From positions 38,860-102,859 of the IMG/VR virus record IMGVR_UViG_3300002220_000322: a stretch of 64,000 bases of DNA, one strand, 5' to 3'. The notes under the pieces were generated by a model that ran no database searches, was not told the origin of the DNA, and worked only from the letters and a program-made list of their open reading frames with translations. The position numbers were made by a program, and so were the translations under genes. This DNA is from a virus (lineage: Duplodnaviria > Caudoviricetes). Positions within the stretch are counted from its first letter, which is position 1; each line of letters starts with the position of its first letter. Shown piece by piece: positions 1 through 64,000 of this stretch.

Positions 1-3000
1 ATAGGAATAAAAAGACTGAGCCAAATAAAACAAGATTTAGATATATCTATATCAGAATTAAATTCTATAGGAATGGACTCTTCTTTAGTAGAGTCTTTAA
101 AAAATATATTAAATAAGACTTTTTACCAAAAAGATAGGACACAAGATATATTCTATAATATAAACTTTGATTCAGAAGTAAATGATTCTTTAGTAGTTTT
201 ACCAGAAGAAAGTAACTCCCCTATTATATTTTATAATGGAATGAATGACATGTCTCTTTTTATGGGAACATTTAAATATCTTGGAACTAAATTATCTATT
301 GAGGAGTTAGTAAATATTATAAATGATTATAATAAGGAACTAATAAATAAAGAAGGTAAGGAAAGTAAAAATATAATAGATACTAATAATTTAACAGTTA
401 ATGATTTTTTTATAGGTAGTTTTAAAGAAACTAATAAAGGAATTGAGTTTAATGATCCTGAAATAAATAAAGTATTTAGATTCAAAAAAAATGCAGAAAC
501 TACTATAAACTCTATTATATCTTTAATTTCTTCTAAAATATCTGATTCTGAAACAAATATAAAAAAATTAGAAAAAGACTTCAAACGCTTATTTAAATTT
601 ATAGATCCAGATAAATATGGTAAAGGGGTAGATTCTATTGAACAAAGTATAATAAATAATTATGATATAGAACAAAAGGAAAATAAGCAACTTACTAATG
701 AAATAAAAGCAAAGGATATATTAAGTTATATAAGTATAAAAAATAGAGATTATCATTACTCTAGGCCAATAGTCAAAAAGGGACTAGATAATGAAGAAGA
801 TATGTATACATATCTATTAAATAATGTATCTAAGAATAGAGACTTACTATCTGTAACTATATTAAATAAAAATAAGTCTGTTTTTAATAAATTACTAGTA
901 CCTACAGAATTTCATATAATTTCTGGAGGAATAAGAGTAGTAGGATTCTATGAATCTGGTGGGGAGATTGTTTGAGAAAAAAGAGGATTTATATTTTTAA
1001 ATAAAGGAGAAAGTGAAATATCTCATAGGCAACTCTTAGAGGAAAATCCTATAATATATACTACAAATGCTGAAGAACTATCAAGTGATAATTCTATAGT
1101 AATAATATCCCCAGAAGACGATTTTTTACCAAAAGAATTAGTAGCAGAGGCTTCAGTTAGAGGAGGAAGAATAGTTTTTAGTACAGAAAAAAGTCCAAAT
1201 AAAGAAATAAGTTCAGTAATTAGGGGAGTATATCCAGGAGTTATAAAAGGAAATTCTATAAGAACAAAAGCCGGATCCTTGGAAGAAATATCAATATCTA
1301 CGGAGAGAGTTAAAAGACTTAAGACTGATAAAAGTTTATTTGAAGACGAATTTACAGAAGGGGAAATAGATAGAATGTCTTTTCTAAGATCTTTGGATAC
1401 TATAATTCCTACTAGAGACTTTATACCAGTAGAAAAGGGAGATTATATAGAAACCACAGTAGAGAGAAATGATAAAAAAAGTAAATTATATAATAAAATA
1501 GTAGCAACTTCTGATAAGGATGTTTATATATTAATTAAAACTTCTAAGGGAAATTATTCTGTAAAGCCTATAAATAAAAACTTAATATCTAAAATCTTTA
1601 AAAAGCCCATATCATTAGATATAGGTATAGTAAAAAAAGTAGGAAGTTTTCATAGAAAGGTTATAAATGATAAATCTATTTCTAAGGATAAGTTTTCTGC
1701 CATAGATTCTTATGAAGCGGCCAAGAAGGACGATTATTTAGTTAGTTATAGTAACGGAATTTATACTATATATAAAATAACTAATAAAGAAAATAGAGAA
1801 GGTATAGAAATTATATTAAAAAATGATGTAGAAATATCAAAAAAGTATTCTAGATTACCCGAAGAACTAAATAATTATTTTATAGTAACTAACAGAAATA
1901 TATACTCAGAACATGCTATAGATATAGCTGAAAAAAATAATATATTTTTAACAACTGAAGTTAAGCAGGAAGAAAGTATAGAATATATACCTATACAGTA
2001 TTTTGTGCCAAAAGATTATAAAATAGAGGATTTAACTATATTAGGATCTGGAATTTCTTTAGAGGGTAAAATATATATGCCTAATATTAGTGATCCTATA
2101 GACGAGAAAATATATAAAGACATAACTAAAGATTTGGCTAAGTACTTAAATGAAAAAAGAAAGATAAAAGGAGAAGATAAATTATATATAAAGTCTAGAA
2201 ATAATTATTATCTTAGATATAATGCCTCTTTGTATCAAACAGATTTTACTACTGACACTTCTTTTAAAGAGAAATATCTAAAAGAACATTCATTTGTTAC
2301 TCTGAAAAATCCTAATAATCCAGATAAATCAGGATCTAAAACATATAGAATTATAGGAAGGTCTGATACTATATTGACTTTAGAATATGCAGTTTTTAAT
2401 GACGAAGGTAAGCTTCTATCTATACAAAAGAAGCTTGATTTATCTAAAGAAGAAGATAAAAATAGCATTAAATGACTATATGTAATGAAAGGAAGCATTA
2501 GTCATAAGGAAATGACTGCTAGAATAAAAGAAAAAGAGTTATCTAGCCAACCAAAAACTAAGGAAGTCATAAAAGAGAGAAAAGAACTTTTATCTTCTAT
2601 CTCTCAGCAATTTATGAATATATTTAAAGTACCTTCTACAATAGTGTCTAATATAGGAAAGCCTGAATTATCTAAGAAAAAAGCATGAATTCAAGCAAGT
2701 ACAGATAATAAACCTATAATTTACCTTAATTTTGATAATAAAAACACAGACGAACATGATGTAGTACATGAATACTTGCATTTATTCTTAATGCCCCTAA
2801 AGTATAAAGAATTAGGAACTGGAGAGATAAATCTATACGAGGATTTAATGTTAAAATATAAAGAAAGTTATAAAGATAAAAAAGAAGGCAAAGACAAAGA
2901 CTTTATATTAAACTCAAATGATTGGTCTAAGATAGAAGAATATTTTGTAAGAGATGTATCTAAAGCTATAGTAGAGGGAGGAATAGAAGGAGTTATAGAT

Positions 3001-3231
3001 TACGGAACTTTTGTAAAGGCGTTTAATGAATCTTTATACTCTCTTGGTATAGAAGATTTATCTATAGATACTACTAATTTAGTATCATTATTAACTACTA
3101 GAATGTCTGAGATATTTAAAGGTACTAAAAGTAAATTAGCAAAAAGCGAATTAATATTATTTGATGCTAATTTTAGAGAGTGACTATCTAATAATCTTTC
3201 TAATGGAAAGTTAAAAATAAATTGCGAATAA
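1..3231 (+). CDS. 3' part of a giant crAss-type virion protein, TGA=Trp, with a zincin-like HExxH motif (5' end outside window)
   Basis: ORFs 73, 1279, 2485 and 2776 share one frame, broken only by TGA at 973, 2473, 2686 and 3181. First TAA at 3229-3231. HEYLH at 2767-2781. Confidence 0.8.
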
Positions 3232-3232
3232 T

Positions 3233-6200
3233 ATGGCATGTGAATATGAAATAGCCGGAGTTAAAAATAGTTTAAATTTTGGAGAAGTAATAAAATATTA
3301 TTATAAATCTACTGGGTTACTCGCTAATACTAATATATTTAGTAGTGAGGAAATAGTAGCCAGTGTTTATAGTAGAATACAAAAACAATTAGATAAACAA
3401 AATTTAAAACAAGAAGTATCAGATGATAAAGAAGTATTATCTAAGGGCAAAGGTAAGGTGGCTGTATTAGATTATATTACAAGTCAAAATAATACTGATG
3501 TATATAAAAAAATAGGGTTAGATAAAGATAGACTAGTACCAGAATATAATAAGGATAATTATATATTAAATGAGACTAAAAGAAGGATAAGACAGGATGG
3601 TTTTCCTGCTCCTGAAAAAGACTCTTTAAAAGATATTTTGGAAAAATATCCACAGGCTTCTAAATATGTATCTGAAATAGAAGAAGAAATATTTATAGGA
3701 GAACAAACTAAGAATCTAAGTTTAGGTATCCATAATATACTAGCTAGGATATTTAGAGAAGAAGGAGAAGTTAGTGATTATACCAGAGGAATGCTTCGTA
3801 AATTAATAATAGACAATCAAGATTATTTACATGGAGATATTGATTTATGAGTAGATAAATTTATTTCTATATTTGATAATTTATATGAAAAGATAACTGC
3901 CAAAGGAGAGAGAGTATTAACTGAAGTAGTATTAGAATCAGAAGAAGCTGCCCTAGCCCAAGTAAGGGGTAAAATAGATATACTAACCATTGATAGTTCT
4001 GGAAGAACTCATATATATGATATAAAACTATCAAAAGACCTATATGAAGATTGAAGCTCAGAAAGAATTTTACAAACTGATTATCAATTAGCTTTTTATA
4101 GAGCATTATTAGGACAATATGTAAAAACTGACGATGCAACTCTAAATATAATACCTATTAGATTAGGAGGACTAAATGCAGATAAAAAAATAGATGTAAA
4201 TAATCTAGTATTGGATAAGATAGTAGATAGACTTTCACAAGAGGGGGGTAAAGGATTATTAGTAACAGGAAGGATTTATAAAACAGCTAGATTATTAATA
4301 CCCAGTACTACTGAACTATTTTATGATCCAGAAAAGATAGAAGAAGTTAAATCAGATCTATCTCTTATATTTAAAGACTATAATATAAAAACCTCTGGAA
4401 GTGATTATGATGTAGAAACTTTGCTGGATAAAGCAGTAAAGCAACAAGGAATAACTATGTTTCTAGAAGGATTTGAAGATCCTAGAGCACATATAAGAAA
4501 TAATAGATTATTTATAGATCATAAAGTAGGGGATAGATATAAGACGGAAGAAGAATTAAGGATAGAATATAGACCTATAATAGAAAAGTATGTAGCCTTT
4601 GCAAAAATGTCAGAAAACAATAATGTATCTCAGTTAATGCAAAAAATAATATCTTCTATTGATAAAAATGGGGAAACAATACAGATGATGAATCCAAGAG
4701 ATCAAATTATAGTAAATAATATAGCTCATCAATATATAAATGGAGATTATGATGTAGTCAGAGGTTCAGATGAGTTAGTTTCTTTAGGTATTATATTATT
4801 AAGAAATAAAAAATATGGATCCTATGTACTATTAAATATATCTTCCCATAATCAAAAGGATAATTATGATAATAAATGGTTATATAGAGATGTAGATTTT
4901 ATAAAAGCAATGGCTTTTTTAAATAGATACCATAAAGACCTAGACTTAGATTTTAATAAAGTACAAGACATAATAACTTATAATCCTTTAGAAAACCAAA
5001 TATTTTATAAACACCTAGAGTCTGGTTTTAGAGAATTTGATGTTCTTATGAAAGAACATGGCCTAACTTTAAATTTAAAAAATTCACATATATTGCCAGC
5101 AGAAAAGAAAGCTTCTATAGAAATTAGGGAAGCGCAAAGATATATATCTAATAAATTGTCAGAGGGAGACAAGGCTTCACTAAAATCAATACTTGATAAA
5201 TATTCTGAGCAAATAGAAGACTTGACAGTAGAAAGACTGAAAAATATGGTTAAAGATTTTATAAAAGCTTTTCCTAATTTAGAAAAAAAATCTTTTGAGT
5301 CAGGATTTGACTTTAATAATCATATAGAATATCTATTCGGAATGATTAATACACTACTTCTAATAAAAGCTGAACAAATTCCTATGGGAGATTATACTGG
5401 ATTAAATAATTTTAATATTAATTTTTCAAGTATATATGATATATTTTCTGGCTTCTTTAAGAATACTAGAGAATACGACGCAAAAGAAAAAAGAATATTA
5501 TCTTTTATGGATGGTTTAAAAATGGCTACCCCAGATAGAATAGGATCTAAAGATTTACAGAATATAAATATAATGTTATCTGGTACTAACTCTTTTATTA
5601 GACAAAGTTTTTATAAACAATCTACTATCATATCTGGACTAACCAGGAAATATTATGATTCTATAAACTATACTAATTGAGAACAAAACTGAGTAGGAGA
5701 TCATAGAACAAAGTTTCAAAATATGTGATTTAAAACTAGTAATGGCAACATTTCTATGGAATGGAGAACTAAAAATCCATATTCAGATTCTTTGGAGGAT
5801 AGTATGACTGAATCGGAAAAAGAATATTTAAAAGGTATTCTCTTTGAAATGAATAAAAGAAAGTTAAATATTCCTAAATCAGAGTTAGATAAAGCAAATA
5901 TAACTACTCTGGAAAGCATGGAAAAAACTATGCCAAGTACTTATCAGAAAATAGTTAAAATGATTGCTGATAAGACATATTTTAAAATGCCCTTAGTTAG
6001 ATCTCAACAAATAGGAAGACATACTTCAGTAATAAGAAAGGGATATGCTCATGCTGTTGATGTTTATAAACAAGAAATGTATAATTCAATAGACTCAAGA
6101 GAATTAGAATCTGATGAAATAAGGAGTCTAAAAGAAAGATTGGGATATTATGAAATGTATAATATTTATGATAGACAGACAGATAAGTTTAAAGAAGAGG

Positions 6201-7876
6201 CTATAGAAACCAAAGGGATAGATTATTTTGAGTTAGATTTAGACGCTATAAGTCATAGACTTACTTTTAATCAAATAAGAAAAGCTCATTTAGACAACAT
6301 TCTTCCTGTTATAAATGCTTATACGTGATGGATGAAAGTACAATCTGGAAAAGCAGGGGAGGATATATCAAAAGAGCTAGAACATGTAAAAAATAGAATA
6401 AAATTAGCTGCAGCAGATGAGTCTATAATAGACCCAGAAGCAGAAGATGTAGTACAGGCAGCTACGGTTGTTAAAAAAATAACTACTGCTGGTATGTTGG
6501 CTTTTAGACCAGCTCTATTTTTAAAAGAGATGACTATAGGACTTTATAAGGGATCTATGCTAGCATTTACTAAAATATACGGAGGAGAAGAACAATTTAC
6601 TATATCAGATTTAGGAAAAGCATTAGGAAAACTAGCAACTATAGATAAAAAATTTGCTAGAGAATGAAATATGATTGATGGAATAAATAATGAATATGGT
6701 TTTGCGAATAGAGACGTAAACTCCTTAGCCCCAAGACTTCAAAGTAATAGAAGGGGTCTACATATGGGCTTAGGTCCGTGAATGTATATTATGAATACTG
6801 TTCCAGATTATTATAATAGATTAGCATTGCTTTTAGCTAAAATGATACATGATGGTTCTTATGATGCTCATGGATTAGACAAAGACGGATATTTGACTTA
6901 TGATCCTAAGAAAGATAAAAGATTTTCTTATTATTTTGAAGTTAGAGATAAGTATAAAGCTGAAGAAGGAAGTGTTGTTAAGTATAAGTCTTCTAATGCA
7001 GATAAATTATATAATAAACAAAAAAGCTTATATAATCTCCTAACAGACCAACTAAACTCTGAAAGAATAAGAATGGGATATGAAAAGTTTAGTGAAGGAG
7101 ATATTGTAGATAAAGCTTATTCTGAATTAGAAAGATCAAGTTATAAATCTTTTGTAGACGGTGTTTATGGATATTATGATGTGGATTCTCAATCTGAAAT
7201 ACATAAAACATGGTATGGAATTTTATATTTACAATTTTTACAATTCTGGCCAGGTAAAATGAATATGTGATTTGCTAGCTCTAAGAAGAAGGGAGTAACT
7301 CCTACCGGAAGATTTGAACAAATGAGTAAAGAAATTGATGGGAAAAAAGTTTTACTTTGAAGAAGAGAAGTTATAGACGAGGAAACTGGAAAAATTACTG
7401 GTTTTGAAATTACTGAAGAAGATACTGGAGACCCTGCATATGAATGAGTAGGTACACCGCAAGAAGGATTGGCTATTGCCCTAATGATGACAGCTAAAGA
7501 TATAGTCACTTTTAATTGAAGTAACATAAAATCTGATGATTTAAGAACTAGAAGAGCTTTATATGGACTTTCTGATGGCTTATTAATGCTTATATTTTTT
7601 GCTATTATTTCTAATTTATTGAAAGCATATAGAGAAGAAAATGGGGATGATGGTATAGACGGAGAAACTATAAGATTTATAGATGCTGTCAATGATAAAA
7701 TATTAAATGAAGCTAATATTTTAGATAATACTTTTGGGGCACTAAGATCTAAACCTGCTTTTTGAACTTATAGTACCAGAGTAGCTGGTAATGTAATAGA
7801 TGTAATAGAGGGAGACAGAACAGCAAAACAAGCTTTAGCTAAAAATATAAGAGCATTTGAATTTTTAGAAGAATAA
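3233..7876 (+). CDS. 1547-aa giant protein (TGA=Trp) with an internal PD-(D/E)xK nuclease-like domain
   Basis: One frame from ATG 3233 to TAA 7874 with 13 in-frame TGA and no TAA/TAG. Motif GKIDIL..HIYDIK..YQLAFY at ~3968-4100. Confidence 0.85.
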
Positions 7877-7930
7877 AAAAAAATAGGGGAGCCCCAGCAT
7901 ATAGCCGAGACTCCCCATTTTTGTTTATTT
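7877..7930. terminator. Bidirectional intrinsic terminator between the convergent gene blocks
   Basis: GGGGAG...CTCCCC stem flanked by an A-run and a T-rich tract. Confidence 0.7.
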
Positions 7931-8198
7931 ATTCATCATATACGTCCATTCGTAGGACTTGTTTTGTATTTAGATCTATAACTGATACTAATTGTAATTT
8001 TAAATTATCTGATGCTTGTTTAATAGCATAGTTTATATCGAAAACTCCCATAGAAATTAATTTCTTTATTTCAGTTAGTTGTTCTGCAGTTAAATCTTTA
8101 TTTTTAGTATCTTTTATATAACCTATTAAAAACTCATTCAATTCATTATCATTTATTTGTCCGGTTTTTAGTATTTTCTTAACTATATCTCTATACAT
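7929..8198 (-). CDS. hypothetical protein
   Basis: ORF in a tightly packed operon. Confidence 0.6.
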   Translation of the reverse strand: MYRDIVKKILKTGQINDNELNEFLIGYIKDTKNKDLTAEQLTEIKKLISMGVFDINYAIKQASDNLKLQLVSVIDLNTKQVLRMDVYDE

Positions 8199-8607
8199 AT
8201 TTTTTCTGTATTATAACTTCATAATTCTTAATATTAACTTGTATAAGAGATATTTCAAGCTCAGACATAGTATTTATAGGTTCTTTAAGAACATATTTTA
8301 TATTATCCATTATTTTTCTAATATCTTGTGGAGATACAACGAGAGATATACTTTTTTTATGTTTAAAATAATACCATTCTTGTTTGTTATCTCCTTCATA
8401 TTCACCTTCCCCAATAATTTTAAGAGTCTTTTTATCTACAGCCCAGGTAATTTCTCCTTCATATATATCTACATCATCATCTGAAGTAAATTTAAAATTG
8501 GCATATAAATATGGATATAAGTTAGCTACTTCTTCTGGAAGTTCAATAATAGAACCTACCTTTTCACTGTTAGGAAACTCATTAATTAATTTATATTTTT
8601 TTAACAT
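8191..8607 (-). CDS. hypothetical protein
   Basis: ORF in operon. Confidence 0.6.
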   Translation of the reverse strand: MLKKYKLINEFPNSEKVGSIIELPEEVANLYPYLYANFKFTSDDDVDIYEGEITWAVDKKTLKIIGEGEYEGDNKQEWYYFKHKKSISLVVSPQDIRKIMDNIKYVLKEPINTMSELEISLIQVNIKNYEVIIQKKYV

Positions 8608-8608
8608 A

Positions 8609-9220
8609 TTAAGGTATATATAAATTTGTTGGATTGTTTCTATGAATTTCTACTTCTGGATATCTTTTTACGAATTCTCTTGTATCAAAAGGCTTTGTAA
8701 TTAAGTGATATCCTACTTTAGTTGGTAATACAGCTAAAATTTTAGAAGGAGAACCAAATAAGGTATGTTTTTCTATAGGCTCACATTCTAAATTTATAAA
8801 CGACATCATAATAGGACTAATTTCTTTAGAATCTACGTCTAAAATCCAAATTCTATCATCGGTATTAGCTACTCCACATGCTGTATTATATGCTGTTGCA
8901 ACATTATGAAAGTTTCTATTATGTAATTGCTCAGATATTTTCTTAAGAGTATTAAAGGCGGTTTTATAAAAACTTCTTTTATTTAAGTTTATTCCAACTC
9001 TAGCATTAAATATATTTGCCAAAGCAATCATTTCCTCTTTATATTTTTCTAATTGTTCGACAGATTTAATATAATAAGCTTTAATTAACCTATTATTGTT
9101 ATTAGTTCCTTTTATAACTCCTGGATTATCTTTTTTTCTTTGTAAAATTTGAACAAAGTAAAAATCATCCTCTGATTCAAACTTTAATAATTTTTTTATT
9201 AGATTAAAATTATCAACCAT
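8609..9220 (-). CDS. Phage protein, possible AEP/PrimPol-like fold
   Basis: hhhDxD (WILDVD) and TKVGYHLIT motifs. Confidence 0.45.
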   Translation of the reverse strand: MVDNFNLIKKLLKFESEDDFYFVQILQRKKDNPGVIKGTNNNNRLIKAYYIKSVEQLEKYKEEMIALANIFNARVGINLNKRSFYKTAFNTLKKISEQLHNRNFHNVATAYNTACGVANTDDRIWILDVDSKEISPIMMSFINLECEPIEKHTLFGSPSKILAVLPTKVGYHLITKPFDTREFVKRYPEVEIHRNNPTNLYIP

Positions 9221-9474
9221 TACATATATTTTTCGAGGATTCTAACAATAGCGGCTTTTACTTTATATCCATAAAAATCTTCTTTCTTTTCTCCGTCTAC
9301 CTCAATAATTACATAAGGTACAGCCTTAATTCCAGGATTTAACTCTGGATTTTTTTCTATATCTATTTTTTCAACAACAACATTTTCATATTCTTGTTCT
9401 ATCTCTTTAAGCACTGAGGCTAAGTTTTTACATGGGGCGCACCATGTAGTATAATAGTCAATGATTTTTATCAT
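9220..9474 (-). CDS. thioredoxin
   Basis: WCAPC active site and cis-Pro motif AVP. Confidence 0.9.
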   Translation of the reverse strand: MIKIIDYYTTWCAPCKNLASVLKEIEQEYENVVVEKIDIEKNPELNPGIKAVPYVIIEVDGEKKEDFYGYKVKAAIVRILEKYM

Positions 9475-10151
9475 ATATTTAATATTAAAGGTTCTTCCAT
9501 ATAATCTAGGTAATCACAAAACCATACAGTAGAATGTCTAGTATGTAATTTAACTAATTTTTTTACATGAGTGTGTCCTACTATTTGAGTATATCCTTTT
9601 AAAGGTTTTTTCAATTCCTCCTTATCACACCAAAAGATGCCCCCGATAGGAAAACTTCCCCACCTTCTATACCCAACTTGGTTTAGAGCGATATCTTGAT
9701 TTCTATCTTTTGGGTTATTTAATTGGTCTGCTATATTACTTTGAATATCTCCTTTAAAATAATGAGTAAACCAATAATCTTGAATACCAGCATGAGTAAA
9801 AATATACTTTCCTTTCTGGAAAGCATTTTGAAAAAGGCTTTTATTCTCTTGAAAAATGTCATGTACATCAAAACTTATTTCATGGCGCATACCAGAACAC
9901 GAAAAATTCTTTTCTCCCAATCTTAAATATGCTATGTCGTGATTACCTAATAGAGTAATAACTTTATCTTTATTATCTAGTTTAAATTGAATAATATCAT
10001 TTAAGTTATTAATCATCTCAATATTTGAATGTGTAAAAGAATCTACATAATCCCCTAAAAAAACTATTAAATCACTGGTTTCTTGTATAAATTTTTTCCA
10101 AATATTTTTACAGTGAATATCTGGTATAACATTAATTTTAAAATTATTCAT
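9471..10151 (-). CDS. calcineurin-like metallophosphoesterase
   Basis: DIH, GDYVD, GNHD, THAG and GHTH motifs. Confidence 0.9.
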   Translation of the reverse strand: MNNFKINVIPDIHCKNIWKKFIQETSDLIVFLGDYVDSFTHSNIEMINNLNDIIQFKLDNKDKVITLLGNHDIAYLRLGEKNFSCSGMRHEISFDVHDIFQENKSLFQNAFQKGKYIFTHAGIQDYWFTHYFKGDIQSNIADQLNNPKDRNQDIALNQVGYRRWGSFPIGGIFWCDKEELKKPLKGYTQIVGHTHVKKLVKLHTRHSTVWFCDYLDYMEEPLILNI

Positions 10152-10208
10152 TTTTATTCATTTTAAAGAAGTATTTTTTTAGTAATGGATTATATTAACT
10201 TTATATAA

Positions 10209-10253
10209 AAAATACCCCTACAGCCCTATATGGATGTGGTAGGGGTATTTTTT
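10209..10253 (-). terminator. intrinsic terminator-like hairpin
   Basis: AATACCCCTAC...GTAGGGGTATT with flanking A and T runs. Confidence 0.6.
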
Positions 10254-10429
10254 ATTAATATTTGTCTTTTGAATTAATATTAAAAAATTCTGAGTATTTA
10301 AATATAATTCTAAAAGTAGTAATTATTATTCCTAAGAAACCAATTATAAACAATTCTACAGTTCCAATAAATATAGCAATTATACTTATAATATAGAATA
10401 TAAGCCATAGAATTAATCCTATTTTCATA

Positions 10430-10666
10430 TTAAGTTAAACTCCATTCATTTTTAATACAATATAATATAGAAATTACTGCTATTTCTTCTACATTATTTT
10501 GATCTGTAGGAGATAATCTTTTATGTATAGAATCTATAAATTCTTCTGGAGAATTACACAACTCTTCAAATAAAATATTACCATGTATCTCGTAAAGTTC
10601 TTTAAGTACGTTAGATAAATTATCAGTTAGTAAGTTTACTAACCAATTAAATTTAGTTTTGTTCAC
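10430..10666 (-). CDS. hypothetical protein
   Basis: ORF in operon. Confidence 0.5.
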   Translation of the reverse strand: MNKTKFNWLVNLLTDNLSNVLKELYEIHGNILFEELCNSPEEFIDSIHKRLSPTDQNNVEEIAVISILYCIKNEWSLT

Positions 10667-10832
10667 TGTTTTTTAATTTTTTTATGTTTTCTCTATTTAT
10701 AGCTATATCTAATTTATTAGAAAGAATATTCTTTTTGTTTTTAATAGCTGTAAATAAAGCTTTAAAACTAACTACTGTATCTAATACTAAAAGTATTAAA
10801 ATTAAAATCAACATCCAAAGTTCCATAACTTT

Positions 10833-11105
10833 TTATTTTAAATTTGTAAATACAGGGTCTGCCTCAGATATTTCAGGATCATATATTGAAGCTGTTGGAT
10901 AAACCCCAGTGGAAGGAATAGGAGAATCAGAAAGGGTACTTTCTATAATCTCTAGATATCCAAATTTTATTTTTTTAGAAAATTTACTTTTAGTATAAAC
11001 CTCCTTTAATAAAGATAAAGCTTCTTCTTTATTACTGGCCTCAACCTGTACAGGAATTTGTACTGTAACAATCCTGTCTTCTTCGCAAATAAATTTATAT
11101 ATCAT
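10833..11105 (-). CDS. hypothetical protein
   Basis: ORF overlapping the ligase stop. Confidence 0.5.
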   Translation of the reverse strand: MIYKFICEEDRIVTVQIPVQVEASNKEEALSLLKEVYTKSKFSKKIKFGYLEIIESTLSDSPIPSTGVYPTASIYDPEISEADPVFTNLK

Positions 11106-12273
11106 ATCTTATTGTTTTAAATACTGGTTGCATAGGAACTCCTCCGTCGCTTAAGGTAAAATACTTTACATCTCCCATTTTACCAATAATACTATCCATA
11201 CAATCTATGTATTCTTCTTTTTCTTCCCTACTACCCATAGGTTTAGCTTCAAATAATTTTCCGTTTTTGGCTTTTAAAACAAAACAAAAATCCTCTGGTC
11301 TCAATCCCTCTTTATAGTCTACTATCTCAAAACTATCCTCTAAATAATCTTTTACTTTTATCCAATCGGAATTTCTTTTTCCTGGCTCATATTTTTTATG
11401 GGGCTTTCTAGCAACTAGTCCTTCAAATCCTTCTGAAACAAATTTATCATGGTATTTTTTAATATTATTCCATCCTTCTAGATAAATATGTTCTACTATC
11501 CTAATACTGGATTCATTTTCAAAATATAATCCCAGGTCTATAAGATCATCAAGTCTTTCATTAAAGTATTTATTAGTATCAACTATATCAAACACCCAAA
11601 ACTCTAATTTATTACAGCGATTTTCCCAGGTTTGTAATCTAGCAGCTCCAGATATTTTTTGTAGAGACCACCCATGAACATAGAGTTCTCCGTCTAAGGC
11701 TATGCCTGTATTATTTTTTAAATACTCTATTAATAATTCATTATTTCTTATGTGAGAGGTAGCAACATCATAATTCTTACCTCCTCTACTTATAGAAATA
11801 ACTTCTCCTTTATCTTCAGACCACTTAAATAAACACCTTACTCCGTCAATTTTTCTGCTACAGAATAGCCCCTTATTAAAAATATTAACAGAACAATCAT
11901 TAGAAGATTTTGCCAACTGGGGCTTTATATTTCCTTCTTGATCTGTTTTTATACTAGGAACTATTGTGTTTAGTTCGTCTTGGGTAATTACATTAAATTT
12001 AGTAGTAGTAAGATTTGATAACTTTTTATATCCCTTATCTAAAGCTTTATTTATTAAAGAATTAAACTCTAATTCAGCCTGCATAAATACAGACCTCTTA
12101 GCTTTACCTCTTTCTATTGTCTTAGTTGGCTGTTCTGTAAATTTTCCGCCAAATTGTCCAGTATTTCTTCTTATATAATAAGTATTACCTTCCTGTTCTA
12201 GAGTAAAAATAGCTACTTGAATTTTATCTCTAGCATTTCTGGTAACCAATACAACTTCATTTTCTACTATCAT
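11095..12273 (-). CDS. ATP-dependent DNA ligase
   Basis: KIDGVRC, LDGELY, FDI, EGLV and WIKVK motifs. Confidence 0.93.
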   Translation of the reverse strand: MIVENEVVLVTRNARDKIQVAIFTLEQEGNTYYIRRNTGQFGGKFTEQPTKTIERGKAKRSVFMQAELEFNSLINKALDKGYKKLSNLTTTKFNVITQDELNTIVPSIKTDQEGNIKPQLAKSSNDCSVNIFNKGLFCSRKIDGVRCLFKWSEDKGEVISISRGGKNYDVATSHIRNNELLIEYLKNNTGIALDGELYVHGWSLQKISGAARLQTWENRCNKLEFWVFDIVDTNKYFNERLDDLIDLGLYFENESSIRIVEHIYLEGWNNIKKYHDKFVSEGFEGLVARKPHKKYEPGKRNSDWIKVKDYLEDSFEIVDYKEGLRPEDFCFVLKAKNGKLFEAKPMGSREEKEEYIDCMDSIIGKMGDVKYFTLSDGGVPMQPVFKTIRYDI

Positions 12274-13659
12274 TACTTAATTCCGCTATCTCCAAAACCA
12301 GTTAATCCTCTTGTACTTTCCGGAAGAGTTTCTACTTCCTTCCATTCTATTGTTTCAAATTTAGATAATACTGCTTGTGCAATTCTATCTCCTTGTGCAA
12401 TCTCAAATACTTCCTCTCCTAAATTAATAAGTATTACTCCCCAAAAATTTCTAAAACCCATTTTGTTATCGTAAAGACTCTTTATTCTTTACCTCTGCAA
12501 TTTCATTTGTTATAGTTGCAGTTCAGACTATATCATCAGTAATTACTTACTGCAAGGCGCTCGTGTTAGTATCATCATCCACAGCATTGTCTGTTGGGAT
12601 TAAACTATTAGTCGTTGAACCTTCAAAGATATTACTATCTAAGCTTGGCTGCTGATTGTCTACTTCTAGATTTTCCAGCAATTCACCTTGTTTTAAGACG
12701 CCAGTTATATTATGCAATATTGTATGTTCTGATCTAGTTAAAATTTGTAAATTATCTAATCTATTGTCCGATTTAATTTCATTAATATGATGAACATCAT
12801 AATCATCCTTTAATACATAAAAGTTATTTATAAGTTCAAAGTATTCTTTATTAAATAACCTATAATTTTTTTCTATAATTAATCTATGTTGTCTAATTCT
12901 TCCATGTGTATTACACTTAGGATGATTTGGACAATATTCATAGATATAATCATGATGTATTATTTCTAGTCCTTTATAAGAATTATTAAGTTCTCCTTTT
13001 AAACCAAATTGATGATTTCCTTCACCAGACATATAATTAGATTTTAATTTACTTGCACAATTAACTGAACAAGTAATATCATTTTTTACTCTTTTTATTC
13101 TAGATTCTTTTAAATACATTTTTATACCACACACCGCACATTCACAGTTTGGTGTTTTATTAAATTTCTGCCATTCTTCATAACATTTATATGAACAAAA
13201 TTTAGCAGGAAACTTTTTTGTATTTATTACATAATCTTCTTTTTCACAAATTTCACATTTCATAACTTTAGATTTTTAATTATATCCAAAGATACGAATT
13301 ATTATCATGAAAAATTATAAAATTTAGAAATTTGTGAATTAATCCTGGAACCGTTGTTTAGCGTCTATAGTACCAGGTGTATTAAGTACAGTTACTCCTT
13401 CTTTAACAGCTAAACCACTTCTTGGTCGTATCTGAACTTCAAATCCTTCAGGGACAGCGGCCATTATATTAGTAGGTACTAATGCCCTACCTCCTGGAAA
13501 GATAAGTAAAACCTGTCGATCTGAGTCAAAGTCAGAAAAATGGAACCATTTATCTGAAAGACCTCTAGAAAAATCTGCTCTAAGATCCATACCAGCATCC
13601 CCCGGATTAGTATATTTTGGTAGTTCGTTATTACTTTTATTTATTACAGGTATTTGCAT
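12273..13659 (-). CDS. dut: dUTPase, spliced (exons 13659-13360 and 12458-12273; 161 aa)
   Basis: AGMDL, RPRSGLA, GTIDA|GFR, RIAQ and RGLTGFG motifs are restored by removing the intron. Confidence 0.92.
12459..13359 (-). mobile_element. group I intron in dut
   Basis: Exon ends in U, intron ends in G. R element GTTCAACGACTA and S element GATATAGTCT present. Confidence 0.9.
12547..13263 (-). CDS. intron-encoded HNH homing endonuclease
   Basis: Zn-ribbon repeats and [20 protein letters not shown]. The C-terminus overlaps the intron core. Confidence 0.9.
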   Translation of the reverse strand: MKCEICEKEDYVINTKKFPAKFCSYKCYEEWQKFNKTPNCECAVCGIKMYLKESRIKRVKNDITCSVNCASKLKSNYMSGEGNHQFGLKGELNNSYKGLEIIHHDYIYEYCPNHPKCNTHGRIRQHRLIIEKNYRLFNKEYFELINNFYVLKDDYDVHHINEIKSDNRLDNLQILTRSEHTILHNITGVLKQGELLENLEVDNQQPSLDSNIFEGSTTNSLIPTDNAVDDDTNTSALQ

Positions 13660-13931
13660 TATATTAGTGTTTTTAAGTTATATTCAATTTCTTTTTCCCA
13701 ATCGGGATTATTTTCTGACCAAATAGCCATAATATCTTTTAAATTTTCATCTTGAAAAATAATAAGAGGGAGATTCCTCGTACCATGCTCTTCTTGCATT
13801 TTACGAAGAGTCCCCCTTTTCTTATATTTATTAAAATTAAACAATTCAATATAAGCCTTATTATTAAACTTTTGAACGACATCTATTATGAAACTAGTTT
13901 CGTTATCATATAAGACTTTAATAGTTTTCAT
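13659..13931 (-). CDS. hypothetical protein, possible thioredoxin-like fold without CxxC
   Basis: ORF with [10 protein letters not shown] resembling the cis-Pro loop. Confidence 0.45.
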
Positions 13932-14692
13932 TATACTCCTAATAAATTATTAACTATTACAGTTTTTTCAAATTTATTTAGAATATCTTTAGTATCATTT
14001 GTTAACATTTGGGTAAAACTACCATAAATGTCAAATAAAGTAGGGTCCATTCCTTCAGGAATATAATATTCACTATCTTGGTTTATAAACAATTCCTTAT
14101 AAGCATTTATAGGAGTACTTGCGGATATTTTGACTTTACCAAAGCCATAATCTTCATACTCTCTTAGGGAATAGTCTACCCATTCACCTAGATACCGCTT
14201 TCTTTCATCCCTAGATAAATAAGTTTCTTTTAAAGTTTTTAAAAATCCAGGAAATGTATTTTGATACTCTAATAACTCCTTAATGGGATTTATGTTTATA
14301 GGTTGTCCTGGAATTAAATCTTGGGTATTTAAAAGAGTAGGAGAAAATACACATAGATTTGTACATGCTCTGTTTAAGTATCCCCTATATAATTTAACTA
14401 CTGGTTTTCTAACATCAATGCCATATAAAAACCCAATAACCTCATCATGATTATCTATACAATATTTTTCAGGCAATACTGCTTGTATTAATACTCTATT
14501 ATATGTGATATCTTCTTTATTTTTAGTCTTAGTTACTTGTTCTGGAAGAACTACTTGAATTCTAAAATCATCAGTAAATTTAGACATTTTTTCGATAAAG
14601 GGTTCTGTATAAATTTTAGTGGAAAAAAACTCTTTATCTTTTATGATTGTTTCTTTACCTTGAAACAATTCTGCTATTGAAATATTATTCAT
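13931..14692 (-). CDS. DUF932-like phage protein
   Basis: GYLNRACTNL motif and T.FDIYG near the C-terminus. Confidence 0.55.
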   Translation of the reverse strand: MNNISIAELFQGKETIIKDKEFFSTKIYTEPFIEKMSKFTDDFRIQVVLPEQVTKTKNKEDITYNRVLIQAVLPEKYCIDNHDEVIGFLYGIDVRKPVVKLYRGYLNRACTNLCVFSPTLLNTQDLIPGQPININPIKELLEYQNTFPGFLKTLKETYLSRDERKRYLGEWVDYSLREYEDYGFGKVKISASTPINAYKELFINQDSEYYIPEGMDPTLFDIYGSFTQMLTNDTKDILNKFEKTVIVNNLLGV

Positions 14693-14987
14693 ACCATTCA
14701 GCTAATGTTCTTAAATCAATCAATCCATAACTTTCCCAAAAAGAAGTCATTTCCTTATAAGTTTCTTCTGAAACTTCCCTTATAATAAGAGAATTTATTA
14801 GTTCTTCATAAGACTTAAAATTAATATATTCATTTGCACCAAAATAAATTTCTACATCATCACTAATGTCTAAAGAAGACATTCTTTCTTTCCATAATGT
14901 AAATTTATCTTCTGTAGTAAACCACAATACTGGAACATCAAATTCATCTGCCCAGCAAAGATTCATTTCTATTAATACATATTTCAT
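14685..14987 (-). CDS. hypothetical protein
   Basis: ORF in operon. Confidence 0.55.
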   Translation of the reverse strand: MKYVLIEMNLCWADEFDVPVLWFTTEDKFTLWKERMSSLDISDDVEIYFGANEYINFKSYEELINSLIIREVSEETYKEMTSFWESYGLIDLRTLAEWYE

Positions 14988-16390
14988 AATAATAACCTTC
15001 CTTCAAATATAGAATTTCCTATTAATATATCATAATCTAAACAAGCCTGAGTATTTCCAAAGTTTTTATGTATCCATTCAGAAGAACCAAAGAAAGATCC
15101 TACAGATTTATATCTAAATTTCTTGGCATATGTAGTAGCCGTTTGATGTAAATCTCCTTTAATAAAATGGATAGTGCCATTTAATTTATTATAATCTATT
15201 AATTCAGAAATTTGATTTTCTGTTCTATCATTTAAAACTAAAGGTAATCCTTTAAACATATCTTTTGCGTCTTTTCCGTGAGAAAGTAAGAAAATATGAT
15301 CTTTTACCTCAAAAGAATCAATAAACTTATTAAATACTCTAGCCGTTAAATTAGGAATTCTAGAAGGCAGTAGATATTCTAATACTTTGTTGGCCATATA
15401 CCCTGCATCACCATCATGATTTCCTCCTTCTACTGCTATATATTGTATAGAACTAAATTTTCCAGAGACTGCCAAACTATCAAACAACTCAACAATAAGT
15501 TTTATAAAATTATTAAATTGTTCTTTATTATTCATATTTTGTGGGAGAGTATGTCCTCTTCTTGTAGTTTGTCCGTCCATACCATCTAATGAATCTCCTA
15601 AATTACATACTATAATATTAGTAGCATTAAAGTTATAAGCATCTTCAATTAACTTAGTGATTATTTTAGCCATTCTAGTTCTAGCTACTTCATAATCAAA
15701 TTTATTTTCGTATAAAGAAAATGGAGAAACATCTGCTCCTATATGCATATCACTTAAATATACTATAATAGTATTATCAGTAGCTAAGGTAGGGGTCGAA
15801 TAGGTTATCTTAGTTTCTATATTTAACTCATTGAGAAATGAAGAAAAGTTTATTACAGATTCTTGCAAATCTCTGTGTTTTTTTCTTAATTCGTTATAAT
15901 CCTGTTCTAATTTTTTAGACCTGTTTTGTTCTAGTCTTTTTAGGAAATTATTATCTTTATTTTGATAATATAGTTCCTCCATTTGTTCATATGTATGTTC
16001 TTCCTTTATATGAGGGGCAAATGGAACACAATCTTTAGTAATATTAAAGGCTCTTAATATTTTTTTAAAATCTCTGAAAGTAAAATGAGGAAAATATCTT
16101 GAAGCAGCCCTTTGAGTAAGGTTAGCTCCTTCATTAGAGTATAGATTATAGATTAAATTCATCTCTTCTCTAGAAAGTTCTCCTTCCAAAGTTGGCTTAT
16201 CTCTTACAAGAATTTTAAATTTATACCCCTTAATGGGATTTTTTACTTCTCCATTAATAGTAATTGTTTTTTCTGAATCTCTTATAATTTCTGTATGATT
16301 TCTTTCACTCATGCTTTCATCATAGGAGGCATCATAATTTACTTCTTCGGGATTATTTTCAGAAAGACTATTTTGATTTAATTCACTCAT
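14984..16390 (-). CDS. metallophosphoesterase-domain protein with N-terminal coiled coil
   Basis: SDMHIG, GDSLDG, GNHD, HG and GDLH motifs. Confidence 0.8.
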   Translation of the reverse strand: MSELNQNSLSENNPEEVNYDASYDESMSERNHTEIIRDSEKTITINGEVKNPIKGYKFKILVRDKPTLEGELSREEMNLIYNLYSNEGANLTQRAASRYFPHFTFRDFKKILRAFNITKDCVPFAPHIKEEHTYEQMEELYYQNKDNNFLKRLEQNRSKKLEQDYNELRKKHRDLQESVINFSSFLNELNIETKITYSTPTLATDNTIIVYLSDMHIGADVSPFSLYENKFDYEVARTRMAKIITKLIEDAYNFNATNIIVCNLGDSLDGMDGQTTRRGHTLPQNMNNKEQFNNFIKLIVELFDSLAVSGKFSSIQYIAVEGGNHDGDAGYMANKVLEYLLPSRIPNLTARVFNKFIDSFEVKDHIFLLSHGKDAKDMFKGLPLVLNDRTENQISELIDYNKLNGTIHFIKGDLHQTATTYAKKFRYKSVGSFFGSSEWIHKNFGNTQACLDYDILIGNSIFEGRLLL

Positions 16391-16444
16391 TTATAAGACT
16401 TTTGAAGCAGTTACGCTGTTAATGATGTTACTTTTTTTAATAAT

Positions 16445-16478
16445 GAAAAAAAGGCCAGTAGTAAATACTACTGACCTA
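16445..16478 (-). terminator. intrinsic terminator
   Basis: Minus-strand hairpin AGGTCAGTAGT...ACTACTGGCCT followed by a U-run. Confidence 0.7.
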
Positions 16479-16493
16479 TCTAGAATTGTTTGG

Positions 16494-17078
16494 TTATTCA
16501 CGGGTGAAGAAGATAAACTTACCCATTTTTGCTGATTTTGAAGGAGTATATTTACCATAAGAGGCATATTTTTGTCCTTCAGTTACTTCTTTTACAATCT
16601 CAATCACATAATCTTTTTTGTTAGCTTCAATAAGCTCTTTCATTTTCTTTACAGCTACGTCTTTTTTCTCTGCCTTAGCTTCTACAGCTCCTACAGATAA
16701 TACCTCAACTGTTACCTCAACAGAGGTTTCTCCTTCTTCATTTACTACTGGACGTTCCTTAGTTTTAAAAGTACCTTCTTTAATTTGATAGGTAGTTTTA
16801 GTTTTCCTTTTTCCATGAGTAGCCTCGTTAATTACATTATAAGGACGTAACCTTGAATCATCAGTTGCGGGATCTACAACTAAATATGCACCCATAACTT
16901 TATGTTCCTTAATATAATTCTCCATGAAATTTTTCAATTCTTTAGAATTTACAGGAGAACCTTTACGTTTCCATGACTGAGTTGCATTTTTCAAATCTTC
17001 TAATTCAACTTCTAAATTTGTTGATTTCAGTGCTTTTTCTTTTGAATAACCTTGTGCTTCTACGATTTTCATATTCAT
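16494..17078 (-). CDS. hypothetical protein (own promoter and terminator)
   Basis: Long ORF with an upstream TATCTTTG box. Confidence 0.7.
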   Translation of the reverse strand: MNMKIVEAQGYSKEKALKSTNLEVELEDLKNATQSWKRKGSPVNSKELKNFMENYIKEHKVMGAYLVVDPATDDSRLRPYNVINEATHGKRKTKTTYQIKEGTFKTKERPVVNEEGETSVEVTVEVLSVGAVEAKAEKKDVAVKKMKELIEANKKDYVIEIVKEVTEGQKYASYGKYTPSKSAKMGKFIFFTRE

Positions 17079-17136
17079 TTACATTTTTAAAATTTTAATA
17101 AAAAATATCTGGTAAGTCTATCATCTAAATACTATA

Positions 17137-17144
17137 CAAAGATA
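17137..17144 (-). promoter_or_regulatory. Bacteroidota-type -7 promoter box
   Basis: TATCTTTG matches TAnnTTTG and lies in an intergenic gap. Confidence 0.6.
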
Positions 17145-17189
17145 CATACTTAAATTGAATAAAACAATAAAAAGTATGTTAATAAATTG

Positions 17190-18107
17190 TTAAATTGACA
17201 TTGATTTATATTTTCCCTTAACTTCAGTATAATCTTGTTTATGTATTGTATGTAAGATTTTACTAAAAGCTTCATCTATAGAATATTCTAAAAGGAAAAT
17301 ACAAATATAAAGTTCTTTTAAATCTGCTAGGGAAAGGCCCTCACTTCTAACTACTAGTTCTTCCAATTTAGTGTCAGGAACTCTCTTAAATTTAAAATAT
17401 TCTCTCCTAACTACTTCATTTGGATAATCTATAGCTATCCTTAAATCTATTCTACTAGGTCTTAAATAAGTATCATCAAGTTCTTCAGTGTTATTACTAG
17501 TAGCAATGATAACATGATGTTCTATTTGAAGCTTTCCATCGAGAAAATCTAATAGATACGATTCATAATCTGAATATTCATCTATATCCTCCAGTATAGT
17601 TATAATAGGAGTAGTGGGCTGAATTTTTCTAAAACTATTTTTTAAAAAAGAAATATAATGAACTAAATTACTAGGACCCTCTACTTTAAATACTATTCCC
17701 CCAGATTTTATAATTCTGTCTGAAGCAAGAGATATAATAGAACTTTTACCAGTTCCAGGATATCCTTCTAATAAAATACCTCTTTTATGAACTAGTTTAT
17801 TTTCTTTATAAAGATCTGATTTTTTCCAAAATAAATCTATTTCTGATAATAGAGTTTCTGTTTTAGAATCACTAAAGATAAATAATTCATCTGAACAAAC
17901 AGTTATTTGTTTGCAATAAATACCATAGTCCCTACTAAACTCTACAGAATATAATCCGGGGTCTAATTTACCTTGCACTTTAATATTAGTAGAGGGTCTA
18001 AAAATATCATCTTCTACTAACCACAAAGAAATGGGTTTATCTGACATAGGTCTTGTTGATACCTCATCAGCTTCTATAAAAAATATTGAGTCTAAAATGG
18101 AGTCCAT
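17190..18107 (-). CDS. AAA+ ATPase
   Basis: RGILLEGYPGTGKS, ILEDID, ATSN and LRPSRID. Confidence 0.9.
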   Translation of the reverse strand: MDSILDSIFFIEADEVSTRPMSDKPISLWLVEDDIFRPSTNIKVQGKLDPGLYSVEFSRDYGIYCKQITVCSDELFIFSDSKTETLLSEIDLFWKKSDLYKENKLVHKRGILLEGYPGTGKSSIISLASDRIIKSGGIVFKVEGPSNLVHYISFLKNSFRKIQPTTPIITILEDIDEYSDYESYLLDFLDGKLQIEHHVIIATSNNTEELDDTYLRPSRIDLRIAIDYPNEVVRREYFKFKRVPDTKLEELVVRSEGLSLADLKELYICIFLLEYSIDEAFSKILHTIHKQDYTEVKGKYKSMSI

Positions 18108-18514
18108 GTATTTAATATTTGTTTTATTTTATTTATTATTTCGTCAGAAGATTTTAAACCACAGCTATTTGCAGACTTATGTCCATAAGATAAATCTTCT
18201 ATAATTATTGAAAAATTTTCTAAAGAATTACTAAAGCTAGAAGATATATTAGGGCCTACTATTTTTTTAATTATATCAAAAGGAGTTATTTTAGGATTTT
18301 GTTCCTTAAGTTTTAAATAAGTAAGACAAAGCAACGATATTAAAACAAGAGTTTGTTCAACGCTATTACCTTCTATATATCCTATACTAAAGGATAAGTC
18401 GTGTAATTTCTTTTTATCTGCATACTCTAATTTATTTATCTCTTCACTTAGCTCTCTTATTTTAGAATAATTACTAGAATCCGATGGGTTATTTTTTAAC
18501 TGTTCATTTTCCAT
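18092..18514 (-). CDS. hypothetical protein
   Basis: ORF in operon. Confidence 0.6.
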   Translation of the reverse strand: MENEQLKNNPSDSSNYSKIRELSEEINKLEYADKKKLHDLSFSIGYIEGNSVEQTLVLISLLCLTYLKLKEQNPKITPFDIIKKIVGPNISSSFSNSLENFSIIIEDLSYGHKSANSCGLKSSDEIINKIKQILNTWTPF

Positions 18515-19548
18515 ATAGCAATATCAGTTAATAACTTTTTAAATTCTTGTATTCCTCTTTTTACATGAGCATTTTTAACTTTATATACTTTAGTCTGAAA
18601 ATTTGGCACAGTCTCTAAAACAACCATATTAGCATTAGTTTTATAAATAAGACCAAATTGTTGTTGTACAGCACATTGTGCTAACCAAGAATACAAAGCT
18701 ATCTGTCTATAATATCTATATTTCTGAAAAGACCCATCAAACCACTTCCAAACACTTTTATCTTCTTCTACTACTTTAACTCTATTACCCATAAAAAAGG
18801 TAATGGGTTTACTTGTAGTTTTTAAGTCATTTATAATTATGATATTATTATCATGATCTATTAACAAATTGTCAAGCTTACCTTTTATTTTAAGTATTAT
18901 ACTCCTGTCTCCTACGGTAACTTTAATATCACATAAAATAGCATACTCATTAAAAGACTCAATAGAACCTTTAAGTTGTTCAGGATATACAAATTTAGTA
19001 ACATCCGAATTATCTAAAGCAGTTTTTATACAAGAATAATATTTTGAATAATTACTATCAGATAAATAGATAGGACATTTACCAAAATTTTCCTTCCTTT
19101 CAATTTGCTCTTCGTGTCTAAGATAATGATAATATTTGAATCCTGTCTTTAAGGCTGTTTTTAATCTATTACTAGATAATTTTCCTTTGTAGTAATCTGC
19201 AGAAATAGAAGCTAGGTTTACACACTCTACAATACTATAGCCTAATTTTCTATTTTTAAATACCTCTTCTATAAATATACCTAATTTTCCGCCTGGCTTA
19301 ATAAATTTGGATATATAAAATAAATCTTTTTGAAGTAAGGATGCATGTATAGCACCTCCTAACTCAAAAGAAGAAGAATACTCAGATTTAAATCCTTCTT
19401 CAAATTTTTCTATAGAACCTCCTTCATCTGGGTTTATGAGACTTAACTTAGAATTAGATATATATTCTTTATACTGTTCACTAAAATATATAGCATCATC
19501 CATTTTAGTAAAGATAATGCTATCAGGAATTATTTCAATTTCCGCCAC
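18496..19548 (-). CDS. PD-(D/E)xK exonuclease (RecE/ExoVIII-like)
   Basis: SNSKL, G.AIH, KGKLD, DLKTT and YYRQIALY. Confidence 0.8.
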   Translation of the reverse strand: MAEIEIIPDSIIFTKMDDAIYFSEQYKEYISNSKLSLINPDEGGSIEKFEEGFKSEYSSSFELGGAIHASLLQKDLFYISKFIKPGGKLGIFIEEVFKNRKLGYSIVECVNLASISADYYKGKLSSNRLKTALKTGFKYYHYLRHEEQIERKENFGKCPIYLSDSNYSKYYSCIKTALDNSDVTKFVYPEQLKGSIESFNEYAILCDIKVTVGDRSIILKIKGKLDNLLIDHDNNIIIINDLKTTSKPITFFMGNRVKVVEEDKSVWKWFDGSFQKYRYYRQIALYSWLAQCAVQQQFGLIYKTNANMVVLETVPNFQTKVYKVKNAHVKRGIQEFKKLLTDIAIWKMNS

Positions 19549-20036
19549 AAATTTAATATATTATTTATATCGAGATCATATACTCGATAGGGTGTTTTAA
19601 TTTTCTGATTATGAGAGGCATCCATAAGTAAACAAAAAATACCATTAGAATGACATTCCCTAAAAGTTTCTACTTTATCGTCTATAAATATGTCACATTC
19701 TAATTCTTTTAAAACTTTTATCTTACTTTGTCCCCAAGAAACTTGATGAACATTACTTCTTCCCGGAATATTATTTAGTTTTAATGATTCTTTTGTCCAG
19801 GATTTGGGAATGCCTCTAGCGCTAACAAAACCTTTAGGTTTAAAATTAGGTCTATTTTTTAAAGATAAAGATAACCAAAATTCTTTTTCTTTGCTTAATT
19901 TTGTTAATCTTTTTTTAACAAGATTTGAATTTAACCAAGACTTAGGAACTTTAGTATTAAATCTATCGGCATATCCTTCGTACCAATTAAAAATAACATC
20001 ATCTATATCTAAATAAATATTGAGAGATTTTTTCAT
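19530..20036 (-). CDS. HAD-family nucleotidase-like protein
   Basis: LDIDDV and IFIDDK motifs. Confidence 0.75.
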   Translation of the reverse strand: MKKSLNIYLDIDDVIFNWYEGYADRFNTKVPKSWLNSNLVKKRLTKLSKEKEFWLSLSLKNRPNFKPKGFVSARGIPKSWTKESLKLNNIPGRSNVHQVSWGQSKIKVLKELECDIFIDDKVETFRECHSNGIFCLLMDASHNQKIKTPYRVYDLDINNILNLWRKLK

Positions 20037-20039
20037 AAT

Positions 20040-20354
20040 TTATAAAGTTAATTGTTCATAATCTTTAAAGTCTTCTAATTCTTTGCCTGTAATAACTTCT
20101 TCTATTGTATAATGAAAATACTCATCATAGATCATAGAAAGATGTTCTAATTCTTCAGGAGTTAACTCCTCATATTCTTTATATGGAAACTCCTCTTCAA
20201 GTACATATTCTTCACAACCAAAAGACTCAAAATTTTCATAAGCCAAAGTATTGGCAAATATTTCTATTTCATCTAATTCTTTATCTGTGGTTAGGACATA
20301 TGTATTATCCATACCGCACCAATTAGTGCTTACTGTTATTAAATATTTCTTCAT
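20040..20354 (-). CDS. acidic hypothetical protein
   Basis: ORF in operon. Confidence 0.55.
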   Translation of the reverse strand: MKKYLITVSTNWCGMDNTYVLTTDKELDEIEIFANTLAYENFESFGCEEYVLEEEFPYKEYEELTPEELEHLSMIYDEYFHYTIEEVITGKELEDFKDYEQLTL

Positions 20355-20680
20355 TAAAAAGTTTCGTATACTATGGTATCCATTTTATTTTCTAGAAAAG
20401 CAAGAGTTTCTGAAGTTATCCAAGGATATTCTGAAGTATCTTTAAGAACAGATAATTCATAATATAATGAAGAAAATCCATCTTCGTAGCCTTGTTTTAG
20501 TCCTACATAAGACCCTTCCTCAAATCCTTTATTGTAATACTCTACTGCAGAAGTAGAAATATCCTCCATAAGATCATTAATTTCAGGTTCTAATTCTTGT
20601 AACAATTTAGAAGAAAGGTCATAATCATCCTCTTCATATCCAAAATGTTTATTTAAAAATGAGGAAATAATATTAATCAT
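20354..20680 (-). CDS. hypothetical protein
   Basis: ORF in operon. Confidence 0.55.
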   Translation of the reverse strand: MINIISSFLNKHFGYEEDDYDLSSKLLQELEPEINDLMEDISTSAVEYYNKGFEEGSYVGLKQGYEDGFSSLYYELSVLKDTSEYPWITSETLAFLENKMDTIVYETF

Positions 20681-21098
20681 TTAAATAAGTTTTTAATAAT
20701 TCATAAAAAAATTCTTTGGGAATTATAGCAAATTCCCCCATTGAAGTAATATTTACATTACCTTCTTTTTTTTCTTGAGCATTTCATATAATGCATAAAG
20801 GTTTATCAAGTTTTCCTACCTCAGTATTTAATTTTTTAATACTAGGAGTAGTTTGAGTTTTTTTAAGTTGAAAATAACAAGGAAGAATTTTATCTTCGTC
20901 ATTTATATCTATTTTCATATCATCTAATTTTTTACTAGAAGATCTTGAGGTTGATATGTTTTCATTGCCTGTTAATTCTTTTAACTCATTAACTATTTGT
21001 CTTTCGTAAGCATTACCTTTATTTTTACTATAAGAACCTGCCTTTTTCTTTTTAGGCTTTTCTTCTGTTCATTCTTTTTCTATTTGTTTCTTTGCCAT
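20673..21098 (-). CDS. Hjc-like Holliday junction resolvase, 141 aa, two in-frame TGA (absent from the ORF track)
   Basis: MAKKQIEKE*TEE..KNKGNAYERQIVNEL..KIDI..FQLKKT..LCII*NAQ. Fills the gap between its neighbours exactly. Confidence 0.8.
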
Positions 21099-21100
21099 AA

Positions 21101-21298
21101 TTATTTCATCCATTCTGTAAAACCCTCTTCAATCGCTTCTAGGGGAGAGAGAGTTGGGTTAAGTTTCATAAATTTTAAAGCTGAAAATATCACCTCTATA
21201 TCTAATTCCTCTTCTCTAGCTATATCTATAAGTTCCATAATCTTATCATATTGTTCTGCGTCCCTCATACCTATTTCATCAAAAAATAAAAAATTCAT
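21101..21298 (-). CDS. hypothetical protein
   Basis: ORF in operon. Confidence 0.55.
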   Translation of the reverse strand: MNFLFFDEIGMRDAEQYDKIMELIDIAREEELDIEVIFSALKFMKLNPTLSPLEAIEEGFTEWMK

Positions 21299-22329
21299 TA
21301 AAATACATAAAAATGTTTTGTTTGTTTTATAGATTTATCATTAATTATTTGATTTAATTCTTCTACAATACTCCAAAATACATTAGAACTTACTTTTTTA
21401 TATAAATCACTAATATCTTTTGAATATTTTCTTTTAATAAATATACATCTGACTCCATAGTTTTTTATATATTTTTTAGCTCCTCTAACTCCAGCTAAAT
21501 CATTATCAAAGAAAACAAATATGTTTTGAAATTTATCTTTTATTTTCTCCATTTGAGATTCAGTCATTATAATATTTTCTGAGGTAGGAGCTATAGAAAT
21601 AAAGCCATATTCATGTAATAGTAATAAATCTTTCATAGATTTTATTATTATACAATGACTTCCTGCCTTTGGAAGTTGCTTACTTCCATGCCAATGTCTG
21701 GAGGTCCAATTACTAATAAATCTATATTTCTTTTTAGTAGGCATATATAGTCTCCAGAGCTCATCTCCGTTGGAATTCTTACCGCCGTAGTATCCATAAA
21801 TTGGAGATGAGTCTGTGAAACTATTAAAATAAACACCATTTAAAAATATATGTTTTATAGAATATACTCTAAACTTTTTAAGGGTTGTTAAGGATATTCC
21901 AAATGAACCCCACCAAGATAACTCTTTTTCAGAAAAATCTTTAATTTCTACTTGTATTATAGCTTTTTCAGTTTCTTTAATAATAGAACCTGTATAATTT
22001 AATTTAGGTTCGTTTATAGGATAATTCTCCATTTTTATATAGCCAAAATCGTTAGCTATAATATTTAGAGCTTTATAATAAGAAACATTAAAAATATACA
22101 TTACTATTGAAACAAAATCTCCAGAGATACCTGCAAAGTCTTTAAAAATTAAATCACCCCTTTTATTCTTATAGAAAGAACAAGTAGGATGATTATCTTT
22201 TCTTAAAACAGAAGGGCTTTTAAAAAGCCCTTTTTTGACAGGAACTCCTAAATAATGCTCAAAATAAGCCTCAGCAGGAGCTTTTTCTAATAAAAATTGT
22301 TTAGTTATTCTTGGCGGTAATTCAAACAT
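21298..22329 (-). CDS. DNA primase (TOPRIM)
   Basis: R.DNHPTCSF, FKDF, KSMKD, FDND.AG and KDISD. Confidence 0.85.
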   Translation of the reverse strand: MFELPPRITKQFLLEKAPAEAYFEHYLGVPVKKGLFKSPSVLRKDNHPTCSFYKNKRGDLIFKDFAGISGDFVSIVMYIFNVSYYKALNIIANDFGYIKMENYPINEPKLNYTGSIIKETEKAIIQVEIKDFSEKELSWWGSFGISLTTLKKFRVYSIKHIFLNGVYFNSFTDSSPIYGYYGGKNSNGDELWRLYMPTKKKYRFISNWTSRHWHGSKQLPKAGSHCIIIKSMKDLLLLHEYGFISIAPTSENIIMTESQMEKIKDKFQNIFVFFDNDLAGVRGAKKYIKNYGVRCIFIKRKYSKDISDLYKKVSSNVFWSIVEELNQIINDKSIKQTKHFYVF

Positions 22330-22340
22330 ATATTAAATTT

Positions 22341-23036
22341 TTATAATTTAAAAGATATATCTAGACCATGATCTACTTGTGGAGTTTCAAACATGGTAGT
22401 AGCATCTACCTCAGTGGGTTTAGCTGTTGTAGAATTTTTAATTCTATCTGCTTCATATGGAGTAAATGCAATTTTACTCCCGATAAAGTTATTTCTAATG
22501 TATGCTTTACCGTCTCTATTTACAGAAGCAAAAAATCCAGGAAAAATAGCTTCTCCTTTATTATTTTTAAGAAGTTTAATCTTAGTGACGGCCCCAATAC
22601 CGGGCTCCAATACAGCTGCCACAACTTTTCTTAGATCTTCCCAATTTTTAGCCTTAAGACTGGCTTCTCCTTTATCAATTTTACTTGCTACTGTAGGGTT
22701 GATACTATCTATAGCATGTTTAAGTAATAACATAAGGCTCTCAACTCCAGAAGGTTGAGGAATTTTTTCAACATTACCATTTTTATTAGTAAATTCTCTT
22801 TCTGTTCTTTGATATTCATCTTCTTTTGGTTCAAAGATTGTATGTTCGTATACTCCATCCTCATTAGAAAATTTTAATATTAAAACTTTGTATAATTGTG
22901 AAGGGTCTTTAACGCCTTGAATATCTTTAATTTCGCATCCATCAAATTTTACAGTGTAAATTTCATTACCCTCTAATCTAGGTTTAATAGAACTCTGAGA
23001 TGATCCTGCTGTATTGTCAAATGAAAAAAAGCTCAT
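22341..23036 (-). CDS. putative ssDNA-binding protein
   Basis: Replication context, beta-rich N-terminus and acidic/aromatic tail. Confidence 0.4.
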   Translation of the reverse strand: MSFFSFDNTAGSSQSSIKPRLEGNEIYTVKFDGCEIKDIQGVKDPSQLYKVLILKFSNEDGVYEHTIFEPKEDEYQRTEREFTNKNGNVEKIPQPSGVESLMLLLKHAIDSINPTVASKIDKGEASLKAKNWEDLRKVVAAVLEPGIGAVTKIKLLKNNKGEAIFPGFFASVNRDGKAYIRNNFIGSKIAFTPYEADRIKNSTTAKPTEVDATTMFETPQVDHGLDISFKL

Positions 23037-23041
23037 ATTTA

Positions 23042-23584
23042 TTATAATTTAAAAGTTAATTCATGTATCTCTGTTGTGTCATCATCTTCAGTTAATAAAT
23101 CTGGTTCTATGTTTTCAGCCATTTCTTCAACCTGCGCTAAAGTTTTAGGTTCTGTAGACTCTAAAAAGAAGATTCCAGGTTTAAATTCTTTTAATTTAAA
23201 GGTTGTGCCATATTCTGCTAATACAGTATTTGCTTTACCTCTGTAAGTAACTGTATTTGATTTAGTTACTTTATTACCAGATCCCTCTTCTTCAAAAGAA
23301 AGATCTGATCCTATAATAGGAAGTCTAGTCTTGCCTACTTTTTCGTACTTGATAATTATTCTGTCCTCTGGCTTAACATCTAGATCTGCTGCACATTTAT
23401 TATTAAGTACTAACTTATTATCTTCCCTAATTAAAATAGCTTCATCTTCCATAACTATTTCTTTAGTGGGGGCTTTTTTAGTAGTTCTTTTCTTTTTTTC
23501 TATACCATCTACAAAGGTAGTAAGGTTAGAAACTAATTCGGTTTCTGGATCAAAATCGAATGTTACTGTTACTTGTTTAATCAT
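23042..23584 (-). CDS. hypothetical protein
   Basis: ORF in operon. Confidence 0.6.
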   Translation of the reverse strand: MIKQVTVTFDFDPETELVSNLTTFVDGIEKKKRTTKKAPTKEIVMEDEAILIREDNKLVLNNKCAADLDVKPEDRIIIKYEKVGKTRLPIIGSDLSFEEEGSGNKVTKSNTVTYRGKANTVLAEYGTTFKLKEFKPGIFFLESTEPKTLAQVEEMAENIEPDLLTEDDDTTEIHELTFKL

Positions 23585-25472
23585 TTAATGAAGGATAAAT
23601 ATTTTCCCAATAAGCAGTTATCTTGCCGGTTTCATTATCTTTAGAAGTCAACCTTAAGGTTTTTCCTGACAGGTGGGGCATTCTAGCACCACAAAGAACA
23701 GAATTCATATCTCCAAAATTAGCCATCAAATCCCCAGTTTCAATGTCTCTATAAACATAGCAGATGGCATCACTGGAGGCACTTAATATTCTACCTAATT
23801 TACCTGTTAAATCTAAATCTTTAACATTTAATTCTGTACCATTTTCATTTAAAGCTTTATCTTTTACGTGACCTACAAGAATAATATTAGGACATACTTT
23901 AGTAAACCAGCTAATTACATTTTGAATAGCTTCCCTAACGTATAAATACATTTTGTTAACTTACACTTTCATGTAAGATCAGACTATATCTTTAATTTTT
24001 TGTATGTGAATAAATATACCCATTATTTAGAATTTTATCCAATTTATAACGTAATCCTTCTTTTTTAAAACCTTCTTGTAATTCACAATAGCTTCTGGAA
24101 TGAAAAGTTTCTATAAGATTATAATCTTTATCATATTTATAAACCCTTTTTGCTCTAGCATTATTTTTACTAGCTTTTTCTTTTCATTCTTTAGATTTTT
24201 CTTTATTTTTAGCTCAATGTTGAGTTTTATAATCTTTACATGGATCATATTCTTCTTTATAAAGAAATACATAATCTTTTAAATAATTTAAAGTATGTTT
24301 ACATACTTTAGATATATTTGATGTTGTTATATCATAAAATTCAGCTGCTTCTGAAATAGAATTAAATTCTTTTTCTAGTTCTCCAGTAAATCTATTTACT
24401 GAAACAACTGCTTTACCTCTTGCTTTTTTAAAGTTTTCTATTGCTTCTTCATTTTGTTTAAAATGTACATAATTAAGACAAATATCTGTCATATTATATC
24501 CATTTTTAACACTATTATACTCTTTAATATATCCTTCTTCTATTTTTAACAATTCTTTTCTTTCTATACCATCAGGATAGAAATCAAAAATAATTATCTC
24601 AAAATTATCTTCTCCATGTTTATTTCATGAATTTTGAAGTTTTGTAGAATGATGTCTAGATTTTTTTAAATAAGTATAATGTCGTTTTAATCTCTTTATA
24701 ATAGATTCTGCTGAACCTATATAAATTTTGTTAGAAACTACATTTTTAATTCCATAAATTCCCGAATAACTTGGTAACTCTTTACAATTTTTAAATTTTA
24801 TCATTTTATTTAGTTTAAAATTTTACTTATGTAAAGTTACAAAAAATTATTCTAACTTTTCCCAACATACAAATATTGTTAGTATTTATATGTAAGTACT
24901 CCCCTGCCGAGGATAGTCGTTGAACCTTCAACCAAAAAAATTAATTTTTGGAAGCTTGGATGCGGATTTCCCAATTCTTTTTGATTTTACTATACCTTTC
25001 ATCGTTACTGAAAGCCATTATATATATTACTACTATAATTTAGTTAAAAAGACTCTAAGGGGTTTCCCGCAGTTAGTTAGAAATGAGCTATTAAATAACC
25101 CGCACCATTAGGAAGTTTAAGAATGTTTGCATCAGGACTAAAATTTACTCCCATTGGAGTGTCTCTATATAACTTATTTGCATAAGGAAGTACAATATCT
25201 TCTAAAGCTGTAATAGTATCAAGTATCACAAAATCAAATCTGCCTGGATTTTCTTTTAAAGCTTTAGCTATTTCAAATAATTTTAGGTAGCTGTCAGCCT
25301 TAACACTGTAAGCTTCAACATAATCTGTACCATCTTCTAAGTCAATATGAAGAGCTTTTGGTAAAAAAGAAAGAGCTGTAGTCTTTCCACACTTAGGCAA
25401 TCCAAAGATTATGAGATTTTTGGGATTTTCTGTTTTAATTTTAGTTTTTTCTTTTGGTAACTCGAAACTCAT
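23577..25472 (-). CDS. Sak4/AAA_24-like P-loop ATPase, spliced (exons 25472-25098 and 23948-23577)
   Basis: GLPKCGKTT, IDLEDG, ILDT and LVGH. Junction PNGAG|YLYVREA. Confidence 0.85.
23949..25097 (-). mobile_element. group I intron in the ATPase gene
   Basis: U|...G boundaries; R element near 24915 and S element near 23985. Confidence 0.88.
23992..24804 (-). CDS. intron-encoded GIY-YIG endonuclease, 270 aa, three in-frame TGA
   Basis: SGIYGIKN..YIGS..RLKRH..LQNS*NKHGEDNF, with NUMOD1-like repeats. Ends at TAA. Confidence 0.85.
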
Positions 25473-28400
25473 TATAATATAAATAAATTTTTAGATTCTT
25501 CTTCATCTTCATCACTCTTATAATCTAAATTTAAATAAGGCTCGTAATCTGATATAAGTTCTGGTTTAGGCAATTCAATAAACATACCAACCTCACCATA
25601 GAATCCTAATCCCTTATTAACGTCTGCCTGACCATATCTATTCTTAAGTAATTGACAAAGTCTAAATCTTTTCTTTAATATATTTTGAATAGGATATCCT
25701 TCACACCTGGCAATTTTTTCTCTATAGGGATAATATAAAGCTAATACAACGTCAGAGCCGTCAGTAGTACCAGAAGTATCTTTAAACACTATGTTATCTT
25801 GTAGGCTCTTTATCCTACAAATCTACACTTTTATATATATGTGTAGGTCAGACTATCTCTTCAATATCCTTTAAGTATTGATATACATAAGATATTGCTC
25901 CGCACTCGTGGGCCTTCATCTTCTTCAACATCACTTGTTAAGAAGGTATGACCTAGTCGTTGATCCTTCATTGTATTTCTACAAAGCTTGGATTAGGGTT
26001 ATCCTGTCGGACTTTCCCAGATTCACGAAGTTTAATGATGACTTTTATAATTTATATTTCATTGATTCAACAATATAAGGTTCGATTAATTTTTTAAAAG
26101 CTAATTTACTATCAGATAAAACATATAGACCATTTTGAGAATTAATAGAAGTATTAATATTAAATTTATTATATAAAACATTTTGTATAATATCCAAATC
26201 TTCTTTAGAAAAACTATGTGTACATAATAAATAACCTCCATAATCTTTATATTTACTTCCATCATCCATATACCAAATCGCAAGTCCAAGTGCTTCTATT
26301 TTCTCAAATAAATTTTTATTAATATATTTTACTTTATTTTTATAAAACATATCATAAATATTATTTAGTGCAGGATTTGAATTTATATACCAGTACCATT
26401 GTTTATAACTAGGATTTTGTAACCTTTCATCGTACTTATCTACAAGGCGAGGTTTCTTAGAAATATTTTTTAAATAATTATATTTAGTAAATATTAATTC
26501 TTCTTGTTCTAAACAATGATTGCAGGTTCCGGTGCAATCTCCATTATTATACCTTCTATATAAATGTGTATCTCCTAAAACAGTTCCTAACAATACTTGA
26601 AATTCTATATCAGTTAGAGGAATAACTTCTTTCTTTTCTTTATGAGGAGGTAAAGAAAGTTTATTTCTTCTTTGTATAATATATCCTACAGATGTATTTA
26701 ATTTTATAGAAATTTGTTTATCTGATAATTCTAAATTATAAAATTTTAAAAACTCTTCATTAGTAAAATGTCTTCTATCAACTTTAGCAAGATTTAAAGA
26801 TTTTCTAAAAAATCTTATTTTATCTTCTGAACAGTTGAATTCTCTTCCTATTTCAAGATCTGACATTTTTTTATTATAAAAAGTTAAAAATTTTTCTTTA
26901 TCTATTTTTTCGTAATTAGCTTTTGAATTAGATTTTAGATTTAATTTTTTACATCGTCTACTAGCCTGTGCAGCAGAAATTCCTGTTTCTCTGCAAATTT
27001 CGGCTTGAGTTAATCCTAAACTATGTAATTTTATAAACTCTTCGTCTGAAATAATCTTTCCTTTTTTTGTTGTTTCCATATTTATTAATTTTATTTTTAA
27101 CAAATTTAATAATTTATTTTTATAAAAATTAATAAATTTAAAGAAATATAAGTTAGGAAGTTCATAACTTTATTATTTTAATTCCTAACATTTTCTCTAT
27201 CATCAAGCTGATACAGTTCATAACCAGAAGTTTTTCTTTCCACTGATTTTGAATTTCTATTCATTTGTTGTATAAATACCCCAGTTAATCCACATTTATT
27301 TCTAAAATAAATTGCATAATCTACTGTTAAATCTATACGTTCTTTTTTGGTTCCTTGTCCACTTATTAAACCAACGTGGTCCCATAAAGCTACTTTATAG
27401 ATTTCAGGATCAAGTTCAACATAATCTTCTCTGTGGTCATCTATTTGTACAAAAGTTCCAAATCTTTTTAACCATTCTTTTAAAGTAGCATAAATACCAT
27501 TAGGATTTAATGATTTATCATAAATAGTTAAATGAGAGGCTATATCTTCAAGCCAAGGAATAGATAAGTCTACTAATTTTTTTTGTTCTTCTGATATAGG
27601 ACTTATAAGAGAAAGAATATCTTTATACGTAACAATTACACTATATTCATCCCAAATATGCCTAGATAATAGTTTAGCAAATAATACATCACTAGACATT
27701 TCAAAAGAATAATATAAAATATGTATTTTTCTATCTCCCCTATTCTTTAATAAATTATATACAAATATATCTAAAGCAAAACTAGTTTTACCCGTTATAT
27801 TGCGAATATACCGATTCCGTATATTCTCTCATACTTTCACATGAGACTAGACTATATCATCAAAGAATTGCTTCTTTGCCATCAGCTTCGAGTTCTCTTG
27901 AACTCTACTCCCTCTCCAGGGATAGTCGTTGAACCTTCTCCATATCATAAGACTTAGGAGCTTGGCTGCTGATTGCCACATAATATAATATTTTTAAACA
28001 TTTACGTTAAGAATTTCTTCATTCGTTTTAGTTATTATATCTTCGCGGGTTCCCAGCAATTCAAATGGTTTGCTATCATAAATGATAGGGGCTTTTATTT
28101 TAAAACAAAAATATCTGTTTTTAAATATACTTTTATTATTTATACAGTTTGTTATAGTAACTCTAGAGTTTGTATTTAATCCAATAGCCTCAAGAAAAAT
28201 TGAAATACTGTCAAAAAAAGAGTATGTTTTTTCAATTATATCTTGAACGACTAAAGTACTTCTCTTTTGAGGAGCTCTTGCCCAAATAAATTCTATTGGC
28301 TCAAATGACCAATATGAATCAAAAGCAGTAGTAGTCTTTCCTCAAAGATTTCTTTGTATAACAGATGTTGTGTTATTTGGAGTATTATAATGCCTATTTG

Positions 28401-29118
28401 CATCATTTATTACTTCTCATTCCTTAATAAGTTCTCCAGTAAATCTGTTATATTGATAACATTTCTTTGTATTAGTTTTTTTAATTAATCCTAACTCTCT
28501 TTTTTCTCTGAGAGTATTATTAATTTTTTGCCTAACTTCTTCTGAAATAATACAAGTATTTGCAATACAAGATATATTATAACAAATGTTATCAAATCTA
28601 TTGTCAATTTTATTAAAAAACTCTTTAGCTCCTAAGTTGTCTAAATAATTTTGCTCTATATCTAATAAATTTTTTACGTCACATTCTTCTAAAATAGAAA
28701 ATTTAAAATTGTCTTCTCCATACTTATTTCAAGCATTTTGAAGTTTTTTATTTTCATGTTTATTATGACGTAACAAAGCCTTGTGTTTTTGTCATCTTCC
28801 TTTTATATTTATAGAAGATCCAATATATGCTTTATTATTTACTGTGTTTAAAATTTCATATATTCCTATCATATTATTAAATTTATAAGTTATACAAATT
28901 TAACAAATGTGGATGATATAATCAGCAAAAGTATATTAATAAATAGTTAATTTATTGTTAAAAAATCATTAACCCGAGCTATCTGCTCCAATAGTATAAA
29001 GATATTTTCTCTGGATTCCATAAATAATAGAATCAATAACAGGTAATCCTGTACTTATTCCAATATTTTTTCCAAGACCTCCTCTCTCAATATTATGTAA
29101 TAGATTCTTAATTCCCAT
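25472..29118 (-). CDS. DnaB-like replicative helicase, three exons (29118-28972, 27792-27199, 25786-25472; 351 aa)
   Basis: Walker A GADSSG|GKTS, YSFEMS, WDH, QQMNR and QLDD|FKDTSG..DVVL, LLKNRYG. Confidence 0.88.
25787..27198 (-). mobile_element. group I intron 2 of the helicase
   Basis: U|...G boundaries; R element near 25955 and S element near 25855. Confidence 0.88.
26045..27079 (-). CDS. intron-encoded LAGLIDADG endonuclease with N-terminal HTH repeats
   Basis: LLGTVLGDTHL and LAIWYMDDGS. Start set at METTKK, downstream of the promoter box. Confidence 0.88.
   Translation of the reverse strand: METTKKGKIISDEEFIKLHSLGLTQAEICRETGISAAQASRRCKKLNLKSNSKANYEKIDKEKFLTFYNKKMSDLEIGREFNCSEDKIRFFRKSLNLAKVDRRHFTNEEFLKFYNLELSDKQISIKLNTSVGYIIQRRNKLSLPPHKEKKEVIPLTDIEFQVLLGTVLGDTHLYRRYNNGDCTGTCNHCLEQEELIFTKYNYLKNISKKPRLVDKYDERLQNPSYKQWYWYINSNPALNNIYDMFYKNKVKYINKNLFEKIEALGLAIWYMDDGSKYKDYGGYLLCTHSFSKEDLDIIQNVLYNKFNINTSINSQNGLYVLSDSKLAFKKLIEPYIVESMKYKL
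27793..28971 (-). mobile_element. group I intron 1 of the helicase (inside Walker A)
   Basis: U|...G boundaries; R element near 27925 and S element near 27855. Confidence 0.9.
27994..28872 (-). CDS. intron-encoded GIY-YIG endonuclease, 292 aa, four in-frame TGA (absent from the ORF track)
   Basis: MIGIYEILN..YIGSS..R*QKH..LQNA*NKYGEDNF. Confidence 0.87.
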
Positions 29119-29732
29119 TATAATAAATCAGAATTATTATATCCATTAACATTACCACTATTTTGAATATATTCTATTTCTAGATACTTCATGCTAGCTA
29201 TAAATTCTATAATTGAATAATTAATTAAGTTATGTTCTTTTCCAAACCTAAGAGCATTCATAACTCTTTCGTGGGTTACTCCAGAACTTTTTATAGACTT
29301 AGTATAATATAAACAGAAATCTTCTATAGAAAATAAATTAGCCTTGGTAAAATTCTTTATACTAAACATCTTACCGTTAATATTAATAAAAGGAGGGTAT
29401 TCATCAAATAATTCTTTACCTATCAAATTAGCTTCTCGAATATAAGATTTAAGAAAATTTTTATTTAATGGTATGTTTTTATAATTTAATGTTTCTCCCT
29501 CTTCGGGAATTTTAAAGGTAGCATTAATTACCTTTTTATCCTGTAAGGATTTTAAGACCGACCTAAATAATTGTTTTCCATTTGGTACATTTGACAAATA
29601 GTTGACAAGTAAATTAGTCTGGCCATCAATGGCTATAAATAGTAATCTTAGTACAAATAATTCTGTAGGTGTAAGACCACTATTAATATAGATATTTATT
29701 TCTTCATTTAAACTTAGCTCGAAATGTTTCAT
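29118..29732 (-). CDS. hypothetical protein, possible HTH replication factor
   Basis: Stop overlaps the helicase start. Confidence 0.55.
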   Translation of the reverse strand: MKHFELSLNEEINIYINSGLTPTELFVLRLLFIAIDGQTNLLVNYLSNVPNGKQLFRSVLKSLQDKKVINATFKIPEEGETLNYKNIPLNKNFLKSYIREANLIGKELFDEYPPFININGKMFSIKNFTKANLFSIEDFCLYYTKSIKSSGVTHERVMNALRFGKEHNLINYSIIEFIASMKYLEIEYIQNSGNVNGYNNSDLL

Positions 29733-29943
29733 ATATATGTTAATTTCGAACTACTTACTTATTTTGGTACTAATCCGTTACGGGATCTTTAGAAAATTGG
29801 GTAATTCGTATTGGTTAATAAATTCTTCTCTTAATTTTTTATAATCAGAATGTAATCTATCAAATAGCTTTTCATCTAGACTTTTACAATATACAACATC
29901 ATTAAGTAATGTATCTAGTATTAGAAAACTTAACTTTCTCTCA

Positions 29944-30240
29944 CTAATCATCGAATAAATCTTGTCCGTTATTATAATCTCGTTCTAATTCAGAAGGATT
30001 ATTTATATAATTGATTAGTTGTCTTAAAAGGATATCTTTGCTAGTGATAGCAAATGTTTGACATCCTACTTCAACTATATATCCTACATCACATTCCTTA
30101 ATGTGTATATTTTTTATCTTATATTTTGCATTTTTTCTAAATTGCCCAGGAGGACCTAGATTACCTGGAGTACCTGGAGTACCAATAGGACCACTAGATT
30201 CTGCTGAGGGGGCGTCAAATAAATCGTGTAGTGTATTCAT
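29944..30240 (-). CDS. small protein with a short collagen-like Gly-X-Y tract
   Basis: GPIGTPGTPGNLGPPGQ. Confidence 0.55.
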   Translation of the reverse strand: MNTLHDLFDAPSAESSGPIGTPGTPGNLGPPGQFRKNAKYKIKNIHIKECDVGYIVEVGCQTFAITSKDILLRQLINYINNPSELERDYNNGQDLFDD

Positions 30241-30242
30241 TT

Positions 30243-32667
30243 TTAAAGTCTAAATAATAGCGGACTTTCTTCCGCAGTAATTTCTGGATTATTTGTAATT
30301 TTTCCATCTAATAATTCATATAATTCTGCTTCAGTTATTTCTATATAACTTTTACCAGCAGTAGAGGTACTGTACCAAGACTCTTCATTAGTATTTTTGA
30401 TAACCAATGTAAATATCTCAGATTCTTTTCCTTCTTCATACCTTATAACTCTTCCTACCCTTTGAGTCTTTTGGGTTTTAGATGAGGTATTACAAAGGAT
30501 AATTGCTAAATTTAATCCTTTTATATCTACTCCCTCATCTAAACTCTTAGCAGTATGAATAACTCCCCTATCTAATTTAGAAAATTCTTCTATTGTTAGT
30601 CTATTTTTCTTTTTAGTTTTACCAGAATGAACAACAAAACCATTTCCTATTTTTTCTGCTTGTTTAATAGTAGCTGAAAAAGTTATTGCTTTACTATTAG
30701 GTCTAGAAGAAAGAATTTTCTTAGTAATTTCTATTTTTTTAGGGTGCTCCATAACAAACTGTTTTCTAGCTTTTAAAGACCTTAACCAAGAAAATGTTAT
30801 ACCATCTAACTCTTTAGCTCCTACTCCCATAGTTTTGGCATATCTTCTTCTGTAAATGATGTCAGTTACACATTTCATAGCCAGATTAAAATCATAATCA
30901 AAAAATGCAAAGGCCTCATTAAACTCTCTATTATACTCATAATAAATATGAATATCATCGACTTCTAATAATACTTTGTATTCTTTATATTGTGATAACC
31001 AATTATTTTCTGTAGCCTCTTTAACAGTAATAACATCACATACTGGACAATATTTAGAAAGTAAAATTTCTTTTCCATCCAATCTATTAAAAGTAGCAGA
31101 TAAACCTAAAACTAAAGATGGATTTTTTGCTTTAAATATTTCATGAAAAAGATCGGCTGCATAACGATGTACCTCATCAAGTATAATAAAGTCTATTTTT
31201 TCATTATTTTTAACAGCAGAATTTATTATCTCAACTTTTACATCAAAGTACAAGCCAGCTTTAGTAAGAGCTTGTAGCCATTGAATTTTTAAATGTTCTG
31301 TAGGAACAACTACTAAAATTTTAGTATTAATATTTTTAGTAAGATATCCCTTAATAGCCATAATAGCAGCAAAGGTTTTCAGTTATGTTATCCATAAGGC
31401 TTTTTATCCTTATGTTCTATAAATTCTTATTCTTTATAGCTCGGCGTACATTTTCACCTGTTCTAGGTGTTGGGCACTCTTGGAGAAATTATATTTATTC
31501 ATTCCCTACGCTCTACGATGATAACTAGCCTTTCGCAATCTAGTTATTTATCTCGGTATTAACCTCACAGCCTTTACCGATATTACCCAATAATAATTTA
31601 CTAAATTCCTTTAGTAAACGGCACTAAAAGGAATAAATTCTTTTGAAAAATAAATTTTATAATCTGAATTTTTTATATAATATGGATTATCTTTAGTAGC
31701 ATCAGTATGTTTATTTAAAGTAGATCTACTACTATTAACATAATCTGCACATTTTTTAATATCTTTATGATATTTAATATTTCCTAAAATATCTTCCGAT
31801 ATTAAATATTCTTTACTATCAGAATTACTAATCCTATATAAAAGATTTTTACATATATAATTTTTTGCTTCAATTTCAGAATTAAATAAATTATAAGAAA
31901 TACAATATTTGTTTTTATAAATTGAAGTATCTATTTTTTCTTTAGTACTATATTTAGTATTTAATTCTTTAAATGCTTCATTTAAATTATTACATTCCTT
32001 ATATAATAAAAATGTTTCTATATCATATATATAACATTTTTTCCAATTATGATTTTGTTTATAAGTTGTTATTTCTCCAGAATTGTATTTTTCTTTTAAA
32101 GTGTTAGATATTTTCTTTTTTTGTTCATCTGTAATGACTCTATTAAGATTTGCTATTACTTCATCTGAAAAATTATATTCTGGATTAATAAAATTTATAT
32201 AATCTTGTTCTCTAGTATATCTAGAGTTTTCATCACAAAATTCTAAAACAAAAAACATAAATTTATTTTCTCCATGTTTATTCCACGATGATTGTAAATG
32301 TTTATTATGTGATTTATTGTTTTTTAATAAACTTAAATGGGTTCTTAATCTGTCATATAAGTTTTTACTAGAACCAATATATCTTTTTCCATTTTCAACA
32401 TTCATTATACAGTAAATTCCTGACTTTTCATTTAATTCAATTTTTATATCCATATTTAATTTTTATTAATTTTTGTAAAATTACAAAAATATAATAAATA
32501 AAAACTATAAATTTTTATAAATATTAAATAAATGGTTTAAATCAGATTTATTTACTATACTGGTACCATCACACAGCACCTACCCCGGTACTCCAAGCTA
32601 AAGTGCCCCTACATCCAACATTAATCCATTTTTGAAGTCCTAGTTTTTGTCTTTCTGTTCTATCCAT
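30243..32667 (-). CDS. SF2 (UvsW/XPB-like) helicase, spliced (exons 32667-32578 and 31379-30243; 408 aa)
   Basis: STGVG|KT, VPT, DEVH, LSAT, LDEGVD and QRVGRVIR. Confidence 0.9.
31380..32577 (-). mobile_element. group I intron in SF2 helicase Walker A
   Basis: U|...G boundaries; variant core CGTAGAGCGTAG / AATGTACGCCG. Confidence 0.85.
31611..32453 (-). CDS. intron-encoded GIY-YIG endonuclease (no TGA)
   Basis: SGIYCI..YIGSS..R..H..LQSSWNKHGENKF, Trp encoded by TGG. Confidence 0.9.
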   Translation of the reverse strand: MDIKIELNEKSGIYCIMNVENGKRYIGSSKNLYDRLRTHLSLLKNNKSHNKHLQSSWNKHGENKFMFFVLEFCDENSRYTREQDYINFINPEYNFSDEVIANLNRVITDEQKKKISNTLKEKYNSGEITTYKQNHNWKKCYIYDIETFLLYKECNNLNEAFKELNTKYSTKEKIDTSIYKNKYCISYNLFNSEIEAKNYICKNLLYRISNSDSKEYLISEDILGNIKYHKDIKKCADYVNSSRSTLNKHTDATKDNPYYIKNSDYKIYFSKEFIPFSAVY

Positions 32668-33566
32668 TACTCAAAATTAGATACCGTTCTCACTTTATGG
32701 AACATTTCTTTAATATTGCCCTCTATTTTATATCTTTCAATACTAGTAGAAGATACTGCAAATTCTTCATTAACCATGTCCATATACATAGTAAATTGTC
32801 CTTCTTCTCCCATAAAAAATTTTTTCCAACTTTTAGGTGTAAAGAACCTTTTTACTTTAAGCTGCTCAATAGCTAAGTTATCAAAAGATAAATGAATTTC
32901 TCCTATATAATCTGATATTTTATTATACCATTTACGTTTAATATCCTTAACTTCTTGATTATAATATCCTATACCTCTTCCAACTTCTTTATAACCAAGA
33001 ATAAGGACCTTTTTAAAAGGAGTATTCTTTATTTCATCAAGTATATGTATATTATTTACTCCAGCTATTACATGTAAAACTACATTAGAAGGATTTTCAA
33101 TGACAGATAAATGTTTTAAATTAAAATCATCGGTAATAGAAATTCCAACTCCATATATAAGTTTATCATTTATTAGGTCGTTAAGAGTATCTTGCCATTG
33201 TAAGATATGCTTACTATTAATTGTCATATTAGGTACTAAACTATACCTTTTACATTCTTTTAATAATTTAATTTTTCCAGGATAATCTAAAGGATTTCCT
33301 CCTCCTAAGGCCAACTCTGTACCAGGAGGTAAATCTTTTATTATAGAAAGAAGTAAATCCAAATTTCCATGTCTTCCTCTTGTAGTAGACATTTCATGGC
33401 AAAATTTACAATTCGCATCACAATAGTTAGTTATCTTAATATCCATAGAATTTGGAAAAATAGGTATAGGAATTTCATTATCATCCCATTCCTGTACTTT
33501 AGTTCCGTCTTCATATAAAGACACTATAACATTTCCATTTTGATATTTATATAATAAATCTTTCAT
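32667..33566 (-). CDS. radical SAM protein
   Basis: CDANCKFC (CxxxCxxC) and GGGNP. Confidence 0.9.
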   Translation of the reverse strand: MKDLLYKYQNGNVIVSLYEDGTKVQEWDDNEIPIPIFPNSMDIKITNYCDANCKFCHEMSTTRGRHGNLDLLLSIIKDLPPGTELALGGGNPLDYPGKIKLLKECKRYSLVPNMTINSKHILQWQDTLNDLINDKLIYGVGISITDDFNLKHLSVIENPSNVVLHVIAGVNNIHILDEIKNTPFKKVLILGYKEVGRGIGYYNQEVKDIKRKWYNKISDYIGEIHLSFDNLAIEQLKVKRFFTPKSWKKFFMGEEGQFTMYMDMVNEEFAVSSTSIERYKIEGNIKEMFHKVRTVSNFE

Positions 33567-34030
33567 TCCCAGGATGAATATTTAATTACTATTTTTTTCT
33601 CATCATCATTTACAACTTTTAATAGATCTTCAAAATTTTCTTCAAAATTTCTTCTATTTATAAATATCTCATCGTAATTATCACTATCTAAAGTAAAATC
33701 ATAATCAAGAGGTAATATAATATCTGTTAAAGAGTAAATTTCTATTAACTTATGTATATAGAAATCCTTTAATGTAGGTTCTTCATAGAAAATATCTACT
33801 ATCCAATATACTACTAAAGCTAATTTCTTCTCTAAAGTATCACAATTAAGAGTATATCCAATACCATCACTATAATATACTACATAGTTTAATAATATTT
33901 TGGTGTTTAATACACCTTCCTTTAATATAGTATTGTCTTTGTTAATTATGTCCTCAATAGTTATACTATGGGAAGAACTAGAATTAGTTTCAAAAATTCC
34001 ATTTCTTATTGTTTTCATTAATGTACCCAA
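33563..34030 (-). CDS. ETNSSSSHS-motif protein coupled to the radical SAM gene
   Basis: IRNGIFETNSSSSHSI N-terminus; ATGA overlap. Confidence 0.65.
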   Translation of the reverse strand: MGTLMKTIRNGIFETNSSSSHSITIEDIINKDNTILKEGVLNTKILLNYVVYYSDGIGYTLNCDTLEKKLALVVYWIVDIFYEEPTLKDFYIHKLIEIYSLTDIILPLDYDFTLDSDNYDEIFINRRNFEENFEDLLKVVNDDEKKIVIKYSSWE

Positions 34031-36350
34031 TAATTTCCTTGTTTACTACTTGCTTTAAGAGGTACAGTTTGACAAAAAGGCTTTCCTCCTTCTTCCATAC
34101 AATGTATAGTTAATTTAGAAACCTCTTCTGCCATTTCTTCTGGACACTCTATCAATAATTCATCATGAATAATATTCACAATTTTTACAATATTCCACCA
34201 TCCTCTATTTAATATTTCTTTAAATAATAAAATAGCTCCATACTTTGTTATATCGGATGACGTACCCTGAATAGGATAATTTTGACTCATGCGCTGAATA
34301 TCACTTTTACTTTTGTTAAAATTTCTAGACTTTTCGCCATATTCTGGATCATAATACTTATTATACCTATCCTCCATATATTCTTTATATAGAAAATAAT
34401 CTGTAGTATCCTTATTGAAGAAATATTTTCTTTTAGTTACTCTATTAAATTCTATATAACCCTTTTTAGAAGCTTTGTTAAAAACCCAGTCAAAGTATTG
34501 TTTCATAACAGGAAAAGATTGAAAATAAGAATTATAAACAAACTCTCCGTCTTTTTTTGGTATATTACAGTTTTTAGCTATAGTAGCTCCATTTCCACCA
34601 TATGCTATCGCAAAACCCGCAGCCTTAGCTATTTGGCGTTTATTTGCATGATTTTTAGCAATAAAATCTAAAGCTTCTTTAGATACTTCTTCTATAGAAC
34701 ATATCCTTAACTGTGGATACATTAAGAAAGCTATATAAGAATGCATATCTTTTAAACCCTTAGCATAAAATTTAATTAATCCAGGTTCTTTACTATGGTT
34801 GGCTAATACTATTGTTTCTTGCAAGCCTAATCAACTTGGACTTTCTCTTTACCTTAGAATATAATTCCTTAGGTATACCGTGTAAAGTCTCTACACCTTC
34901 TTAAATTAAATTTAAGCTTGGCTCGGGATTGGAGGTTGCGATCTCTTTCCCCGAATTTACGGTAACTAACTTAGTAAATTTCTCTACTAAGGGGCCAAAT
35001 TTTTCATATTTTCTTTTTAAAAAATATGACGCATCTTTATAAATTAAATTTTGAAATTTATAAATATCTTTTTGTTTATATATTAAATTAATAATATACA
35101 AAGATAAGAAAATTTATCCAGAAATCTGCTTTATAACAAAATTTAATTTGATTAGTTATTTAACCACTATAATCAGCATCAATCATAATACACCCCTTCT
35201 CTGGAACAAAACATCCCCTAAACTCATAAGTAGATGGTATATTTTGCATATTAGGCTTGTTTTCCCTCTTATCTCCACTACTTAGTCTTCCAGTATCCAT
35301 TAATTGTTTGTAAGAGGTATGTATTCTGTTAGTTACAGGATTTATATAATTTTTCCAATTATATCCATAAGTACTAATTTCCTTTTGAACTTCCTTATAT
35401 TCTAAATAAGGAGTTAAAATAGGAAAATCTTTTTTTTGGGGAGATAATACTTTAGCATCAATAGATTCTTTTTCTTCTCCTCTTTCTTTTATTATAGTAT
35501 TAATACCATAACTTTTAAATAAAGAAGTTACTTGTTTAGGAGAATCCCAATTAATAACAACTTCTCTTTTACCAGTCCAAAGATTTAACATAGGAGATAA
35601 AAATTCTTCTTTATTGTCGTTATAAATAAACTCGTCTAGAGCTTCTTTCATAACTTCAACTTTAGAAATATTATTATCTGTATTTAGTTTCCATTTATTG
35701 TAATCCAATTTTATACCACAATATTCTATATAGGCTAAAACAACAACAAAGGAATTATCTAAATTTAAAGCTCCTAAAAGATCATTCTCATGTATTTGTT
35801 CTAGTTGTTTTTCTTTTATTAATGGTAGATATTTTACGTCTTCCGAGGAATAAAGTAGAACTTTATCACTTAATCCTTTAGTAATTATATCCCCCCTTAC
35901 ACTTTTATCTAAATGTACACCACAATATTTAAAACAAATAGTTTCCAAGTCCCTACCACTATATTGCAAACCATTAGTTAAAATAATTTCTGCTAACATA
36001 GTATCATATACATTTTTTATAATAACATCTTGTGTAAAAAGAAATTTTAAATCAAATTTTGCATTCTGTAAAATAAATAAAGTATCAGTGGTATTTAGAT
36101 AATTTTTAAGGGTAATAGGAATTTTACCTCCATAACTATTTATATCAAATAATATTTGAAAATCATAATTACCTAGTTGAAGTAATAAGAGTTTTTTAGT
36201 GAATGGATCTAAACCTTCAGTTTCAGTATCCAATCCTAATTCTTGGTATCCTTTTAATAACTCTATAGAATCTTCTAAAGGTATTATTTTATATAAAGAA
36301 GAATCATATAGAGTTATTTGATTAGTAACTAAATATACAATATTAGACAT
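34018..36350 (-). CDS. polA: family A DNA polymerase with 3'-5' exonuclease, spliced (exons 36350-35163 and 34821-34018)
   Basis: DTET, NAKFD, TGRLSS, motif A DADYSG|QE, motif B RQIAKAAGFAIAYG, NYPIQG and motif C IHDE. Confidence 0.93.
34822..35162 (-). mobile_element. group I intron in polA motif A with a LAGLIDADG remnant
   Basis: U|...G boundaries; core GTGTAGAGACT / AAGAGAAAGTCC; fragment IYKDASYFLKRKYEKF. Confidence 0.85.
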
Positions 36351-36609
36351 CTTGATCAACAGGCTCAACGAAATAATCTATGGCATCTTCTCTTTCTTGG
36401 TTATATATCTCCATTGCCACCTCATAAGAAACATCTTCTTCTTCCATAATATCGTCTATTGTTCTAAAAGGATCTATATCATATTCAGCCATAGCGGCAT
36501 TTATTGCTATCTCTACAACATCTATAAATTCTCCTTCAACTTCTCCATGACAAGGAAGATCTACGTCTTCTCCCTCATATTTTCCTCCGTAAATAATATA
36601 TTTTCTCAT
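36343..36609 (-). CDS. acidic hypothetical protein
   Basis: ORF in operon. Confidence 0.55.
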   Translation of the reverse strand: MRKYIIYGGKYEGEDVDLPCHGEVEGEFIDVVEIAINAAMAEYDIDPFRTIDDIMEEEDVSYEVAMEIYNQEREDAIDYFVEPVDQDV

Positions 36610-36619
36610 AATTATTGTT

Positions 36620-37480
36620 TTATAATTTAAACCCTTTAAAGGAAGCTACTTGTTCAATTTGTTCCATTCTACTTTCCCAATCAGAAATATGTTTTCTTAC
36701 ATCTTCTTCAAGAGTAAATAATGCCTTATTTCGTAAAGTCTCAAGTTGAGTAGTAGTCAAGTCAAGATACTTTTTATTATGCTTGAGGTTTAATAAAGCC
36801 CTCATCTCAGTATAATTTAGTCCCTTCGAGTTTATATGAAGTCTTTCTACTTCTTTTATATTTAGTCTTTCTCTTATAACAGTTATTCTGTCTACAAGTT
36901 TACCTTCTGAATCATATTCTACTAAATCTTTAGCTTCTGAAGGAGTGAGCCAAATTCCTTGTTTTAAGATAAAATTTCTTGTAATAGGTTTTTTATTAAA
37001 AGTACCCAACCTATCCAAGCAACCGTCTATAATTAAACTTAATGGAACTTGTTCAAATTCATTAGGAACTTTAGAAAAAGCATGGGATAATATAGGTTTA
37101 ACATTTTTTAATATTTCCCTATTATTAACTAAGAAAGTACTAATCATATTCATAAGATTAAAACGGGTAATAGAAGACTCTTCTTCAATATACCTAATGA
37201 ATAGTTCTGCCCCACAACGATCTCTTTGTTCAGCAATTGTTTCTAATAAAACATATCTTCCAGGATATCTAACATCTTTATTGAATAACATAGCTTTACA
37301 CTTGTTATAACAATTAGAAAGTTCAGATTGATCCATATCTACTAATTTTTTTTCAGATTGTATATATCTGCCGTTATCATCTAATTTTTTTTCGCCCCTC
37401 CAAATAAGGGAGCTAAGATCTGGTGAATTTTTAGCCATAAAGGCTTCTTTAAGTCGTTCTCCAATTAAGGTAGTTTCCAT
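36620..37480 (-). CDS. hypothetical protein
   Basis: Long ORF. Confidence 0.7.
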   Translation of the reverse strand: METTLIGERLKEAFMAKNSPDLSSLIWRGEKKLDDNGRYIQSEKKLVDMDQSELSNCYNKCKAMLFNKDVRYPGRYVLLETIAEQRDRCGAELFIRYIEEESSITRFNLMNMISTFLVNNREILKNVKPILSHAFSKVPNEFEQVPLSLIIDGCLDRLGTFNKKPITRNFILKQGIWLTPSEAKDLVEYDSEGKLVDRITVIRERLNIKEVERLHINSKGLNYTEMRALLNLKHNKKYLDLTTTQLETLRNKALFTLEEDVRKHISDWESRMEQIEQVASFKGFKL

Positions 37481-37481
37481 C

Positions 37482-37778
37482 TTATAAAATTATTTCTGTA
37501 TTAGAAACCTCTGATTTATTTAAGAAATTTCTAAAGTAAATATTAGAATATTTATACTTGTTATAAACATCTGTTAAAGGGTCATAATACTCTTCACCTG
37601 CATTTACTACTTCCACTTGTACAAACCCTTCATCTCCTATATTAATTATTGGAGCCTGCCAATTAGGTAACTTTGTACACATTAAATATTCTCCAGTTTC
37701 AGTATTCTTAAATACATACATAGTATAATTACCCTCTCGAATAGCTAATAGTTTAGCAGGAATTATTTTTTTATTCAC
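37482..37778 (-). CDS. hypothetical protein
   Basis: ORF in operon. Confidence 0.55.
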   Translation of the reverse strand: MNKKIIPAKLLAIREGNYTMYVFKNTETGEYLMCTKLPNWQAPIINIGDEGFVQVEVVNAGEEYYDPLTDVYNKYKYSNIYFRNFLNKSEVSNTEIIL

Positions 37779-37930
37779 TCTTCAAATTCAGTAAAAATAT
37801 CAGACTCGGCTGATTTTACTATAACTACATTTTTATGACTTTTAAGATATTTATCTTTTTCATTTTCGTCAAAAGGAAGAATGTCTAATAACTCATTAGT
37901 TTCGATTGAATATACTAAATATACCATAAT

Positions 37931-38440
37931 TTACAGAGTTAGTAGAGAATATACTCTTTTAGCCCTTTCAAATATATCAGCATCTTGCCTCATTATTGCT
38001 AATGCAGCTCGACTAGTATTTTCTTCTTCTATTTGTTCTTTTATTAATTTCTCATATAACCAAGAGGCAGTCATAATATCTCCTTCTTGTACACAAGCAT
38101 CATGAATCTTATAGATGAGATTTGTAGTTTCTATTTCTCTTACAACAGTAAGCTCAAAAGGTTTTACAAAATTATCTATCTTACTAACATTATTACTTGG
38201 GATAGAAGGATAAACAAATTTTATATCAGCTTCCGTAAGAAAATGATAAATCCAATCATGGTGAGTATATTCTTCATGAGCTCTTTCATGATAATAATTT
38301 TCTAATTGAATTATTCCTTCCACTCCATAATAATTAGCAAAAGTCTTATATAAATTATAATTCATTAGTTCGTGAGCAAGTTGCTCTACTAATAACTTAG
38401 TAATTTTTTCATTAATTAATTGATCTTTTCTTTCTAACAT
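37931..38440 (-). CDS. ferritin
   Basis: EQ..HE..Y, EE..H, E and EQIEEE ferroxidase pattern. Confidence 0.88.
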   Translation of the reverse strand: MLERKDQLINEKITKLLVEQLAHELMNYNLYKTFANYYGVEGIIQLENYYHERAHEEYTHHDWIYHFLTEADIKFVYPSIPSNNVSKIDNFVKPFELTVVREIETTNLIYKIHDACVQEGDIMTASWLYEKLIKEQIEEENTSRAALAIMRQDADIFERAKRVYSLLTL

Positions 38441-38699
38441 TTTTAGGTCTTTTTATATAAGGTGTGAACCCATTGTTAATTAACCACTCCTTAGGAGCAG
38501 CGTGTAAATCACAGTATATAGAGATATATTCGTTTATATGAAAACACTCTATTATATTATTAATCTCAGAATAGGTATAATAAAATTTATTTTTTACTAA
38601 AGAAAAAACATTTTTATATTTTATATATACCATAACTTGATATATAAATCTATTTTCAGTATCTAATAATACTCCTTGTTTATTATTCTCGTAAAGCAC
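38412..38699 (-). CDS. hypothetical protein
   Basis: ORF in operon. Confidence 0.45.
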   Translation of the reverse strand: MLYENNKQGVLLDTENRFIYQVMVYIKYKNVFSLVKNKFYYTYSEINNIIECFHINEYISIYCDLHAAPKEWLINNGFTPYIKRPKNVRKKRSIN

Positions 38700-38961
38700 T
38701 AGTTAATTTTTTTATAGAATTTGCTTGCAACTTATATTCTTCTAGATACTCTCCTAAAGTATAAACTTCTTTCTTTTTAGCTATCCTATAATTAATTATT
38801 ACTTGAATACAATGTTCAAGGGGCATTCCATATCCATAAATTTTTAATTCTTCTGATCTTTTTTCAGGATTCTTTGCATTTTTAACATATAATAAATATA
38901 AATTAAATTTACTACAATGTTCCTCAAATTCGATCATAAAATCTTCCTCCCTAATTTCCAT
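38683..38961 (-). CDS. hypothetical protein
   Basis: ORF in operon. Confidence 0.55.
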   Translation of the reverse strand: MEIREEDFMIEFEEHCSKFNLYLLYVKNAKNPEKRSEELKIYGYGMPLEHCIQVIINYRIAKKKEVYTLGEYLEEYKLQANSIKKLTSALRE

Positions 38962-39376
38962 AGAAGGTAGTTTTAATTATTTTTCTTAGTTTTTTATTAT
39001 TTTGGACATTATAAGAAGGATTCCAAGCTCCTTTTAGTGTGTGACTTTTAAAGGAAAATTCTTTAGGAGAAATCATTTTTTTTATTGTATTAGATAACCT
39101 ATGATTTCTTTTATAAATATTAATACCATCAATTATACCTACTCTGGGAATATAAATAGCTACATGAGGAAAACTGTCGTGATTTTTAAGTCCTTCTCTT
39201 ATATCTCCTATAGTATAATCAAATATTACAACTTTGTGTTCTATTTTATGCTTTTTTAAGGTTATACTTAAATAATTAGCAAAATGTATACAACCTCCGC
39301 TGTTAATACTTTTTATTCCCTGAGACTGAATCTCATTTTGTATTTTGTTAATTTTTTCCTTTATAACTTTAGACAT
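38951..39376 (-). CDS. hypothetical protein, possible papain-like Cys-His-Asp triad
   Basis: NSGGC..F, HV and IIDG. Confidence 0.45.
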   Translation of the reverse strand: MSKVIKEKINKIQNEIQSQGIKSINSGGCIHFANYLSITLKKHKIEHKVVIFDYTIGDIREGLKNHDSFPHVAIYIPRVGIIDGINIYKRNHRLSNTIKKMISPKEFSFKSHTLKGAWNPSYNVQNNKKLRKIIKTTFYGN

Positions 39377-39378
39377 AT

Positions 39379-39930
39379 TTATAGAATTTTAGTTATTATA
39401 CCTCTTTCCAAAGCCTCTGTAGAACTATACCACTCATCAAATAGTAAGGTTTCAGAAAGTCCCTTTAAAATTGTTTTTTCTTCAATAATATTAAATATTT
39501 CTTTTTGAAGTGTTTCTACTAGTTCTAAATTAATTTTTAATTCAGTAACTTTACCAAAAGAGTCTGCCTGGGCTTGATGAAACATAATTCTAGAGTGTTT
39601 TAGAGAGGCCCTTTCTTCTCCCATCAGCATTAATACAGCAGCCATAGAACAAGCCATACCTACACAAACAGTTCTTATAGGACTTTTGATAATTTTTGAA
39701 ATATCATATATAGCCAGTCCTGCTAATATACTTCCTCCTGGACTATTTATATATATATTGATGGTATCATTTTTTATAGAGTCTAAGTATAACATTTGGG
39801 CAATGACCCCATTAGCTAGATCATCTGTAATTACGCCATCAATAAATATGATTCTTTCTTGGATTAATTTAGAAAATACATCCATTACTACTGCGTTTTT
39901 AGCTCTTTCTTCTACTATAGTTCTAAACAT
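39379..39930 (-). CDS. clpP: ClpP protease
   Basis: DVFSKL..ERIIF, YINSPGG, GMACSMA and RIMFHQ. Confidence 0.93.
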   Translation of the reverse strand: MFRTIVEERAKNAVVMDVFSKLIQERIIFIDGVITDDLANGVIAQMLYLDSIKNDTINIYINSPGGSILAGLAIYDISKIIKSPIRTVCVGMACSMAAVLMLMGEERASLKHSRIMFHQAQADSFGKVTELKINLELVETLQKEIFNIIEEKTILKGLSETLLFDEWYSSTEALERGIITKIL

Positions 39931-39944
39931 CTTTTTACTTTTTA

Positions 39945-40160
39945 TTATTCTATTATACTATCTATTAGAGATTGTTTACTTGAAAATACTTCTGAAGACT
40001 CTTTTGTAATTAAACCAGACCCTAGATTTATTTTATATATCTCTAACTGCATACAATTGCTTTTTAAAATGTCAATACTAAAAACACTACCTTTATGAAC
40101 TTTACTTTTGTCTATAAACCAAACTACTTGATTAATATCAAATTTTGTATCAATTTTCAT
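39945..40160 (-). CDS. hypothetical protein
   Basis: ORF in operon. Confidence 0.5.
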   Translation of the reverse strand: MKIDTKFDINQVVWFIDKSKVHKGSVFSIDILKSNCMQLEIYKINLGSGLITKESSEVFSSKQSLIDSIIE

Positions 40161-40560
40161 TATTTATATTTATTTTAGTGGCATGTACAGCTAACATATC
40201 ACAGTAAGAGTTAAAAGTATTTCCAGCATGTCCTTTTACATGTTTCCAATTAATATTTAATTCAGGAATTACTTCTTCCATTTCAACCCAAAGATCTAAA
40301 TTCTTATTCTTTTTCCAGTTTTTAGTCATTGTTCCTATTAAATACATAGAATCACTATATAAAGTAAATTCTTTTATATTTTGAGTTTTCATGTACTTAA
40401 TAGCTTCGATGGATGCTTGAACTTCCATCCTATTATTTGTAGTATTTAAAACAGAATCATATTTACTAAATATTTTTTTTCCATCTTTTAAAACTACAAA
40501 AGCCCATCCACCTTGATTTCTAGAATTAGCATAAGCACCGTCGGTATAAATTTCTATCAT
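40150..40560 (-). CDS. rnhA: ribonuclease HI
   Basis: IYTDGA, TTNNRME, SDS.Y, NLDLW and HVKGHAG. Confidence 0.93.
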   Translation of the reverse strand: MIEIYTDGAYANSRNQGGWAFVVLKDGKKIFSKYDSVLNTTNNRMEVQASIEAIKYMKTQNIKEFTLYSDSMYLIGTMTKNWKKNKNLDLWVEMEEVIPELNINWKHVKGHAGNTFNSYCDMLAVHATKININNEN

Positions 40561-40799
40561 CTAGTAAGAGTTAGTCTAGCATCGGGCATGGAAGATAGAT
40601 AGTATATTAATATACCAGTGTTTTTTTTAGACAGTCTTCCTTCTAAAACTGTAAATAAATCTATAATTTTTTCTGGAGTATAAGACTCTACAAAAGAAAT
40701 TAATGGGTTATTGGGATCCAGGGCTCCATATCCATAGTAATTAATAAACATACTAACTTCTGGAGTTTTAGAATTTTTTTTATAAATATTTAATACCAT
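40557..40799 (-). CDS. hypothetical protein
   Basis: ORF in operon. Confidence 0.45.
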   Translation of the reverse strand: MVLNIYKKNSKTPEVSMFINYYGYGALDPNNPLISFVESYTPEKIIDLFTVLEGRLSKKNTGILIYYLSSMPDARLTLTR

Positions 40800-41098
40800 T
40801 ATAATATTCTCCCATGAATTATGTTATCATCATTTTCTTGGTTAATAACTAATGTTTTAATTTTCCGTTGGTCTGAGGAATTAAACTCATTAGACATTTC
40901 TCCTGTTGCAGAGTTATAATACATAAAATCCCTAGGCAATATTTTAACTACTTGTAAGTAAGAGTCATAACTTTTAGAGGAGATAAGATCTCCTTCTTTT
41001 AAATCTGCTTCAGTATTATAAGAATACCTTTTTAACTTAGAAATTTCAGAATCTAATTCTAATTTTCTTTTTGTAAATACAACTAATACAGTTTTCAT
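40799..41098 (-). CDS. hypothetical protein
   Basis: ORF in operon. Confidence 0.55.
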   Translation of the reverse strand: MKTVLVVFTKRKLELDSEISKLKRYSYNTEADLKEGDLISSKSYDSYLQVVKILPRDFMYYNSATGEMSNEFNSSDQRKIKTLVINQENDDNIIHGRIL

Positions 41099-41100
41099 AA

Positions 41101-41364
41101 CTATAAATTTAATAATTCTTTTAAAATTGCTTCCCTAGCTTCTTCATAAGAAACATAAAGAATAACTTTTGTGTTTTTTCTATCTATTTTTTTATTTTTT
41201 CTTACATCTATAAAAAAATTATTTATCTGCCATTTTTCGTGATATGTACTAAAGAAAATTTCAGGATGTAATCCCTTTTTAGTCCTTAACCACTCTTGGA
41301 TATCAGAAGTTTTATCTTCTCCATCATATCCTTTTAATTTTGCTAATTCTAAAAGCTCCTTCAT
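41101..41364 (-). CDS. hypothetical protein
   Basis: ORF in operon. Confidence 0.55.
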   Translation of the reverse strand: MKELLELAKLKGYDGEDKTSDIQEWLRTKKGLHPEIFFSTYHEKWQINNFFIDVRKNKKIDRKNTKVILYVSYEEAREAILKELLNL

Positions 41365-41406
41365 ATTGGAATAAAAAAAGGCAGCCCAAGAGAGCTACCT
41401 TATTAG

Positions 41407-41480
41407 TACTCCCAGCAGGATTCTAACCTGCAACTTCCACCTTAGAAGGGTGGTGCTCTATACCTTTGAGCTATGGGAGC
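41407..41480 (-). tRNA. tRNA-Arg(UCU)
   Basis: Cloverleaf; CCACC-CT TCT AA-GGTGG; variant T-loop. Confidence 0.85.
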
Positions 41481-41812
41481 AATTGTCCCCAAGTATCGTT
41501 AAAGAGTTTATCAGTTTTTATTAGTTTAACAAATTCTTCTTTAGTAATATTACCAAGAAGTTCTTGTTTCCATAACTCTATACTGTTACCTTCATATTCT
41601 TTTATTTTTTCCATAAATTTAGTGATATATTTACCGTATATATTAGATATAAGAGTTTCATATCCAACTATTATACCTGATAAAGTACATATCCTATTTT
41701 TAGGAATAAAATAAGCAGAAGATAATCCATAGTGAAGAACTGCTTCTTCCTCAAACCAAGGCTCTTCCATAAATACTTGAGATTCTGGCCATTCAATTAA
41801 AACATAATCCAT
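41471..41812 (-). CDS. hypothetical protein
   Basis: ORF between tRNAs. Confidence 0.55.
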   Translation of the reverse strand: MDYVLIEWPESQVFMEEPWFEEEAVLHYGLSSAYFIPKNRICTLSGIIVGYETLISNIYGKYITKFMEKIKEYEGNSIELWKQELLGNITKEEFVKLIKTDKLFNDTWGQLLP

Positions 41813-41831
41813 ATAATCATTTTTAAATTAG

Positions 41832-42220
41832 TAGCAAGGACGGGAGTTGAACCCGCATCGAGTGGCTTCACATTTGTGTATATTTCTATACTCTGTGGAC
41901 TATATCATCACCCTCGTCTTTACGTTAGGGTGGTGAGTACTTAATCTGGTTATTAAGAAGACTTTACTTCTCCAGTAGTCTCTACACCTTCTGAAAGTGT
42001 ACTTTCAGCTTGGCTCGGTATTGTCATATCAATTGACTTAGATTCTACCGAATTCACTCACTTTTTCAATAAATCTTTCGATTTAAAGTCACTATTTTCA
42101 AAAATAAATAATTCTGGATTGTGTTCTTCTGCGTGACAGTTAAAACATAATAAATACATTCCTTTTTCATTTACTTTTTTTCTAATGAGACCCTCCAGTT
42201 ACCATTACTAGCACCTTGCA
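41832..42220 (-). tRNA. tRNA-Met(CAU), initiator-like, split by a group I intron
   Basis: Exons 42220-42185 and 41868-41832; acceptor TGCAAGG/CCTTGCT with a 1:72 mismatch; imperfect anticodon stem. Confidence 0.75.
41869..42184 (-). mobile_element. group I intron immediately 3' of the CAU anticodon, with an HNH remnant
   Basis: Core GTGTAGAGACTA / GATATAGTCC, terminal G, and fragment LLCFNCHAEEH. Confidence 0.82.
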
Positions 42221-42224
42221 TGTG

Positions 42225-42296
42225 AGCAGATAAAGAGATTCGAACTCTCAACTTTTAGTTTGGAAAACTAACACTCTACCATTGAGCTATATCTGC
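42225..42296 (-). tRNA. tRNA-Gly(UCC)
   Basis: Cloverleaf. Confidence 0.9.
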
Positions 42297-42300
42297 ATAG

Positions 42301-42373
42301 TCGGGGTAGGAGGACTCAAACCTCCGATCTCTGCATCCCAAATGCAGCGCGATATCAACTTCGCTATACCCCG
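42301..42373 (-). tRNA. tRNA-Pro(UGG)
   Basis: Cloverleaf. Confidence 0.88.
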
Positions 42374-42604
42374 GTGTATTCTCATTAATAGCTCTTCCTT
42401 TTCTATTAACAGAATACTGAATTATTTCATTTATGGTTCCCTAAAGAAATTAATTAAACAAAAGAAGAGAAGTATATAAGACTGCCCCCTCCACAGCCCC
42501 TCTATATATTTTAAATGCCCGCAGGTAAGCATTGGAAGAATTAAACTACTAAAAGTTTTTGAAAGTTAGTTACAATAGCCTCTGCCCTTGTTTTTAATTC
42601 CATG

Positions 42605-42678
42605 TGTCCTTGCCAGGAGTCGAACCTGGCCCGCTACCTTAAAAGGGTAGAGCAATACAACCGGTTTGCTACAAGGAC
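42605..42678 (-). tRNA. tRNA-Lys(UUU)
   Basis: Cloverleaf. Confidence 0.85.
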
Positions 42679-42759
42679 GGCCTAAGTGTGGTACTCTAGC
42701 CAACTGAGTTAAGGGAGAATGTGTAAAGTATAAATGTACTTTAAATTATTACATAATTG

Positions 42760-42831
42760 CGGTCTATAAGGGAATCGAACCCTTCTCATCTGATAGACAG
42801 TCAGATATTCTAGCCACTAAACTAATAGACC
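42760..42831 (-). tRNA. tRNA-Asp(GUC)
   Basis: Cloverleaf. Confidence 0.9.
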
Positions 42832-42835
42832 ATAG

Positions 42836-42908
42836 TAGGTTCACTCAGACTTGAACTGAGATTACATGAGTATCAGTCATGCTTCCTAACCAATTAGAAG
42901 ATGAACCT
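42836..42908 (-). tRNA. tRNA-Ile(GAU)
   Basis: Cloverleaf. Confidence 0.88.
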
Positions 42909-43117
42909 AAGTAAAATAAATATCCTTCCGTACACGGCTACTTTTAATAGCGGCTTCTGTACTCCCTTCTTTCTTATTAAATTTCTAATCCTTATAAGTT
43001 ATAGGTTTCCTCCGAGTATATCCTCTGTGATATTGCATGCATTACAGTAATATACGAAAGGTTAGAACTTTTTGTGAAGGCTAGCTACTCCTTCCTTGGA
43101 TATTTATTTTTAAAATG

Positions 43118-43200
43118 TGGGAGGTGATGGAGTCGAACCACCCGAGTCGTTAAACACTTGATTTACAGTCAAGCCCGCTACCCCTACGGTATAACCTCCC
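43118..43200 (-). tRNA. tRNA-Tyr(GUA)
   Basis: Cloverleaf with long variable arm. Confidence 0.9.
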
Positions 43201-43212
43201 AATTTATAATTG

Positions 43213-43296
43213 CGGAAAGTAAAGGATTCGAACCTTTGGACCATTAAGATCACATCCTTAGCAGGGATGTACAATAAACCTCTCTGACAACTTTCC
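43213..43296 (-). tRNA. tRNA-Ser(GCU)
   Basis: Cloverleaf with long variable arm and G73. Confidence 0.9.
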
Positions 43297-43300
43297 TTAG

Positions 43301-43375
43301 TGGAGACATAAGGAATTGAACCTTAGCCTTGGGATTTTCAGTCCCACGTACAACAACCACCTATACGATATCTCC
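43301..43375 (-). tRNA. tRNA-Phe(GAA)
   Basis: Cloverleaf. Confidence 0.85.
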
Positions 43376-43391
43376 TTTTCATATTAGGTTG

Positions 43392-43465
43392 AGCGCATAG
43401 CTGGATTCGAACCAGCGATATGCAAATTTGCAGTTTGCCGGCTTAGACCTCTCACCCATACGCGC
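43392..43465 (-). tRNA. tRNA-Cys(GCA)
   Basis: Cloverleaf with U73. Confidence 0.9.
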
Positions 43466-43469
43466 ATTA

Positions 43470-43673
43470 CTACCATTGGTTATGTAAATAGTCTAAATAA
43501 TCTTCAGCAGCGGTTTGTTCGGGATCTGGTATTCTTTTACTTATAAATATTTTTAAAGTTTTACCATCATCCTGATAATCAAAATGAACATTATTATCTT
43601 CTTTCCAATTTACATAACTTCTGCCTTCTTCGTCAATAACTTCTACTCTAGTTACTTTTTTTAAATTTTTCAT
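43470..43673 (-). CDS. hypothetical protein
   Basis: ORF VTRVEVIDEEGRSYV..QDDGKTLKIF. Confidence 0.6.
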   Translation of the reverse strand: MKNLKKVTRVEVIDEEGRSYVNWKEDNNVHFDYQDDGKTLKIFISKRIPDPEQTAAEDYLDYLHNQW

Positions 43674-43850
43674 GTTTTTCTATTAAAAATTAGTTGAACA
43701 ATACTTTCTTTGATTTCCAGTTAATTCTTTTACTAAATTTCACAAAATAATTTTTCTCTTATACCTTTAAATATTAGGTTAATAATATCTAAAAGTAAGA
43801 AAAATTTTTGTAAAGTTATATAAAAGTAATAAAAATGTGGAAATCAGTTT

Positions 43851-43930
43851 TGGTGGGCCTGGAGGGTCTCGAACCCACCTGTCACCAACTACGCTTTCTA
43901 TTGGTTATGAGCCAAAGGCGATACAGGCCC
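43851..43930 (-). ncRNA. non-canonical tRNA-like RNA, CAU anticodon, no D-arm at the normal position
   Basis: 7-bp acceptor plus ACCA, T arm and anticodon arm. Confidence 0.65.
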
Positions 43931-43989
43931 AAAATTTCATAATCTTTACGTTTAACCAGTTAAACTACAGGCTAATTAAAAGTTTTTAG

Positions 43990-44061
43990 CGGTTCCATCA
44001 GGGTATGATCCTGAAACAAATGATTAACAGTCATCCGTGATACCAATTTCACCATAGAACC
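43990..44061 (-). tRNA. tRNA-Asn(GUU)
   Basis: Cloverleaf with atypical T-loop. Confidence 0.8.
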
Positions 44062-44067
44062 AATTAG

Positions 44068-44139
44068 AGCCTTTGACAGGACTTGAACCCGCAACCTGCT
44101 GATTACAAAACAGCTGTACTACCATTGTACTACAAAGGC
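44068..44139 (-). tRNA. tRNA-Thr(UGU)
   Basis: Cloverleaf. Confidence 0.9.
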
Positions 44140-44270
44140 GTTTATTTCAACTAATATACTTTATCGGGAATCCCACATTTAGCTTCATACACCATTAGAG
44201 GATTACTTAGTGTATACCCTTACGAAATCTTCCTCCAGACTTGTATATCTACGTTTTGTAGTTGAAATTG

Positions 44271-44341
44271 TGGATTAGGGGGACTTAAACCTACGACCTT
44301 GAGATTATAAAACTCATGAGCTGACTAGCTATTCCACCCGC
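44271..44341 (-). pseudogene. degenerate tRNA (UAU loop)
   Basis: D, anticodon and T-like arms present but the acceptor is unpaired. Confidence 0.5.
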
Positions 44342-44346
44342 AATAC

Positions 44347-44574
44347 TTATTTATTTTGTTCATATATATTAATCTTGTGGACTAATAATATATTGTGTGG
44401 ATTTTTCCCCACATGAAATTTTAAACAACTACGACATTTATACGCTATTTGCTTATGAATTGTGCGAGAATCCTCATTCATTCTCTTTGCCCATGCTACT
44501 GCATCTTCAAAGGTTTTAAACGTCTTTTTAGCCTTGCCAAAAGCCGTTATACATTGTCTTAATGGTTTAGACAT
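44347..44574 (-). CDS. small Zn-ribbon-like protein
   Basis: C..K..F..A and AYKCRSCLKFHVG. Confidence 0.6.
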   Translation of the reverse strand: MSKPLRQCITAFGKAKKTFKTFEDAVAWAKRMNEDSRTIHKQIAYKCRSCLKFHVGKNPHNILLVHKINIYEQNK

Positions 44575-44825
44575 AAATTAAGAAATTTTATTTTAAGTTT
44601 TTCTAAAAGAGACTCGTCTTGCAATCCTCTATCTATTAATTTTTTTGCTGATGTTTCAGTAATTTGATAAAACCATCATCTCCATGTCCTGCTATACAGC
44701 TATTGTTATAATAAGAAAAACAGTCAAAACAACTTACAGAACAATCACTAAAAAATTTCATAATAATAGTTTTTAAAATTTATGGGAAGGGTAGGAATCG
44801 AACCTACGTTTTGTAATTAAAATTG

Positions 44826-44899
44826 TGGACCCAGTGGGACTCAAACCCACGATCTCTGGAGTGCAAATCCAGTGCTTTATTCATCTAAGCTATAGGCCC
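44826..44899 (-). tRNA. tRNA-Ala(UGC)
   Basis: Cloverleaf with G3:U70. Confidence 0.88.
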
Positions 44900-44905
44900 A
44901 AATAG

Positions 44906-44977
44906 TATCCCGTGCGAGAGTCGAACTCGCGCCTCCTGATAGAAAGTCAGACGTGTTAACCACTTCACTAACGGGAC
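44906..44977 (-). tRNA. tRNA-Glu(UUC)
   Basis: Cloverleaf. Confidence 0.9.
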
Positions 44978-45268
44978 CTATTTTCTTTTGGACTTTTTAA
45001 TCCATTTTTGTAAACTAGCAGAATACCTATCTTGAGTATTATACCAAAAATAATCTTGTCCTCTATAATTTTCATAATCAATAGTATAATCACTATAATC
45101 ATAATCATTAATTATAGTTTTGGGGTTTGGAATATCTAAATTTTCAAAATCTTTACAACTTCTTATAACATTTTTTATATTCGATCTGATCCTTCTCCAA
45201 TATAAAGAACTTTTTTTAACATTCCTAGGTCTATCTTTAATATAACCTTTTTTCTTACTTCTGCTCAT
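44978..45268 (-). CDS. basic hypothetical protein
   Basis: ORF MSRSKKK... Confidence 0.6.
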   Translation of the reverse strand: MSRSKKKGYIKDRPRNVKKSSLYWRRIRSNIKNVIRSCKDFENLDIPNPKTIINDYDYSDYTIDYENYRGQDYFWYNTQDRYSASLQKWIKKSKRK

Positions 45269-45483
45269 AATACAAACTACTCCTCAATAATTTCTAAACT
45301 TCTAGGAAATACATCTAACTGTATTTCATTAGTAAACTTTACTCCAACAGCTCCCATCATTCCCCATTTTTCAGGGTCACAGGTAATACCTTCAATTCCA
45401 ACTACTAAGCCTTCAGCATAGTCAGATAAATCTGTAGTTAATCTTACTTTTGTTCCATATCTAATAAGTATTAAAATATTTAG

Positions 45484-45564
45484 TATCAAGGGAGGGACTC
45501 GAACCCTCACGCTTTTAGGCACTAGTTCCTAAAACTAGCGTGGCTACCATTACACCACCTTGAC
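45484..45564 (-). tRNA. tRNA-Leu(UAG)
   Basis: Cloverleaf with long variable arm. Confidence 0.9.
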
Positions 45565-45568
45565 AAAA

Positions 45569-46027
45569 TTAATTTCCTCTTTGTCTATAACAAAAAATAT
45601 AAGAGGGCTTAAATTTTAAAATTCTTACATCTACCTCACCAGTAACACATAAACAATCACATTTAATATGGTAATACTCCATAAAAGACCAAATTGTATT
45701 AACAGTATCTCCGGTAGAGATAAAATCATCCATAATAATGTTAACTGCATCAACGGGAAAATTATTTACAAAAATACCAGCATAATGTGCATATTCTCCC
45801 TCTTTTTTAATATGAATAATTCTATATACAGGAATTATCATAGCAGTACCATAAGAAAGCATAGCTCCTGAAGATCCTCTACACCATAATATTTTATGTC
45901 TATCAGGAAAAACTTGTTCTAACTTATAAGCTATACTTTTAGTAATTTCTATAGAATCCTGTACGGAAATTCCCACAGGATACTCATACATGTTACCAAC
46001 TTTTATAAATTTAATATCTTCTTCCAT
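45569..46027 (-). CDS. phosphoribosyltransferase-like protein
   Basis: PRPP-binding loop IIMDDFISTGDT and RGSSG. Confidence 0.7.
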   Translation of the reverse strand: MEEDIKFIKVGNMYEYPVGISVQDSIEITKSIAYKLEQVFPDRHKILWCRGSSGAMLSYGTAMIIPVYRIIHIKKEGEYAHYAGIFVNNFPVDAVNIIMDDFISTGDTVNTIWSFMEYYHIKCDCLCVTGEVDVRILKFKPSYIFCYRQRGN

Positions 46028-46041
46028 AAATAATAAATTAA

Positions 46042-46198
46042 TGGAGTATACGGGATTTGAACCCGTGACGTCAGTAGCTATAATGCGCTTCCCTTGCTCA
46101 TTTAATCACCGCCATATAGGCTGCTATAGGTGCTTCTGCAATTCACTAGCTGAACGAGTTTATCATTACTCGCCGATCCTCCTCATCGTTGATACCCA
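46042..46198 (-). ncRNA. 157-nt tRNA-like RNA with large insertions
   Basis: Acceptor, D-like arm and T arm present; anticodon loop replaced by about 70 nt. Confidence 0.55.
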
Positions 46199-46202
46199 TT
46201 TG

Positions 46203-46570
46203 TGGACTAGGTGGGAATTGAACCCACGTATAGATCAGTTTACAACGTTAAATCTTTTTACATGCTTAGGTTTTAAGAGTTTCCTTCTCTTTGGGACTGC
46301 CGAGACAGCCGCTCCACCATCTTATTTTTGAGAAAACAAGAAAAAACAATATTGATTTCTAATGTTATTTAAATCCTAATAAATCAACAAATTTGGGATC
46401 ACTAAATTCTGTTCCAAAGTTTTAGTACTCGAGAATTTCTTAAGCTGCAATAGCCATAGAAGTTCTAGCTTGTAAATTAATTACTTTGCCGTTTAAAATT
46501 AGTACAAGGCTCTTCAGCACGTTGCATGAATTTAAAATCTTCTTCCTGCCTAGCAAAACCAGTCTAGCCC
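46203..46570 (-). ncRNA. ssrA: tmRNA; tag (A)GKVINLQARTSMAIAA*
   Basis: GGGCTAG/CTAGTCC acceptor with G3:U70, T arm, TAAAC before the resume codon, tag ORF 46490-46440 ending in AA. Confidence 0.9.
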
Positions 46571-46685
46571 ATTATAGTTGAAAAGAGTATAAAGATAATA
46601 CAATAAAAATAAAAAAAATCCCAAACTACTAATTTTTTTTCATTTGGGATTTTAGATTAAAACAAAACAAAACCAATCAAGTTCC

Positions 46686-47003
46686 CTATGAGATATAATC
46701 AAAAGAAACTCCGTAGCCTTCATCAAACTCTTTCACATAAGAAATAATTCTCTGTGATCTAGACATTCGTTTCCACCTTCGAGCTTCTTCCCAAGAAGGT
46801 ACTGTATCTGAAACCCATCCTTCAAGTACTGTATCAGATATAGGAAGTCTTTTATAACATTCCTTGATCTCCCTATCAGTATGAAAGATATTCCTTGTAA
46901 GAGTACCACCTTCTATTTTTACAGTGTTTTTTTGCCAATCTTTATGTTTAACTGGCGCTCCAATAGTTCCGGGTAAATTAATTATTATAATTATACCATT
47001 CAT
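46686..47003 (-). CDS. hypothetical protein
   Basis: ORF. Confidence 0.55.
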   Translation of the reverse strand: MNGIIIIINLPGTIGAPVKHKDWQKNTVKIEGGTLTRNIFHTDREIKECYKRLPISDTVLEGWVSDTVPSWEEARRWKRMSRSQRIISYVKEFDEGYGVSFDYIS

Positions 47004-47116
47004 AATAAATTCTCATGCCTTTGAGGTATTTTTAGTGGCAAATTAAGGTTCCTTTCCACCAGCAAGTCATTATATTTTATCCATAGGTTACTGTACTTCG
47101 CCTCAACATAAAAAGG

Positions 47117-48055
47117 TTATTGATAAAATTCTATTGATTTAATAATAAAATCAGACACTCCATGTGTAAAATTAGCAGAATGAACTGCATTATTTAATAT
47201 AGGATATATAGGTAAATCATATAATCCTACATTAAGTTCTCCGGTTTTTATCCCATTAGTATAAAAAGAAGCTCCTTTAGGAGTATTAACAAGAGCAAAT
47301 TCATAGTCCTCATCCCAATTAGGAACAAATACCTTTGTTCCTTTACCATAAAGTCGATAAGTATCTCTTGTAAAACCATAATGAATTGTATGCCCAACTT
47401 GGTTTTTTCTTAATACCTCCATTAAGTCTATTTCCGGTATAATATGGTCGGATCCTATATAACCATAACCAGAAAAAGTTAGATCACTAGGTTCATATAA
47501 AGTAATTAAATTTAGAATTTTATTATAATTATAAATTCTGCCTATTACATTTCTTTTATCATCTAGTATCCACCAATTTATACCAGGTATAATGGAAGGA
47601 ACAGAGTTTAAAAATACCTTGTTTCCTTCTATTCTGTTAATATTGCAAGAAAATTGCATTTCTACAGGAGGATGGGGATGCCTTAAAAACCATATTGCAC
47701 AAAAAGAATCTCTAGGAAGGTTTACTTTAAATACCCACGTTCCATAAGTATAATCCTTAAAGAATTTTTTATAATCTATGTAGCCGATCTTCCACCAAAT
47801 AGATTTAGTCTCTCCCCAAATATTATATTGTTCTGGGGCATTCTTAATGGGAATAACTTTAAGATGAAGTCCATCTTCTTGCAATTCTACACATTCAGAA
47901 GACATTACCATATGATTGTGGTAAAAAATATGATTTAATATTTCGTAAGAAGGATTATTAAAATCCTCTTTCCACACAAGATTACCCCAATCAATTTTAG
48001 GTTTTATATATTCTTTAAAAAGATTATACCTAAGCTTTAGTAATAAATTTTTCAT
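47117..48055 (-). CDS. GH16-like glycoside hydrolase domain protein
   Basis: WGNLVWKEDFN, YG, AIW and EIDLME (ExDxxE). Confidence 0.7.
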   Translation of the reverse strand: MKNLLLKLRYNLFKEYIKPKIDWGNLVWKEDFNNPSYEILNHIFYHNHMVMSSECVELQEDGLHLKVIPIKNAPEQYNIWGETKSIWWKIGYIDYKKFFKDYTYGTWVFKVNLPRDSFCAIWFLRHPHPPVEMQFSCNINRIEGNKVFLNSVPSIIPGINWWILDDKRNVIGRIYNYNKILNLITLYEPSDLTFSGYGYIGSDHIIPEIDLMEVLRKNQVGHTIHYGFTRDTYRLYGKGTKVFVPNWDEDYEFALVNTPKGASFYTNGIKTGELNVGLYDLPIYPILNNAVHSANFTHGVSDFIIKSIEFYQ

Positions 48056-48073
48056 AACAAAAAAATTATACTA

Positions 48074-48388
48074 TTACCAAATATAGTCTTTTATATCAGA
48101 AGACAAATTTAAATTATAAACATTGAAGGTATCATCAACGTAGTTTGCTACAGAAAGAGCCACATCAATAAAATCGGAATTAGAGGGAGGAAGTTTAGAG
48201 TTTAAAAGAAGGGCATACTTCTCTTTAATTAACCTCCCAGAGGCAATTGTCCTTCCTTGTTTGCGAGAGAAATTATCTCTTTTACTGCAACGAGATACAG
48301 CAATCTTTAAAACTTCATTGCTAAAAACTCCAACAACAGTAACTCTAGATCCTTTGTCTAGACGCCCAGAATGAAATACATAAATCAT
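48074..48388 (-). CDS. hypothetical protein
   Basis: SRCSKRDNFSRKQGRTIA. Confidence 0.55.
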   Translation of the reverse strand: MIYVFHSGRLDKGSRVTVVGVFSNEVLKIAVSRCSKRDNFSRKQGRTIASGRLIKEKYALLLNSKLPPSNSDFIDVALSVANYVDDTFNVYNLNLSSDIKDYIW

Positions 48389-48411
48389 AATTTTTAATTT
48401 TTAGATTAATA

Positions 48412-49023
48412 CTAGTCAATTAAATCTTCAAAATTTAACCAATTTTTATTAGCACATAATAGAGTAAGATATCCTAAAATATCTACCACATCATTTTTTC
48501 TTAAGTCATCAGAGTTTATAACTCTTTTAATTTTATCAGCAAGCCTAATTTTTATACCATCTTCTGCTGTATATTTAATACCTTCTAATGGCTCTAAAGC
48601 AGAATCTCCATATCTTTTATTTTTCTCTTGTAATAAATTATCTAGAGAAGAGGTTATAAGCGATATTTTATCGAAGGTAGATAATTCTTCAGTATTTTCC
48701 TTAAAAGGATTATATTTTGCAATATTATCCTTACTATCTTCTAAATGGTATTTGAGAATTTTAAGTTTATGCAGAAGATTATATAAGTCTATTAAGTCAT
48801 TAAAAAGACTATCAATTTTATTATTTAACCATTCTACAGGTTCTTCTTTAAATTCTTCTGGAATTATATCTTTAGGAGTAGAGTATACATATCCTTTAAT
48901 AATAGCTTTATAATTATTTATATCATTCTCTACTTCGTCTATTGAATCATCTAAATCAGATATGTTTTCAAAAGCATATCGACTAATATATATTGTAGGT
49001 TTAAAAGTAGTTCCCCATCCCAT
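48412..49023 (-). CDS. fusion protein with a C-terminal DUF1599/Nmad1-like domain
   Basis: KNKRYGDS..IRLADKIKR..DILGY. Confidence 0.6.
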   Translation of the reverse strand: MGWGTTFKPTIYISRYAFENISDLDDSIDEVENDINNYKAIIKGYVYSTPKDIIPEEFKEEPVEWLNNKIDSLFNDLIDLYNLLHKLKILKYHLEDSKDNIAKYNPFKENTEELSTFDKISLITSSLDNLLQEKNKRYGDSALEPLEGIKYTAEDGIKIRLADKIKRVINSDDLRKNDVVDILGYLTLLCANKNWLNFEDLID

Positions 49024-49029
49024 AATTAA

Positions 49030-49596
49030 TTATTTTAATAGGTATTTATCATCCCAAGAAGATTGGTTTTTATCCATATCCACCCAAGGCCAAGTTTCCT
49101 TAGCTTTTTTGATATCTTTATCAGCATAATAAAGAAACCAAAGAATCTGTTCCCAATATTTATAAGGATTTCCTAAAGGCGCCTTTAATGTAATTACCAG
49201 CTGTAAACCAAAAAAGAATATATAGAACATAGGAGGAAACTCAAATCTAGGAGAGGAAAATTTATCTTTCCATCCTAAAGGCACAGATCCAATTTTAAAA
49301 GGCCAACCAACCTGTAAAAAATAATAATTATTAAATACTTTAAAAATATAATTTTTGGATCTTCTAACTATCGGAAAATTAGAAAATGTATTTTCTTCTT
49401 TTTTCCAAGGAAATCTTTTATTCTTTTCTTCTCTTTCCTCTAAAGATAATAATTTAAGCTTTCTTATTTTTATAATTGTAGATACAAACCCTATAGGATA
49501 AAAATAAGGAATGCCATATTTTAAAGGCCCAAAATAAATACTTAATCTAGGAAGTTTAAAATATTTAAAAGCAGGAGCATATTTTTTAATTTTCAT
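49030..49596 (-). CDS. hypothetical protein
   Basis: ORF. Confidence 0.6.
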   Translation of the reverse strand: MKIKKYAPAFKYFKLPRLSIYFGPLKYGIPYFYPIGFVSTIIKIRKLKLLSLEEREEKNKRFPWKKEENTFSNFPIVRRSKNYIFKVFNNYYFLQVGWPFKIGSVPLGWKDKFSSPRFEFPPMFYIFFFGLQLVITLKAPLGNPYKYWEQILWFLYYADKDIKKAKETWPWVDMDKNQSSWDDKYLLK

Positions 49597-50746
49597 ATTC
49601 CAATAAAAAATCAGGATTTATAACCTTAAAAGAAAGTATTTTTTTACCGTTTTCTATACAACGTATAACTACCCCTTCTCTATGTATTTTATTATTTATA
49701 GTTGATTTGCCTTTACTAAATTCAACTAATTCTTGTAATGTAGAACCTAATTTGTACAGAGGAACGGTTGTTTTATTAGATTCCCATGCAACTAAAGGAA
49801 CAGGAATTAATCCATTATCTTCACAAAACTTTTTCATTTCCTCGTAATTGTAATGATAATTCCTCTCGTGATCTATAACATTAAATACCCAAAACCTAGG
49901 CTCTTTAATATCATACTTATTACCTTGAACTTTAGTATCTCCCTGCTCACCTTGAATAGTAAGAGTTGGATTTTCTCTAAGTATTTGCTCAATATTATAC
50001 TTTTTAGCTATCTTCCAGTAGAGAGAGTTCTTATCATTGTTAGTTAAGTTCCTACTACATACTACAAATTTATACTCTTTGATAGGAATTAATTTACCTA
50101 ACCATCCATTAAACTTAGGAACCCTCTTGCCTGTAAACGTAACTGATTGGAAGTCAACCTTCTCTGTTACATAAACTTCTTTATCTTTAAACTGTTCAAG
50201 TACTTTAGGTATATTCTGAATTCTCTCTTCATCTGTCTTGCTTACCCAATAAGGAAATCCTTTTTTCTGTTTTCTTGAAATAAACAACCTCCTAAACCAA
50301 GAATATCTCATCATAAATTTCTTAAGTTTATTCTTTTCATTAGAAAGTTTTCTTTCTTGTTGAGATATTTCTTCTCTTTCAGATGGAGTTAAGTACTTAG
50401 TAACCCCTAATATTTCAGTTACATCAGTTCCTTTGGCCTCTCCCTTGATTACATATTCTTTAGGAAGGATAGATAGAGGTAAAATAAGTCCTTGGGAGAT
50501 TTGATTTTTTAACTTAATAGTCCTTATTCTAAATTTTCTATTTCTTAGAAATTCAAATTCTGGTAATTCAGGAACAACACTGTCTATTTCAAAATAGACT
50601 ACCAAGTCTCCAACAGAAACTTCTCCTTTCTTTACTACACACTCCCAACCTAAATCTTTCATTAAAGCCACCTCAATTTTATCTGCTCCAGGTATAGGCT
50701 TTAATTCAGATATAATTTGTAATGTTGCTAATTTTCTTTCTGACAT
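49586..50746 (-). CDS. Rnl2/DRB0094-family RNA ligase
   Basis: RKLA..IPGADKIE, YFEIDS, ISQGL, KTDEERIQN, TEK.D, CSRN, QGE, REGVV and SFKVI. Confidence 0.88.
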   Translation of the reverse strand: MSERKLATLQIISELKPIPGADKIEVALMKDLGWECVVKKGEVSVGDLVVYFEIDSVVPELPEFEFLRNRKFRIRTIKLKNQISQGLILPLSILPKEYVIKGEAKGTDVTEILGVTKYLTPSEREEISQQERKLSNEKNKLKKFMMRYSWFRRLFISRKQKKGFPYWVSKTDEERIQNIPKVLEQFKDKEVYVTEKVDFQSVTFTGKRVPKFNGWLGKLIPIKEYKFVVCSRNLTNNDKNSLYWKIAKKYNIEQILRENPTLTIQGEQGDTKVQGNKYDIKEPRFWVFNVIDHERNYHYNYEEMKKFCEDNGLIPVPLVAWESNKTTVPLYKLGSTLQELVEFSKGKSTINNKIHREGVVIRCIENGKKILSFKVINPDFLLEYEN

Positions 50747-51015
50747 TTATATTCATTTAAATTATCCCAAAGTAATTCATCACTATTAGTATCATATAAT
50801 TCTACAGTATCATATAATTCTATAGTGGCTTCATCGTTTATAGGAGGCATAAGCTCCTCTGTTTTATAAAGTGTATCCCAATGGAGATATATGTCCTCTC
50901 TATTATATAAACCATCAATCCCTTCCTTTTTAAGGATATCAATAATTTGTTCTTTGGCTATATCTTCATTTAATGTTATTCTTTTCCAAATAGATGTTTT
51001 TATATCTATATACAT
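50728..51015 (-). CDS. hypothetical protein
   Basis: ORF. Confidence 0.5.
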   Translation of the reverse strand: MYIDIKTSIWKRITLNEDIAKEQIIDILKKEGIDGLYNREDIYLHWDTLYKTEELMPPINDEATIELYDTVELYDTNSDELLWDNLNEYKCQKEN

Positions 51016-51079
51016 ATTATAAGTTAATTTTTAAATTTTTATATTTTTTCAAAAGTATTTTATAAATAACTTCATTTTT

Positions 51080-52066
51080 TTATTTAATCAAATTTAAAAA
51101 TTCCTCATTATTTAATTTAAATCCAGAAGCTCCTTTATGGCCACCTCCTCCATATTGTTTAGCAATCTGACTACAGTCAACTTTACCGTTATCATTGTAT
51201 AAGCTGAAGTTCCACATTCCATTTGCATAATGAAAGCAAGCACATCCATCATACCCATCTTTGTGATAATCTATACCAAAATTGATAGGATTGAATCTTT
51301 CTTTGTTGATACAAATGAAGTTTAATGTACTCGGAACATTATTTAAATTCTGACCCTTATCTTCTCTTACAAATGCTTCATGGCATCTAAATTGAATACC
51401 AAACCCATTCTTATAAGTTTGTTTAGCTTCTGTGCAGAGATATTGATAAATAGCTTTTCCTTGCTCTAATATTGAGCCAACTATTGCCTGAGCATTAAGA
51501 AACAAATATTCGCTTTCGTTTGTATTAATGCATTGAATAAGATAACTGTAAGCCTCCTCATAATTACTAATACGCTGCCTTGCTCCATATTGAAACTCAA
51601 GAACTTTCTGTTCTTCAGCAGTTCCTTTGTGGCCAAAGCAATCATATCTGCCAAGTAATCTTACTATTTCTGGCATTGATTCGTGGGAAAAGAAATATAT
51701 CCAAGTAAGTTCACAAGCTGAAAAATTAGTATTACGAATACCCTTACTATCATCATAAGATAATATTATAGAGGAATGTTTACTTTCATTGATAGCCGAT
51801 ATATGATGATCTAACCAAATAAAATCTTTATCTTCATAAAGTTTGATCATTTCTTCCTTAGGGAAACTAATATCACACATTATCACTCTATCATATTCTG
51901 ATAGATCTGGAATAGGTTGTCCATAGTTGTAACCTATAAAATTAATTGAGTCGTTTTGTGGAATAGTATTAAATCCGTTATTCTCTAAGTTAAACCAATG
52001 TTTTACTATTGCTGCCGACATCCAACCATCAAGGTCTATACTGTGGTATATACAAACTGTTTTCAT
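51080..52066 (-). CDS. DHH/DHHA1 phosphoesterase
   Basis: YH..DLDG..SA, CD, DHH and GGGGH.GASG. Confidence 0.9.
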   Translation of the reverse strand: MKTVCIYHSIDLDGWMSAAIVKHWFNLENNGFNTIPQNDSINFIGYNYGQPIPDLSEYDRVIMCDISFPKEEMIKLYEDKDFIWLDHHISAINESKHSSIILSYDDSKGIRNTNFSACELTWIYFFSHESMPEIVRLLGRYDCFGHKGTAEEQKVLEFQYGARQRISNYEEAYSYLIQCINTNESEYLFLNAQAIVGSILEQGKAIYQYLCTEAKQTYKNGFGIQFRCHEAFVREDKGQNLNNVPSTLNFICINKERFNPINFGIDYHKDGYDGCACFHYANGMWNFSLYNDNGKVDCSQIAKQYGGGGHKGASGFKLNNEEFLNLIK

Positions 52067-52225
52067 TGTTCCATTTTTTTATTCTTAAATTTTTCATATT
52101 TTTCTAAGGGTATTCTATAAATAATACCAGACATTCTAGAAAAACTACAAGAGCAGCTCTTTTGTGAAGTTTAGCAAACTCAATCATAGTATCGGTTATT
52201 GACCTACTTATTGCACCTCATAATC

Positions 52226-52504
52226 TTATTCTTTAATTTCTTTTAATTCTTTACTGTGTTTCAACGATCCTAATAAAACATTCTGAGCAGTACCCATTAT
52301 AATAGCTAAAGCTCTTTGTTCATATGTCATATCATTCAGATAAATAGGTTCTCCTTCTACTTCCTTATATCCTACACTATCCATTTTATATTCCCTATAT
52401 ACTCTTGTAATATAAGAGAATGTTCTTGGACTTGGTGGATAGTTATGAAGTACAATCTTATCTGTAGATTCCCAGATTATATTTTTATCTATCTTAAATT
52501 TCAT
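52226..52504 (-). CDS. hypothetical protein
   Basis: ORF. Confidence 0.5.
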   Translation of the reverse strand: MKFKIDKNIIWESTDKIVLHNYPPSPRTFSYITRVYREYKMDSVGYKEVEGEPIYLNDMTYEQRALAIIMGTAQNVLLGSLKHSKELKEIKE

Positions 52505-52548
52505 AATGAATTTTTTAAATCATACATAGCCAAGAATTGTAGTACAGT

Positions 52549-52791
52549 TTATGAAGACCGTGCATCTTCGGAAGTTTCATAGGATTGTTCTATTTCAACA
52601 TCCGAGATAGTCGTATAATTATCGCCCAAATCATTCATGAACAATTTTTTAGCTTCTAATTTTGCTTTTGTTTCTGCTATCTTTTTTGAATTAGCATTAA
52701 TTATCATTGAATAGGTTTCGGCACCAACATATATTTCTTCATCCATGTTATCCGAATAAGAAACAGAACATTCTACATAGTAAATTTTCAT
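52549..52791 (-). CDS. hypothetical protein
   Basis: ORF. Confidence 0.5.
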   Translation of the reverse strand: MKIYYVECSVSYSDNMDEEIYVGAETYSMIINANSKKIAETKAKLEAKKLFMNDLGDNYTTISDVEIEQSYETSEDARSS

Positions 52792-52961
52792 GATATGTGA
52801 TGGTTATGTGATTGTGCCCGCATTCCTGCACTGCATATATACCAAGACCGTTATCATTCAGTTTGCGATTACACCACCGCATTTTCTGCAAACAAGCGTA
52901 GCTGATGAAAATATCTTAGTTTGCTTATTCCATTTACAATTGCAAACCGTTCGCTTCGCAA

Positions 52962-53092
52962 TGCTAACATTTTGTTTATTGCGTTGCTGCTCTGTGATTT
53001 TTGATTCTTTTTTCATTTTTTGTAATTATTTAATAATTTGACAATTTTGTTCTATTAATCGCCAAACTGGGCATAGCTGCGGCACGTTAGCA
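52962..53092 (+). repeat. attC-like element E1 (arms poorly matched)
   Basis: TGCTAAC...GTTAGCA, 131 bp. Confidence 0.6.
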
Positions 53093-53097
53093 AATAT

Positions 53098-53322
53098 TTA
53101 ACCGTGGCATGTTGGACACGACATTTGCCCACAATCGCAACCGTTACTTTGCCAATTAGATGCAGAAATTATTGCATAGTATACCTTGTCTATAATTAAC
53201 TGCTTATCTTCTGGTTTAAGTTCAATTCCATTCTTTTTTAACCCTTCAATGATTTCTTTACTTGTGCTTGTCAAGTGTGTCCAATTTGTTTCCATATACC
53301 GTCCGACAGTTAAAAGTTTCAA
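53098..53322 (-). CDS. small Cys-tail cassette protein
   Basis: CDCGQMSCPTCH; ends next to E1. Confidence 0.55.
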   Translation of the reverse strand: MKLLTVGRYMETNWTHLTSTSKEIIEGLKKNGIELKPEDKQLIIDKVYYAIISASNWQSNGCDCGQMSCPTCHG

Positions 53323-53504
53323 CTTTCATAAATTAGGGTTTTAATATTGAGTAACCTCAATTTTAGCATGATGATTTTGCACTTCCATCCACGTTTTTAC
53401 CTTTAATTTTTCAACCTCCTTTAGTACCACTTTTCCATTCCTAGATTTTTCTAAATCAATTTCCCAACCATCTGGAATAATAATTACTTTATCCATAAAT
53501 TAAA

Positions 53505-53738
53505 TTATTTTTTAAGTTTTTTTAAACTAGAATTAGGTAATATTTCTTTTTTACTCCTTAAATGTTTAAGAATAGAAATAGTGCTGTGAAATTGTTCTTG
53601 AAGTAATTTAGCTCTATTGGTAAATTTCTCTGTAGGAATTTCTCCAGGACCATATACTTTTCTTTCACCAATAAATTCCAGAGCTTGTTGAAAAGCTTTA
53701 ACTTCTTTTTTATTATACTTGTTAGTGTATTGTTTCAT
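53505..53738 (-). CDS. hypothetical protein
   Basis: ORF. Confidence 0.5.
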   Translation of the reverse strand: MKQYTNKYNKKEVKAFQQALEFIGERKVYGPGEIPTEKFTNRAKLLQEQFHSTISILKHLRSKKEILPNSSLKKLKK

Positions 53739-53756
53739 TTTATTAATTATTAATTA

Positions 53757-54120
53757 TTATTCTTCAATTTCTTTTGTTTCAAATCCTTTAATTATTTTAG
53801 AAGATTTTAAATAAATTTGATTTAATAACTCTTCTAAAGTATCTCCATAGCAGTATAAAATTCTACTTATAGAAGGATTAACTGCATAAAATACAACCTC
53901 TCCTTCTTCATCAAATTCATAGGAATTTCTTTCTTTTACTAAAACCTCTGCTAAAAATCCAAGTTTATTATTATCAATAAGATCAAAAATTATTCCATCA
54001 ATTCTTTCAAAATATTTTGGACCTTTAAAAGACTTAATATCAGGAAATAATTCTCTAATATCTTCTAAAGTGTCAATGTCCTTTAGAAAACTCTCCAATT
54101 CATGAGTTTCAGTAGAAGTA
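53757..54120 (-). pseudogene. 5'-truncated paralog of 56238-56711
   Basis: Shared THELE..IIFD.IDN.KLGFLAEVLVKER..VNP.IS.ILYCYGDTLE; the N-terminus is replaced by element E2. Confidence 0.75.
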
Positions 54121-54248
54121 ACTACCAGCTATATTTAATTGCTGGCTTTGTGAGTTATTCAAGTTCTGTTCGTTGTTCATAATTAATCGTAATTTGATAG
54201 TTTAGTATTTCAAAATCAGTAACTAAACATAGCTGCGAAACATTAGCA
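54117..54248 (+). repeat. attC-like element E2 (damaged ends)
   Basis: Arms CAGCTATATTTAATTGCTG / CAGTAACTAAACATAGCTG, ~132 bp. Confidence 0.7.
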
Positions 54249-54255
54249 GAAATGC

Positions 54256-54465
54256 CTAAACAGACACCTTGCCAGTTGCTTCACAATTTTCACATTGCAC
54301 CTGAATTGGGCATTCACCACAACAATCGCCATCGGGGTGTGGGTGTGGCGAGTGGTCAGCATACCAGCCATACCCATCACATTTCGGGCAAGGCACTTCT
54401 GCTAACACGGGTTTTGTGCCATTGGCGGTTTTGTCTTTCAATTCAACTTTTTTGCTCATACTCAA
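54256..54465 (-). CDS. DnaJ-type Zn-finger mini-protein (cassette ORF)
   Basis: CPKCDGYG...CENCEATG; starts inside E3. Confidence 0.65.
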   Translation of the reverse strand: MSMSKKVELKDKTANGTKPVLAEVPCPKCDGYGWYADHSPHPHPDGDCCGECPIQVQCENCEATGKVSV

Positions 54466-54529
54466 TATTTGTTTTTAATTTAACATTTGTGGTTTAAGTC
54501 GCCAACGGACACATAGCCACGAGTTAGCA
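54400..54529 (+). repeat. attC-like element E3
   Basis: TGCTAAC, arms TGTGCCATTGGCG / CGCCAACGGACACA, GTTAGCA; 130 bp. Confidence 0.75.
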
Positions 54530-54745
54530 GCAATTGTCAATCAACTTCTGCAACCCTACTGAATAATCAGACGGCATTGGATACCCACTAAATTTCGCAT
54601 TACAGTATTCAGAACAAGCACCATTACCATGTTCAATGGTTTCTTTGTCCATCTCTTTTTCGCATATCAAACAACTGCTGCTAACAGCAGGTATATTCAA
54701 TTGCGGTTTCTGTGATTTATCCAAGTTTTGTTCTTTATTGTCCAT
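54524..54745 (-). CDS. Cys-rich mini-protein (cassette ORF)
   Basis: CLIC...CSEYC; starts inside E4. Confidence 0.65.
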   Translation of the reverse strand: MDNKEQNLDKSQKPQLNIPAVSSSCLICEKEMDKETIEHGNGACSEYCNAKFSGYPMPSDYSVGLQKLIDNCC

Positions 54746-54810
54746 TTTATTTGAATTTGAAGTTTTGTAATTTTAAGTCCGCAACTAAATATACCTGCGA
54801 ACCGTTATAG
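54679..54810 (+). repeat. attC-like element E4
   Basis: TGCTAAC, arms GCAGGTATATTCAATTGCGG / CCGCAACTAAATATACCTGC, GTTATAG; 132 bp. Confidence 0.8.
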
Positions 54811-54811
54811 G

Positions 54812-55012
54812 TTATTTAAAAGCGACAAAGCCGACAGGAAAGCCGAAGCCAGACGATTTTAAACATTTATAACCTTTTGATTCTGCATGTTTGACAAGAG
54901 AATCAATTTGAGAGGACGATGGATTATCATCTTTCCAAAAAACGACATCTATTTTTTTTGGATTTGACTTTGATTTTTTATCAAATTTTTCTTTTTCAGA
55001 TTTTAAATTCAT
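54812..55012 (-). CDS. cassette ORF, hypothetical
   Basis: Lies between E4 and E5. Confidence 0.55.
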   Translation of the reverse strand: MNLKSEKEKFDKKSKSNPKKIDVVFWKDDNPSSSQIDSLVKHAESKGYKCLKSSGFGFPVGFVAFK

Positions 55013-55050
55013 AATTATTAGATATTTAGATTAATAAAATTGAAAATAAC

Positions 55051-55182
55051 CTATAACACAGTATAGCGGTCAATAAGGGTATTAGTGGTGTTCGGAGCTT
55101 CGCAACCCACAACAACTTTTTTTGCAACCCGACAGCGACACGCCCCGCATCCCTTACATGCCGCTATATCCGTCCGTTGTGC
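55051..55182 (+). repeat. attC-like element E5
   Basis: CTATAAC, arms TATAGCGG..TAAGGG / CCCTTA..CCGCTATA, GTTGTGC; 132 bp. Confidence 0.75.
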
Positions 55183-55200
55183 GTAATGCTATTTATTATT

Positions 55201-55416
55201 TTATTCAAATTGAGAATTATGAACTTTAATAATAGCATCAATAAACTGATCTACGGTATAGAAAGTGTTTACAATTCCAAAAGATCCATAATCAACAAAA
55301 AATCGCTGATTATCAGCATCGTATTCTATCTTATCTATTCCAGAAGATATATTTACATAATTTCGCAAGAACTTATGAAGCAATGTTTTTAACTCTTGAA
55401 TCTCTTTATCATCCAT
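55201..55416 (-). CDS. hypothetical protein
   Basis: ORF abutting E5. Confidence 0.55.
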   Translation of the reverse strand: MDDKEIQELKTLLHKFLRNYVNISSGIDKIEYDADNQRFFVDYGSFGIVNTFYTVDQFIDAIIKVHNSQFE

Positions 55417-55421
55417 AATCT

Positions 55422-56237
55422 TTAATTTTTTATAAATAACTTACTCTGCTCGATTGCTAAAGTAAGGGATAATTCTATTATTTTAAAGACAGGATCGGTT
55501 CTTTTAGTATTAATTACTTTATCACTTTTTAACCACTCTTCCCACTCTTTAATTGTTTTTTGTATACAGCCATATCTTATATGAGAATCGGTTAATGTTA
55601 AGTTATACCCAAAGTTTAAAGTAAATACTTTTCTTGTTGCTTTAGCTTCTCCAGCTATTTCTGCCTCACCGGATACTTCTGCCTCTCCAAATACCTCTGC
55701 ACTACCAGATACAAAAGCACTTTCATATACTAGTGCATATTCATATACTTTTGCATTATAGGCTATGTGAGCATTGCCGTATATTCTAGCGTTTCCATAT
55801 ACTTGAGCATTTCCATATACTTCAGCATTTTGAAATATAACAGCTTTATCAAATATTTTAGAAAAACCATATACAACAACATCTCCACTTAATTCCGCAT
55901 TACCAAATACTTCAGAGTTACCATATACTATAACATTTCCTCGTATTATTGCATTGTCATATATTTTAGCTTTATTTAATATGGATGCCTTATCTTGAAC
56001 TACTGCATTACCACATATTACTGCATTACCATATATTGTAGCATTACCGTACACAATAGCCTCATCAAGTATTAAAGCATAATCGGAAAAATTCGATTCT
56101 TTTTCAGCCCATCCTCCTAAATCTCCTTTTTTATAGTCTAAATAATCTTCTTTAAACCTAACTCTGTATATTATAATGTCATAGTATGTTTTTGAAATAT
56201 TTGTTAATTCTATTATTTTACTTGAAAATGTATTCAT
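55422..56237 (-). CDS. hexapeptide-repeat (beta-helix) protein
   Basis: KGDLGGW.E followed by many VYGNA-type repeats. Confidence 0.85.
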   Translation of the reverse strand: MNTFSSKIIELTNISKTYYDIIIYRVRFKEDYLDYKKGDLGGWAEKESNFSDYALILDEAIVYGNATIYGNAVICGNAVVQDKASILNKAKIYDNAIIRGNVIVYGNSEVFGNAELSGDVVVYGFSKIFDKAVIFQNAEVYGNAQVYGNARIYGNAHIAYNAKVYEYALVYESAFVSGSAEVFGEAEVSGEAEIAGEAKATRKVFTLNFGYNLTLTDSHIRYGCIQKTIKEWEEWLKSDKVINTKRTDPVFKIIELSLTLAIEQSKLFIKN

Positions 56238-56711
56238 TTATTCAATGTTATTTAGAAATTTTTTTAAGGATATATATTTTTCTAGCTCTGATTCTTCAAA
56301 ACTTTTAATTATTTCAGAAGATTTTATATAAATTTGGTTTATAAGAGCTTCTAAAGTATCTCCATAGCAATATAAAATCTTGCTTATAGCAGGATTAACT
56401 AAATAAGAGGTAGGCTTTTCTTCCTCATCAAAGTCATAACAATATCTTTCTTTTACTAGGACTTCTGCAAGAAAACCAAGTTTATCATTATCAATAATAT
56501 CAAAAATTATTTCATCAGTTTTCTTCAAAAAATACTCTGAATTTTTAAAAAAATCAATATCAGTAAATACTTCTTTAAGATCTTCCAAATTTTCAATATC
56601 TTCTATCATGGTTTCTAGTTCATGAGTATCACTAGAAGCAGCTATCCAAATAAGATTAGCTATTTCTATATTATTTTCAAAAAAATAATCAAAAATTTCT
56701 TTATTATTCAT
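56238..56711 (-). CDS. hypothetical protein (intact paralog)
   Basis: ORF; see 53757. Confidence 0.65.
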   Translation of the reverse strand: MNNKEIFDYFFENNIEIANLIWIAASSDTHELETMIEDIENLEDLKEVFTDIDFFKNSEYFLKKTDEIIFDIIDNDKLGFLAEVLVKERYCYDFDEEEKPTSYLVNPAISKILYCYGDTLEALINQIYIKSSEIIKSFEESELEKYISLKKFLNNIE

Positions 56712-56714
56712 TTT

Positions 56715-57101
56715 TTAAAGTTTATAAATTTCCCAATCATAAAAGTATTCTGGGGAAAACCCTCTATTATTATATCCTTTAGGATTTTCTAAATTATCAG
56801 TCACTCCTATATCTCCAAACCTGGAAACCATCCAAACTAATAATTTAGTATCTTTAGGACAAGTATGAGTAGAAATATTATTTTCAACAGGATGTATACC
56901 ATTCCAGGTTGTCATAATAAGATCATTTTTATTTTTAGTATATATTTTAAAATTATACCAAAAATCCATATTAGATAAATCTCTAATTTTTTCTGAAGGA
57001 TATTTGATAGAATAAAGATTATCAAAAGAAACTTCATTAAAACAAATTTTATCTCCAGATTTCATTTGTTTAAGTAAGTCAGTAAAATCTTCATTTCTCA
57101 T
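56715..57101 (-). CDS. hypothetical protein
   Basis: ORF with MVSRFGDIGVT. Confidence 0.6.
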   Translation of the reverse strand: MRNEDFTDLLKQMKSGDKICFNEVSFDNLYSIKYPSEKIRDLSNMDFWYNFKIYTKNKNDLIMTTWNGIHPVENNISTHTCPKDTKLLVWMVSRFGDIGVTDNLENPKGYNNRGFSPEYFYDWEIYKL

Positions 57102-57303
57102 TTAATAATTTTTTAGCTTTATTTATATTACAAATTGTTTTAATAAAAATAAGATCAGATACATTAGTCCAAAAAATTTTTTTTGTTCTTCTAGTATATA
57201 ATCTGGCTTTATCTCCCTTAATTTCAGCTAACACAAATCTCATAGCCTTATGACTTTGCCAAGTGGTATGATAATTACATCCGATGATTATAGGATTATC
57301 CAT
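57091..57303 (-). CDS. hypothetical protein
   Basis: Start overlaps the rtcB stop. Confidence 0.55.
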   Translation of the reverse strand: MDNPIIIGCNYHTTWQSHKAMRFVLAEIKGDKARLYTRRTKKIFWTNVSDLIFIKTICNINKAKKLLNEK

Positions 57304-58487
57304 TAGTGGGCTTTATAATTATACAAAGGTTTAATAGTATCAATGACAATGACTGTATCTTGAATAAGAGATACAATTTCCTCCATAGACTTATAAGCTA
57401 AAGGAGCTTCATCTAAAGTACTTTCTAATACAGAAGTGCTGTAAATACCCTCCATAGAATTTTTAAATTCTTCTAAATTTAAATTTTCTCTAGCTGAAGT
57501 TCTGCTCATCAATCTTCCAGCCCCATGAGGAGCAGAATAATTCCAGTTTTTATTTCCCTTACCAATACATATAAGAGAACCATCTCTCATATTAATTGGA
57601 ATTAAAAGTAATTCTGATTCTTCGGCAGATACTGCTCCTTTTCTAAGAATCATTCTTCTAAAATCAATGTAATTATGAATAGTTTCAAATCTACTAGATT
57701 CTTCCCATTGCATCTCTTCAATAATAATTTTAGCTATAGTTTCTCTATTAAAAGAAGCAAATTTCTGAACAATAGACATATCATTCATATAATTATCAAA
57801 ATCCTTTCCTGTAAGAAAAGCAAATTCTTTATCAGTTGATGAAATTTTAATTTTCTTCAATTCATCATTAATTTCTTTTTGCCTTCCTTCAGATTTAAGT
57901 TTATCAATGAGATTTTTAATCTCCTCATTTGATTTACTAGAATTTTTAAAAGCTAAATTTTGATAATATTGACATACTTCACTTCCCAACTTTCTACTTC
58001 CAGAATGAATAATAAGAAATATATCTTCTGTAGTTTTACTTTTCCCTACTTCAATAAAATGGTTACCTCCACCTAAAGTACCTATAGAAAGAGAGGCTCT
58101 ACTTGCATTTATATGATTTGTACATTTAAGAGAGTTTAAGTCAAAAATATCTTTACTTTTAGTATGTACTTCTTTTCCACTTGGGATTTTATTATTTATA
58201 ATATTATCTAATTTAGAAAAATCTATATCTCGATTTTTTAACTTAATAGTTAACATACCACATCCTATATCTACTCCAACTAAGTTAGGAGTAACTTTAT
58301 CTTTTATAGTCATGGTAGTACCTATAACACATCCTTTGCCAGCATGAGCATCCGGCATAATTCTCACAGTAGAATTTTGATATGCTTCACAATTAATAAG
58401 TTTTTTTATTTGATTAAAAGCTTCTTCTTCAAAGGTTTTTGCAAATATAACTGTTTCTGTTCTTAAATTATTTTTTATAATCTGCAT
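57303..58487 (-). CDS. rtcB: RtcB RNA ligase
   Basis: MPDAHAG, GVDIGCG, GGGNHF, HSGSR, HN, RKGA, HGAGR and DEAP.AYK. Confidence 0.95.
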   Translation of the reverse strand: MQIIKNNLRTETVIFAKTFEEEAFNQIKKLINCEAYQNSTVRIMPDAHAGKGCVIGTTMTIKDKVTPNLVGVDIGCGMLTIKLKNRDIDFSKLDNIINNKIPSGKEVHTKSKDIFDLNSLKCTNHINASRASLSIGTLGGGNHFIEVGKSKTTEDIFLIIHSGSRKLGSEVCQYYQNLAFKNSSKSNEEIKNLIDKLKSEGRQKEINDELKKIKISSTDKEFAFLTGKDFDNYMNDMSIVQKFASFNRETIAKIIIEEMQWEESSRFETIHNYIDFRRMILRKGAVSAEESELLLIPINMRDGSLICIGKGNKNWNYSAPHGAGRLMSRTSARENLNLEEFKNSMEGIYSTSVLESTLDEAPLAYKSMEEIVSLIQDTVIVIDTIKPLYNYKAH

Positions 58488-58502
58488 AATTTAAATTAAA
58501 AA

Positions 58503-58531
58503 AAAATAATCCCACAAAAGTGGGATTATTT
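58503..58531. terminator. intrinsic terminator
   Basis: AAAATAATCCCAC-AAAA-GTGGGATTATTTT. Confidence 0.75.
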
Positions 58532-58538
58532 TAAGATT

Positions 58539-58985
58539 TTATGCATTGAGCAGTTTCTCAAGAGCATCCAATTCCATTTTTCTTTTAAGTTCTGGAGAAA
58601 CAATAGCGTCAACTCTTTCTTCCAGTTTTTTAAGTTCAGCTTTACGTTTAGCTAATTGTAGAATAGATACCCGAGTTTTAAGGTCAGTTGTCCATTCTTC
58701 TACAGTGAAACCTAGCCAAGTAAATACTGCATCAACATTGAGTTCTTGAGCCGATTCTGCATATTTTTGAGAACGTTCTTTCAAAAATGTCAATATTTCT
58801 ACTAACTTTCTTTCATCACGTACTGAAATAATATCTACAGAATTACCCATTGTTTCAGAATACCGAAATTGTCCTCCAGTTATATACTGAGGTCTTTCAG
58901 CATTAGCTACTTCAGCTTTTTTAGCTTGCAGTCTTTCAAAAAGTTGCAATACTTTTTCGTCATGTGTAAGTGTTTCTTCTTTCAT
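58539..58985 (-). CDS. coiled-coil hypothetical protein in the RNA-repair locus
   Basis: ORF directly downstream of the ncRNA array. Confidence 0.7.
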   Translation of the reverse strand: MKEETLTHDEKVLQLFERLQAKKAEVANAERPQYITGGQFRYSETMGNSVDIISVRDERKLVEILTFLKERSQKYAESAQELNVDAVFTWLGFTVEEWTTDLKTRVSILQLAKRKAELKKLEERVDAIVSPELKRKMELDALEKLLNA

Positions 58986-59038
58986 GTTAAAAAATGTTTA
59001 AATTGTTAAAAAAATGTTAATGAATTATAAATAATTCG

Positions 59039-59161
59039 TGAGAGAGCTTGGACTCGAACCAAGAAACCCATTAGGCAGCGGTTTTGGGAAGTAACTTATA
59101 TATAGCCCTAAGGAAAGTATAAAAGAATACACCGCCGTGTTTACCATTTCACCACCCTCTC
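59039..59161 (-). ncRNA. Leu/Ser-type tRNA scaffold whose anticodon loop is replaced by the array motif
   Basis: GAGAGGG/CTCTCTC acceptor, D arm, GCGGT/ACCGC stem, variable arm and T arm. Confidence 0.8.
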
Positions 59162-59164
59162 TTG

Positions 59165-59538
59165 ACGGAAAGTATATCACTAGTATTTTTACCATAAAAT
59201 AAGAAGTAAGTGATATATAGCCGTTTAAGTTGTATTGGAAATTATAATACTAAACGAGGAGGCAATTAAGCCAACAGAAGTAAGTATTATATAGCCAATT
59301 TAAAAGATAAGGAAATTAAATAAGAAAGATCACTCATGTAGAATGATCGGATATCAACCGATTAGAAGTATCTTATTTATAGCCTTATTATGAGATGAGG
59401 TAAATACATTACTAAAACAAATAAAAGGTTTGCTGAGAAGTAAGTAAATGTATAGCCTCATTATATTTTAAAAACCGGAAAGAATATAACTAAGAAAAGA
59501 TAATATAGTCCTTTAGAAGTAAGTTATATATAGCCGGT
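59165..59538 (-). ncRNA. five tandem structured ncRNA repeats (59165-59224, 59234-59299, 59307-59388, 59395-59461, 59474-59538)
   Basis: Conserved GG-CUA / UACUUCU / pyrimidine-rich loop-CC with covarying stems. Confidence 0.8.
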
Positions 59539-59648
59539 AAGATGAAAGATCTTAAAAAAGAGAAGCGTGCTTCTCTTGTGTAATTGTACCAATATTGAGT
59601 AGTTCAAATGATTAAATTAGTACATAGCACACTATATTTAGTTAAAAA

Positions 59649-60044
59649 CTAATTATCAAGTTTTTTATAATCAACACAATATTTTATTGGAGAGTGTCGA
59701 TGTTTCAAAATGCTATTAAATCTAGAATATGTGGGATTTATACAAGTTTCATATGTAAAGATATCACCACTTATATCATGAGATTTTGGTCTTAATTGAA
59801 ATCTATAATAAGCACATGATTCACATAAGTTTAAATAAGGGTTTGTACTTTCGGAGATTAACCAGGGTCTGCGAGTAAGTAATGAAATTTTTTCATCCAA
59901 TATTTCATGAATTTCTTCATCTGATAAAGTATAATAAAGGAAGACTTCATTATATCCAGGAGATTCAATAGACTTAGTATAATCTTTAATGGTTACAAGT
60001 CCACCAAGTTTTTTTAATTTTTTAATTTTATCTTCTATACTCAT
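59649..60044 (-). CDS. hypothetical protein with Cys/His C-terminus
   Basis: ORF. Confidence 0.55.
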   Translation of the reverse strand: MSIEDKIKKLKKLGGLVTIKDYTKSIESPGYNEVFLYYTLSDEEIHEILDEKISLLTRRPWLISESTNPYLNLCESCAYYRFQLRPKSHDISGDIFTYETCINPTYSRFNSILKHRHSPIKYCVDYKKLDN

Positions 60045-60055
60045 AGTAATAATAA

Positions 60056-60077
60056 GGAAGGGGATTACTCCCCTTCC
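60056..60077. terminator. hairpin, possible terminator
   Basis: GGAAGGG..CCCTTCC. Confidence 0.45.
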
Positions 60078-60118
60078 AGGTTTGTTACGATAATGACAGA
60101 AACTTTGATTTAGTTTGG

Positions 60119-60192
60119 AAGGAATTTAGTTAGTGATTTTATTTCCATCACTATCTTTTACTTGTAGTTAGAAGTAACCAACTAATAGCCTT
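60119..60192 (-). ncRNA. sixth copy of the structured motif
   Basis: AAGG-CUA-UUAGUUGGU-UACUUCU...ACUAACUAA-AUU-CCUU. Confidence 0.7.
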
Positions 60193-60214
60193 TTATTCCA
60201 AACGCACAAATATT

Positions 60215-62305
60215 TTAAACTCCTAAATATTTAAGAGTATTAGTATAAGAACCAGAAAAGTCTTCAAATAAGAAATGCACATCAGCGTTTTCTTTTGAGA
60301 CTAATCTACCACGAGCCTCAACATGCCACTTAAGAAGATCATACACAGAAAGTTTAGGATCTTCAATATATTTAACAATCTCTTCCTTAATTTTAGAAGT
60401 ACTGTTATTAAATAAATCAAAGTCTAAATCTAAATGAATATAATCTCCAGTAGTTAAGTCTATAGCAGCCACAAGAGTAAGACGAGAAGAGCCTGTTACT
60501 TTCATTGAATTAGTAATAGTAGAAGGAAGCCAAGTAGAATTAACTTCTGGAAATTCTCTAGACATTATACCTACAACACAGTCTTGAGTATCAGATAATT
60601 TTCCTCCATTAAAATTATGGACAACCATTAAGAGATAATTATATCCACTATCGAGAGTCTTTTTGATATCAATATCAACATACTCAGCACAAGCTCCTCT
60701 GCGATGGCGAACATCTCCAGAATAACACCCTAGATAAGAAGAATGGATACCATTATATCCAAAAGAAACCTTTGAGCCTGTATTAAAGTTCATAAGATAT
60801 CCATGAAGATCAAGGTCTATCATTCCAACTTTATCATACCAATGAACAAAACATCTTATTGTTTTTGCTTCCTTATTAAATAATGGGATACGTTCTCCTC
60901 TTACTATAGGAACAAGAGAATCGTTGAGACTTCTCATATTAGTTGGAAGAGGAATCTTTTTCAGTTTTTCATCAATCCAACAATTTCCAAGTTCTGGAAG
61001 ATCTTTGAACTTACTTTTAATAGTTTCCCAAATTTTATCTTGAATGAGATTAACAAGACTTGAATTAAAAGCAGGTAAATCTGGAAGAGAAGTTCTCTTA
61101 CGAGCCCCTTTAATCATTATAGAACGACCTGTTACAGCATTTCTGCGATTTTCAAAATGAGTAAAAACTTCCAGAAGTACTTTATTAGAAGAATTTTCAA
61201 TGATTTTACTGAAGATATCTAATATCATTTGCTGCATATTACCTCTTGCATTTCTAAGTAGATAATCTAATCTCCTTAAAAATTCTCCAGGTCTTTCTGA
61301 TAATTTATTGAGTCCTTCCGAGAAACTTTTGTTAAAGGCCCGATCAACTTCTCCATACCAAGAAACAACTTTATCATTTCTTAATTTTTGAAAAGCATAA
61401 AAGGCTTTAGGAAATTCTGCATGATAATCCCCAGGATGAAGTTTTTCTCCCAATCTTATCCATCTTTGTGCTTTAAGTTTCATTTCTCTAACGTCACAAT
61501 TAGAAGACTCTAGAAGATAGAGAATATACCTTCTTTCTTTTCGTTTAAAGTTACGAAACTTAAATTTCTCTCTCTCAGTATTATCTACATAAGAGGATCT
61601 CCAACCAAAAGTTTTAATTTTCTTTTTTGGAACTTTAGGAAGAGACACATCTCCTCCAGATAAACCAACCACAATTCTAAGAATATCAGTAGTAGTAAGT
61701 TTAGGTAAAGCTGCGGGAATTTTATTTTCCTGTATAAGTACAGAAAAAATAGTAGATAAATTTTCCTTAAAAGGAATAGTATCCGGAAGAACAAGTTCTT
61801 CATAATTTTTTGCAAACCACTTAAGAACAGACAAATCATTTGGAGTAAGAGACTGTCCAGAAGAAGCTAAAGTAGTAAAAATCTTTTTAAAATCCTCTTC
61901 TGTGCCCGCAGTAATAATTTTATAATTTACATATTCAAATGCTGTTCCTTTTTTATTAGGATATTCTTCAGCAGTAAAGGAACCACCAGATAAATAACCC
62001 ATAATTTGATTTCTCCACAATTCGTACTCTGTCATAGACATAACTTGTTGAGGAAATCCTTTATAAATAGGCTGATAATTCCGAGATCCTCCTGTTATTT
62101 CTTTTAAATAAGAAATAATTTCTTGGTAAAATTCCTTAATGTCAGCTGCATCAGACAAACCTAGTTGTCTAAGAGCCTCTTGATCAAGCATATAACCATA
62201 TTGCATAAGTTCTGCTTGAACTGTCATAGCCATTGCACGATTGTCTATACCAAATTCTGGTACAACAAGTAGTCCTTTTTGGAAAGCGATTACATTTTTA
62301 TTCAT
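60215..62305 (-). CDS. 696-aa protein: helical N-terminal region (putatively Ro/TROVE-like) plus C-terminal TerD-like domain
   Basis: IPFKENL, TDILR, RPGEFLRRLD.LLR; C-terminal IDLDLH..YSGD..AEYVDID..V.NF.G resembles TerD. Confidence 0.6.
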   Translation of the reverse strand: MNKNVIAFQKGLLVVPEFGIDNRAMAMTVQAELMQYGYMLDQEALRQLGLSDAADIKEFYQEIISYLKEITGGSRNYQPIYKGFPQQVMSMTEYELWRNQIMGYLSGGSFTAEEYPNKKGTAFEYVNYKIITAGTEEDFKKIFTTLASSGQSLTPNDLSVLKWFAKNYEELVLPDTIPFKENLSTIFSVLIQENKIPAALPKLTTTDILRIVVGLSGGDVSLPKVPKKKIKTFGWRSSYVDNTEREKFKFRNFKRKERRYILYLLESSNCDVREMKLKAQRWIRLGEKLHPGDYHAEFPKAFYAFQKLRNDKVVSWYGEVDRAFNKSFSEGLNKLSERPGEFLRRLDYLLRNARGNMQQMILDIFSKIIENSSNKVLLEVFTHFENRRNAVTGRSIMIKGARKRTSLPDLPAFNSSLVNLIQDKIWETIKSKFKDLPELGNCWIDEKLKKIPLPTNMRSLNDSLVPIVRGERIPLFNKEAKTIRCFVHWYDKVGMIDLDLHGYLMNFNTGSKVSFGYNGIHSSYLGCYSGDVRHRRGACAEYVDIDIKKTLDSGYNYLLMVVHNFNGGKLSDTQDCVVGIMSREFPEVNSTWLPSTITNSMKVTGSSRLTLVAAIDLTTGDYIHLDLDFDLFNNSTSKIKEEIVKYIEDPKLSVYDLLKWHVEARGRLVSKENADVHFLFEDFSGSYTNTLKYLGV

Positions 62306-62325
62306 TTTTAAAAGTTTAAAGTTTG

Positions 62326-62391
62326 TTGGAATAGAGAGGATCGAACTCTCGAAAGAAATAGCTACTTTCTAACTTGCCTATCAATATTCCA
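62326..62391 (-). ncRNA. 66-nt D-armless tRNA-like RNA
   Basis: TGGAATA/TATTCCA acceptor, AGAAA/TTTCT stem with 7-nt loop, GAGAG-TTCGATC-CTCTC T arm. Confidence 0.6.
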
Positions 62392-62547
62392 GAGATGAGA
62401 GTTCTCACCAGTAGTTTTAGTCTCAAAACTTACAAAATAATACCCCCTGTAAAGGACAGAGGCGTACCTACTTTTTTTATTAAAAAATCAAAAATCAACC
62501 TACCTTTAACGCTGTAGGTGCCACGAAATAGTCTCTCAAACTATTTG

Positions 62548-62618
62548 AACTCTGGGAAAGAATCGAACTTTCATCTCCTAATTACCAATTAGGGCTCTAG
62601 CCATTAAGCTACCAGAGT
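62548..62618 (-). tRNA. tRNA-Thr(GGU)
   Basis: Cloverleaf; CCTAA-TT GGT AA-TTAGG. Confidence 0.8.
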
Positions 62619-62623
62619 TGTTT

Positions 62624-62806
62624 TCATATGTTTCCTGCCTTTCTTACCTTTTTAGGATTTTTAATTTTAACAGTGGAAAGAATTTTAGTTACTCCCACAA
62701 TGTGGGCTTTTAATGTATTACGTGCATTTTCAGCAGCAACATCACAAATAGTAGTACTTCGAGTTTCTCCTTGTACCGTTTCGTATGTAATTAAATATTG
62801 ATTCAT
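62624..62806 (-). CDS. hypothetical protein
   Basis: ORF. Confidence 0.5.
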   Translation of the reverse strand: MNQYLITYETVQGETRSTTICDVAAENARNTLKAHIVGVTKILSTVKIKNPKKVRKAGNI

Positions 62807-63411
62807 TGTAAACTTTGTTTAAGTTTATTGATATGATATTTAAGGTATCTTTTCTTATCATCATATAATCCTTTTTTAAACAAAATGCTTTTGTTCTTAA
62901 AAAACATTAATGTAAATACAGATTCATGATGAATAAGGTAGAACATCAGAAGAAAAGTATCTTCTTTTTTAAGGGGCAGAATATCAAGTATATCAGTTAA
63001 TCCAGGAAGTTCAGATGAATCTTCTTTAAAAAGACTAACATAATTATACAAAAGTTCCATTCCTTCAATGATAGTATATGTGTCAATCAACTTATCTAGA
63101 AATTCAATTCTAGAAGTAGTGTCTCTTATATCCCACCAATAATTATAATTTATTTTCATCAAGTAATGTTCTAAAGAAGGAAAATTGGATAACCAACTAG
63201 AGTCAATCTTGTATATAAATAAACCAATAAAGTATCTTAAATTCTTAGGACGTCTTGCTTCTAGAAACTCTTTAAAGGAAATTAAATCAAAAGGATAAAT
63301 ATGGGAAATTTTTGCAGAAATTGTACATAGTCCCATAAGATCTCCTATATTAATACTTTTGTAATATTCTTCCTTTATAGCGATTAAGATTTCTTTTTTA
63401 TTCTTTATCAT
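62803..63411 (-). CDS. hypothetical protein
   Basis: ORF. Confidence 0.55.
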   Translation of the reverse strand: MIKNKKEILIAIKEEYYKSINIGDLMGLCTISAKISHIYPFDLISFKEFLEARRPKNLRYFIGLFIYKIDSSWLSNFPSLEHYLMKINYNYWWDIRDTTSRIEFLDKLIDTYTIIEGMELLYNYVSLFKEDSSELPGLTDILDILPLKKEDTFLLMFYLIHHESVFTLMFFKNKSILFKKGLYDDKKRYLKYHINKLKQSLQ

Positions 63412-63444
63412 ATCTCTTCAAAAGTTGTTATTGGTTTGTATATC

Positions 63445-63762
63445 TTATAACCTTTTATGGAATTTTTTAACATAAAGATCATGATTCTGAATTTTAGTTT
63501 CCAATACTTTTGCAAAACTTCCATAAAAAATAGGATCTTTACTTTTAAAAGTATAGCCTTGTTTTTTTCCTATAAGGACTATATTTCCACTTTGTATAAG
63601 AGAGTCCAATACAAAGACTGGATAAGAACATTTATGCTCTTTAAGAGAAGTAATAAATTCTTTTTTCGTAAAGCTATTAATAGCTTTTTTTGAATATCCA
63701 TTTCTTATCTTTGATAAGATTGCTGATACATTTTTTGCTCTTTCTTCTGTCTTTTCTTTCAT
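63445..63762 (-). CDS. basic hypothetical protein
   Basis: ORF. Confidence 0.55.
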   Translation of the reverse strand: MKEKTEERAKNVSAILSKIRNGYSKKAINSFTKKEFITSLKEHKCSYPVFVLDSLIQSGNIVLIGKKQGYTFKSKDPIFYGSFAKVLETKIQNHDLYVKKFHKRL

Positions 63763-63793
63763 CTGTATTTTTTTTATTAAAGTTAAATTTTTG

Positions 63794-63865
63794 ATGCCCT
63801 GATAGGATTCGAACCTATACTATCTCCTTCAAAGGGACACGTGCTAACCATTACACCACAGGGCA
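63794..63865 (-). tRNA. tRNA-Gln(UUG)
   Basis: Cloverleaf with U1:A72. Confidence 0.85.
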
Positions 63866-64000
63866 AACTATTAAATAATATTATTTAATTCCAATGCAAT
63901 TTCTTTAAAAGCATTAATTTCAGGAGTTTCTTCTTTTGAGCGAGAAATCATAAGGCCTTCTTTCTCTATTATATAAGTAACTCCAAATTTGTTTTTAATA

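Follow-up and report, generated by a model that had tools for sequence, protein, structure and literature searches.

In gut phages, stop-codon recoding has been described as restraining the late and lytic genes, and the same timing argument was made for the Agate phages, in which a TGA-recoded group I intron endonuclease is carried in an early gene (Borges et al., bioRxiv 10.1101/2021.08.26.457843). The underlying principle is already published in all of its parts: early genes in the standard code, recoded late genes, and a recoded intron endonuclease within an early gene. The phage analyzed here resembles those of Borges et al. in possessing standard-code replication genes together with late genes in which TGA is read as tryptophan (Trp). 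It also resembles the Agate case in that a DNA endonuclease gene of the early region writes Trp more often as TGA than as TGG, and the effect proposed for both is that no protein would be made until the code switch. Unlike in Agate, the gene proposed to be gated in this phage appears to belong to the conserved, non-mobile core and is resolvase-like; its candidate gate is a particular codon close to the start, kept across many lineages. The word "resolvase" has 0 occurrences in the Borges et al. paper (bioRxiv 10.1101/2021.08.26.457843).

A second point of comparison is Lera, a zeta crAss-like phage for which a resolvase gene of 552 nt is listed without a suppressed TGA (PMC12386605). Lera-type zeta phages and the clade studied here have in common complete genomes of ~178 kb, 20-30 tRNAs, among them UCA and CUA suppressors, and an opal recoding that is located mainly in structural and lysis genes (PMC12386605). 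The stretch of DNA that we analyzed, 64,000 nucleotides in length and hereafter called the window, has the same order as Lera of primase, "holliday junction resolvase", 5' nucleotidase, and exonuclease, and in both phages a few scattered genes of the early block are marked as containing TGA. Unlike the nuclease of the window, the Lera resolvase is longer and not suppressed, and the two were likened by gene order and annotation.

Delayed translation of nucleases is also described for T4, where homing endonucleases and other late genes on early transcripts are held to late translation (PMC2988022). The nucleases reported to be translated only late from early or middle transcripts are I-TevI, segB, and mobE, and among the citations given for late-only translation is Barth et al. 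1988, on gene 49 (PMC2988022). T4 endonuclease VII, the product of gene 49, serves mainly to debranch DNA at packaging and is able to cut stalled or regressed forks. The delay in T4 reportedly depends on an RNA hairpin covering the ribosome-binding site, together with a late promoter. What we propose for the window is T4-like in that a nuclease gene lies in an early polycistronic unit and that its translation, rather than its transcription, would be held back. The proposed device differs from the hairpin and late promoter of T4 in being a stop codon that is turned readable.

Gene blocks and tryptophan codon usage

The window forms the final 64 kb of a single contig of 102,859 bp with 27% G+C. 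This contig is partial and would represent roughly 58% of the length of complete relatives (~178 kb). A gene map was made from stop-to-stop frames and gene calls under TGA = Trp, and two blocks were resolved, a late block on the plus strand and an early block on the minus strand. The late block comprises giant virion-type genes (contig positions 2968-46735) with 1-15 in-frame TGAs per gene. Its end is found in the window at 1..7876 (plus strand), where two giant virion protein genes possess 5 and 13 in-frame TGAs, and homologues of the late giant gene in relatives contain 10-11. The early block (minus strand, window positions 7929-64000) encodes a DNA ligase, exonucleases, a primase, a helicase, a DNA polymerase, RtcB, and a tRNA array.

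Among the Trp codons of the late block, 96 were TGA and 43 were TGG (TGA = 69%). TGA-to-Trp recoded phages with standard-code early genes (Borges et al.; Yutin et al.) are recognized by in-frame TGAs that fall on conserved Trp positions and are mostly found in late genes, and this is the pattern that was found. This gut phage belongs to a clade of large crAss-like phages whose late genes use TGA for Trp, a clade resembling the zeta group, with complete relatives of ~178 kb.

The nuclease gene and its neighborhood

The gene at the center of this analysis encodes an Hjc-like PD-(D/E)XK nuclease and occupies 20673..21098 on the minus strand (141 codons plus TAA, with the ATG at 21098); a start at another in-frame ATG, at 21113, would lengthen it by 5 codons. 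A plus-strand reading of 20673-21098 yielded no frame, which places the gene on the minus strand. The frame of 141 codons described in the first-pass annotation, with codons 10 and 105 both TGA, was reproduced exactly by minus-strand translation. The TGA at codon 10 (21069..21071, minus strand), here termed the opal gate, is located in a Lys/Glu-rich and poorly conserved N-terminal tail. The TGA at codon 105 (20784..20786, minus strand) falls on a Trp that is conserved in the clade and lies in a core beta-strand of the predicted model (strand 101-110). The gene contains no TGG codon, and its ratio of 2 TGA to 0 TGG differs from the 6 TGA to 154 TGG of the other early-block genes (Fisher exact test; p = 0.002). 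Each of those six TGAs lies within a few codons of the end of its open reading frame and for this reason is probably a real stop. A few early genes end in TGA with a TAA or TAG shortly after; the notion of a backup stop behind them was rejected, the spacing being that expected by chance at 27% G+C.

The surroundings of the nuclease gene are otherwise depleted of TGA. Internal TGA was absent from all 24 called same-strand genes downstream (7929 to 20680) and from the 5 same-strand genes upstream (21101 to 23951), so that the TGA-free neighbors noted in the first-pass annotation stand. Upstream lies the DNA primase gene (21298..22329, minus strand; PHROG 12622 with E 2e-43, Toprim_2), which possesses 6 TGG and 0 TGA. 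The interval between primase and nuclease holds a 65-codon open reading frame (21101..21298, minus strand) whose TAA is separated from the nuclease ATG by 2 nt; this frame is missing in most relatives, and there the nuclease frame overlaps the 3' end of the primase gene. On the downstream side, a 108-codon open reading frame without TGA (20354..20680, minus strand) has a start that overlaps the nuclease stop by 8 nt.

The same annotation had presented the nuclease gene as the lone recoded gene of its operon and the recoding as a device of a single gene, and neither part survived a wider survey of the block. Three genes of the minus-strand block carry internal TGAs, namely the nuclease gene and two GIY-YIG homing endonuclease genes on the same strand. 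The first of these (23992..24804, minus strand), 2.9 kb upstream of the nuclease gene, has TGA at codons 60, 197, and 207 and 0 TGG; the second (27994..28872, minus strand), 6.9 kb upstream, has TGA at codons 27, 48, 152, and 177 and 2 TGG. Homing endonucleases of the early block are recoded in relatives as well as here.

Apart from Trp, the codon usage of the nuclease gene was early-like, and late-like or foreign usage was not seen. The gene abuts or overlaps its neighbors and leaves no intergenic room for a promoter. Taken as sequence features, the early-like codon usage and the tight gene packing favor co-transcription with the replication genes; a separate late promoter may exist. In a scan for sigma-70 promoters and terminators, sites were no commoner than in shuffled sequence, which makes the scan uninformative for a Bacteroidota-type host; no terminator was found.

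Identity and predicted fold of the protein

We sought to characterize the protein by profile, sequence, and fold comparison. The nuclease matched PHROG 244, labeled as a RusA-like Holliday junction resolvase, with E 5.4e-7, and Pfam PF24608 PDDEXK_15 with 18 bits (E 0.0029), below the gathering cut-off of 27 bits. PF24608 was matched by 20/58 family members at E <= 0.01 (best E 1.6e-5), and a precomputed match is present on some database homologues; judged by these matches, PDDEXK_15 is related to the nuclease at a sub-threshold level. The RusA fold differs from PD-(D/E)XK, and no RusA structure appeared in the Foldseek or VIA-align fold lists. The label of PHROG 244 probably describes function rather than fold.

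A search of 1.8 billion representatives returned 477 relatives of the nuclease, while tblastn against a GenBank phage collection gave only two distant, unannotated records. Across 58 diverse homologues the residues G28, E32, R52, D59, D64, Q77, and K79 were invariant, which corresponds to a PD-(D/E)XK pattern with Q-x-K replacing E-x-K. The best four PDB sequence matches of the 58-sequence profile were all Hjc chains (E 0.03-0.12), with the Hjc motifs in register (KG..ER, S.SK, D, then x-K). Glu32, Asp64, and Lys79 align with the Hjc catalytic residues, and the third position is Gln77 in 58/58 homologues, not Glu. With nine close sequences, a first AlphaFold model reached a pLDDT of 70 and Foldseek gave no useful match; the close-relative profile against PDB sequences returned only noise. 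The model built from the 58 sequences had a pLDDT of 91 and a pTM of 0.78, and Foldseek placed Hjc 1gef at ranks 1-2 (E 0.2). VIA-align, an aligner independent of Foldseek, also placed Hjc 1gef at the top (Z 7.0, rmsd 3.5, 95 residues), followed by Hje 1ob8 (Z 6.0) and A. fulgidus Hjc 2wcw (Z 5.7), values below 8 denoting a moderate match only. The remaining rows were mostly other PD-(D/E)XK nucleases with some unrelated entries. The predicted model has, at this moderate Z, a PD-(D/E)XK fold of the size and topology of Hjc.

The nuclease shares with Hjc and Hje (PDB 1gef, 1hh1, 1ob8, 2wcw) and with the Hjc of Thermus phage 15-6 (7bgs) a small PD-(D/E)XK fold of ~120-140 residues, at a similarity that is marginal (E 0.03-0.12, Z 7.0, 14-18% identity). 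It differs from Hjc in the invariant Gln at the third catalytic position and in an extra Lys-rich N-terminal tail. The assignment as Hjc-like made in the first-pass annotation finds weak support. Hjc proteins are the top profile and fold matches, but a Pfam search gave no match of the window protein to PF01870 (Hjc), and Gln77 stands in place of Glu. One distant homologue scored 16.6 bits against PF01870, for which the cut-off is 21.1. "Hjc-like" remains the best description of the protein, weakly indicated by fold and sequence matches (Z 7, E ~0.03-0.2), and a specificity for Holliday junctions, the four-way DNA junctions that Hjc homodimers cut symmetrically, is presumed.

TGA and TGG among relatives

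The distribution of TGA and TGG was examined at 97 loci from two IMG/VR scans, and the closer clade was clustered at 90% identity into 25 clusters. The nuclease frame was intact under TGA = Trp at all 97 loci. Pairwise dN/dS among the closer lineages was 0.07-0.25 with dS above 1, rising to ~0.45 in pairs involving the most distant lineage (L017). This purifying selection indicates that the gene is not a pseudogene, and the pseudogene-like decay in orthologs that the first-pass annotation had raised was looked for and found to be absent. The nuclease gene was encountered in nearly every relative, and its position directly after the primase gene was kept from 85% to ~40% identity. By these comparisons it appears to be a vertically inherited core gene of the clade.

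At least one TGA was present in the nuclease gene of 23/25 clusters. Clade-wide, the gene contained 27 TGA versus 18 TGG, compared to 19 TGA versus 497 TGG in 226 flanking same-strand genes. Only 10/226 flanking genes possessed an internal TGA. By Pfam, four of these ten are GIY-YIG or NUMOD genes and one is DUF723 (zinc finger); four more merely look like homing endonucleases or have no Pfam match, and the TGA of one of the ten is probably a real stop. The comparison of TGA and TGG in relatives that the first-pass annotation had called for thus came out as retention of TGA in a TGA-poor neighborhood, beyond synonymous drift.

The two Trp sites of the gene behaved differently. The tail site was TGA in 19/19 of the clusters that have the Lys/Glu-rich N-terminal tail, with 0 TGG, 0 TAA, and 0 TAG. 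It was located 10-18 codons after the start, behind a leader of 9-17 codons that was variable in sequence and in frame in 19/19. In a codon alignment of 18 clusters, from which the truncated L083 was left out, the tail Trp column was TGA in 18/18; as a control, 16/16 invariant Lys/Glu/Gln columns of the same 18 clusters were A/G-polymorphic at the third position (A = 0.69). The core Trp (codon 105) was TGG in 16/18 gate-bearing clusters and TGA in 2, so that the tail (19/19) and core (2/18) sites differ in their TGA fractions (p = 1e-8). Core TGA was found in the window, in L061, and in most relatives without a tail gate (4/6 clusters; p = 0.018); among the first nine sequences compared it was seen in the window, L013, and L017. 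Because codon 105 aligns with the TGG-encoded Trp of most relatives, TGA stands for Trp here, which upholds the earlier statement that a full-length protein needs TGA to be read as Trp. The cluster counts are not phylogenetically independent; the contrast between tail and core sites and the control columns come from the same sequences, and taken together they are hard to explain by drift. No conserved ATGA or other nucleotide context was found 5' of the gate among the clusters compared. A G was noted directly 3' of the gate TGA in 15/19 clusters.

The gate is not carried by every lineage. In the L047/L050 lineage it was mutated to TTA (Leu), leaving no TGA in the gene. The relative G006 (loci L057-59) is TGA-recoded, with 10 TGAs in its late giant gene, and has a TGA-free nuclease gene. 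As G006 and L047/L050 keep the gene without TGA, the gate is dispensable. The standard-code relatives G008 and G009 also had no TGA in the nuclease gene, and the gene of a TAG-recoded relative (G007; L073) contained neither TGA nor an amber gate. In relatives at <=50% identity, TGAs were found in the primase and other replication genes, so the island-like pattern is specific to the clade. Complete relatives also possess scattered TGA-bearing genes in other regions that are mostly free of TGA.

Candidate suppressor tRNAs

We searched the 102,859-bp contig for a tRNA able to read TGA. No tRNA(UCA) was found by ARAGORN in default, intron, and relaxed modes or by Rfam. The sole Trp-type candidate in the contig is a tRNA-like gene at 59038-59161 with the anticodon CCA and a 41-nt insert. 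The relatives G002 and G003 encode tRNA(UCA), which has a CU-NCA-AA loop and G73 as in their tRNA-Trp(CCA). In the tRNA arrays of the relatives, the Trp tRNA is tRNA-Trp(CCA) only, and the UCA suppressors are located elsewhere. When the suppressor neighborhoods of these relatives were compared with the contig by tblastx, no match was obtained, and the positive control worked. As the contig is partial and the suppressor region of the relatives has no counterpart in it, we infer from the relatives' genes that a phage tRNA(UCA) decodes TGA in the window phage.

A proposed translational gate and alternative readings

With slightly more belief than doubt, we propose that translation of an Hjc-like endonuclease within a standard-code replication operon is gated by the opal codon near the start, which would control the timing and probably the dose of the enzyme. 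While TGA is still a stop, ribosomes would release a 9-residue peptide and no nuclease; as a tRNA-Trp-like suppressor with the anticodon UCA accumulates, the full nuclease would be produced. The nuclease would thus probably be withheld until the code switch of the phage, and its production would be late or limited. The benefit, by analogy, could be that replication and recombination intermediates are spared until concatemers need debranching for packaging. The homing endonucleases of the early block, free-standing or within introns, would receive the same TGA treatment.

The avoidance of a second TGA in the gene suggests that suppression is limiting when the nuclease message is translated, and the gate may set the dose besides the time. 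A stronger version, to which we give less than even weight, holds that a single opal codon, situated 10-18 codons behind the start, serves as a dedicated gate under selection, which also keeps further TGAs out of the gene, and that it ties the nuclease to the rising level of the suppressor. Together with the recoded homing endonucleases, this would amount to a general rule by which DNA-cutting enzymes of early operons are placed behind the code switch.

An unlikely alternative is that the opal codon serves as a dose limiter and not as a clock, keeping a dangerous nuclease low throughout infection as suppression competes with release factor 2. In the relatives the gene has essentially a single TGA and a further one is avoided, and the core Trp is TGG in 16/18 clusters despite an A fraction of 0.69 at neutral sites and a TGA share of 69% in late genes. 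This retention of TGG against the preference for A suggests that each TGA is costly for the nuclease gene. Several translational means of negative nuclease regulation are also well documented in T4. Such a limiter is difficult to reconcile with late genes that bear 10-15 TGAs each; tolerance of that many implies that late suppression is efficient, and the yield at late times would then be lowered only slightly by one TGA. The gene in the window also has two TGAs rather than one. A limit on dose is compatible with the proposed timing gate, and the two are not exclusive.

We consider it rather improbable that the TGA is passively tolerated, the nuclease being needed only late and expressed from a late signal of its own, with AT-biased drift placing a codon that has no regulatory role. 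In a genome of 27% G+C, TGA dominates the Trp codons wherever it is allowed, and a late-type gene with two Trp codons would be expected to contain at least one TGA in ~90% of cases; some lineages have lost every TGA and yet keep the gene. But drift predicts similar TGA fractions at the two sites, where 19/19 and 2/18 were found, and it predicts A/G polymorphism at the tail site like that of the 16 control columns. Early-like usage of the non-Trp codons and the lack of intergenic room for a promoter, in a gene that abuts or overlaps its neighbors, also argue against a separately expressed late gene.

Chances are slight that the gene is, or derives from, a homing endonuclease of the PD-(D/E)XK type that stood free and passed between recoded phages, its TGAs reflecting that origin as in the GIY-YIG genes. 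This idea draws on the other TGA-bearing genes of the early block, which here and in relatives are homing endonucleases (some of the relatives' by appearance only). In distant homologues, moreover, the nuclease domain is joined to NUMOD-like or zinc-ribbon modules of the kind that homing endonucleases typically carry, and I-Ssp6803I is among the fold matches (Z 4.7). The conserved place after the primase gene, the presence of the gene in nearly every relative under strong purifying selection, and its early-like codon usage are not what a mobile origin would lead one to expect, and in both fold and sequence the protein comes closest to junction resolvases rather than to homing enzymes.

Still less credible is a leader peptide, in which the first TGA would be the true stop of a short upstream frame and the nuclease would start downstream by reinitiation. 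The peptide before the TGA is indeed short and poorly conserved, and an ATG or GTG follows soon after the TGA in a few relatives. The window itself offers no ATG, GTG, or TTG from codon 10 to the catalytic Glu32, and the leader is in frame with the body in 19/19 clusters despite changes in its length. The stop is never TAA or TAG, though TAA is the usual stop in the genome, and the second TGA of the window sits in the core regardless. Finally, a decaying pseudogene with two nonsense mutations, suggested by a frame broken twice under the standard code, is refuted by the comparative data (dN/dS of 0.07-0.25 at saturated dS, intact frames at more than 90 related loci with invariant catalytic residues, and many TGA-as-Trp sites elsewhere in the genome).

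Significance

What is new beyond the published principle is the kind of gene that would be gated, a resolvase-like member of the conserved core, together with evidence at the codon level that one opal codon near its start is maintained. So far, the evidence for recoding as a means of timing late and lytic functions has come mostly from the bulk distribution of recoded codons. In the present clade, one codon of one conserved gene shows signs of selection as a readable stop, being always TGA where neighboring synonymous sites vary, with a second TGA avoided. The regulatory hypothesis thereby becomes a small, testable case, in which changing one codon of one nuclease gene is expected to give a clear phenotype in replication or packaging. 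A practical consequence concerns annotation, as gene calling under the standard code splits or loses this core nuclease gene in these genomes. For the phages themselves, the pattern suggests a class of early-region genes that would be held back, the DNA endonucleases.

Completeness of the contig and its RNA genes

A terminal repeat or circular overlap was looked for across the whole of contig G000 (102,859 bp) and was not found. The complete relatives are approximately 178 kb in length, so roughly 58% of the genome is probably all that the contig represents, and the absence of a gene from it carries little weight.

The tRNA array at 41406-45564 comprises 15 genes, and directly downstream of it lies a putative tmRNA gene (46200-46570, minus strand), which matches Rfam model RF00023 over its full length with a score of 50.2 bits (gathering score, 47). 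A tRNA-like gene at 59038-59161 (minus strand), called as Trp(CCA) by the intron mode of ARAGORN, carries a 41-nt insert within its anticodon loop, a long variable arm and A73 as discriminator. The tRNA-Trp(CCA) genes of the relatives possess no intron, and the variable arm is long in two of them. It was noted that an RtcB tRNA-splicing ligase gene (57303-58487, minus strand; PHROG 1075, E = 8e-133) adjoins the tRNA-like gene. ARAGORN also called a tRNA at 62991-63074 (plus strand) whose UUA anticodon would read TAA; it lies within an ORF, on the strand opposite to the early block, and is probably a false positive because Rfam did not confirm it.

Endonuclease-like genes and homologues of the nuclease domain

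The gene at 26045-27079 (minus strand), within the early block, joins a D5-like N-terminal part to a LAGLIDADG endonuclease-like part. Its tryptophan codons comprise three TGG and no TGA, in contrast to the nearby GIY-YIG genes (23992-24804 and 27994-28872, minus strand). If an endonuclease is inserted in frame in the manner of an intein, its translation would necessarily coincide with that of the early protein that hosts it. In distant homologues (loci L101-L104, about 3850-4400; L077 and L080, about 3815-4400), the nuclease domain is preceded by an N-terminal module, either a NUMOD-like helix-turn-helix or a DUF723-type zinc ribbon, an arrangement typical of homing endonucleases. A TGA close to the ORF end looks like the real stop in L080 and L101-L104.

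TGA exchange and recoding among relatives

Within the Hjc-like nuclease gene, codon 34 is TGA in L013 and L055 and leucine (TTA or CTT) in all other relatives, while the gate codon, the TGA in the N-terminal tail, is TTA in L047 and L050 and TGA in the others. TGA and TTA thus interchange at two sites.

In the relatives, the gene for the tRNA(UCA) suppressor sits outside the main tRNA array, within a largely TGA-free block (L028, G003:22000-38000; L029, G002:153000-169000) that holds a few small, heavily recoded genes, for example one of 123 codons with five TGAs and no TGG. Amber-suppressor tRNA(CUA) genes were also located in relatives (L019, 4698-4772; L020, 9913-9986), and the homologue of the late giant gene in one relative, G007, contains seven in-frame TAGs; recoding therefore differs between neighbouring lineages of the group.

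Follow-up and report, generated by a model that had tools for sequence, protein, structure and literature searches.

How can two homing endonucleases with TGA codons in their reading frames be produced from a gene block in which TGA serves as a stop? The question is raised by a window of 64,000 nucleotides (the whole stretch of DNA that was analysed, to which all coordinates refer). The window derives from a genome fragment of a large gut crAss-like phage that probably belongs to the intron-rich Zeta group. The genome has 29% GC and an expected full length of about 170 kb, the contig is 59% complete (CheckV), and none of the three genes for TerL, portal and MCP is found in the fragment. We put at roughly 75% the probability that both endonucleases are intact and intron-borne, that TGG was converted to TGA in place, and that full-length products arise only after a late switch of TGA from stop to tryptophan.

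Codon regimes of the early and late blocks

The window holds two codon regimes: early replication genes use the standard code, and late genes write tryptophan mostly as TGA. The early block consists of 88 ORFs with 186 TGG codons, terminated by TAA (65), TAG (14) or TGA (9). Eight real early genes have TGA as their terminator; read-through would add tails of merely 0-12 codons, and these ends agree with the expected gene lengths and with the overlap to the next gene. In-frame TGA is confined in this block to two endonuclease ORFs, HE1 and HE2, and to the gene of a RusA-like Holliday-junction resolvase (20673-21113, minus strand; phrog_244). The resolvase, with two TGA and no TGG codons, is the sole non-endonuclease early gene with an internal TGA.

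The end of the late block, comprising virion and cargo genes, occupies positions 1-7876 on the plus strand and is read with TGA as tryptophan, with 17 in-frame TGA codons inside the window. The late block as a whole carries 96 TGA and 43 TGG codons for tryptophan (69% TGA). For the late gene at 3233-7876, homologs have tryptophan opposite 12 of 13 TGA codons, and 8 of the 10 tryptophan columns shared among relatives are a mixture of TGA and TGG. HE1 and HE2 together contain seven TGA and two TGG codons, which differs from the early block (Fisher p = 6e-10) and is close to the late block (7/9 versus 96/139 TGA, p = 0.72). Their codon use matches that of the late genes, not that of the surrounding early block.

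No tRNA with the anticodon UCA was detected among the 19 tRNAs of the 59%-complete contig, and relaxed scans gave nothing credible. An intron-containing tRNA-Trp(CCA) at 59038-59161, proposed by ARAGORN in intron mode, was set aside, as the Rfam tRNA model had no match there. A 'tRNA-Stop(tta)' at 62991-63074, which lies antisense within an ORF and lacks Rfam support, was treated as a false positive. A PHROGs search with nine late proteins returned almost no matches, and a late protein used to find relatives recovered none, probably because tryptophan-containing patterns presume TGG; nor did a late protein match the early-block fragments of three relatives (G001, G002 and G003). The closest annotated phage, cr4_1, proved too remote to serve as a reference for the late genes; only three TGA codons could be paired. 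A standard-code relative was reached by contig walking and then through IMG/VR.

Predicted endonuclease introns in split replication genes

HE1 (23992-24804, minus strand) encodes 270 amino acids and HE2 (27994-28872, minus strand) 292 amino acids. Their translations match the GIY-YIG family PF01541 with 38.1 and 47.3 bits, and a third paralog, HE3 (31611-32453, minus strand; 280 amino acids), with 46.9 bits, all above the cut-off of 22.6 bits. HE1 contains three in-frame TGA codons, at codons 60, 197 and 207 (24625-24627, 24214-24216 and 24184-24186), and no TGG. HE2 contains four, at codons 27, 48, 152 and 177 (28792-28794, 28729-28731, 28417-28419 and 28342-28344), alongside two TGG. HE3 has no TGA and two TGG. 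Both TGA-bearing frames are unbroken under translation table 4 and in pieces under table 11. Across the three paralogs, the G-I-Y and Y-I-G motifs and the residues R38, E89 and N101 (HE1 numbering) are invariant. As for a C-terminal DNA-binding module, HE1 shows an I-HmuI NUMOD-like match of 20.6 bits, under the cut-off of 27, and HE2 gave no match; NUMOD1 is present in many homologs.

HE1 is carried by a predicted group I intron (23949-25097, minus strand) that interrupts the gene of a Sak4-like AAA_24 ATPase. The 5' part of the ribozyme lies at 24805-25097, and P7' and P9 follow the ORF at 23949-23991. In a 331-nt search, RF00028 matched partially at 24914-25071 (25.8 bits, E 1e-4, model positions 60-148), and the core motifs AAGGTTCAACGACTA and GATATAGTC were found. 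The borders, placed by comparison with cr4_1, leave a U as the last base of the 5' exon (25098) and a G as the last base of the intron (23949). Exon 1 (25098-25472, minus strand; Pfam AAA_24, phrog_124) corresponds to residues 4-130 of the cr4_1 protein and exon 2 (23577-23948, minus strand) to residues 129-243. The spliced translation is open and gives a product of 249 amino acids, collinear with the cr4_1 protein.

The predicted HE2 intron (27791-28972, minus strand; borders uncertain by 1-2 nt) is inserted into the Walker A codons (SSG/KTS) of a DnaB-like helicase gene. Its ribozyme core lies 3' of the ORF and overlaps part of the ORF's 3' end. RF00028 matches at 27828-28000 with 50.0 bits (E 5e-12), just at its gathering score of 50 bits, the 5' end of the match being cut by the search window. 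Four orthologs share the core and show covariation in a P9.1-like hairpin. The single junction that fits all seven orthologs compared leaves G instead of U as the last exon base; no junction of this intron combines U at the end of the 5' exon with G at the end of the intron. No 5' portion was recognised for the HE2 ribozyme.

Upstream of this intron, exon 1 of the helicase (28973-29118, minus strand) spans 49 codons and ends in GADSSG; it is conserved in four relatives with a coding-type substitution pattern, and its homologs are called as ORFs of 54-59 amino acids in L022-L024. Exon 2 (27199-27790, minus strand; phrog_19, DnaB_C) is separated from exon 3 (25472-25786, minus strand) by a second predicted group I intron (25787-27198, minus strand), and the two exons are joined in the relatives L003 and L004. 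This second intron houses a LAGLIDADG ORF at 26045-27103 (Pfam LAGLIDADG_2, 1.6e-31) with no TGA and three TGG codons, and a core motif with one mismatch is present at 25954-25968. A U ends its 5' exon and a G ends the intron, with the junction QLDD/FKDTSG deduced from the relatives. The spliced helicase has 351 amino acids and is collinear with its counterparts in L003 and L004.

HE3 lies within an intervening sequence (31380-32577, minus strand) that splits the Walker A codons (TGVG/KT) of an SF2 helicase gene. Splice reconstruction joins exon 1 (32578-32667) to exon 2 (30243-31379, both minus strand) into a protein of 409 amino acids, compared to 405 for the uninterrupted gene in L023. The borders of the element are compatible with U(-1) and a terminal G, but RF00028 scans of the flank upstream of HE3 and of an ORF-less form of the element in relative G002 gave no match. 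Another relative, G001, carries a LAGLIDADG ORF at this helicase site in place of HE3.

At least five introns occur within about 25 kb of the window, including one in PolA that matches RF00028 over its full length (53.4 bits). Group I introns were revealed by Rfam scans of 300-600 nt; none appeared in a whole-window scan at gathering thresholds or in a 12-kb scan with E up to 10, and these long-range negatives are filter losses, not absences. An intron location for the two endonucleases, as claimed in the initial annotation, is borne out by the Rfam Intron_gpI matches for both and by the continuity of the host genes in relatives; judged by these comparisons, the elements are predicted group I introns that interrupt otherwise continuous genes.

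The meaning of TGA in the two endonucleases

HE1 contains the motif LQNS-W-NKHGEDNF and HE2 the motif LQNA-W-NKYGEDNF, in which W is written as TGA at 24625-24627 and 28729-28731, respectively. The counterpart in HE3 is LQSSWNKHGENKF, with tryptophan encoded by TGG. The initial annotation had quoted these motifs against the paralog at 31611 and had held that the window by itself identifies TGA as tryptophan. The motifs are present as quoted, and the three-way alignment of the GIY-YIG proteins has one invariant tryptophan column, which is the quoted one. Two of the seven TGA codons fall in that column; at the positions aligned with the remaining five, the paralogs have no tryptophan.

Homologs from outside the window turn the evidence of a single column into a strong case for tryptophan. 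For HE2, 98% of 120 homologs have tryptophan in the column of codon 48 and 62% in the column of codon 27, the two most tryptophan-rich columns of the family. HE1 codon 60 corresponds to tryptophan in 70% of 61 homologs, with Tyr or Phe in the remainder, and codons 197 and 207 correspond to tryptophan in the closest orthologs only. The TGA codons thus do not fall at random with respect to conserved tryptophan. Close orthologs exchange TGA and TGG at the same sites in both genes, and HE1 orthologs at 72-77% identity likewise require TGA to be read as tryptophan. Code 25 (TGA as glycine) was considered, as one column pairs GGA with TGA, but every conserved column indicates tryptophan. By this conservation, TGA in HE1 and HE2 encodes tryptophan.

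The initial annotation had further claimed that these endonucleases adopted the recoded codon, and a codon survey of recoded and non-recoded relatives agrees. In three HE2 orthologs of standard-code type, all 17 tryptophan codons are TGG, whereas 19 of 24 are TGA in the four orthologs of the recoded clade; at all six tryptophan sites of HE2, TGG in the former stands opposite TGA or TGG in the latter. HE1 orthologs follow the same pattern at codons 60 and 207. Where standard-code-type relatives carry these endonucleases, they sit at the same intron sites, use TGG throughout and are 47-58% identical. One near-complete relative (G006) has an HE2 ortholog without an internal stop, and its ten late ORFs of 624-2935 amino acids contain no in-frame TGA. 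The direction of change was therefore from TGG to TGA, because the same endonucleases at the same sites use TGG in standard-code relatives.

The endonuclease introns are patchily present among close relatives, which lends indirect support to their putative homing. Helicase and AAA_24 alleles that lack the introns occur in relatives such as G005 and G007. In a recoded relative, L025, an early-block GIY-YIG endonuclease carries seven TGA and no TGG codons. The other TGA-containing genes of its early block are an Endonuclease VII (three TGA, no TGG) and one unknown gene (two and none); the Endonuclease VII is a parallel case to the RusA-like resolvase of the window.

Timing, alternative explanations and known systems

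We consider translation only late in infection to be the best reading for HE1 and HE2, and it would follow if early translation uses the standard code; the timing is deduced from gene position and analogy. The initial annotation had proposed that the nucleases are made only during recoding, and the standard code of the early block supports this. HE1 and HE2 reside in predicted group I introns of essential early genes, namely the AAA_24 ATPase gene for HE1 and, for HE2, the DnaB-like helicase gene, interrupted at its P-loop. In the sequence of events that we propose, splicing would allow early expression of these genes independently of nuclease production. The first TGA (codon 60 in HE1, codon 27 in HE2) precedes completion of the catalytic domain, such that a ribosome for which TGA is still a stop would yield only a short dead-end peptide. 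A late switch of TGA to tryptophan, presumably by a suppressor tRNA encoded outside this fragment, would then permit the full-length nuclease. The TGA codons would have arisen in situ from TGG once the code of the lineage had changed, TGA-bearing endonuclease genes would be untranslatable in standard-code relatives, and the element may benefit from late endonuclease expression.

The td intron of phage T4, a group I intron in an early or middle gene of nucleotide metabolism, encodes the GIY-YIG endonuclease I-TevI in one of its loops. I-TevI is not produced until late infection, while splicing lets the host gene be expressed early on. The delay in T4 comes from late promoters and from a ribosome-binding site that is sequestered in early transcripts. 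The ribozyme core motifs of the HE1 and HE2 introns resemble the td type; the proposed device differs from that of I-TevI in being a codon that would be read as stop early and as tryptophan late.

One alternative takes the TGA codons to result from late expression instead of causing it. Late promoters, a ribosome-binding site sequestered in early transcripts as in I-TevI, or some other cause might make the endonucleases late, with TGG drifting to TGA through AT-biased mutation at 29% GC and TGA being harmless at that stage. Such neutral drift would account for a TGA share indistinguishable from that of the late genes and for an exchange of TGA and TGG among close orthologs as free as that of synonymous codons. 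However, TGA at codons 27 and 60 blocks early translation whatever its origin, so that gating and drift differ only in what was selected. The seven TGA and no TGG codons of the L025 endonuclease also speak against drift, as does the Agate intron endonuclease family, which is TGA-enriched beyond other genes (Borges et al., bioRxiv 10.1101/2021.08.26.457843), and we regard drift without gating as unlikely. Recent homing from another phage that reads TGA as tryptophan, or from a late-gene site, would instead have imported the codon usage. Homing endonuclease introns are mobile and patchy, an HE2 ortholog is found in one of four near-complete standard-code relatives, and relatives have differing endonucleases at the same helicase site. 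The TGG-only orthologs at the same site in standard-code-type relatives, at 47-58% identity, nevertheless point to an old association, and TGA/TGG polymorphism inside the recoded clade points to turnover in place, which leaves importation a slim chance.

Two further explanations would dispense with a temporal switch. If phage and host always read TGA as tryptophan (code 4), the codon would have no temporal effect, and the lack of a suppressor tRNA in the contig would be expected. An organism using code 4 at 29% GC should, however, write most tryptophan as TGA, whereas the early block has 186 TGG, its non-endonuclease in-frame TGA codons are the two in the resolvase, and eight early genes end at TGA where gene length and overlap predict; constitutive code 4 is very improbable on these grounds. 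If TGA were a true stop, HE1 and HE2 would be dead ORFs decaying in still-splicing introns, in keeping with their disruption under table 11 and with the common loss of endonucleases from introns. Against this, dN/dS in the HE2 ortholog comparison is 0.14-0.23 over the full length, which argues that HE1 and HE2 are not pseudogenes. In four to five orthologs of each there is no TAA, no TAG and no frameshift, the interruptions being solely TGA, at tryptophan sites. By these substitution patterns, HE1 and HE2 are intact genes under purifying selection, and decay is hardly credible.

The preferred reading, late translation through TGA, extends to crAss-like phages an idea that has already been published for the Agate phages. 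There, a self-splicing intron within an early gene encodes a TGA-recoded homing endonuclease, and its authors state that the in-frame stops should block endonuclease production until late infection (Borges et al., bioRxiv 10.1101/2021.08.26.457843). As in Agate, an intron homing endonuclease in an early standard-code gene prefers TGA to TGG. Compared to Agate, with phages of about 127 kb, the present case concerns a crAss-like phage in which two genes each harbour a separate GIY-YIG lineage; standard-code orthologs directly display the ancestral TGG state, and three further endonucleases in the same block are unrecoded. The TGG spelling at the same intron sites in standard-code relatives goes beyond that earlier work. 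Because HE3, a LAGLIDADG and an HNH endonuclease of the early block are TGG-only, adoption of TGA or late gating is no general requirement for endonucleases there. Zeta crAss-like phages have genomes of 145-192 kb, dense group I introns and inteins, and stop reassignment in late genes; their intron ORFs contain TGA that needs suppression, and in a PolB example TGA is present in the host gene as well as in its intron ORFs (Yutin et al. 2021, PMC7886860). Dense introns, TGA in intron ORFs and relatives of 155-167 kb fit this group. In contrast to the PolB example, TGA occurs here in the intron ORFs only, and their host genes are TGA-free.

For annotation, a single code per contig either breaks the endonucleases or lengthens early genes, and the numerous introns split core replication genes into apparent separate small ORFs. 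The locus is a clean natural case of one codon with two meanings in one genome, as TGA ends eight early genes and stands for tryptophan in two genes nested within early genes. We tentatively suggest, as a possibility we rate below even odds, that a stop codon read as tryptophan acts as both a timer and a firewall for selfish DNA: resident intron endonucleases that turned TGG into TGA after the code change would be translatable late in infection and in recoded phages only, with homing confined to the recoded clade. If the firewall holds, the TGA share of an endonuclease's tryptophan codons would record how long it has resided in a recoded genome; by that clock, HE1 and HE2 would count as old residents, and HE3 and the LAGLIDADG and HNH endonucleases as recent arrivals from standard-code relatives.

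Endonuclease genes nested in early genes

The window forms the right-hand 64 kb of one 102,859-bp virus contig (GC 28.7%), linear according to IMG/VR and 59% complete by CheckV estimate. Its replication proteins are nearest to those of crAss-like phages (43-48% identity); the AAA_24 ATPase protein is closest to cr4_1 of Suoliviridae, and the family A DNA polymerase (PolA) to cr108_1 and IAS virus. Genomes of more distant relatives measure 155-167 kb. A plus-strand late block, which spans window 1-7876 and continues upstream, encodes giant virion and cargo proteins; a minus-strand early block carries a tRNA array together with genes for replication and nucleotide metabolism.

Two minus-strand endonuclease ORFs, HE1 (23992-24804, 270 aa) and HE2 (27994-28872, 292 aa), are unbroken when TGA is read as an amino acid, with three and four in-frame TGA codons, respectively. 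Together with their paralog HE3 (31611-32453, minus strand) they match the Pfam GIY-YIG domain. The HE1 and HE2 motifs quoted in the initial annotation are found exactly, with TGG in HE3 opposite their TGA. A pseudogene origin is ruled out by the low dN/dS of HE2 (0.14-0.23 at dS 0.37-1.1, pairwise among four close orthologs) and by orthologs free of TAA, TAG and frameshifts.

HE1 lies within the 1149 nt separating two AAA_24 exons: residues 4-130 of the uninterrupted cr4_1 protein align to 25460-25092, and residues 129-243 to 23948-23595. This intervening sequence matches Rfam Intron_gpI across P4-P7 (25.8 bits, E 1e-4), has a P7' motif and P9 hairpin 3' of the ORF, and shows U at the exon end and G at the intron end; its removal yields a 249-aa ORF. 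The HE2 intron (27791-28972, minus strand) falls within the Walker A codons of the gene for a DnaB-like helicase. Exon 1 of that gene, 49 codons long, begins at 29118, overlapping the stop codon of the gene upstream. Against Intron_gpI, the 203 nt 3' of the HE2 ORF score 50.0 bits, which is also the gathering score, and across four orthologs the core is near-invariant while a hairpin past P9 covaries. The sole junction fitting all seven orthologs compared, including loci L002-L004 and L022-L024, ends the 5' exon in G, where U is usual, and an invariant U is the first intron base. The C-terminal 25 residues of HE2, almost invariant, overlap the likely P3-P5 region of the ribozyme, for which no guide sequence was found.

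Other introns and RNA elements

The DnaB-like helicase gene contains a second intron (25787-27198, minus strand; junction QLDD|FKDTSG) with a LAGLIDADG ORF (3 TGG, 0 TGA), unlike the LAGLIDADG genes of relatives G002 and L025, which contain TGA. The HE3 intervening sequence interrupts an SF2 helicase gene in its Walker A codons, with canonical-looking splice boundaries, and has no Rfam match in the stretches scanned; its site lacks an ORF in G002 and holds a LAGLIDADG gene in relative G001. The two helicases are unrelated, and both are cut exactly between the Walker A Gly and Lys codons (DnaB-like, 28973|27790; SF2, 32578|31379; minus strand), apparently through convergent targeting of the codons that are most conserved. 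An ORF-less group I intron (34826-35015, minus strand; full-length RF00028 match, 53.4 bits) splits the polymerase gene into 35160-36368 and 34018-34824; this gene is unbroken in G001 and L023.

A 238-aa HNH ORF (12547-13263, minus strand; 0 TGA, 1 TGG) lies immediately 5' of a DNA ligase-like gene (11095-12273) and extends into perfect group I core motifs (12609-12623, 12526-12534), and the region 12440-13263 is probably another intron. A possible tRNA gene with an intron occupies 41830-42221 (minus strand): the T-arm and acceptor 3' half of a tRNA come after motifs resembling group I P7, P8 and P7', and a tRNA 5' half lies directly behind tRNA-Gly. The putative intron is preceded by U and ends in G. 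The joined halves give ARAGORN calls, of which the best is tRNA-Phe(GAA); the candidate is not a suppressor with anticodon UCA. An Rfam tmRNA match at 46200-46570 (minus strand) reaches 50.2 bits, above the gathering score of 47, and has no ARAGORN call. Two further ARAGORN predictions have no Rfam tRNA support: tRNA-Trp(CCA) with a 41-nt insert (59038-59161, minus strand; intron mode), and 'tRNA-Stop(tta)' antisense within an ORF (62991-63074, plus strand; default mode).

The meaning of TGA in two codon regimes

The initial annotation read TGA as Trp from the window alone. Its quoted Trp column is indeed invariant, but it is the only such column in the three-way alignment of HE1, HE2 and HE3, so the in-window case amounts to one column. 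Homologs extend it. HE2 codons 48 and 27 fall in the two Trp-richest columns of the family (98% and 62% Trp among 120 database homologs). All six HE2 Trp sites are retained in three IMG/VR orthologs (70-76% identity), with TGA and TGG exchanged at three of the six among close orthologs. At HE1 codon 60, five close orthologs have TGA and two distant ones TGG; codon 207 alternates between TGA and TGG, and Trp at codon 197 is confined to the close clade. Within late gene 3233-7876, 12 of 13 TGA codons lie opposite Trp in six homologs, and 8 of 10 shared Trp columns carry both codons across three genomes. TGA is a Trp codon.

The late block uses 96 TGA and 43 TGG codons, and all 17 ORFs stop at TAA. 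The 88 minus-strand ORFs of the early block, called with table 11, hold 186 TGG and stop at TAA (65), TAG (14) or TGA (9). One of these TGA stops belongs to an HE1 fragment; the other eight (9471, 14984, 33563, 40150, 40557, 57091, 62624 and 62803, minus strand) mark the true ends of genes. Each has another stop, TAA or TAG, 0-12 codons further on, so late read-through would append merely a short tail. The only non-endonuclease early gene with internal TGA is a RusA-like Holliday-junction resolvase (20673-21113, minus strand; 2 TGA, 0 TGG). Constitutive use of code 4 is thus ruled out by the early TGG usage, the eight TGA-terminated genes and the confinement of internal TGA to resolvase and endonucleases. 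The combined HE1 and HE2 counts (7 TGA, 2 TGG) depart from early-block usage (p = 6e-10) and show no difference from late-block usage (p = 0.72); both genes bear the late-gene codon signature though nested within early genes.

Late gating and the code of the resident phage

With TGA as a stop, the HE2 product would be 26 residues long and the HE1 product 59, leaving the catalytic domain incomplete, while splicing would still supply helicase and ATPase early. Once TGA switches to Trp, full-length nuclease would become possible. Gene position and the literature suggest that this switch, and nuclease production, would come late; the contig (59% complete) contains no tRNA with anticodon UCA. HE3, the LAGLIDADG ORF and the HNH ORF at 12547-13263 use only TGG: either they arrived recently or gating to late infection is optional. 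In recoded relative L025 (92-kb contig), the early-block genes that contain TGA are three: a GIY-YIG endonuclease (7 TGA, 0 TGG), an Endonuclease VII (3 TGA, 0 TGG) and an unknown gene (2 TGA, 0 TGG). Its Endonuclease VII parallels the resolvase, and internal TGA in both fits a late function before packaging. Early multi-TGA ORFs of G001 and G002, also recoded, include the HE2 ortholog, two LAGLIDADG genes and a weak HNH match, as well as adenylosuccinate synthetase and an AAA ATPase.

In Agate phages, an intron endonuclease within an early gene favours TGA, and in-frame stops should postpone the endonuclease until late infection (Borges et al., bioRxiv 10.1101/2021.08.26.457843). Zeta crAss-like phages (145-192 kb) are crowded with introns and have intron ORFs containing TGA (Yutin et al., PMC7886860), and Zeta phage Lera combines TGA-suppressed ORFs with five homing endonucleases (2025 paper). 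The recoded intron endonucleases described here are a sound further instance of this phenomenon.

Standard-code relatives spell these genes differently. Genome G006 (160.8 kb, 99% complete) has 27 TGA stops, no TGA within ten late ORFs of 624-2935 aa, no suppressor among its three tRNAs, and an HE2 ortholog without internal stops. L033 shows no in-frame TGA across 29 early genes, including two LAGLIDADG genes. The distant HE2 orthologs of L022-L024 (56-58% identity) occupy the same intron site and translate by table 11. At the six Trp sites, HE2 codons are TGA in 19 of 24 cases in the close clade and TGG in 17 of 17 in L022-L024. Endonuclease spelling therefore tracks the code of the resident phage, and the change ran from TGG to TGA. 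In a standard-code phage, a TGA-bearing endonuclease gene could not be translated unless a recoded phage were infecting the same cell too. The new element is this comparison with the TGG-spelled orthologs of standard-code relatives.

Follow-up and report, generated by a model that had tools for sequence, protein, structure and literature searches.

Positions 52815-55179 of a 64,000-nt stretch of tailed-phage DNA (hereafter the window) hold a run of hairpins alternating with small open reading frames, which raises the question of whether a phage can carry integron-like gene cassettes and, if so, which enzyme moves them. The source record comprises 102,859 nt (102.9 kb; 59% complete, CheckV), and the crAss-like label it received from the letters alone fits its DNA polymerase, for which the best matches are crAss-like phages at about 43% identity. 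Among the neighbours of the array are genes for an RNA ligase, RtcB and a DHH protein. An earlier sequence-only reading had noted that no integrase lies in the window, which was borne out and extends to the whole record: neither contains a tyrosine or serine recombinase or a Y1 transposase, and a tblastn search across the record recovered no wrecked recombinase gene, even at E<10. The array is therefore an orphan. The preferred reading, with a probability of about 0.75, is that it consists of mobile cassettes from an integron-like system common in Bacteroidota chromosomes and phages.

Searches turned up no close relative of the phage that could show local gain or loss of cassettes. Among 50,697 cultured-phage records, blastn with a hairpin returned no match and a search with 8 kb of the region returned RtcB as the sole match. 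Relatives retrieved through the DHH gene (viral and metagenome scans) and through a beta-solenoid gene were only 53-68% identical, and two further matches at ~90% were short fragments without the region upstream of DHH. A hairpin upstream of DHH was seen in none of them, and they are too distant for mapping a local insertion.

Layout of the array

The array is read on the minus strand as five cassettes followed by a terminal half site. Every unit comprises a hairpin of ~125 nt (AAC...GTTA), a small ORF that takes its ATG from the loop, and an end box complementary to the box following the hairpin. Three cassettes are intact, one is interrupted and one has a decayed hairpin. In the direction of the genes, the parts are:

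55054-55179, minus: hairpin E5, 126 nt, the recombination site of cassette 1, with AAC, stem and GTTA ends
54805-55176, minus: cassette 1, 372 nt, E5 plus a 66-aa ORF (54812-55012) with its own ATG; end boxes perfect (14/14)
54682-54807, minus: hairpin E4, 126 nt, covariance model 121 bits
54524-54804, minus: cassette 2, 281 nt, E4 plus a 73-aa Cys-rich ORF (54524-54745)
54403-54526, minus: hairpin E3, 124 nt, covariance model 87 bits
54243-54523, minus: cassette 3, 281 nt, E3 plus a 67-aa ORF (54256-54459)
54119-54245, minus: hairpin E2 of cassette 4, 127 nt, covariance model 89 bits
54109-54180, minus: orphan leader ORF of E2, 23 codons, stopping just beyond GTTA
53171-54118, minus: AT-rich, backbone-like DNA interrupting cassette 4, about 950 nt, GC 0.265
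53757-54098, 53505-53738 and 53341-53496, minus: ORFs inside the interruption
53087-53170, minus: cassette tail past the interruption, closing with an end box and TAA; partner box absent (run of 4 in the pairing comparison)
52965-53089, minus: hairpin E1, 125 nt, covariance model 44 bits, most stem pairs broken
52851-53086, minus: cassette 5, 236 nt, decayed E1 plus a 52-aa Cys-rich ORF (52858-53016); end boxes matching at 9/12
52815-52853, minus: array-terminal half site, TAAC then a 5'-arm-like stretch with a TATAT core

The sequence-only reading had described five imperfect palindromes of 130-132 nt, bounded by TAAC and GTT and alternating with tiny ORFs in a GC-rich island. Five elements are indeed present, with an altered core in E2 (ATT), but they measure 124-127 nt, and the stem is retained in four and largely lost in E1. 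The ORFs exist on the minus strand, three with their start codon inside a hairpin loop. The E2-E1 interval is occupied largely by the AT-rich, backbone-like DNA. The island is real (GC 0.38 in cassette parts compared to 0.27-0.30 in the flanks). A half site placed at about 52820-52856 was confirmed, reading in the sense orientation as ..GATAAC followed by the 5' arm (52853->52815). This site resembles the one that separates the last cassette from the recombinase gene in two related loci (L011 and L021); in the window it is followed by an 80-aa ORF (52549-52791), not a recombinase.

With the covariance model, four hairpins scored 121, 89, 87 and 44 bits on the minus strand versus 12-20 bits on the plus strand. 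E5 scored only 11.8 bits; its loop is GC-rich, unrelated to the other loops and without an ATG, and it is included because its ends and stem are as in the others and because cassette 1 has perfect 14-nt end boxes. The ORF of cassette 2 starts in the loop and takes its stop codon from the TAA of the terminal TAAC. Cassette 3 ends in a core mutated to TAAT, and on the plus strand the right core of E2 reads ATT instead of GTT. No cross-pairing of flanks was found for the E2-E1 interval, part of which (53758-53983) is 80% identical to 56275-56500 in the repeat search.

The cargo of the window consists of four small, mostly Cys-rich proteins without assigned function. Pfam searches gave no match for the small cassette ORFs, that of cassette 1 included, and atlas look-ups gave weak zinc-finger leads; for cassette 3, whose protein has two CxxCxGxG-like zinc-finger motifs, this was a DnaJ-type zinc finger, as a lead only. 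No relatives of E5, cassettes 1 and 5 or the cassette tail occurred among 100+ loci. Wear is visible in the lost stem of E1, one AAT core and the interruption of cassette 4, and since three of the five units are decayed, the window array is suggested to be mostly a fossil now.

A hairpin family with paired cassette ends

An nhmmer profile of E1-E4 recovered 175 copies in 77 viral or MAG loci, and a covariance model (R1; E<=1e-5) matched 43/121 and 67/101 sampled genomes from two Bacteroidota orders (35-66%). These covariance-model searches overturned the idea of a virus-specific family, which had come from an exact-pattern scan (8 genome versus 62 viral matches). Many MAG contigs terminate at these hairpins, a point that matters for assembly.

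Across 91 distinct hairpins, 90.5% of cells pair, compared to 69.5% in shuffles (0/500 reaching 90.5%) and 30-46% in slid controls, with double changes in 19 of the 20 stem pairs. Wobbles are biased (G.T 177 versus A.C 38), mainly owing to two conserved wobble columns, one of which holds G.T in 81/91 hairpins. The ends are near-invariant (TAAC-G and T-GTTA), and the element has the make-up of an attC-type site, in which an imperfect hairpin with an inner stem and an unpaired spacer lies between AAC...GTT cores. The structural case rests on this covariation, as single-strand folding energies alone were unconvincing (z +0.3 to -4.0). Covariation of this kind is compatible with a folded DNA strand or an RNA hairpin alike, and the hairpin is part of the mRNA.

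Hairpin and gene are closely fitted to one another. The ORF starts in the loop in 34/44 cassettes, the coding sequence for the ATG and about 20 N-terminal residues being spread over the loop and the 3' arm, and the stop lies <=15 nt from the cassette end in 38/44, being the TAA of TAAC in 18/44. Leader and body as separately exchangeable modules were ruled out: the reading phase at GTTA varies by cassette, and the two always travel together. Where cargo could be identified in related cassettes it was mainly anti-restriction (DNA methylases, Mom, Lar).

The sequence-only reading also held that the outer cores pair across each ORF, and the three repeats it quoted were recovered independently by repeat search as I13, I14 and I15 (15, 15 and 14 nt), I13 belonging to cassette 3 and I15 to cassette 1. 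In 41 short cassettes from other loci, 9.29 of 11 flank positions match across the body, as opposed to 4.18/11 for random pairs and 4.13/11 for the two flanks of one element, so the pairing is not due to chance. The partner of an outer box is thus at the other end of the same cassette and is not the adjacent box in the array. Between cassette 2 and its copy in another phage (L005), the end boxes carry a compensatory change.

Discrete cassettes and a linked recombinase

Comparison of loci delimited the cassette as a unit. Twenty locus pairs share a hairpin and its downstream body, starting exactly at AAC, and none shares an upstream body plus hairpin. The shared DNA runs, exact to the nucleotide, from AAC to TAAC, and both ends break at AAC, even where the junction is with non-repeat DNA; the comparison places the exchange within the core triplet, to a resolution of these three nucleotides. 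Cassette 2 of the window recurs as exactly its 281 nt, with unrelated flanks, in the unrelated 172-kb phage L005, and one pair of arrays differs as X-Y versus X-Z-Y by the clean insertion or deletion of a 340-nt cassette. Identical cassettes between different neighbours, cut exactly at AAC, are discrete units.

Recombinase genes accompany arrays in 15 loci and 5 bacterial chromosomes, in each case at the downstream end. Within the 15 loci, all 40 hairpins precede the homolog and share its strand. The array of a complete phage (G005) leads into a 277-aa recombinase gene (57526-58359), and another of roughly 37 kb (G002) ends about 2 kb before a 289-aa one (115703-116572). For the five chromosomal arrays, the best homolog is 0.8-3 kb past the downstream end, on the opposite strand in 4/5, unlike in the phages. 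Of the arrays with sufficient downstream sequence, about half or more have no recombinase nearby, among them that of a complete 172-kb phage. The linked enzyme is a short Xer-like tyrosine recombinase whose best family is XerA-like, and the closest solved structures are 4a8e and 5hxy (Xer/dif, archaeal XerA). Against TIGR02249 the linked recombinases score 155-164 bits, below the cut-off of 265, aligning in two stretches that skip model positions 181-238; the IntI-specific segment, thought necessary for handling folded attC sites, is missing. No IntI was found beside any array examined. As the candidate enzyme, this recombinase is tied to the arrays by gene position only. The integron-like cassette reading first made from the letters is supported on both counts on which it depended, namely variation among relatives bounded at the AAC/GTT core and an association of the repeats with a recombinase.

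On the preferred reading, a cassette on the gene (minus) strand begins at the C of the AAC core and continues through a 5-nt unpaired spacer, a covarying stem of roughly 20 bp and an A-rich loop of about 70 nt with the start codon; after the stem come a short spacer, GTTA, the gene body, a box complementary to the post-GTTA box, and TAA. Movement would occur by site-specific recombination within AAC, and in the excised circle the two end boxes would meet and lengthen the hairpin, giving an R-box/spacer/L-box site that resembles a folded attC. The short Xer-like tyrosine recombinase from the downstream end of related arrays would be the enzyme. As the window record has no recombinase gene, any movement in this phage would depend on an enzyme supplied by its host or by a co-infecting element, and recombination in trans is plausible because the system is so common in Bacteroidota genomes.

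A broader proposal, to which we give somewhat better than even odds, is a second, IntI-independent lineage of integron-type capture common to Bacteroidota and their phages, in which a plain Xer-like recombinase acts on folded, translated single-strand hairpins ahead of genes and phages, including crAss-like ones, draw on a common and largely counter-defence pool even without a recombinase of their own.

Competing explanations and known systems

The cassettes could instead be classical ones, a CALIN that came from a bacterial integron and is served by a true IntI. AAC/GTT cores, an imperfect hairpin and box pairing across the cassette are the attC signature, and in Polaribacter phage P12002L R1 finds related hairpins among its methyltransferase genes. 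A CALIN with two methyltransferases was described in that phage and one attC was recombined by IntI1 (Qi et al., PMC9892861); the R1 hits may coincide with the published site. Yet complete integrons are reported to be almost absent from Bacteroidetes (PMC9024848) while the hairpin occurs in 35-66% of sampled genomes, the arrays examined have no IntI beside them and their recombinases fall short on TIGR02249, and a hairpin that precedes the gene and carries its ATG is the reverse of the classical arrangement, making this origin highly improbable. Just as improbable is the reshuffling of regulatory repeats by homologous recombination, without a dedicated enzyme, after the manner of T4-type PeSL cassettes. 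A repeat of about 125 nt, 80-90% conserved between copies, ahead of genes and including the start codon, would suit such a process, and PeSL-flanked ORFs form circles too (PMC2839356, PMC4122927), but breakpoints would then scatter over the repeat, whereas they fall at AAC on both ends, also against non-repeat DNA. Nor does it account for the 20 versus 0 asymmetry in the side that carries shared DNA, for a specific recombinase at a fixed position, or for the covarying, cassette-specific end boxes, which homologous recombination does not need.

Hairpin and end boxes might also be RNA structures for translation control, processing or stabilisation, with the cassette pattern a by-product of gene duplication. 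Structure favoured on the mRNA-sense strand, conserved G.U pairs, an ATG in an A-rich loop and the flanking RNA ligase, RtcB and DHH genes all suit this account, which leaves unexplained both identical units among unrelated neighbours and phages, cut at one triplet, and the recombinase at array ends; an Rfam search of 50000-58000 gave nothing at E<=1. As a full explanation it is, if anything, less likely still than the preceding two, while an RNA role in addition to the cassette role is possible. The least likely of all is single-strand transposition by an HUH enzyme (IS200/IS605-type Y1) inserting 3' of a TAAC target: units do end in TAAC and sit 3' of TAAC, and the structure is strand-biased, but each unit has one hairpin, not two subterminal ones, the array-end gene is a tyrosine recombinase, and the window record, the sole one searched, has no Y1 transposase (PF01797).

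Integrons are the textbook case of gene capture via recombination of folded DNA; on the current view they need a special IntI domain and hardly occur in Bacteroidota. If the preferred reading is true, the definition of an integron widens to include the same site logic with a simpler enzyme and reversed gene polarity, the real need for the IntI domain is put to the test, and gut or environmental Bacteroidota and their phages, crAss-like ones included, have a cassette pool in common. The cargo of related cassettes is mainly anti-restriction, and the mini-proteins, including the four in the window, are therefore candidates for new counter-defence functions.

Xer/dif and archaeal XerA are the nearest kin of the linked recombinase in sequence and solved structure. 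Xer enzymes act in dimer resolution at a duplex dif site; no role in arrays of hairpin cassettes is known for them. IS200/IS605 elements likewise use strand-specific folded DNA and insert beside a fixed tetranucleotide, whereas in the window system each unit has a single hairpin, an HUH enzyme is missing from the record, and the gene at array ends encodes a tyrosine recombinase. PeSL cassettes (PMC2839356, PMC4122927) similarly place phage ORFs without known function behind a conserved repeat and shuffle them as modules, though by homology, while here the junctions keep to one triplet and the arrays are linked to a dedicated recombinase. No earlier description of a Bacteroidota counterpart of the integron was found, the only published overlap found being the CALINs of virulent phages (Qi et al. 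2023, PMC9892861). In those lytic phages, too, hairpin sites lie among small genes and DNA methyltransferases and no integrase is present, but that study treats the sites as ordinary attC served by bacterial IntI and says nothing of an Xer-like partner, reversed polarity or a spread in Bacteroidota.

Integrons and CALINs are also among the closest known systems. By definition a CALIN has no IntI within 4 kb of its attC sites, of which the IntegronFinder model must call at least two; the window has five hairpins and no integrase, the hairpins having been found by covariance model instead. Common to both are arrays of single-gene cassettes, an imperfect hairpin with AAC/GTT cores, unpaired spacer and inner stem, pairing of each outer box with the opposite end of the same cassette, exchange inside the core triplet, a tyrosine recombinase at one array end beside a simpler terminal site, and the frequency of orphan arrays. 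The window system differs in its short recombinase (277-289 aa), which is Xer/XerA-like and without the IntI-specific segment, in outer boxes of 14-15 nt with a conserved G.T, and in its occurrence in Bacteroidota, where integrons are reported to be nearly absent (PMC9024848). It differs also in arrangement: the hairpin precedes the gene, whereas an integron ORF is promoterless and followed by its attC, and the genes read towards the recombinase, whereas those of integrons read away from attI/intI.

Cassettes are discrete mobile units

Each cassette consists of a hairpin (AAC...GTTA), a small ORF and an end box that pairs with the box directly after the hairpin. Cassettes recur as discrete mobile units in different contexts, with boundaries at AAC. 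When all loci were compared with one another, a hairpin and the body downstream of it were the only shared part in 20 locus pairs, and an upstream body and its hairpin in none; identity started at AAC and stopped at the next TAAC with single-base resolution, including where non-hairpin sequence followed, such that the variation expected at the AAC/GTT core from the sequence-only reading was found. Cassette 2 of the window (54804->54524) and a cassette of locus L005, from a complete 172-kb phage, are 80% identical over exactly 281 nt between unrelated flanks, and G-C in the end boxes of one is A-T in those of the other, a compensatory change. Two further related loci, L020 and L003, have arrays 91-93% identical elsewhere and differ by one 340-nt cassette (X-Z-Y compared to X-Y); the extra cassette (L020 9405-9744) has its own boxes and its own hairpin, which is shorter, of a different type and was missed by the sequence profile.

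Among 41 consecutive hairpins spaced by <500 nt, 9.29 of 11 positions matched between the box following GTTA and the one preceding the next TAAC (random pairs, 4.18; two flanks of one hairpin, 4.13), typically as ten perfect pairs, a conserved G.T and three or four further pairs. The cassettes were compact, with the ORF start in the loop in 34 of 44, the stop codon ≤15 nt from the cassette end in 38 of 44 and the stop codon supplied by the TAA of TAAC in 18 of 44.

Hairpin family, structure and cargo

A scan with an exact 17-base pattern identified 22 viral loci, almost all of which carry full-length copies, and the total rose to 175 copies in 77 sources after two more scans and an iterated profile. 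For 91 distinct copies, the cores TAAC-G and T-GTTA were almost invariant and the stem was paired in 90.5% of cells (shuffles, 69.5%, with 0 of 500 reaching 90.5%; slid partners, 30-46%), with changes on both sides in 19 of the 20 stem pairs, a covariation that cannot separate DNA folding from RNA folding. The encoded leader peptide varied when the hairpin arms varied, thus the conserved feature is the nucleic-acid structure. This structure belongs to the gene-sense strand, since the covariance model (R1) gave the window copies minus-strand scores of 121, 89, 87 and 44 bits, compared with 12-20 bits for the plus strand. One stem column was G.T in 81 of 91 copies, and G.T exceeded A.C overall (177 vs 38), but by much less without the two conserved wobble columns (only 56 vs 37).

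Based on Pfam, the hairpin-led ORFs of all loci (113 distinct) included seven DNA methylases, one Mom, three Lar, three DUF4326 and one PAPS-reductase-like protein, with no family for nearly all others. None of the four window cassette proteins had a Pfam match, and two had weak zinc-finger leads.

The window array and its neighbourhood

The five claimed elements bounded by TAAC...GTT(A) were found (124-127 nt):

52965-53089, plus strand, E1
54119-54245, plus strand, E2 (right core ATT)
54403-54526, plus strand, E3
54682-54807, plus strand, E4
55054-55179, plus strand, E5

The inverted repeats quoted previously were recovered independently by a repeat search (I13, I14 and I15), and the GC-richer island was evident (GC 0.38 in cassette DNA, 0.27-0.30 around the array). 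The array genes are four small ORFs on the minus strand (66, 73, 67 and 52 aa), three of which begin within an element, so that its 3' arm encodes ~20 N-terminal residues. E1-E4 show sequence homology, while E5 has in common with them only the ends and a stem. The half site at the array terminus is like that of the related loci L011 and L021, but an 80-aa ORF comes next.

Most pairs of the E1 stem are broken under the covariance model, and the E2 leader ORF ends after 23 codons. The cassette led by E2 is interrupted, because E2 is separated from the tail at 53087-53170 by ~950 nt of AT-rich DNA that includes a backbone-gene paralog; a 113-aa ORF in this DNA is paralogous to the C-terminal part of a backbone ORF of 157 aa at 56238-56711 (53758-53983 vs 56275-56500, 80% identity). 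Given the mutated core, the lost stem and the interrupted cassette, the array is probably now inactive or nearly so. A lone site at 16718-16830 (minus strand; AAC...GTTG ends, short stem) reached 18 bits with the hairpin model (E 0.27) and is possibly a relic, possibly a chance match.

The array is flanked by three genes that, with the tRNA cluster, form an RNA-repair module:

49586-50746, minus strand, RNA ligase
51080-52066, minus strand, DHH/DHHA1 phosphoesterase
57303-58487, minus strand, RtcB ligase

ARAGORN called a suppressor-type tRNA at 62991-63074 (plus strand), along with 18 further tRNAs at 41406-45564 and 62325-63865; its anticodon, TTA, would read UAA and is not the TCA expected with TGA recoding. 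Late-gene TGA recoding is known in some crAss-like phages. It is suggested here for record positions 1-38859 and window 1-9000 (plus strand), where reading TGA as sense raised the summed length of frames ≥300 aa from 4388 to 12067 aa and that of the longest frame from 862 to 2967 aa, an effect absent from window 9000-64000. The crAss-like label is supported by the DNA polymerase, whose homology falls in a 402-aa stretch amid several ORFs of medium length; a LAGLIDADG-type homing-endonuclease-like ORF was recorded jointly with this region (26045-27103 and 34018-37480, minus strand), and the polymerase gene may be split or invaded. An 18-nt periodic repeat at 55645-56095 (minus strand) arises because ORF 55422-56237 encodes a hexapeptide/YdcK-type beta-solenoid protein.

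Linked recombinases and relation to known systems

The absence of an integrase from the window was borne out over the whole 102,859-nt record (59% complete), with no tyrosine recombinase, Y1 transposase, serine recombinase or recognisable recombinase remnant; many arrays, including that of a complete 172-kb phage, likewise have no recombinase nearby. Elsewhere, a Xer-like recombinase is linked to the arrays by position, and its assignment as the acting enzyme rests on this association. The array of a complete phage (G005, 52487-57352) leads into a 277-aa recombinase gene (57526-58359), and a ~37-kb array (genome record G002) stops ~2 kb short of a 289-aa recombinase gene. Homologs of both occur in 15 loci, among them the isolate Epilithonimonas bovis, and lie downstream of all 40 hairpins on the same strand without exception; in the interval from the last cassette to the recombinase gene, TAAC is followed by a short TATAT-type motif. 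These recombinases are Xer/XerA-like (closest solved structures, XerA) and fall below the cut-off of the integron-integrase model, matching in two pieces with positions 181-238 skipped.

R1 matched 43 of 121 sampled genomes from the order of the Epilithonimonas isolate and 67 of 101 from the order of a Bacteroidales MAG, with many MAGs in these samples. Chromosomal arrays were as long as 18-30 kb. The proposed search of host genomes for the repeat beside a tyrosine recombinase was positive in five bacterial genomes, with the best homolog 0.8-3 kb past the downstream array end, and, as opposed to the same-strand arrangement of the 15 phage and MAG loci, on the opposite strand in four chromosomes, with arrays of 10-30 kb:

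G065:C1 913405-927496
G009:C12 208071-228147
G109:C1 114823-147387
G043:C28 112419-126318

A recombinase supplied in trans to a Bacteroidota phage is plausible. Hairpin copies were often at extreme contig ends in many MAGs (e.g., positions 49-175), suggesting that short-read assemblies of Bacteroidota genomes break at the repeat.

In the proposed mechanism, a Xer-like recombinase would carry out exchange within AAC, with the gene-sense strand as the folded, recombined strand. Excision would yield a circle, where the hairpin, lengthened by the end boxes, would form an R-box/spacer/L-box site resembling folded attC, a pairing that would explain end-box covariation. Each cassette carries its own start codon and may also carry a promoter.

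A full-text literature search found no description of a Xer-linked, hairpin-first system. Only one complete integron is reported in Bacteroidetes by IntegronFinder 2.0 (PMC9024848). CALINs (attC clusters without an integrase) are reported from virulent phages, among them Polaribacter phage P12002L, one site of which was recombined by IntI1 (Qi et al., PMC9892861); R1 finds related hairpins among P12002L methyltransferase genes, which does not imply overlap with the published sites. The PeSL (promoter/stem-loop) cassettes of T4-type phages are functionally analogous and work through homology. Arrays of this type share their site logic with integrons and CALINs; by integrase and gene polarity they fall outside the classical integron family, the geometry of site and enzyme being kept and the genes flipped.

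What the first reader, a model, noticed from the sequence alone, without database searches (positions are those of the whole stretch)
59039..59161. tRNA body carrying a circularly permuted copy of the array motif in place of an anticodon
Seen: intact acceptor, D, variable and T arms. The anticodon stem continues into UUUUAUA-CUUU-CC-UUAG-GG-CUA-UAUAUAAG-UUACUUC, the two motif halves in swapped order closed by a tetraloop. The permutation shows the motif is a structural module rather than a DNA repeat. Established: YrlA Y RNAs join a Ro-binding stem to a tRNA-like domain, with termini in the stem; here the termini are in the acceptor, so the RNA could be processed or charged like a tRNA.
Basis: partly seen in the sequence, partly recalled or inferred. 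Interest (0 to 1): 0.85.

Follow-up and report, generated by a model that had tools for sequence, protein, structure and literature searches.

The report
tRNA-shaped RNA carrying a protein-binding handle
A phage gene that folds like a tRNA has, where its anticodon loop should be, a rearranged copy of a small folded RNA "handle" repeated six times next door beside a large Ro60-like/TerD protein gene; it is most likely the tRNA-shaped member of an undescribed Y-RNA-like particle, not an ordinary decoding tRNA.

Summary
Window 59039-59161 (-) is a full cloverleaf (Rfam tRNA 38.3 bits; ARAGORN only with introns allowed). A 41-nt insert (59088-59128) splits its anticodon loop.

The insert is the array motif in permuted strand order. 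A covariance model of the array unit finds 6 units in this phage and 237 in 102 related loci. All lie on the coding strand beside homologues of the 696-aa gene, and covariation is strong. The motif is therefore a folded RNA module, not a DNA repeat.

Two orthologues (L181, L184) keep the cloverleaf and the graft through compensatory changes: 14 of 29 pairs change on both sides. They keep no common anticodon. Relatives also carry back-to-front tRNA-like units that score below threshold on Rfam YrlA.

My best reading (0.55) is a stable Y-RNA-like chimera bound by the helical+TerD protein. The main rival (0.25) is an intron resealed by the neighbouring RtcB, giving tRNA(CCA).

It is not a member of YrlA or Ro60: the Ro-binding motif, the Rfam threshold and the Pfam TROVE match all fail. 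No RNA data could be obtained.

This scan has noted the same RNA-protein pair on other DNA. I found no publication describing it.

The parts
59129..59161 (-). 5' part of the tRNA-like body: acceptor 5' strand, U8, D arm (GUG-AAAUGGUAAA-CAC), G26, anticodon-stem 5' strand GCGGU, then G32 U33
   Evidence: ARAGORN with introns allowed; Rfam tRNA 38.3 bits; compensatory changes in orthologues
59088..59128 (-). 41-nt insert, a permuted copy of the array module: spacer AUU; inner-stem 5' strand CUUUUAUA (59118-59125); CUUU (59114-59117); CC (59112-59113); loop UUAG (59108-59111); GG (59106-59107); CUA (59103-59105); inner-stem 3' strand UAUAUAAG (59095-59102); UUACUUC (59088-59094)
   Evidence: Segments read out; the fold forms both stems; same topology conserved in L181 and L184
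59039..59087 (-). 3' part of the tRNA-like body: CCAAA, anticodon-stem 3' strand ACCGC, 14-nt variable region, T arm, acceptor 3' strand, A73; no encoded CCA
59165..59224 (-). Array unit 5, ending 3 nt before the tRNA-like 5' end
   Evidence: Covariance model R1, 40.5 bits
59235..59298 (-). Array unit 4
   Evidence: R1, 32.2 bits
59309..59386 (-). Array unit 3; its variable part holds a degenerate T-arm-like hairpin (AUCGG-UUGAUAU-CCGAU)
   Evidence: R1, 38.9 bits; sequence
59397..59459 (-). Array unit 2
   Evidence: R1, 27.6 bits
59475..59537 (-). Array unit 1
   Evidence: R1, 33.3 bits
60119..60192 (-). Solitary array unit directly after the stop codon of the 696-aa gene
   Evidence: R1, 37.5 bits
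60215..62305 (-). 696-aa protein: N-terminal HEAT-like helical repeats plus a C-terminal TerD-fold domain; the presumed protein partner of the module
   Evidence: No Pfam match. AlphaFold model. TerD fold Z 12.9; Ro60 Z 6.7-6.9 over about 300 residues. BFVD match to a phage TROVE-domain protein, E 8e-4. Module RNAs flank homologues down to 24% identity, including Xanthomonas phage XacN1
58539..58985 (-). 148-aa helical protein (phrog_2574), conserved directly after the RNA array and tRNA-like gene
   Evidence: tblastn synteny in 28 + 18 loci; no fold match above background
57303..58487 (-). RtcB RNA ligase, adjacent only in this phage
   Evidence: Pfam PF01139, E 2.9e-61; absent from the flanks of all related loci

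Best explanation
The 123-nt transcript is a stable chimeric non-coding RNA. It consists of a complete tRNA cloverleaf whose anticodon stem continues into the same folded module that forms the neighbouring array RNAs.

The module has a short outer stem, a CUA/CUUU internal loop, an inner stem of about 8 bp and the single-stranded motif UUACUUC. I infer that it is the docking site for the adjacent 696-aa helical+TerD protein, in the way the conserved stem of a Y RNA docks Ro60.

The tRNA body would then be the effector or mimic domain. It would be processed at its acceptor ends by RNase P, RNase Z and the CCA-adding enzyme, and would present a tRNA shape to tRNA-handling enzymes. In this phage that may serve tRNA repair or quality control together with RtcB.

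Shown here: the cloverleaf, the permuted module, its RNA-level covariation, its strict linkage to the protein gene, conservation of the chimera in three phage lineages, and non-conservation of the anticodon. Inferred: protein binding, absence of splicing, and the biological role.
For: Cloverleaf.

The module is a real RNA structure linked to the protein gene. R1 gives 125 + 112 + 6 hits, all on the coding strand and beside the gene, none elsewhere in about 1 Mb searched on both strands. Covariation score is 0.777 against 0.176 in shuffles and at most 0.125 when partners are slid. G-U pairs fit only this strand.

The chimera is conserved. Orthologues L181 (62% protein identity) and L184 (58%) keep acceptor, D, anticodon and T stems and the grafted module. 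Cells paired are 96.5%, 14 of 29 pairs change on both sides, and all 7 acceptor pairs are compensated.

The spacers flanking the module differ in length (5/12, 12/26 and 11/22 nt). The only U33-compatible triplets would be CCA, AGG and AAA.

Class-I chimeras in other phages share one body type but carry differing triplets. The 'Ala' one has G3-C70 rather than G3.U70, and plain tRNA-Asn genes coexist with the Asn-type chimeras.

The same composite exists with its ends in the module and a closed acceptor stem (L184 6864-6990, L184 6342-6455, L181 5788-5908). These hit Rfam YrlA at 34-38 bits. That form cannot be spliced into a tRNA.

The protein resembles Ro60/TROVE weakly in fold.
Against: Precise removal of the 41 nt restores a plausible loop (U33, CCA, A37, A38), and no other tRNA-Trp is present in the 103-kb record.

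In class-I relatives C32-U33 and R37-A38 are kept around the insert, as expected for real anticodon loops.

RtcB, a tRNA-splicing ligase, is two genes away.

The Ro60 likeness is only middling (Z about 6.8; Pfam TROVE silent), and the Ro-binding motif of Y RNAs is absent.
Confidence: 0.55

Rival explanations
1. The 41 nt are a protein-dependent tRNA intron. An unidentified endonuclease, possibly guided by the module or by its protein, cuts at 33/34 and after UUACUUC. RtcB joins the halves into a tRNA(CCA), and the excised module joins the pool of array RNAs.
For: ARAGORN restores a 5-bp stem and the 7-nt loop GU-CCA-AA. RtcB is adjacent. No other tRNA-Trp is in the record. In relatives, inserts at 28/29, 32/33 or 33/34 leave canonical arms with GUU, UUG, GUA, UCC or UUC. 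Unexplained tRNA introns are reported in Lak megaphages (PMC6784885).
Against: With eight possible splice registers, a loop with U33 and a purine at 37 is expected by chance in roughly two of three AU-rich flanks (my estimate). Orthologues L181 and L184 give only AGG or AAA. G32 is atypical. The body is type II with a Leu-like D arm and A73 (my knowledge of tRNA identity rules), which fits Trp poorly. The distance from UUACUUC to the putative 3' junction varies from 0 to 6 nt. There is no bulge-helix-bulge motif, no EndA in the record and no ribozyme family match. RtcB is not linked in any relative. The closed-acceptor permuted forms cannot be spliced into tRNAs.
Confidence: 0.25
2. It is a former tRNA gene disabled by insertion of a mobile copy of the module: a decaying by-product with no function of its own.
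For: The module is repetitive and is found at several positions in different tRNA bodies. The anticodon is not conserved.
Against: The cloverleaf and the graft are kept by compensatory substitutions across three lineages whose partner proteins are only 57-62% identical. The position, last RNA before the 148-aa gene, is conserved.
Confidence: 0.07
3. The repeats act as DNA or transcription signals (promoters, terminators or recombination sites), and the tRNA resemblance is incidental.
For: Short conserved AT-rich words recur at a period of 70-90 bp.
Against: Stem sequences vary while pairing is kept, with G-U pairs on one strand only. The same elements work in permuted order. Promoter-like sites are no more frequent than in shuffles. 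The tRNA model scores 38 bits.
Confidence: 0.02

Closest known systems
YrlA-type bacterial and phage Y RNAs bound by Ro60/Rsr (Rfam RF02553; Chen et al. 2014, PMC4201824), as in the Salmonella rsr-yrlBA-rtcBA operon
   Same: A protein-docking stem is joined at the anticodon-stem position to a tRNA-like domain with T and D arms. Several such RNAs are encoded beside the protein gene. There is a link to RtcB in this phage. M. smegmatis YrlA is even opened in its acceptor stem by RNase P and receives CCA (PMC4201824). Relatives' units hit the YrlA model at E 3e-05 to 4e-07.
   Different: The docking module has another sequence and shape: a CUA/AUUU loop plus UUACUUCUA, with no GNCGAAN0-1G motif. 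Scores are far below the Rfam threshold of 69 bits. The partner protein has no Pfam TROVE or vWA match and carries a TerD domain. In the window's RNA the ends lie in the acceptor stem and the module is closed by a tetraloop. Arrays reach 6-10 units.
Protein-spliced tRNA introns of archaea and eukaryotes (bulge-helix-bulge motif, EndA endonuclease, RtcB ligase), including the box C/D RNA-bearing intron of archaeal tRNA-Trp
   Same: A short structured insert sits in the anticodon arm at variable positions. An RtcB gene is nearby. The insert is itself a functional-looking small RNA.
   Different: There is no bulge-helix-bulge motif and no EndA, the host is a bacteriophage, the anticodon is not conserved among orthologues, and closed-acceptor permuted forms exist.
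'Enigmatic' tRNA introns of Lak megaphages (Devoto et al. 2019, PMC6784885)
   Same: Phage tRNA genes are interrupted by short conserved inserts of unknown mechanism.
   Different: That paper reports no module family, array or partner protein. I did not compare the sequences.
Circularly permuted structured RNA genes (two-piece tmRNA; permuted tRNA genes of Cyanidioschyzon merolae) - from my own knowledge
   Same: The same fold is encoded with different strand connectivity.
   Different: Here the permutation concerns a composite of tRNA plus docking module, and both forms occur within one phage gene cluster.

Membership tests
tRNA (Rfam RF00005) | Cloverleaf with acceptor, D and T arms scoring above the family threshold | tested here: met
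   38.3 bits against 29, model positions 1-71; ARAGORN with introns allowed; compensatory changes
tRNA (Rfam RF00005) | Contiguous 7-nt anticodon loop with an anticodon conserved among orthologues | tested here: not met
   48 nt lie between the stem strands. Possible triplets are CCA, AGG and AAA in the three orthologues
tRNA (Rfam RF00005) | CCA addition and aminoacylation | not testable with these tools
YrlA / Y RNA (Rfam RF02553) | Score at or above the Rfam gathering threshold (69 bits) | tested here: not met
   No YrlA match in the window at E up to 10; relatives' units score 34-38 bits
YrlA / Y RNA (Rfam RF02553) | Conserved Ro60-binding motif GNCGAAN0-1G in the terminal stem (PMC4201824) | tested here: not met
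   The module reads GG-CUA-stem-UUACUUCUA; no CGAA word is present
YrlA / Y RNA (Rfam RF02553) | tRNA-like domain joined to the protein-binding stem at the anticodon-stem position | tested here: met
   for the window; for the permuted relatives
YrlA / Y RNA (Rfam RF02553) | Encoded beside a Ro60 orthologue (TROVE + vWA) | tested here: inconclusive
   Pfam TROVE and vWA are silent. Fold matches to Ro60: Z 6.9, rmsd 5.4, 297 aligned; and Z 6.7, rmsd 5.6, 305 aligned. Match to a phage TROVE-domain protein, E 8e-4. The C-terminal domain is TerD, not vWA
TerD domain | TerD beta-sandwich fold | tested here: met
   2qz7_B: Z 12.9, rmsd 3.1, 151 aligned, residues 479-643. Pfam PF02342 is not matched by sequence
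Bulge-helix-bulge tRNA intron (EndA/RtcB pathway) | Two 3-nt bulges flanking a 4-bp helix at the splice sites | tested here: not met
   The predicted fold has a 3-bp helix, an 8-nt bulge and a 2x1 loop; junction distances vary among relatives
Bulge-helix-bulge tRNA intron (EndA/RtcB pathway) | Splicing endonuclease gene (PF01974) | tested here: inconclusive
   None in the 103-kb record, which is only 59% complete
Bulge-helix-bulge tRNA intron (EndA/RtcB pathway) | RtcB ligase linked to the intron-bearing gene | tested here: inconclusive
   Adjacent in the window but in none of 102 related loci within 3.5-6 kb
Group I intron / small self-cleaving ribozymes | Match to any Rfam intron or ribozyme model | tested here: not met
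   No such match at E up to 10; 41 nt is too short for a group I core

The most novel reading that the evidence does not exclude
The module is an excisable handle. A phage ribonucleoprotein, or a host nuclease it recruits, cuts at the base of the module and RtcB reseals the ends. One gene would then yield both a tRNA and a Y-like RNA. This would be a bacteriophage tRNA-splicing route independent of EndA and of group I ribozymes. It could time or protect phage tRNA supply, since the insert sits at 33/34, which I recall as the site cut by PrrC-type anticodon nucleases. This phage is also said by an earlier, unchecked note to recode TGA as Trp.
Probability: 0.15. Interest if true: 0.92.

Novelty: new variant of a known kind. 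Interest (0 to 1): 0.74.

Why it matters
If the reading is right, many large phages, including crAss-like gut phages and the cultured Xanthomonas phage XacN1, carry a ribonucleoprotein built on the Ro60/Y-RNA principle but from parts listed in neither Rfam nor Pfam.

The tRNA-bodied member is the informative piece. The same composite of tRNA plus handle occurs with its ends either in the handle or in the acceptor stem. That shows the handle is a portable structural unit and that the tRNA shape itself is selected, independently of decoding.

It also gives a concrete, testable explanation for some 'enigmatic' interrupted phage tRNA genes. It links tRNA mimicry to phage-host conflicts over tRNA cleavage and repair.

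The alternative, a new splicing route, would matter even more. One RT-PCR would separate the two readings.

Tried and rejected
- Pattern scan of viral contigs with GGCTATA-N6-TTACTTC gave only single, scattered matches that look like chance.
- A single-protein locus search found nothing; the alignment-based search worked.
- blastn of the locus against cultured phages gave no match.
- Pfam on the 696-, 131-, 148-, 202- and 105-aa proteins gave nothing useful. The profile search against PDB sequences was empty. The ESM Atlas returned only unnamed or TerD/Prok-RING clusters.
- The fold of the 148-aa protein has no match above background.
- EndA was not found.
- Single-sequence minimum-energy folds of relatives' inserts mostly do not show the module fold, so I relied on covariation.
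- I first read L181 as a third strand topology, with the inner-stem partner only downstream. The three-way alignment shows an upstream partner in the same topology as the window, so I withdrew that reading. L181 and L210 merely have an extra downstream complementary segment.
- I first took the conserved Asn-type anticodon hairpin as evidence for decoding. I dropped this after finding a His-like anticodon hairpin inside a closed-acceptor unit (L184 6864-6990).
- Literature searches for phage tRNA introns, RtcB, TROVE and TerD found no description of this system.

Full report
**What is at the coordinates.** All genes around the finding lie on the minus strand. The minus strand of 59039-59161 has a 7-bp acceptor stem, U8, a 3-bp D stem with A14 and G18G19, a 5-bp anticodon stem, a 14-nt variable region, a canonical T arm and A73. 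Default ARAGORN and the whole-window Rfam scan miss it. The Rfam tRNA model, run on the short stretch, scores 38.3 bits (threshold 29, E 3.8e-07) over model positions 1-71, with 48 nt in place of the loop.

**The array motif is a folded RNA module.** Five units at 59165-59537 and one at 60119-60192 share one plan. It runs: a 4-bp outer stem ending in GG, CUA, an 8-9-bp inner stem, UUACUUCUA, a variable part, the complementary inner strand, a 4-nt pyrimidine-rich loop (AUUU or CUUU), and CC closing the outer stem.

I built a covariance model (R1) from eight units of distant loci. It finds all six window units and nothing else in the 103-kb record. It finds 125 hits in the window plus 51 viral-contig loci and 112 hits in 51 metagenome loci. 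Every hit lies on the strand of the 696-aa gene homologue and directly beside it. On the 125-hit alignment, 93.3% of pair cells are standard pairs against 59.0% in shuffles. There are 415 cells with changes on both sides, against 115 in shuffles. The covariation score is 0.777, against 0.176 in shuffles and at most 0.125 with slid partners. That alignment was fitted to the model, which favours pairing. However, all four Watson-Crick types occur at most positions, and the G-U pairs fit only this strand.

**The insert is the module in permuted order.** In array units the outer stem is open and the inner stem is closed by the variable part. In the tRNA the outer stem (CC/GG) is closed by UUAG, and the inner stem opens towards the anticodon stem.

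**The chimera is conserved, the anticodon is not.** The metagenome scan gave closer relatives. L181 (62% protein identity) and L184 (58%) carry, at the same place (last RNA before the 148-aa gene), the same type-II body with its invariant D arm, and the module is grafted the same way. On the three-way alignment, 96.5% of cells pair and 14 of 29 pairs change on both sides. All seven acceptor pairs are compensated. The slid controls reach at most 0.195 against 0.713. The tRNA fold and the graft are therefore under selection.

The spacers between anticodon stem and module are not conserved. Their lengths are 5/12, 12/26 and 11/22 nt. The 5' spacers of L181 and L184 begin AAAA. The only registers giving U33 yield AGG and AAA, against CCA here. 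Triplets with A34 are unlikely decoders (my knowledge of bacterial tRNAs).

**Other phages.** Class-I tRNA bodies of one common type carry the module at 28/29, 32/33 or 33/34. They have GUU (five phages), UUG, GAA, UGC, GUA, AAA, UCC or UUC. Near-identical bodies carry different triplets: L129 has UUG and L127 has GAA; L149 has GUA and L187 has AAA. The 'Ala' one has G3-C70 instead of the universal G3.U70. Plain tRNA-Asn genes coexist with the Asn-type chimeras. On the other hand, C32-U33 and R37-A38 are usually retained around the insert, which keeps the intron reading alive.

**Both permutations of the composite exist.** In L184 6864-6990 an array-type unit encloses, in order: a His-like anticodon hairpin, a variable stretch, a T arm, an acceptor stem closed by a loop, and a D arm. 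That is a tRNA opened at 28/29, the very position of the Asn-type insert. L184 6342-6455 and L181 5788-5908 are similar. They hit Rfam YrlA over its whole length at 38.4 and 37.5 bits, with E down to 3.9e-07 on the short stretch but far below the 69-bit threshold. Such closed-acceptor forms cannot be spliced into tRNAs. The composite itself therefore looks like the functional form. Other units bracket whole tRNAs (L146 8799-8941, L184 7006-7129).

**The protein.** The 696-aa product belongs to a large, well conserved family with no Pfam match. The model (mean pLDDT 74) shows HEAT-like repeats followed by a TerD fold (Z 12.9, rmsd 3.1, 151 aligned). Two solved Ro60 proteins align over about 300 residues at middling Z: 9l5y_B at Z 6.9, rmsd 5.4; 2nvo_A at Z 6.7, rmsd 5.6. 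In BFVD it matches full-length phage proteins and a 'TROVE domain-containing protein' of a crAss-like phage (E 8e-4, 403 columns). I treat the Ro60 likeness as a lead only.

The RNA-gene linkage is stronger evidence. Homologues of only 24-28% identity, in cultured Xanthomonas phage XacN1 and in a faecal scaffold, each have three R1 hits just upstream. A 148-aa helical protein follows the RNA cluster in 46 loci and has no fold match. RtcB is adjacent only in this phage.

**Weighing the readings.** For a stable Y-RNA-like chimera: conservation of body and graft without an anticodon, the closed-acceptor permuted forms, the shared module with its strict protein linkage, and the absence of any cleavage machinery or ribozyme signature. 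For an intron: the restored GU-CCA-AA loop, the lack of another tRNA-Trp in the record, RtcB next door, and the retained loop flanks in class-I relatives. I put the chimera at 0.55, the intron at 0.25, a decaying tRNA at 0.07 and a DNA signal at 0.02. The rest is unassigned.

**Comparison with what is known, and novelty.** The element works like YrlA but fails YrlA's defining tests: the Rfam threshold, the GNCGAAN0-1G motif (PMC4201824) and a Pfam-recognisable Ro60 neighbour. It also fails the bulge-helix-bulge test for protein-spliced introns. Lak megaphage tRNA introns (PMC6784885) are the only published phage parallel I found, and they come without a mechanism. Searches of the paper library found no description of this module or protein. 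Earlier notes of this scan reach similar readings on other genomes and on this locus. They are unchecked AI notes and I do not count them as evidence.

**Limits.** There are no transcript, binding or charging data. The genome record is 59% complete. The Ro60 relation is unproven.

Noticed in passing
L184:6864-6990, L184:6342-6455, L181:5788-5908: Array units whose variable part is a circularly permuted tRNA-like domain (T arm, closed acceptor stem, D arm). They hit Rfam YrlA below threshold, at 34-38 bits against 69. One keeps a His-like CUGUGGA loop.
   Followed up: partly
L146:8799-8941 and L184:7006-7129: Array-type modules whose two halves bracket a whole tRNA. The L184 tRNA, at 7032-7106, scores 51.3 bits on Rfam tRNA.
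   Followed up: partly
L179:3470-3845 (Xanthomonas phage XacN1, AP018399.1, gap before ORF396): Three unannotated module RNAs (variant UUCCUUCUA) in a cultured jumbo phage, directly upstream of the 696-aa homologue. This is a tractable experimental system.
   Followed up: partly
L126:1423-1564, L172:8228-8373, L149:5239-5369: A second, unrelated class of 47-58-nt inserts in phage tRNA anticodon loops. Two of them share AGUACCC...GGGGAAACU.GGUGGACA.ACUA. No Rfam match was seen.
   Followed up: no
window 62325-62391 (-): A 67-nt 'tRNA-Ala(agc)' called by ARAGORN only and not by Rfam, directly upstream of the 696-aa gene start. It is possibly another tRNA-like RNA lacking a normal D arm.
   Followed up: no
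window 62991-63074 (+): An ARAGORN 'tRNA-Stop(tta)' lying antisense inside the 202-aa ORF, unsupported by Rfam. It is probably a false call.
   Followed up: no
whole record G000 (103 kb): Earlier notes say TGA is read as Trp in late genes, yet ARAGORN finds no tRNA(UCA) in the record. The only Trp-type candidate is the interrupted CCA one. The suppressor may lie in the missing 41% of the genome.
   Followed up: partly
L122:10275-10673; L128:12512-12921; L132:11262-11476: A GOLLD RNA (315.7 bits), tmRNAs and a group I intron lie within a few kb of the cassette in lake jumbo phages.
   Followed up: no
L126:5813-5885, L127:1238-1310, L128:3015-3087, L132:5825-5899, L147:5303-5377: Amber-suppressor-type tRNA(CUA) genes just upstream of the 696-aa homologue, which suggests TAG recoding in those phages.
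   Followed up: no
L181:6340-6375 and L210:6893-6925: The 3' strand of the module's inner stem has a second complementary partner downstream as well as the usual upstream one. This may be an alternative pairing or a duplication remnant.
   Followed up: partly
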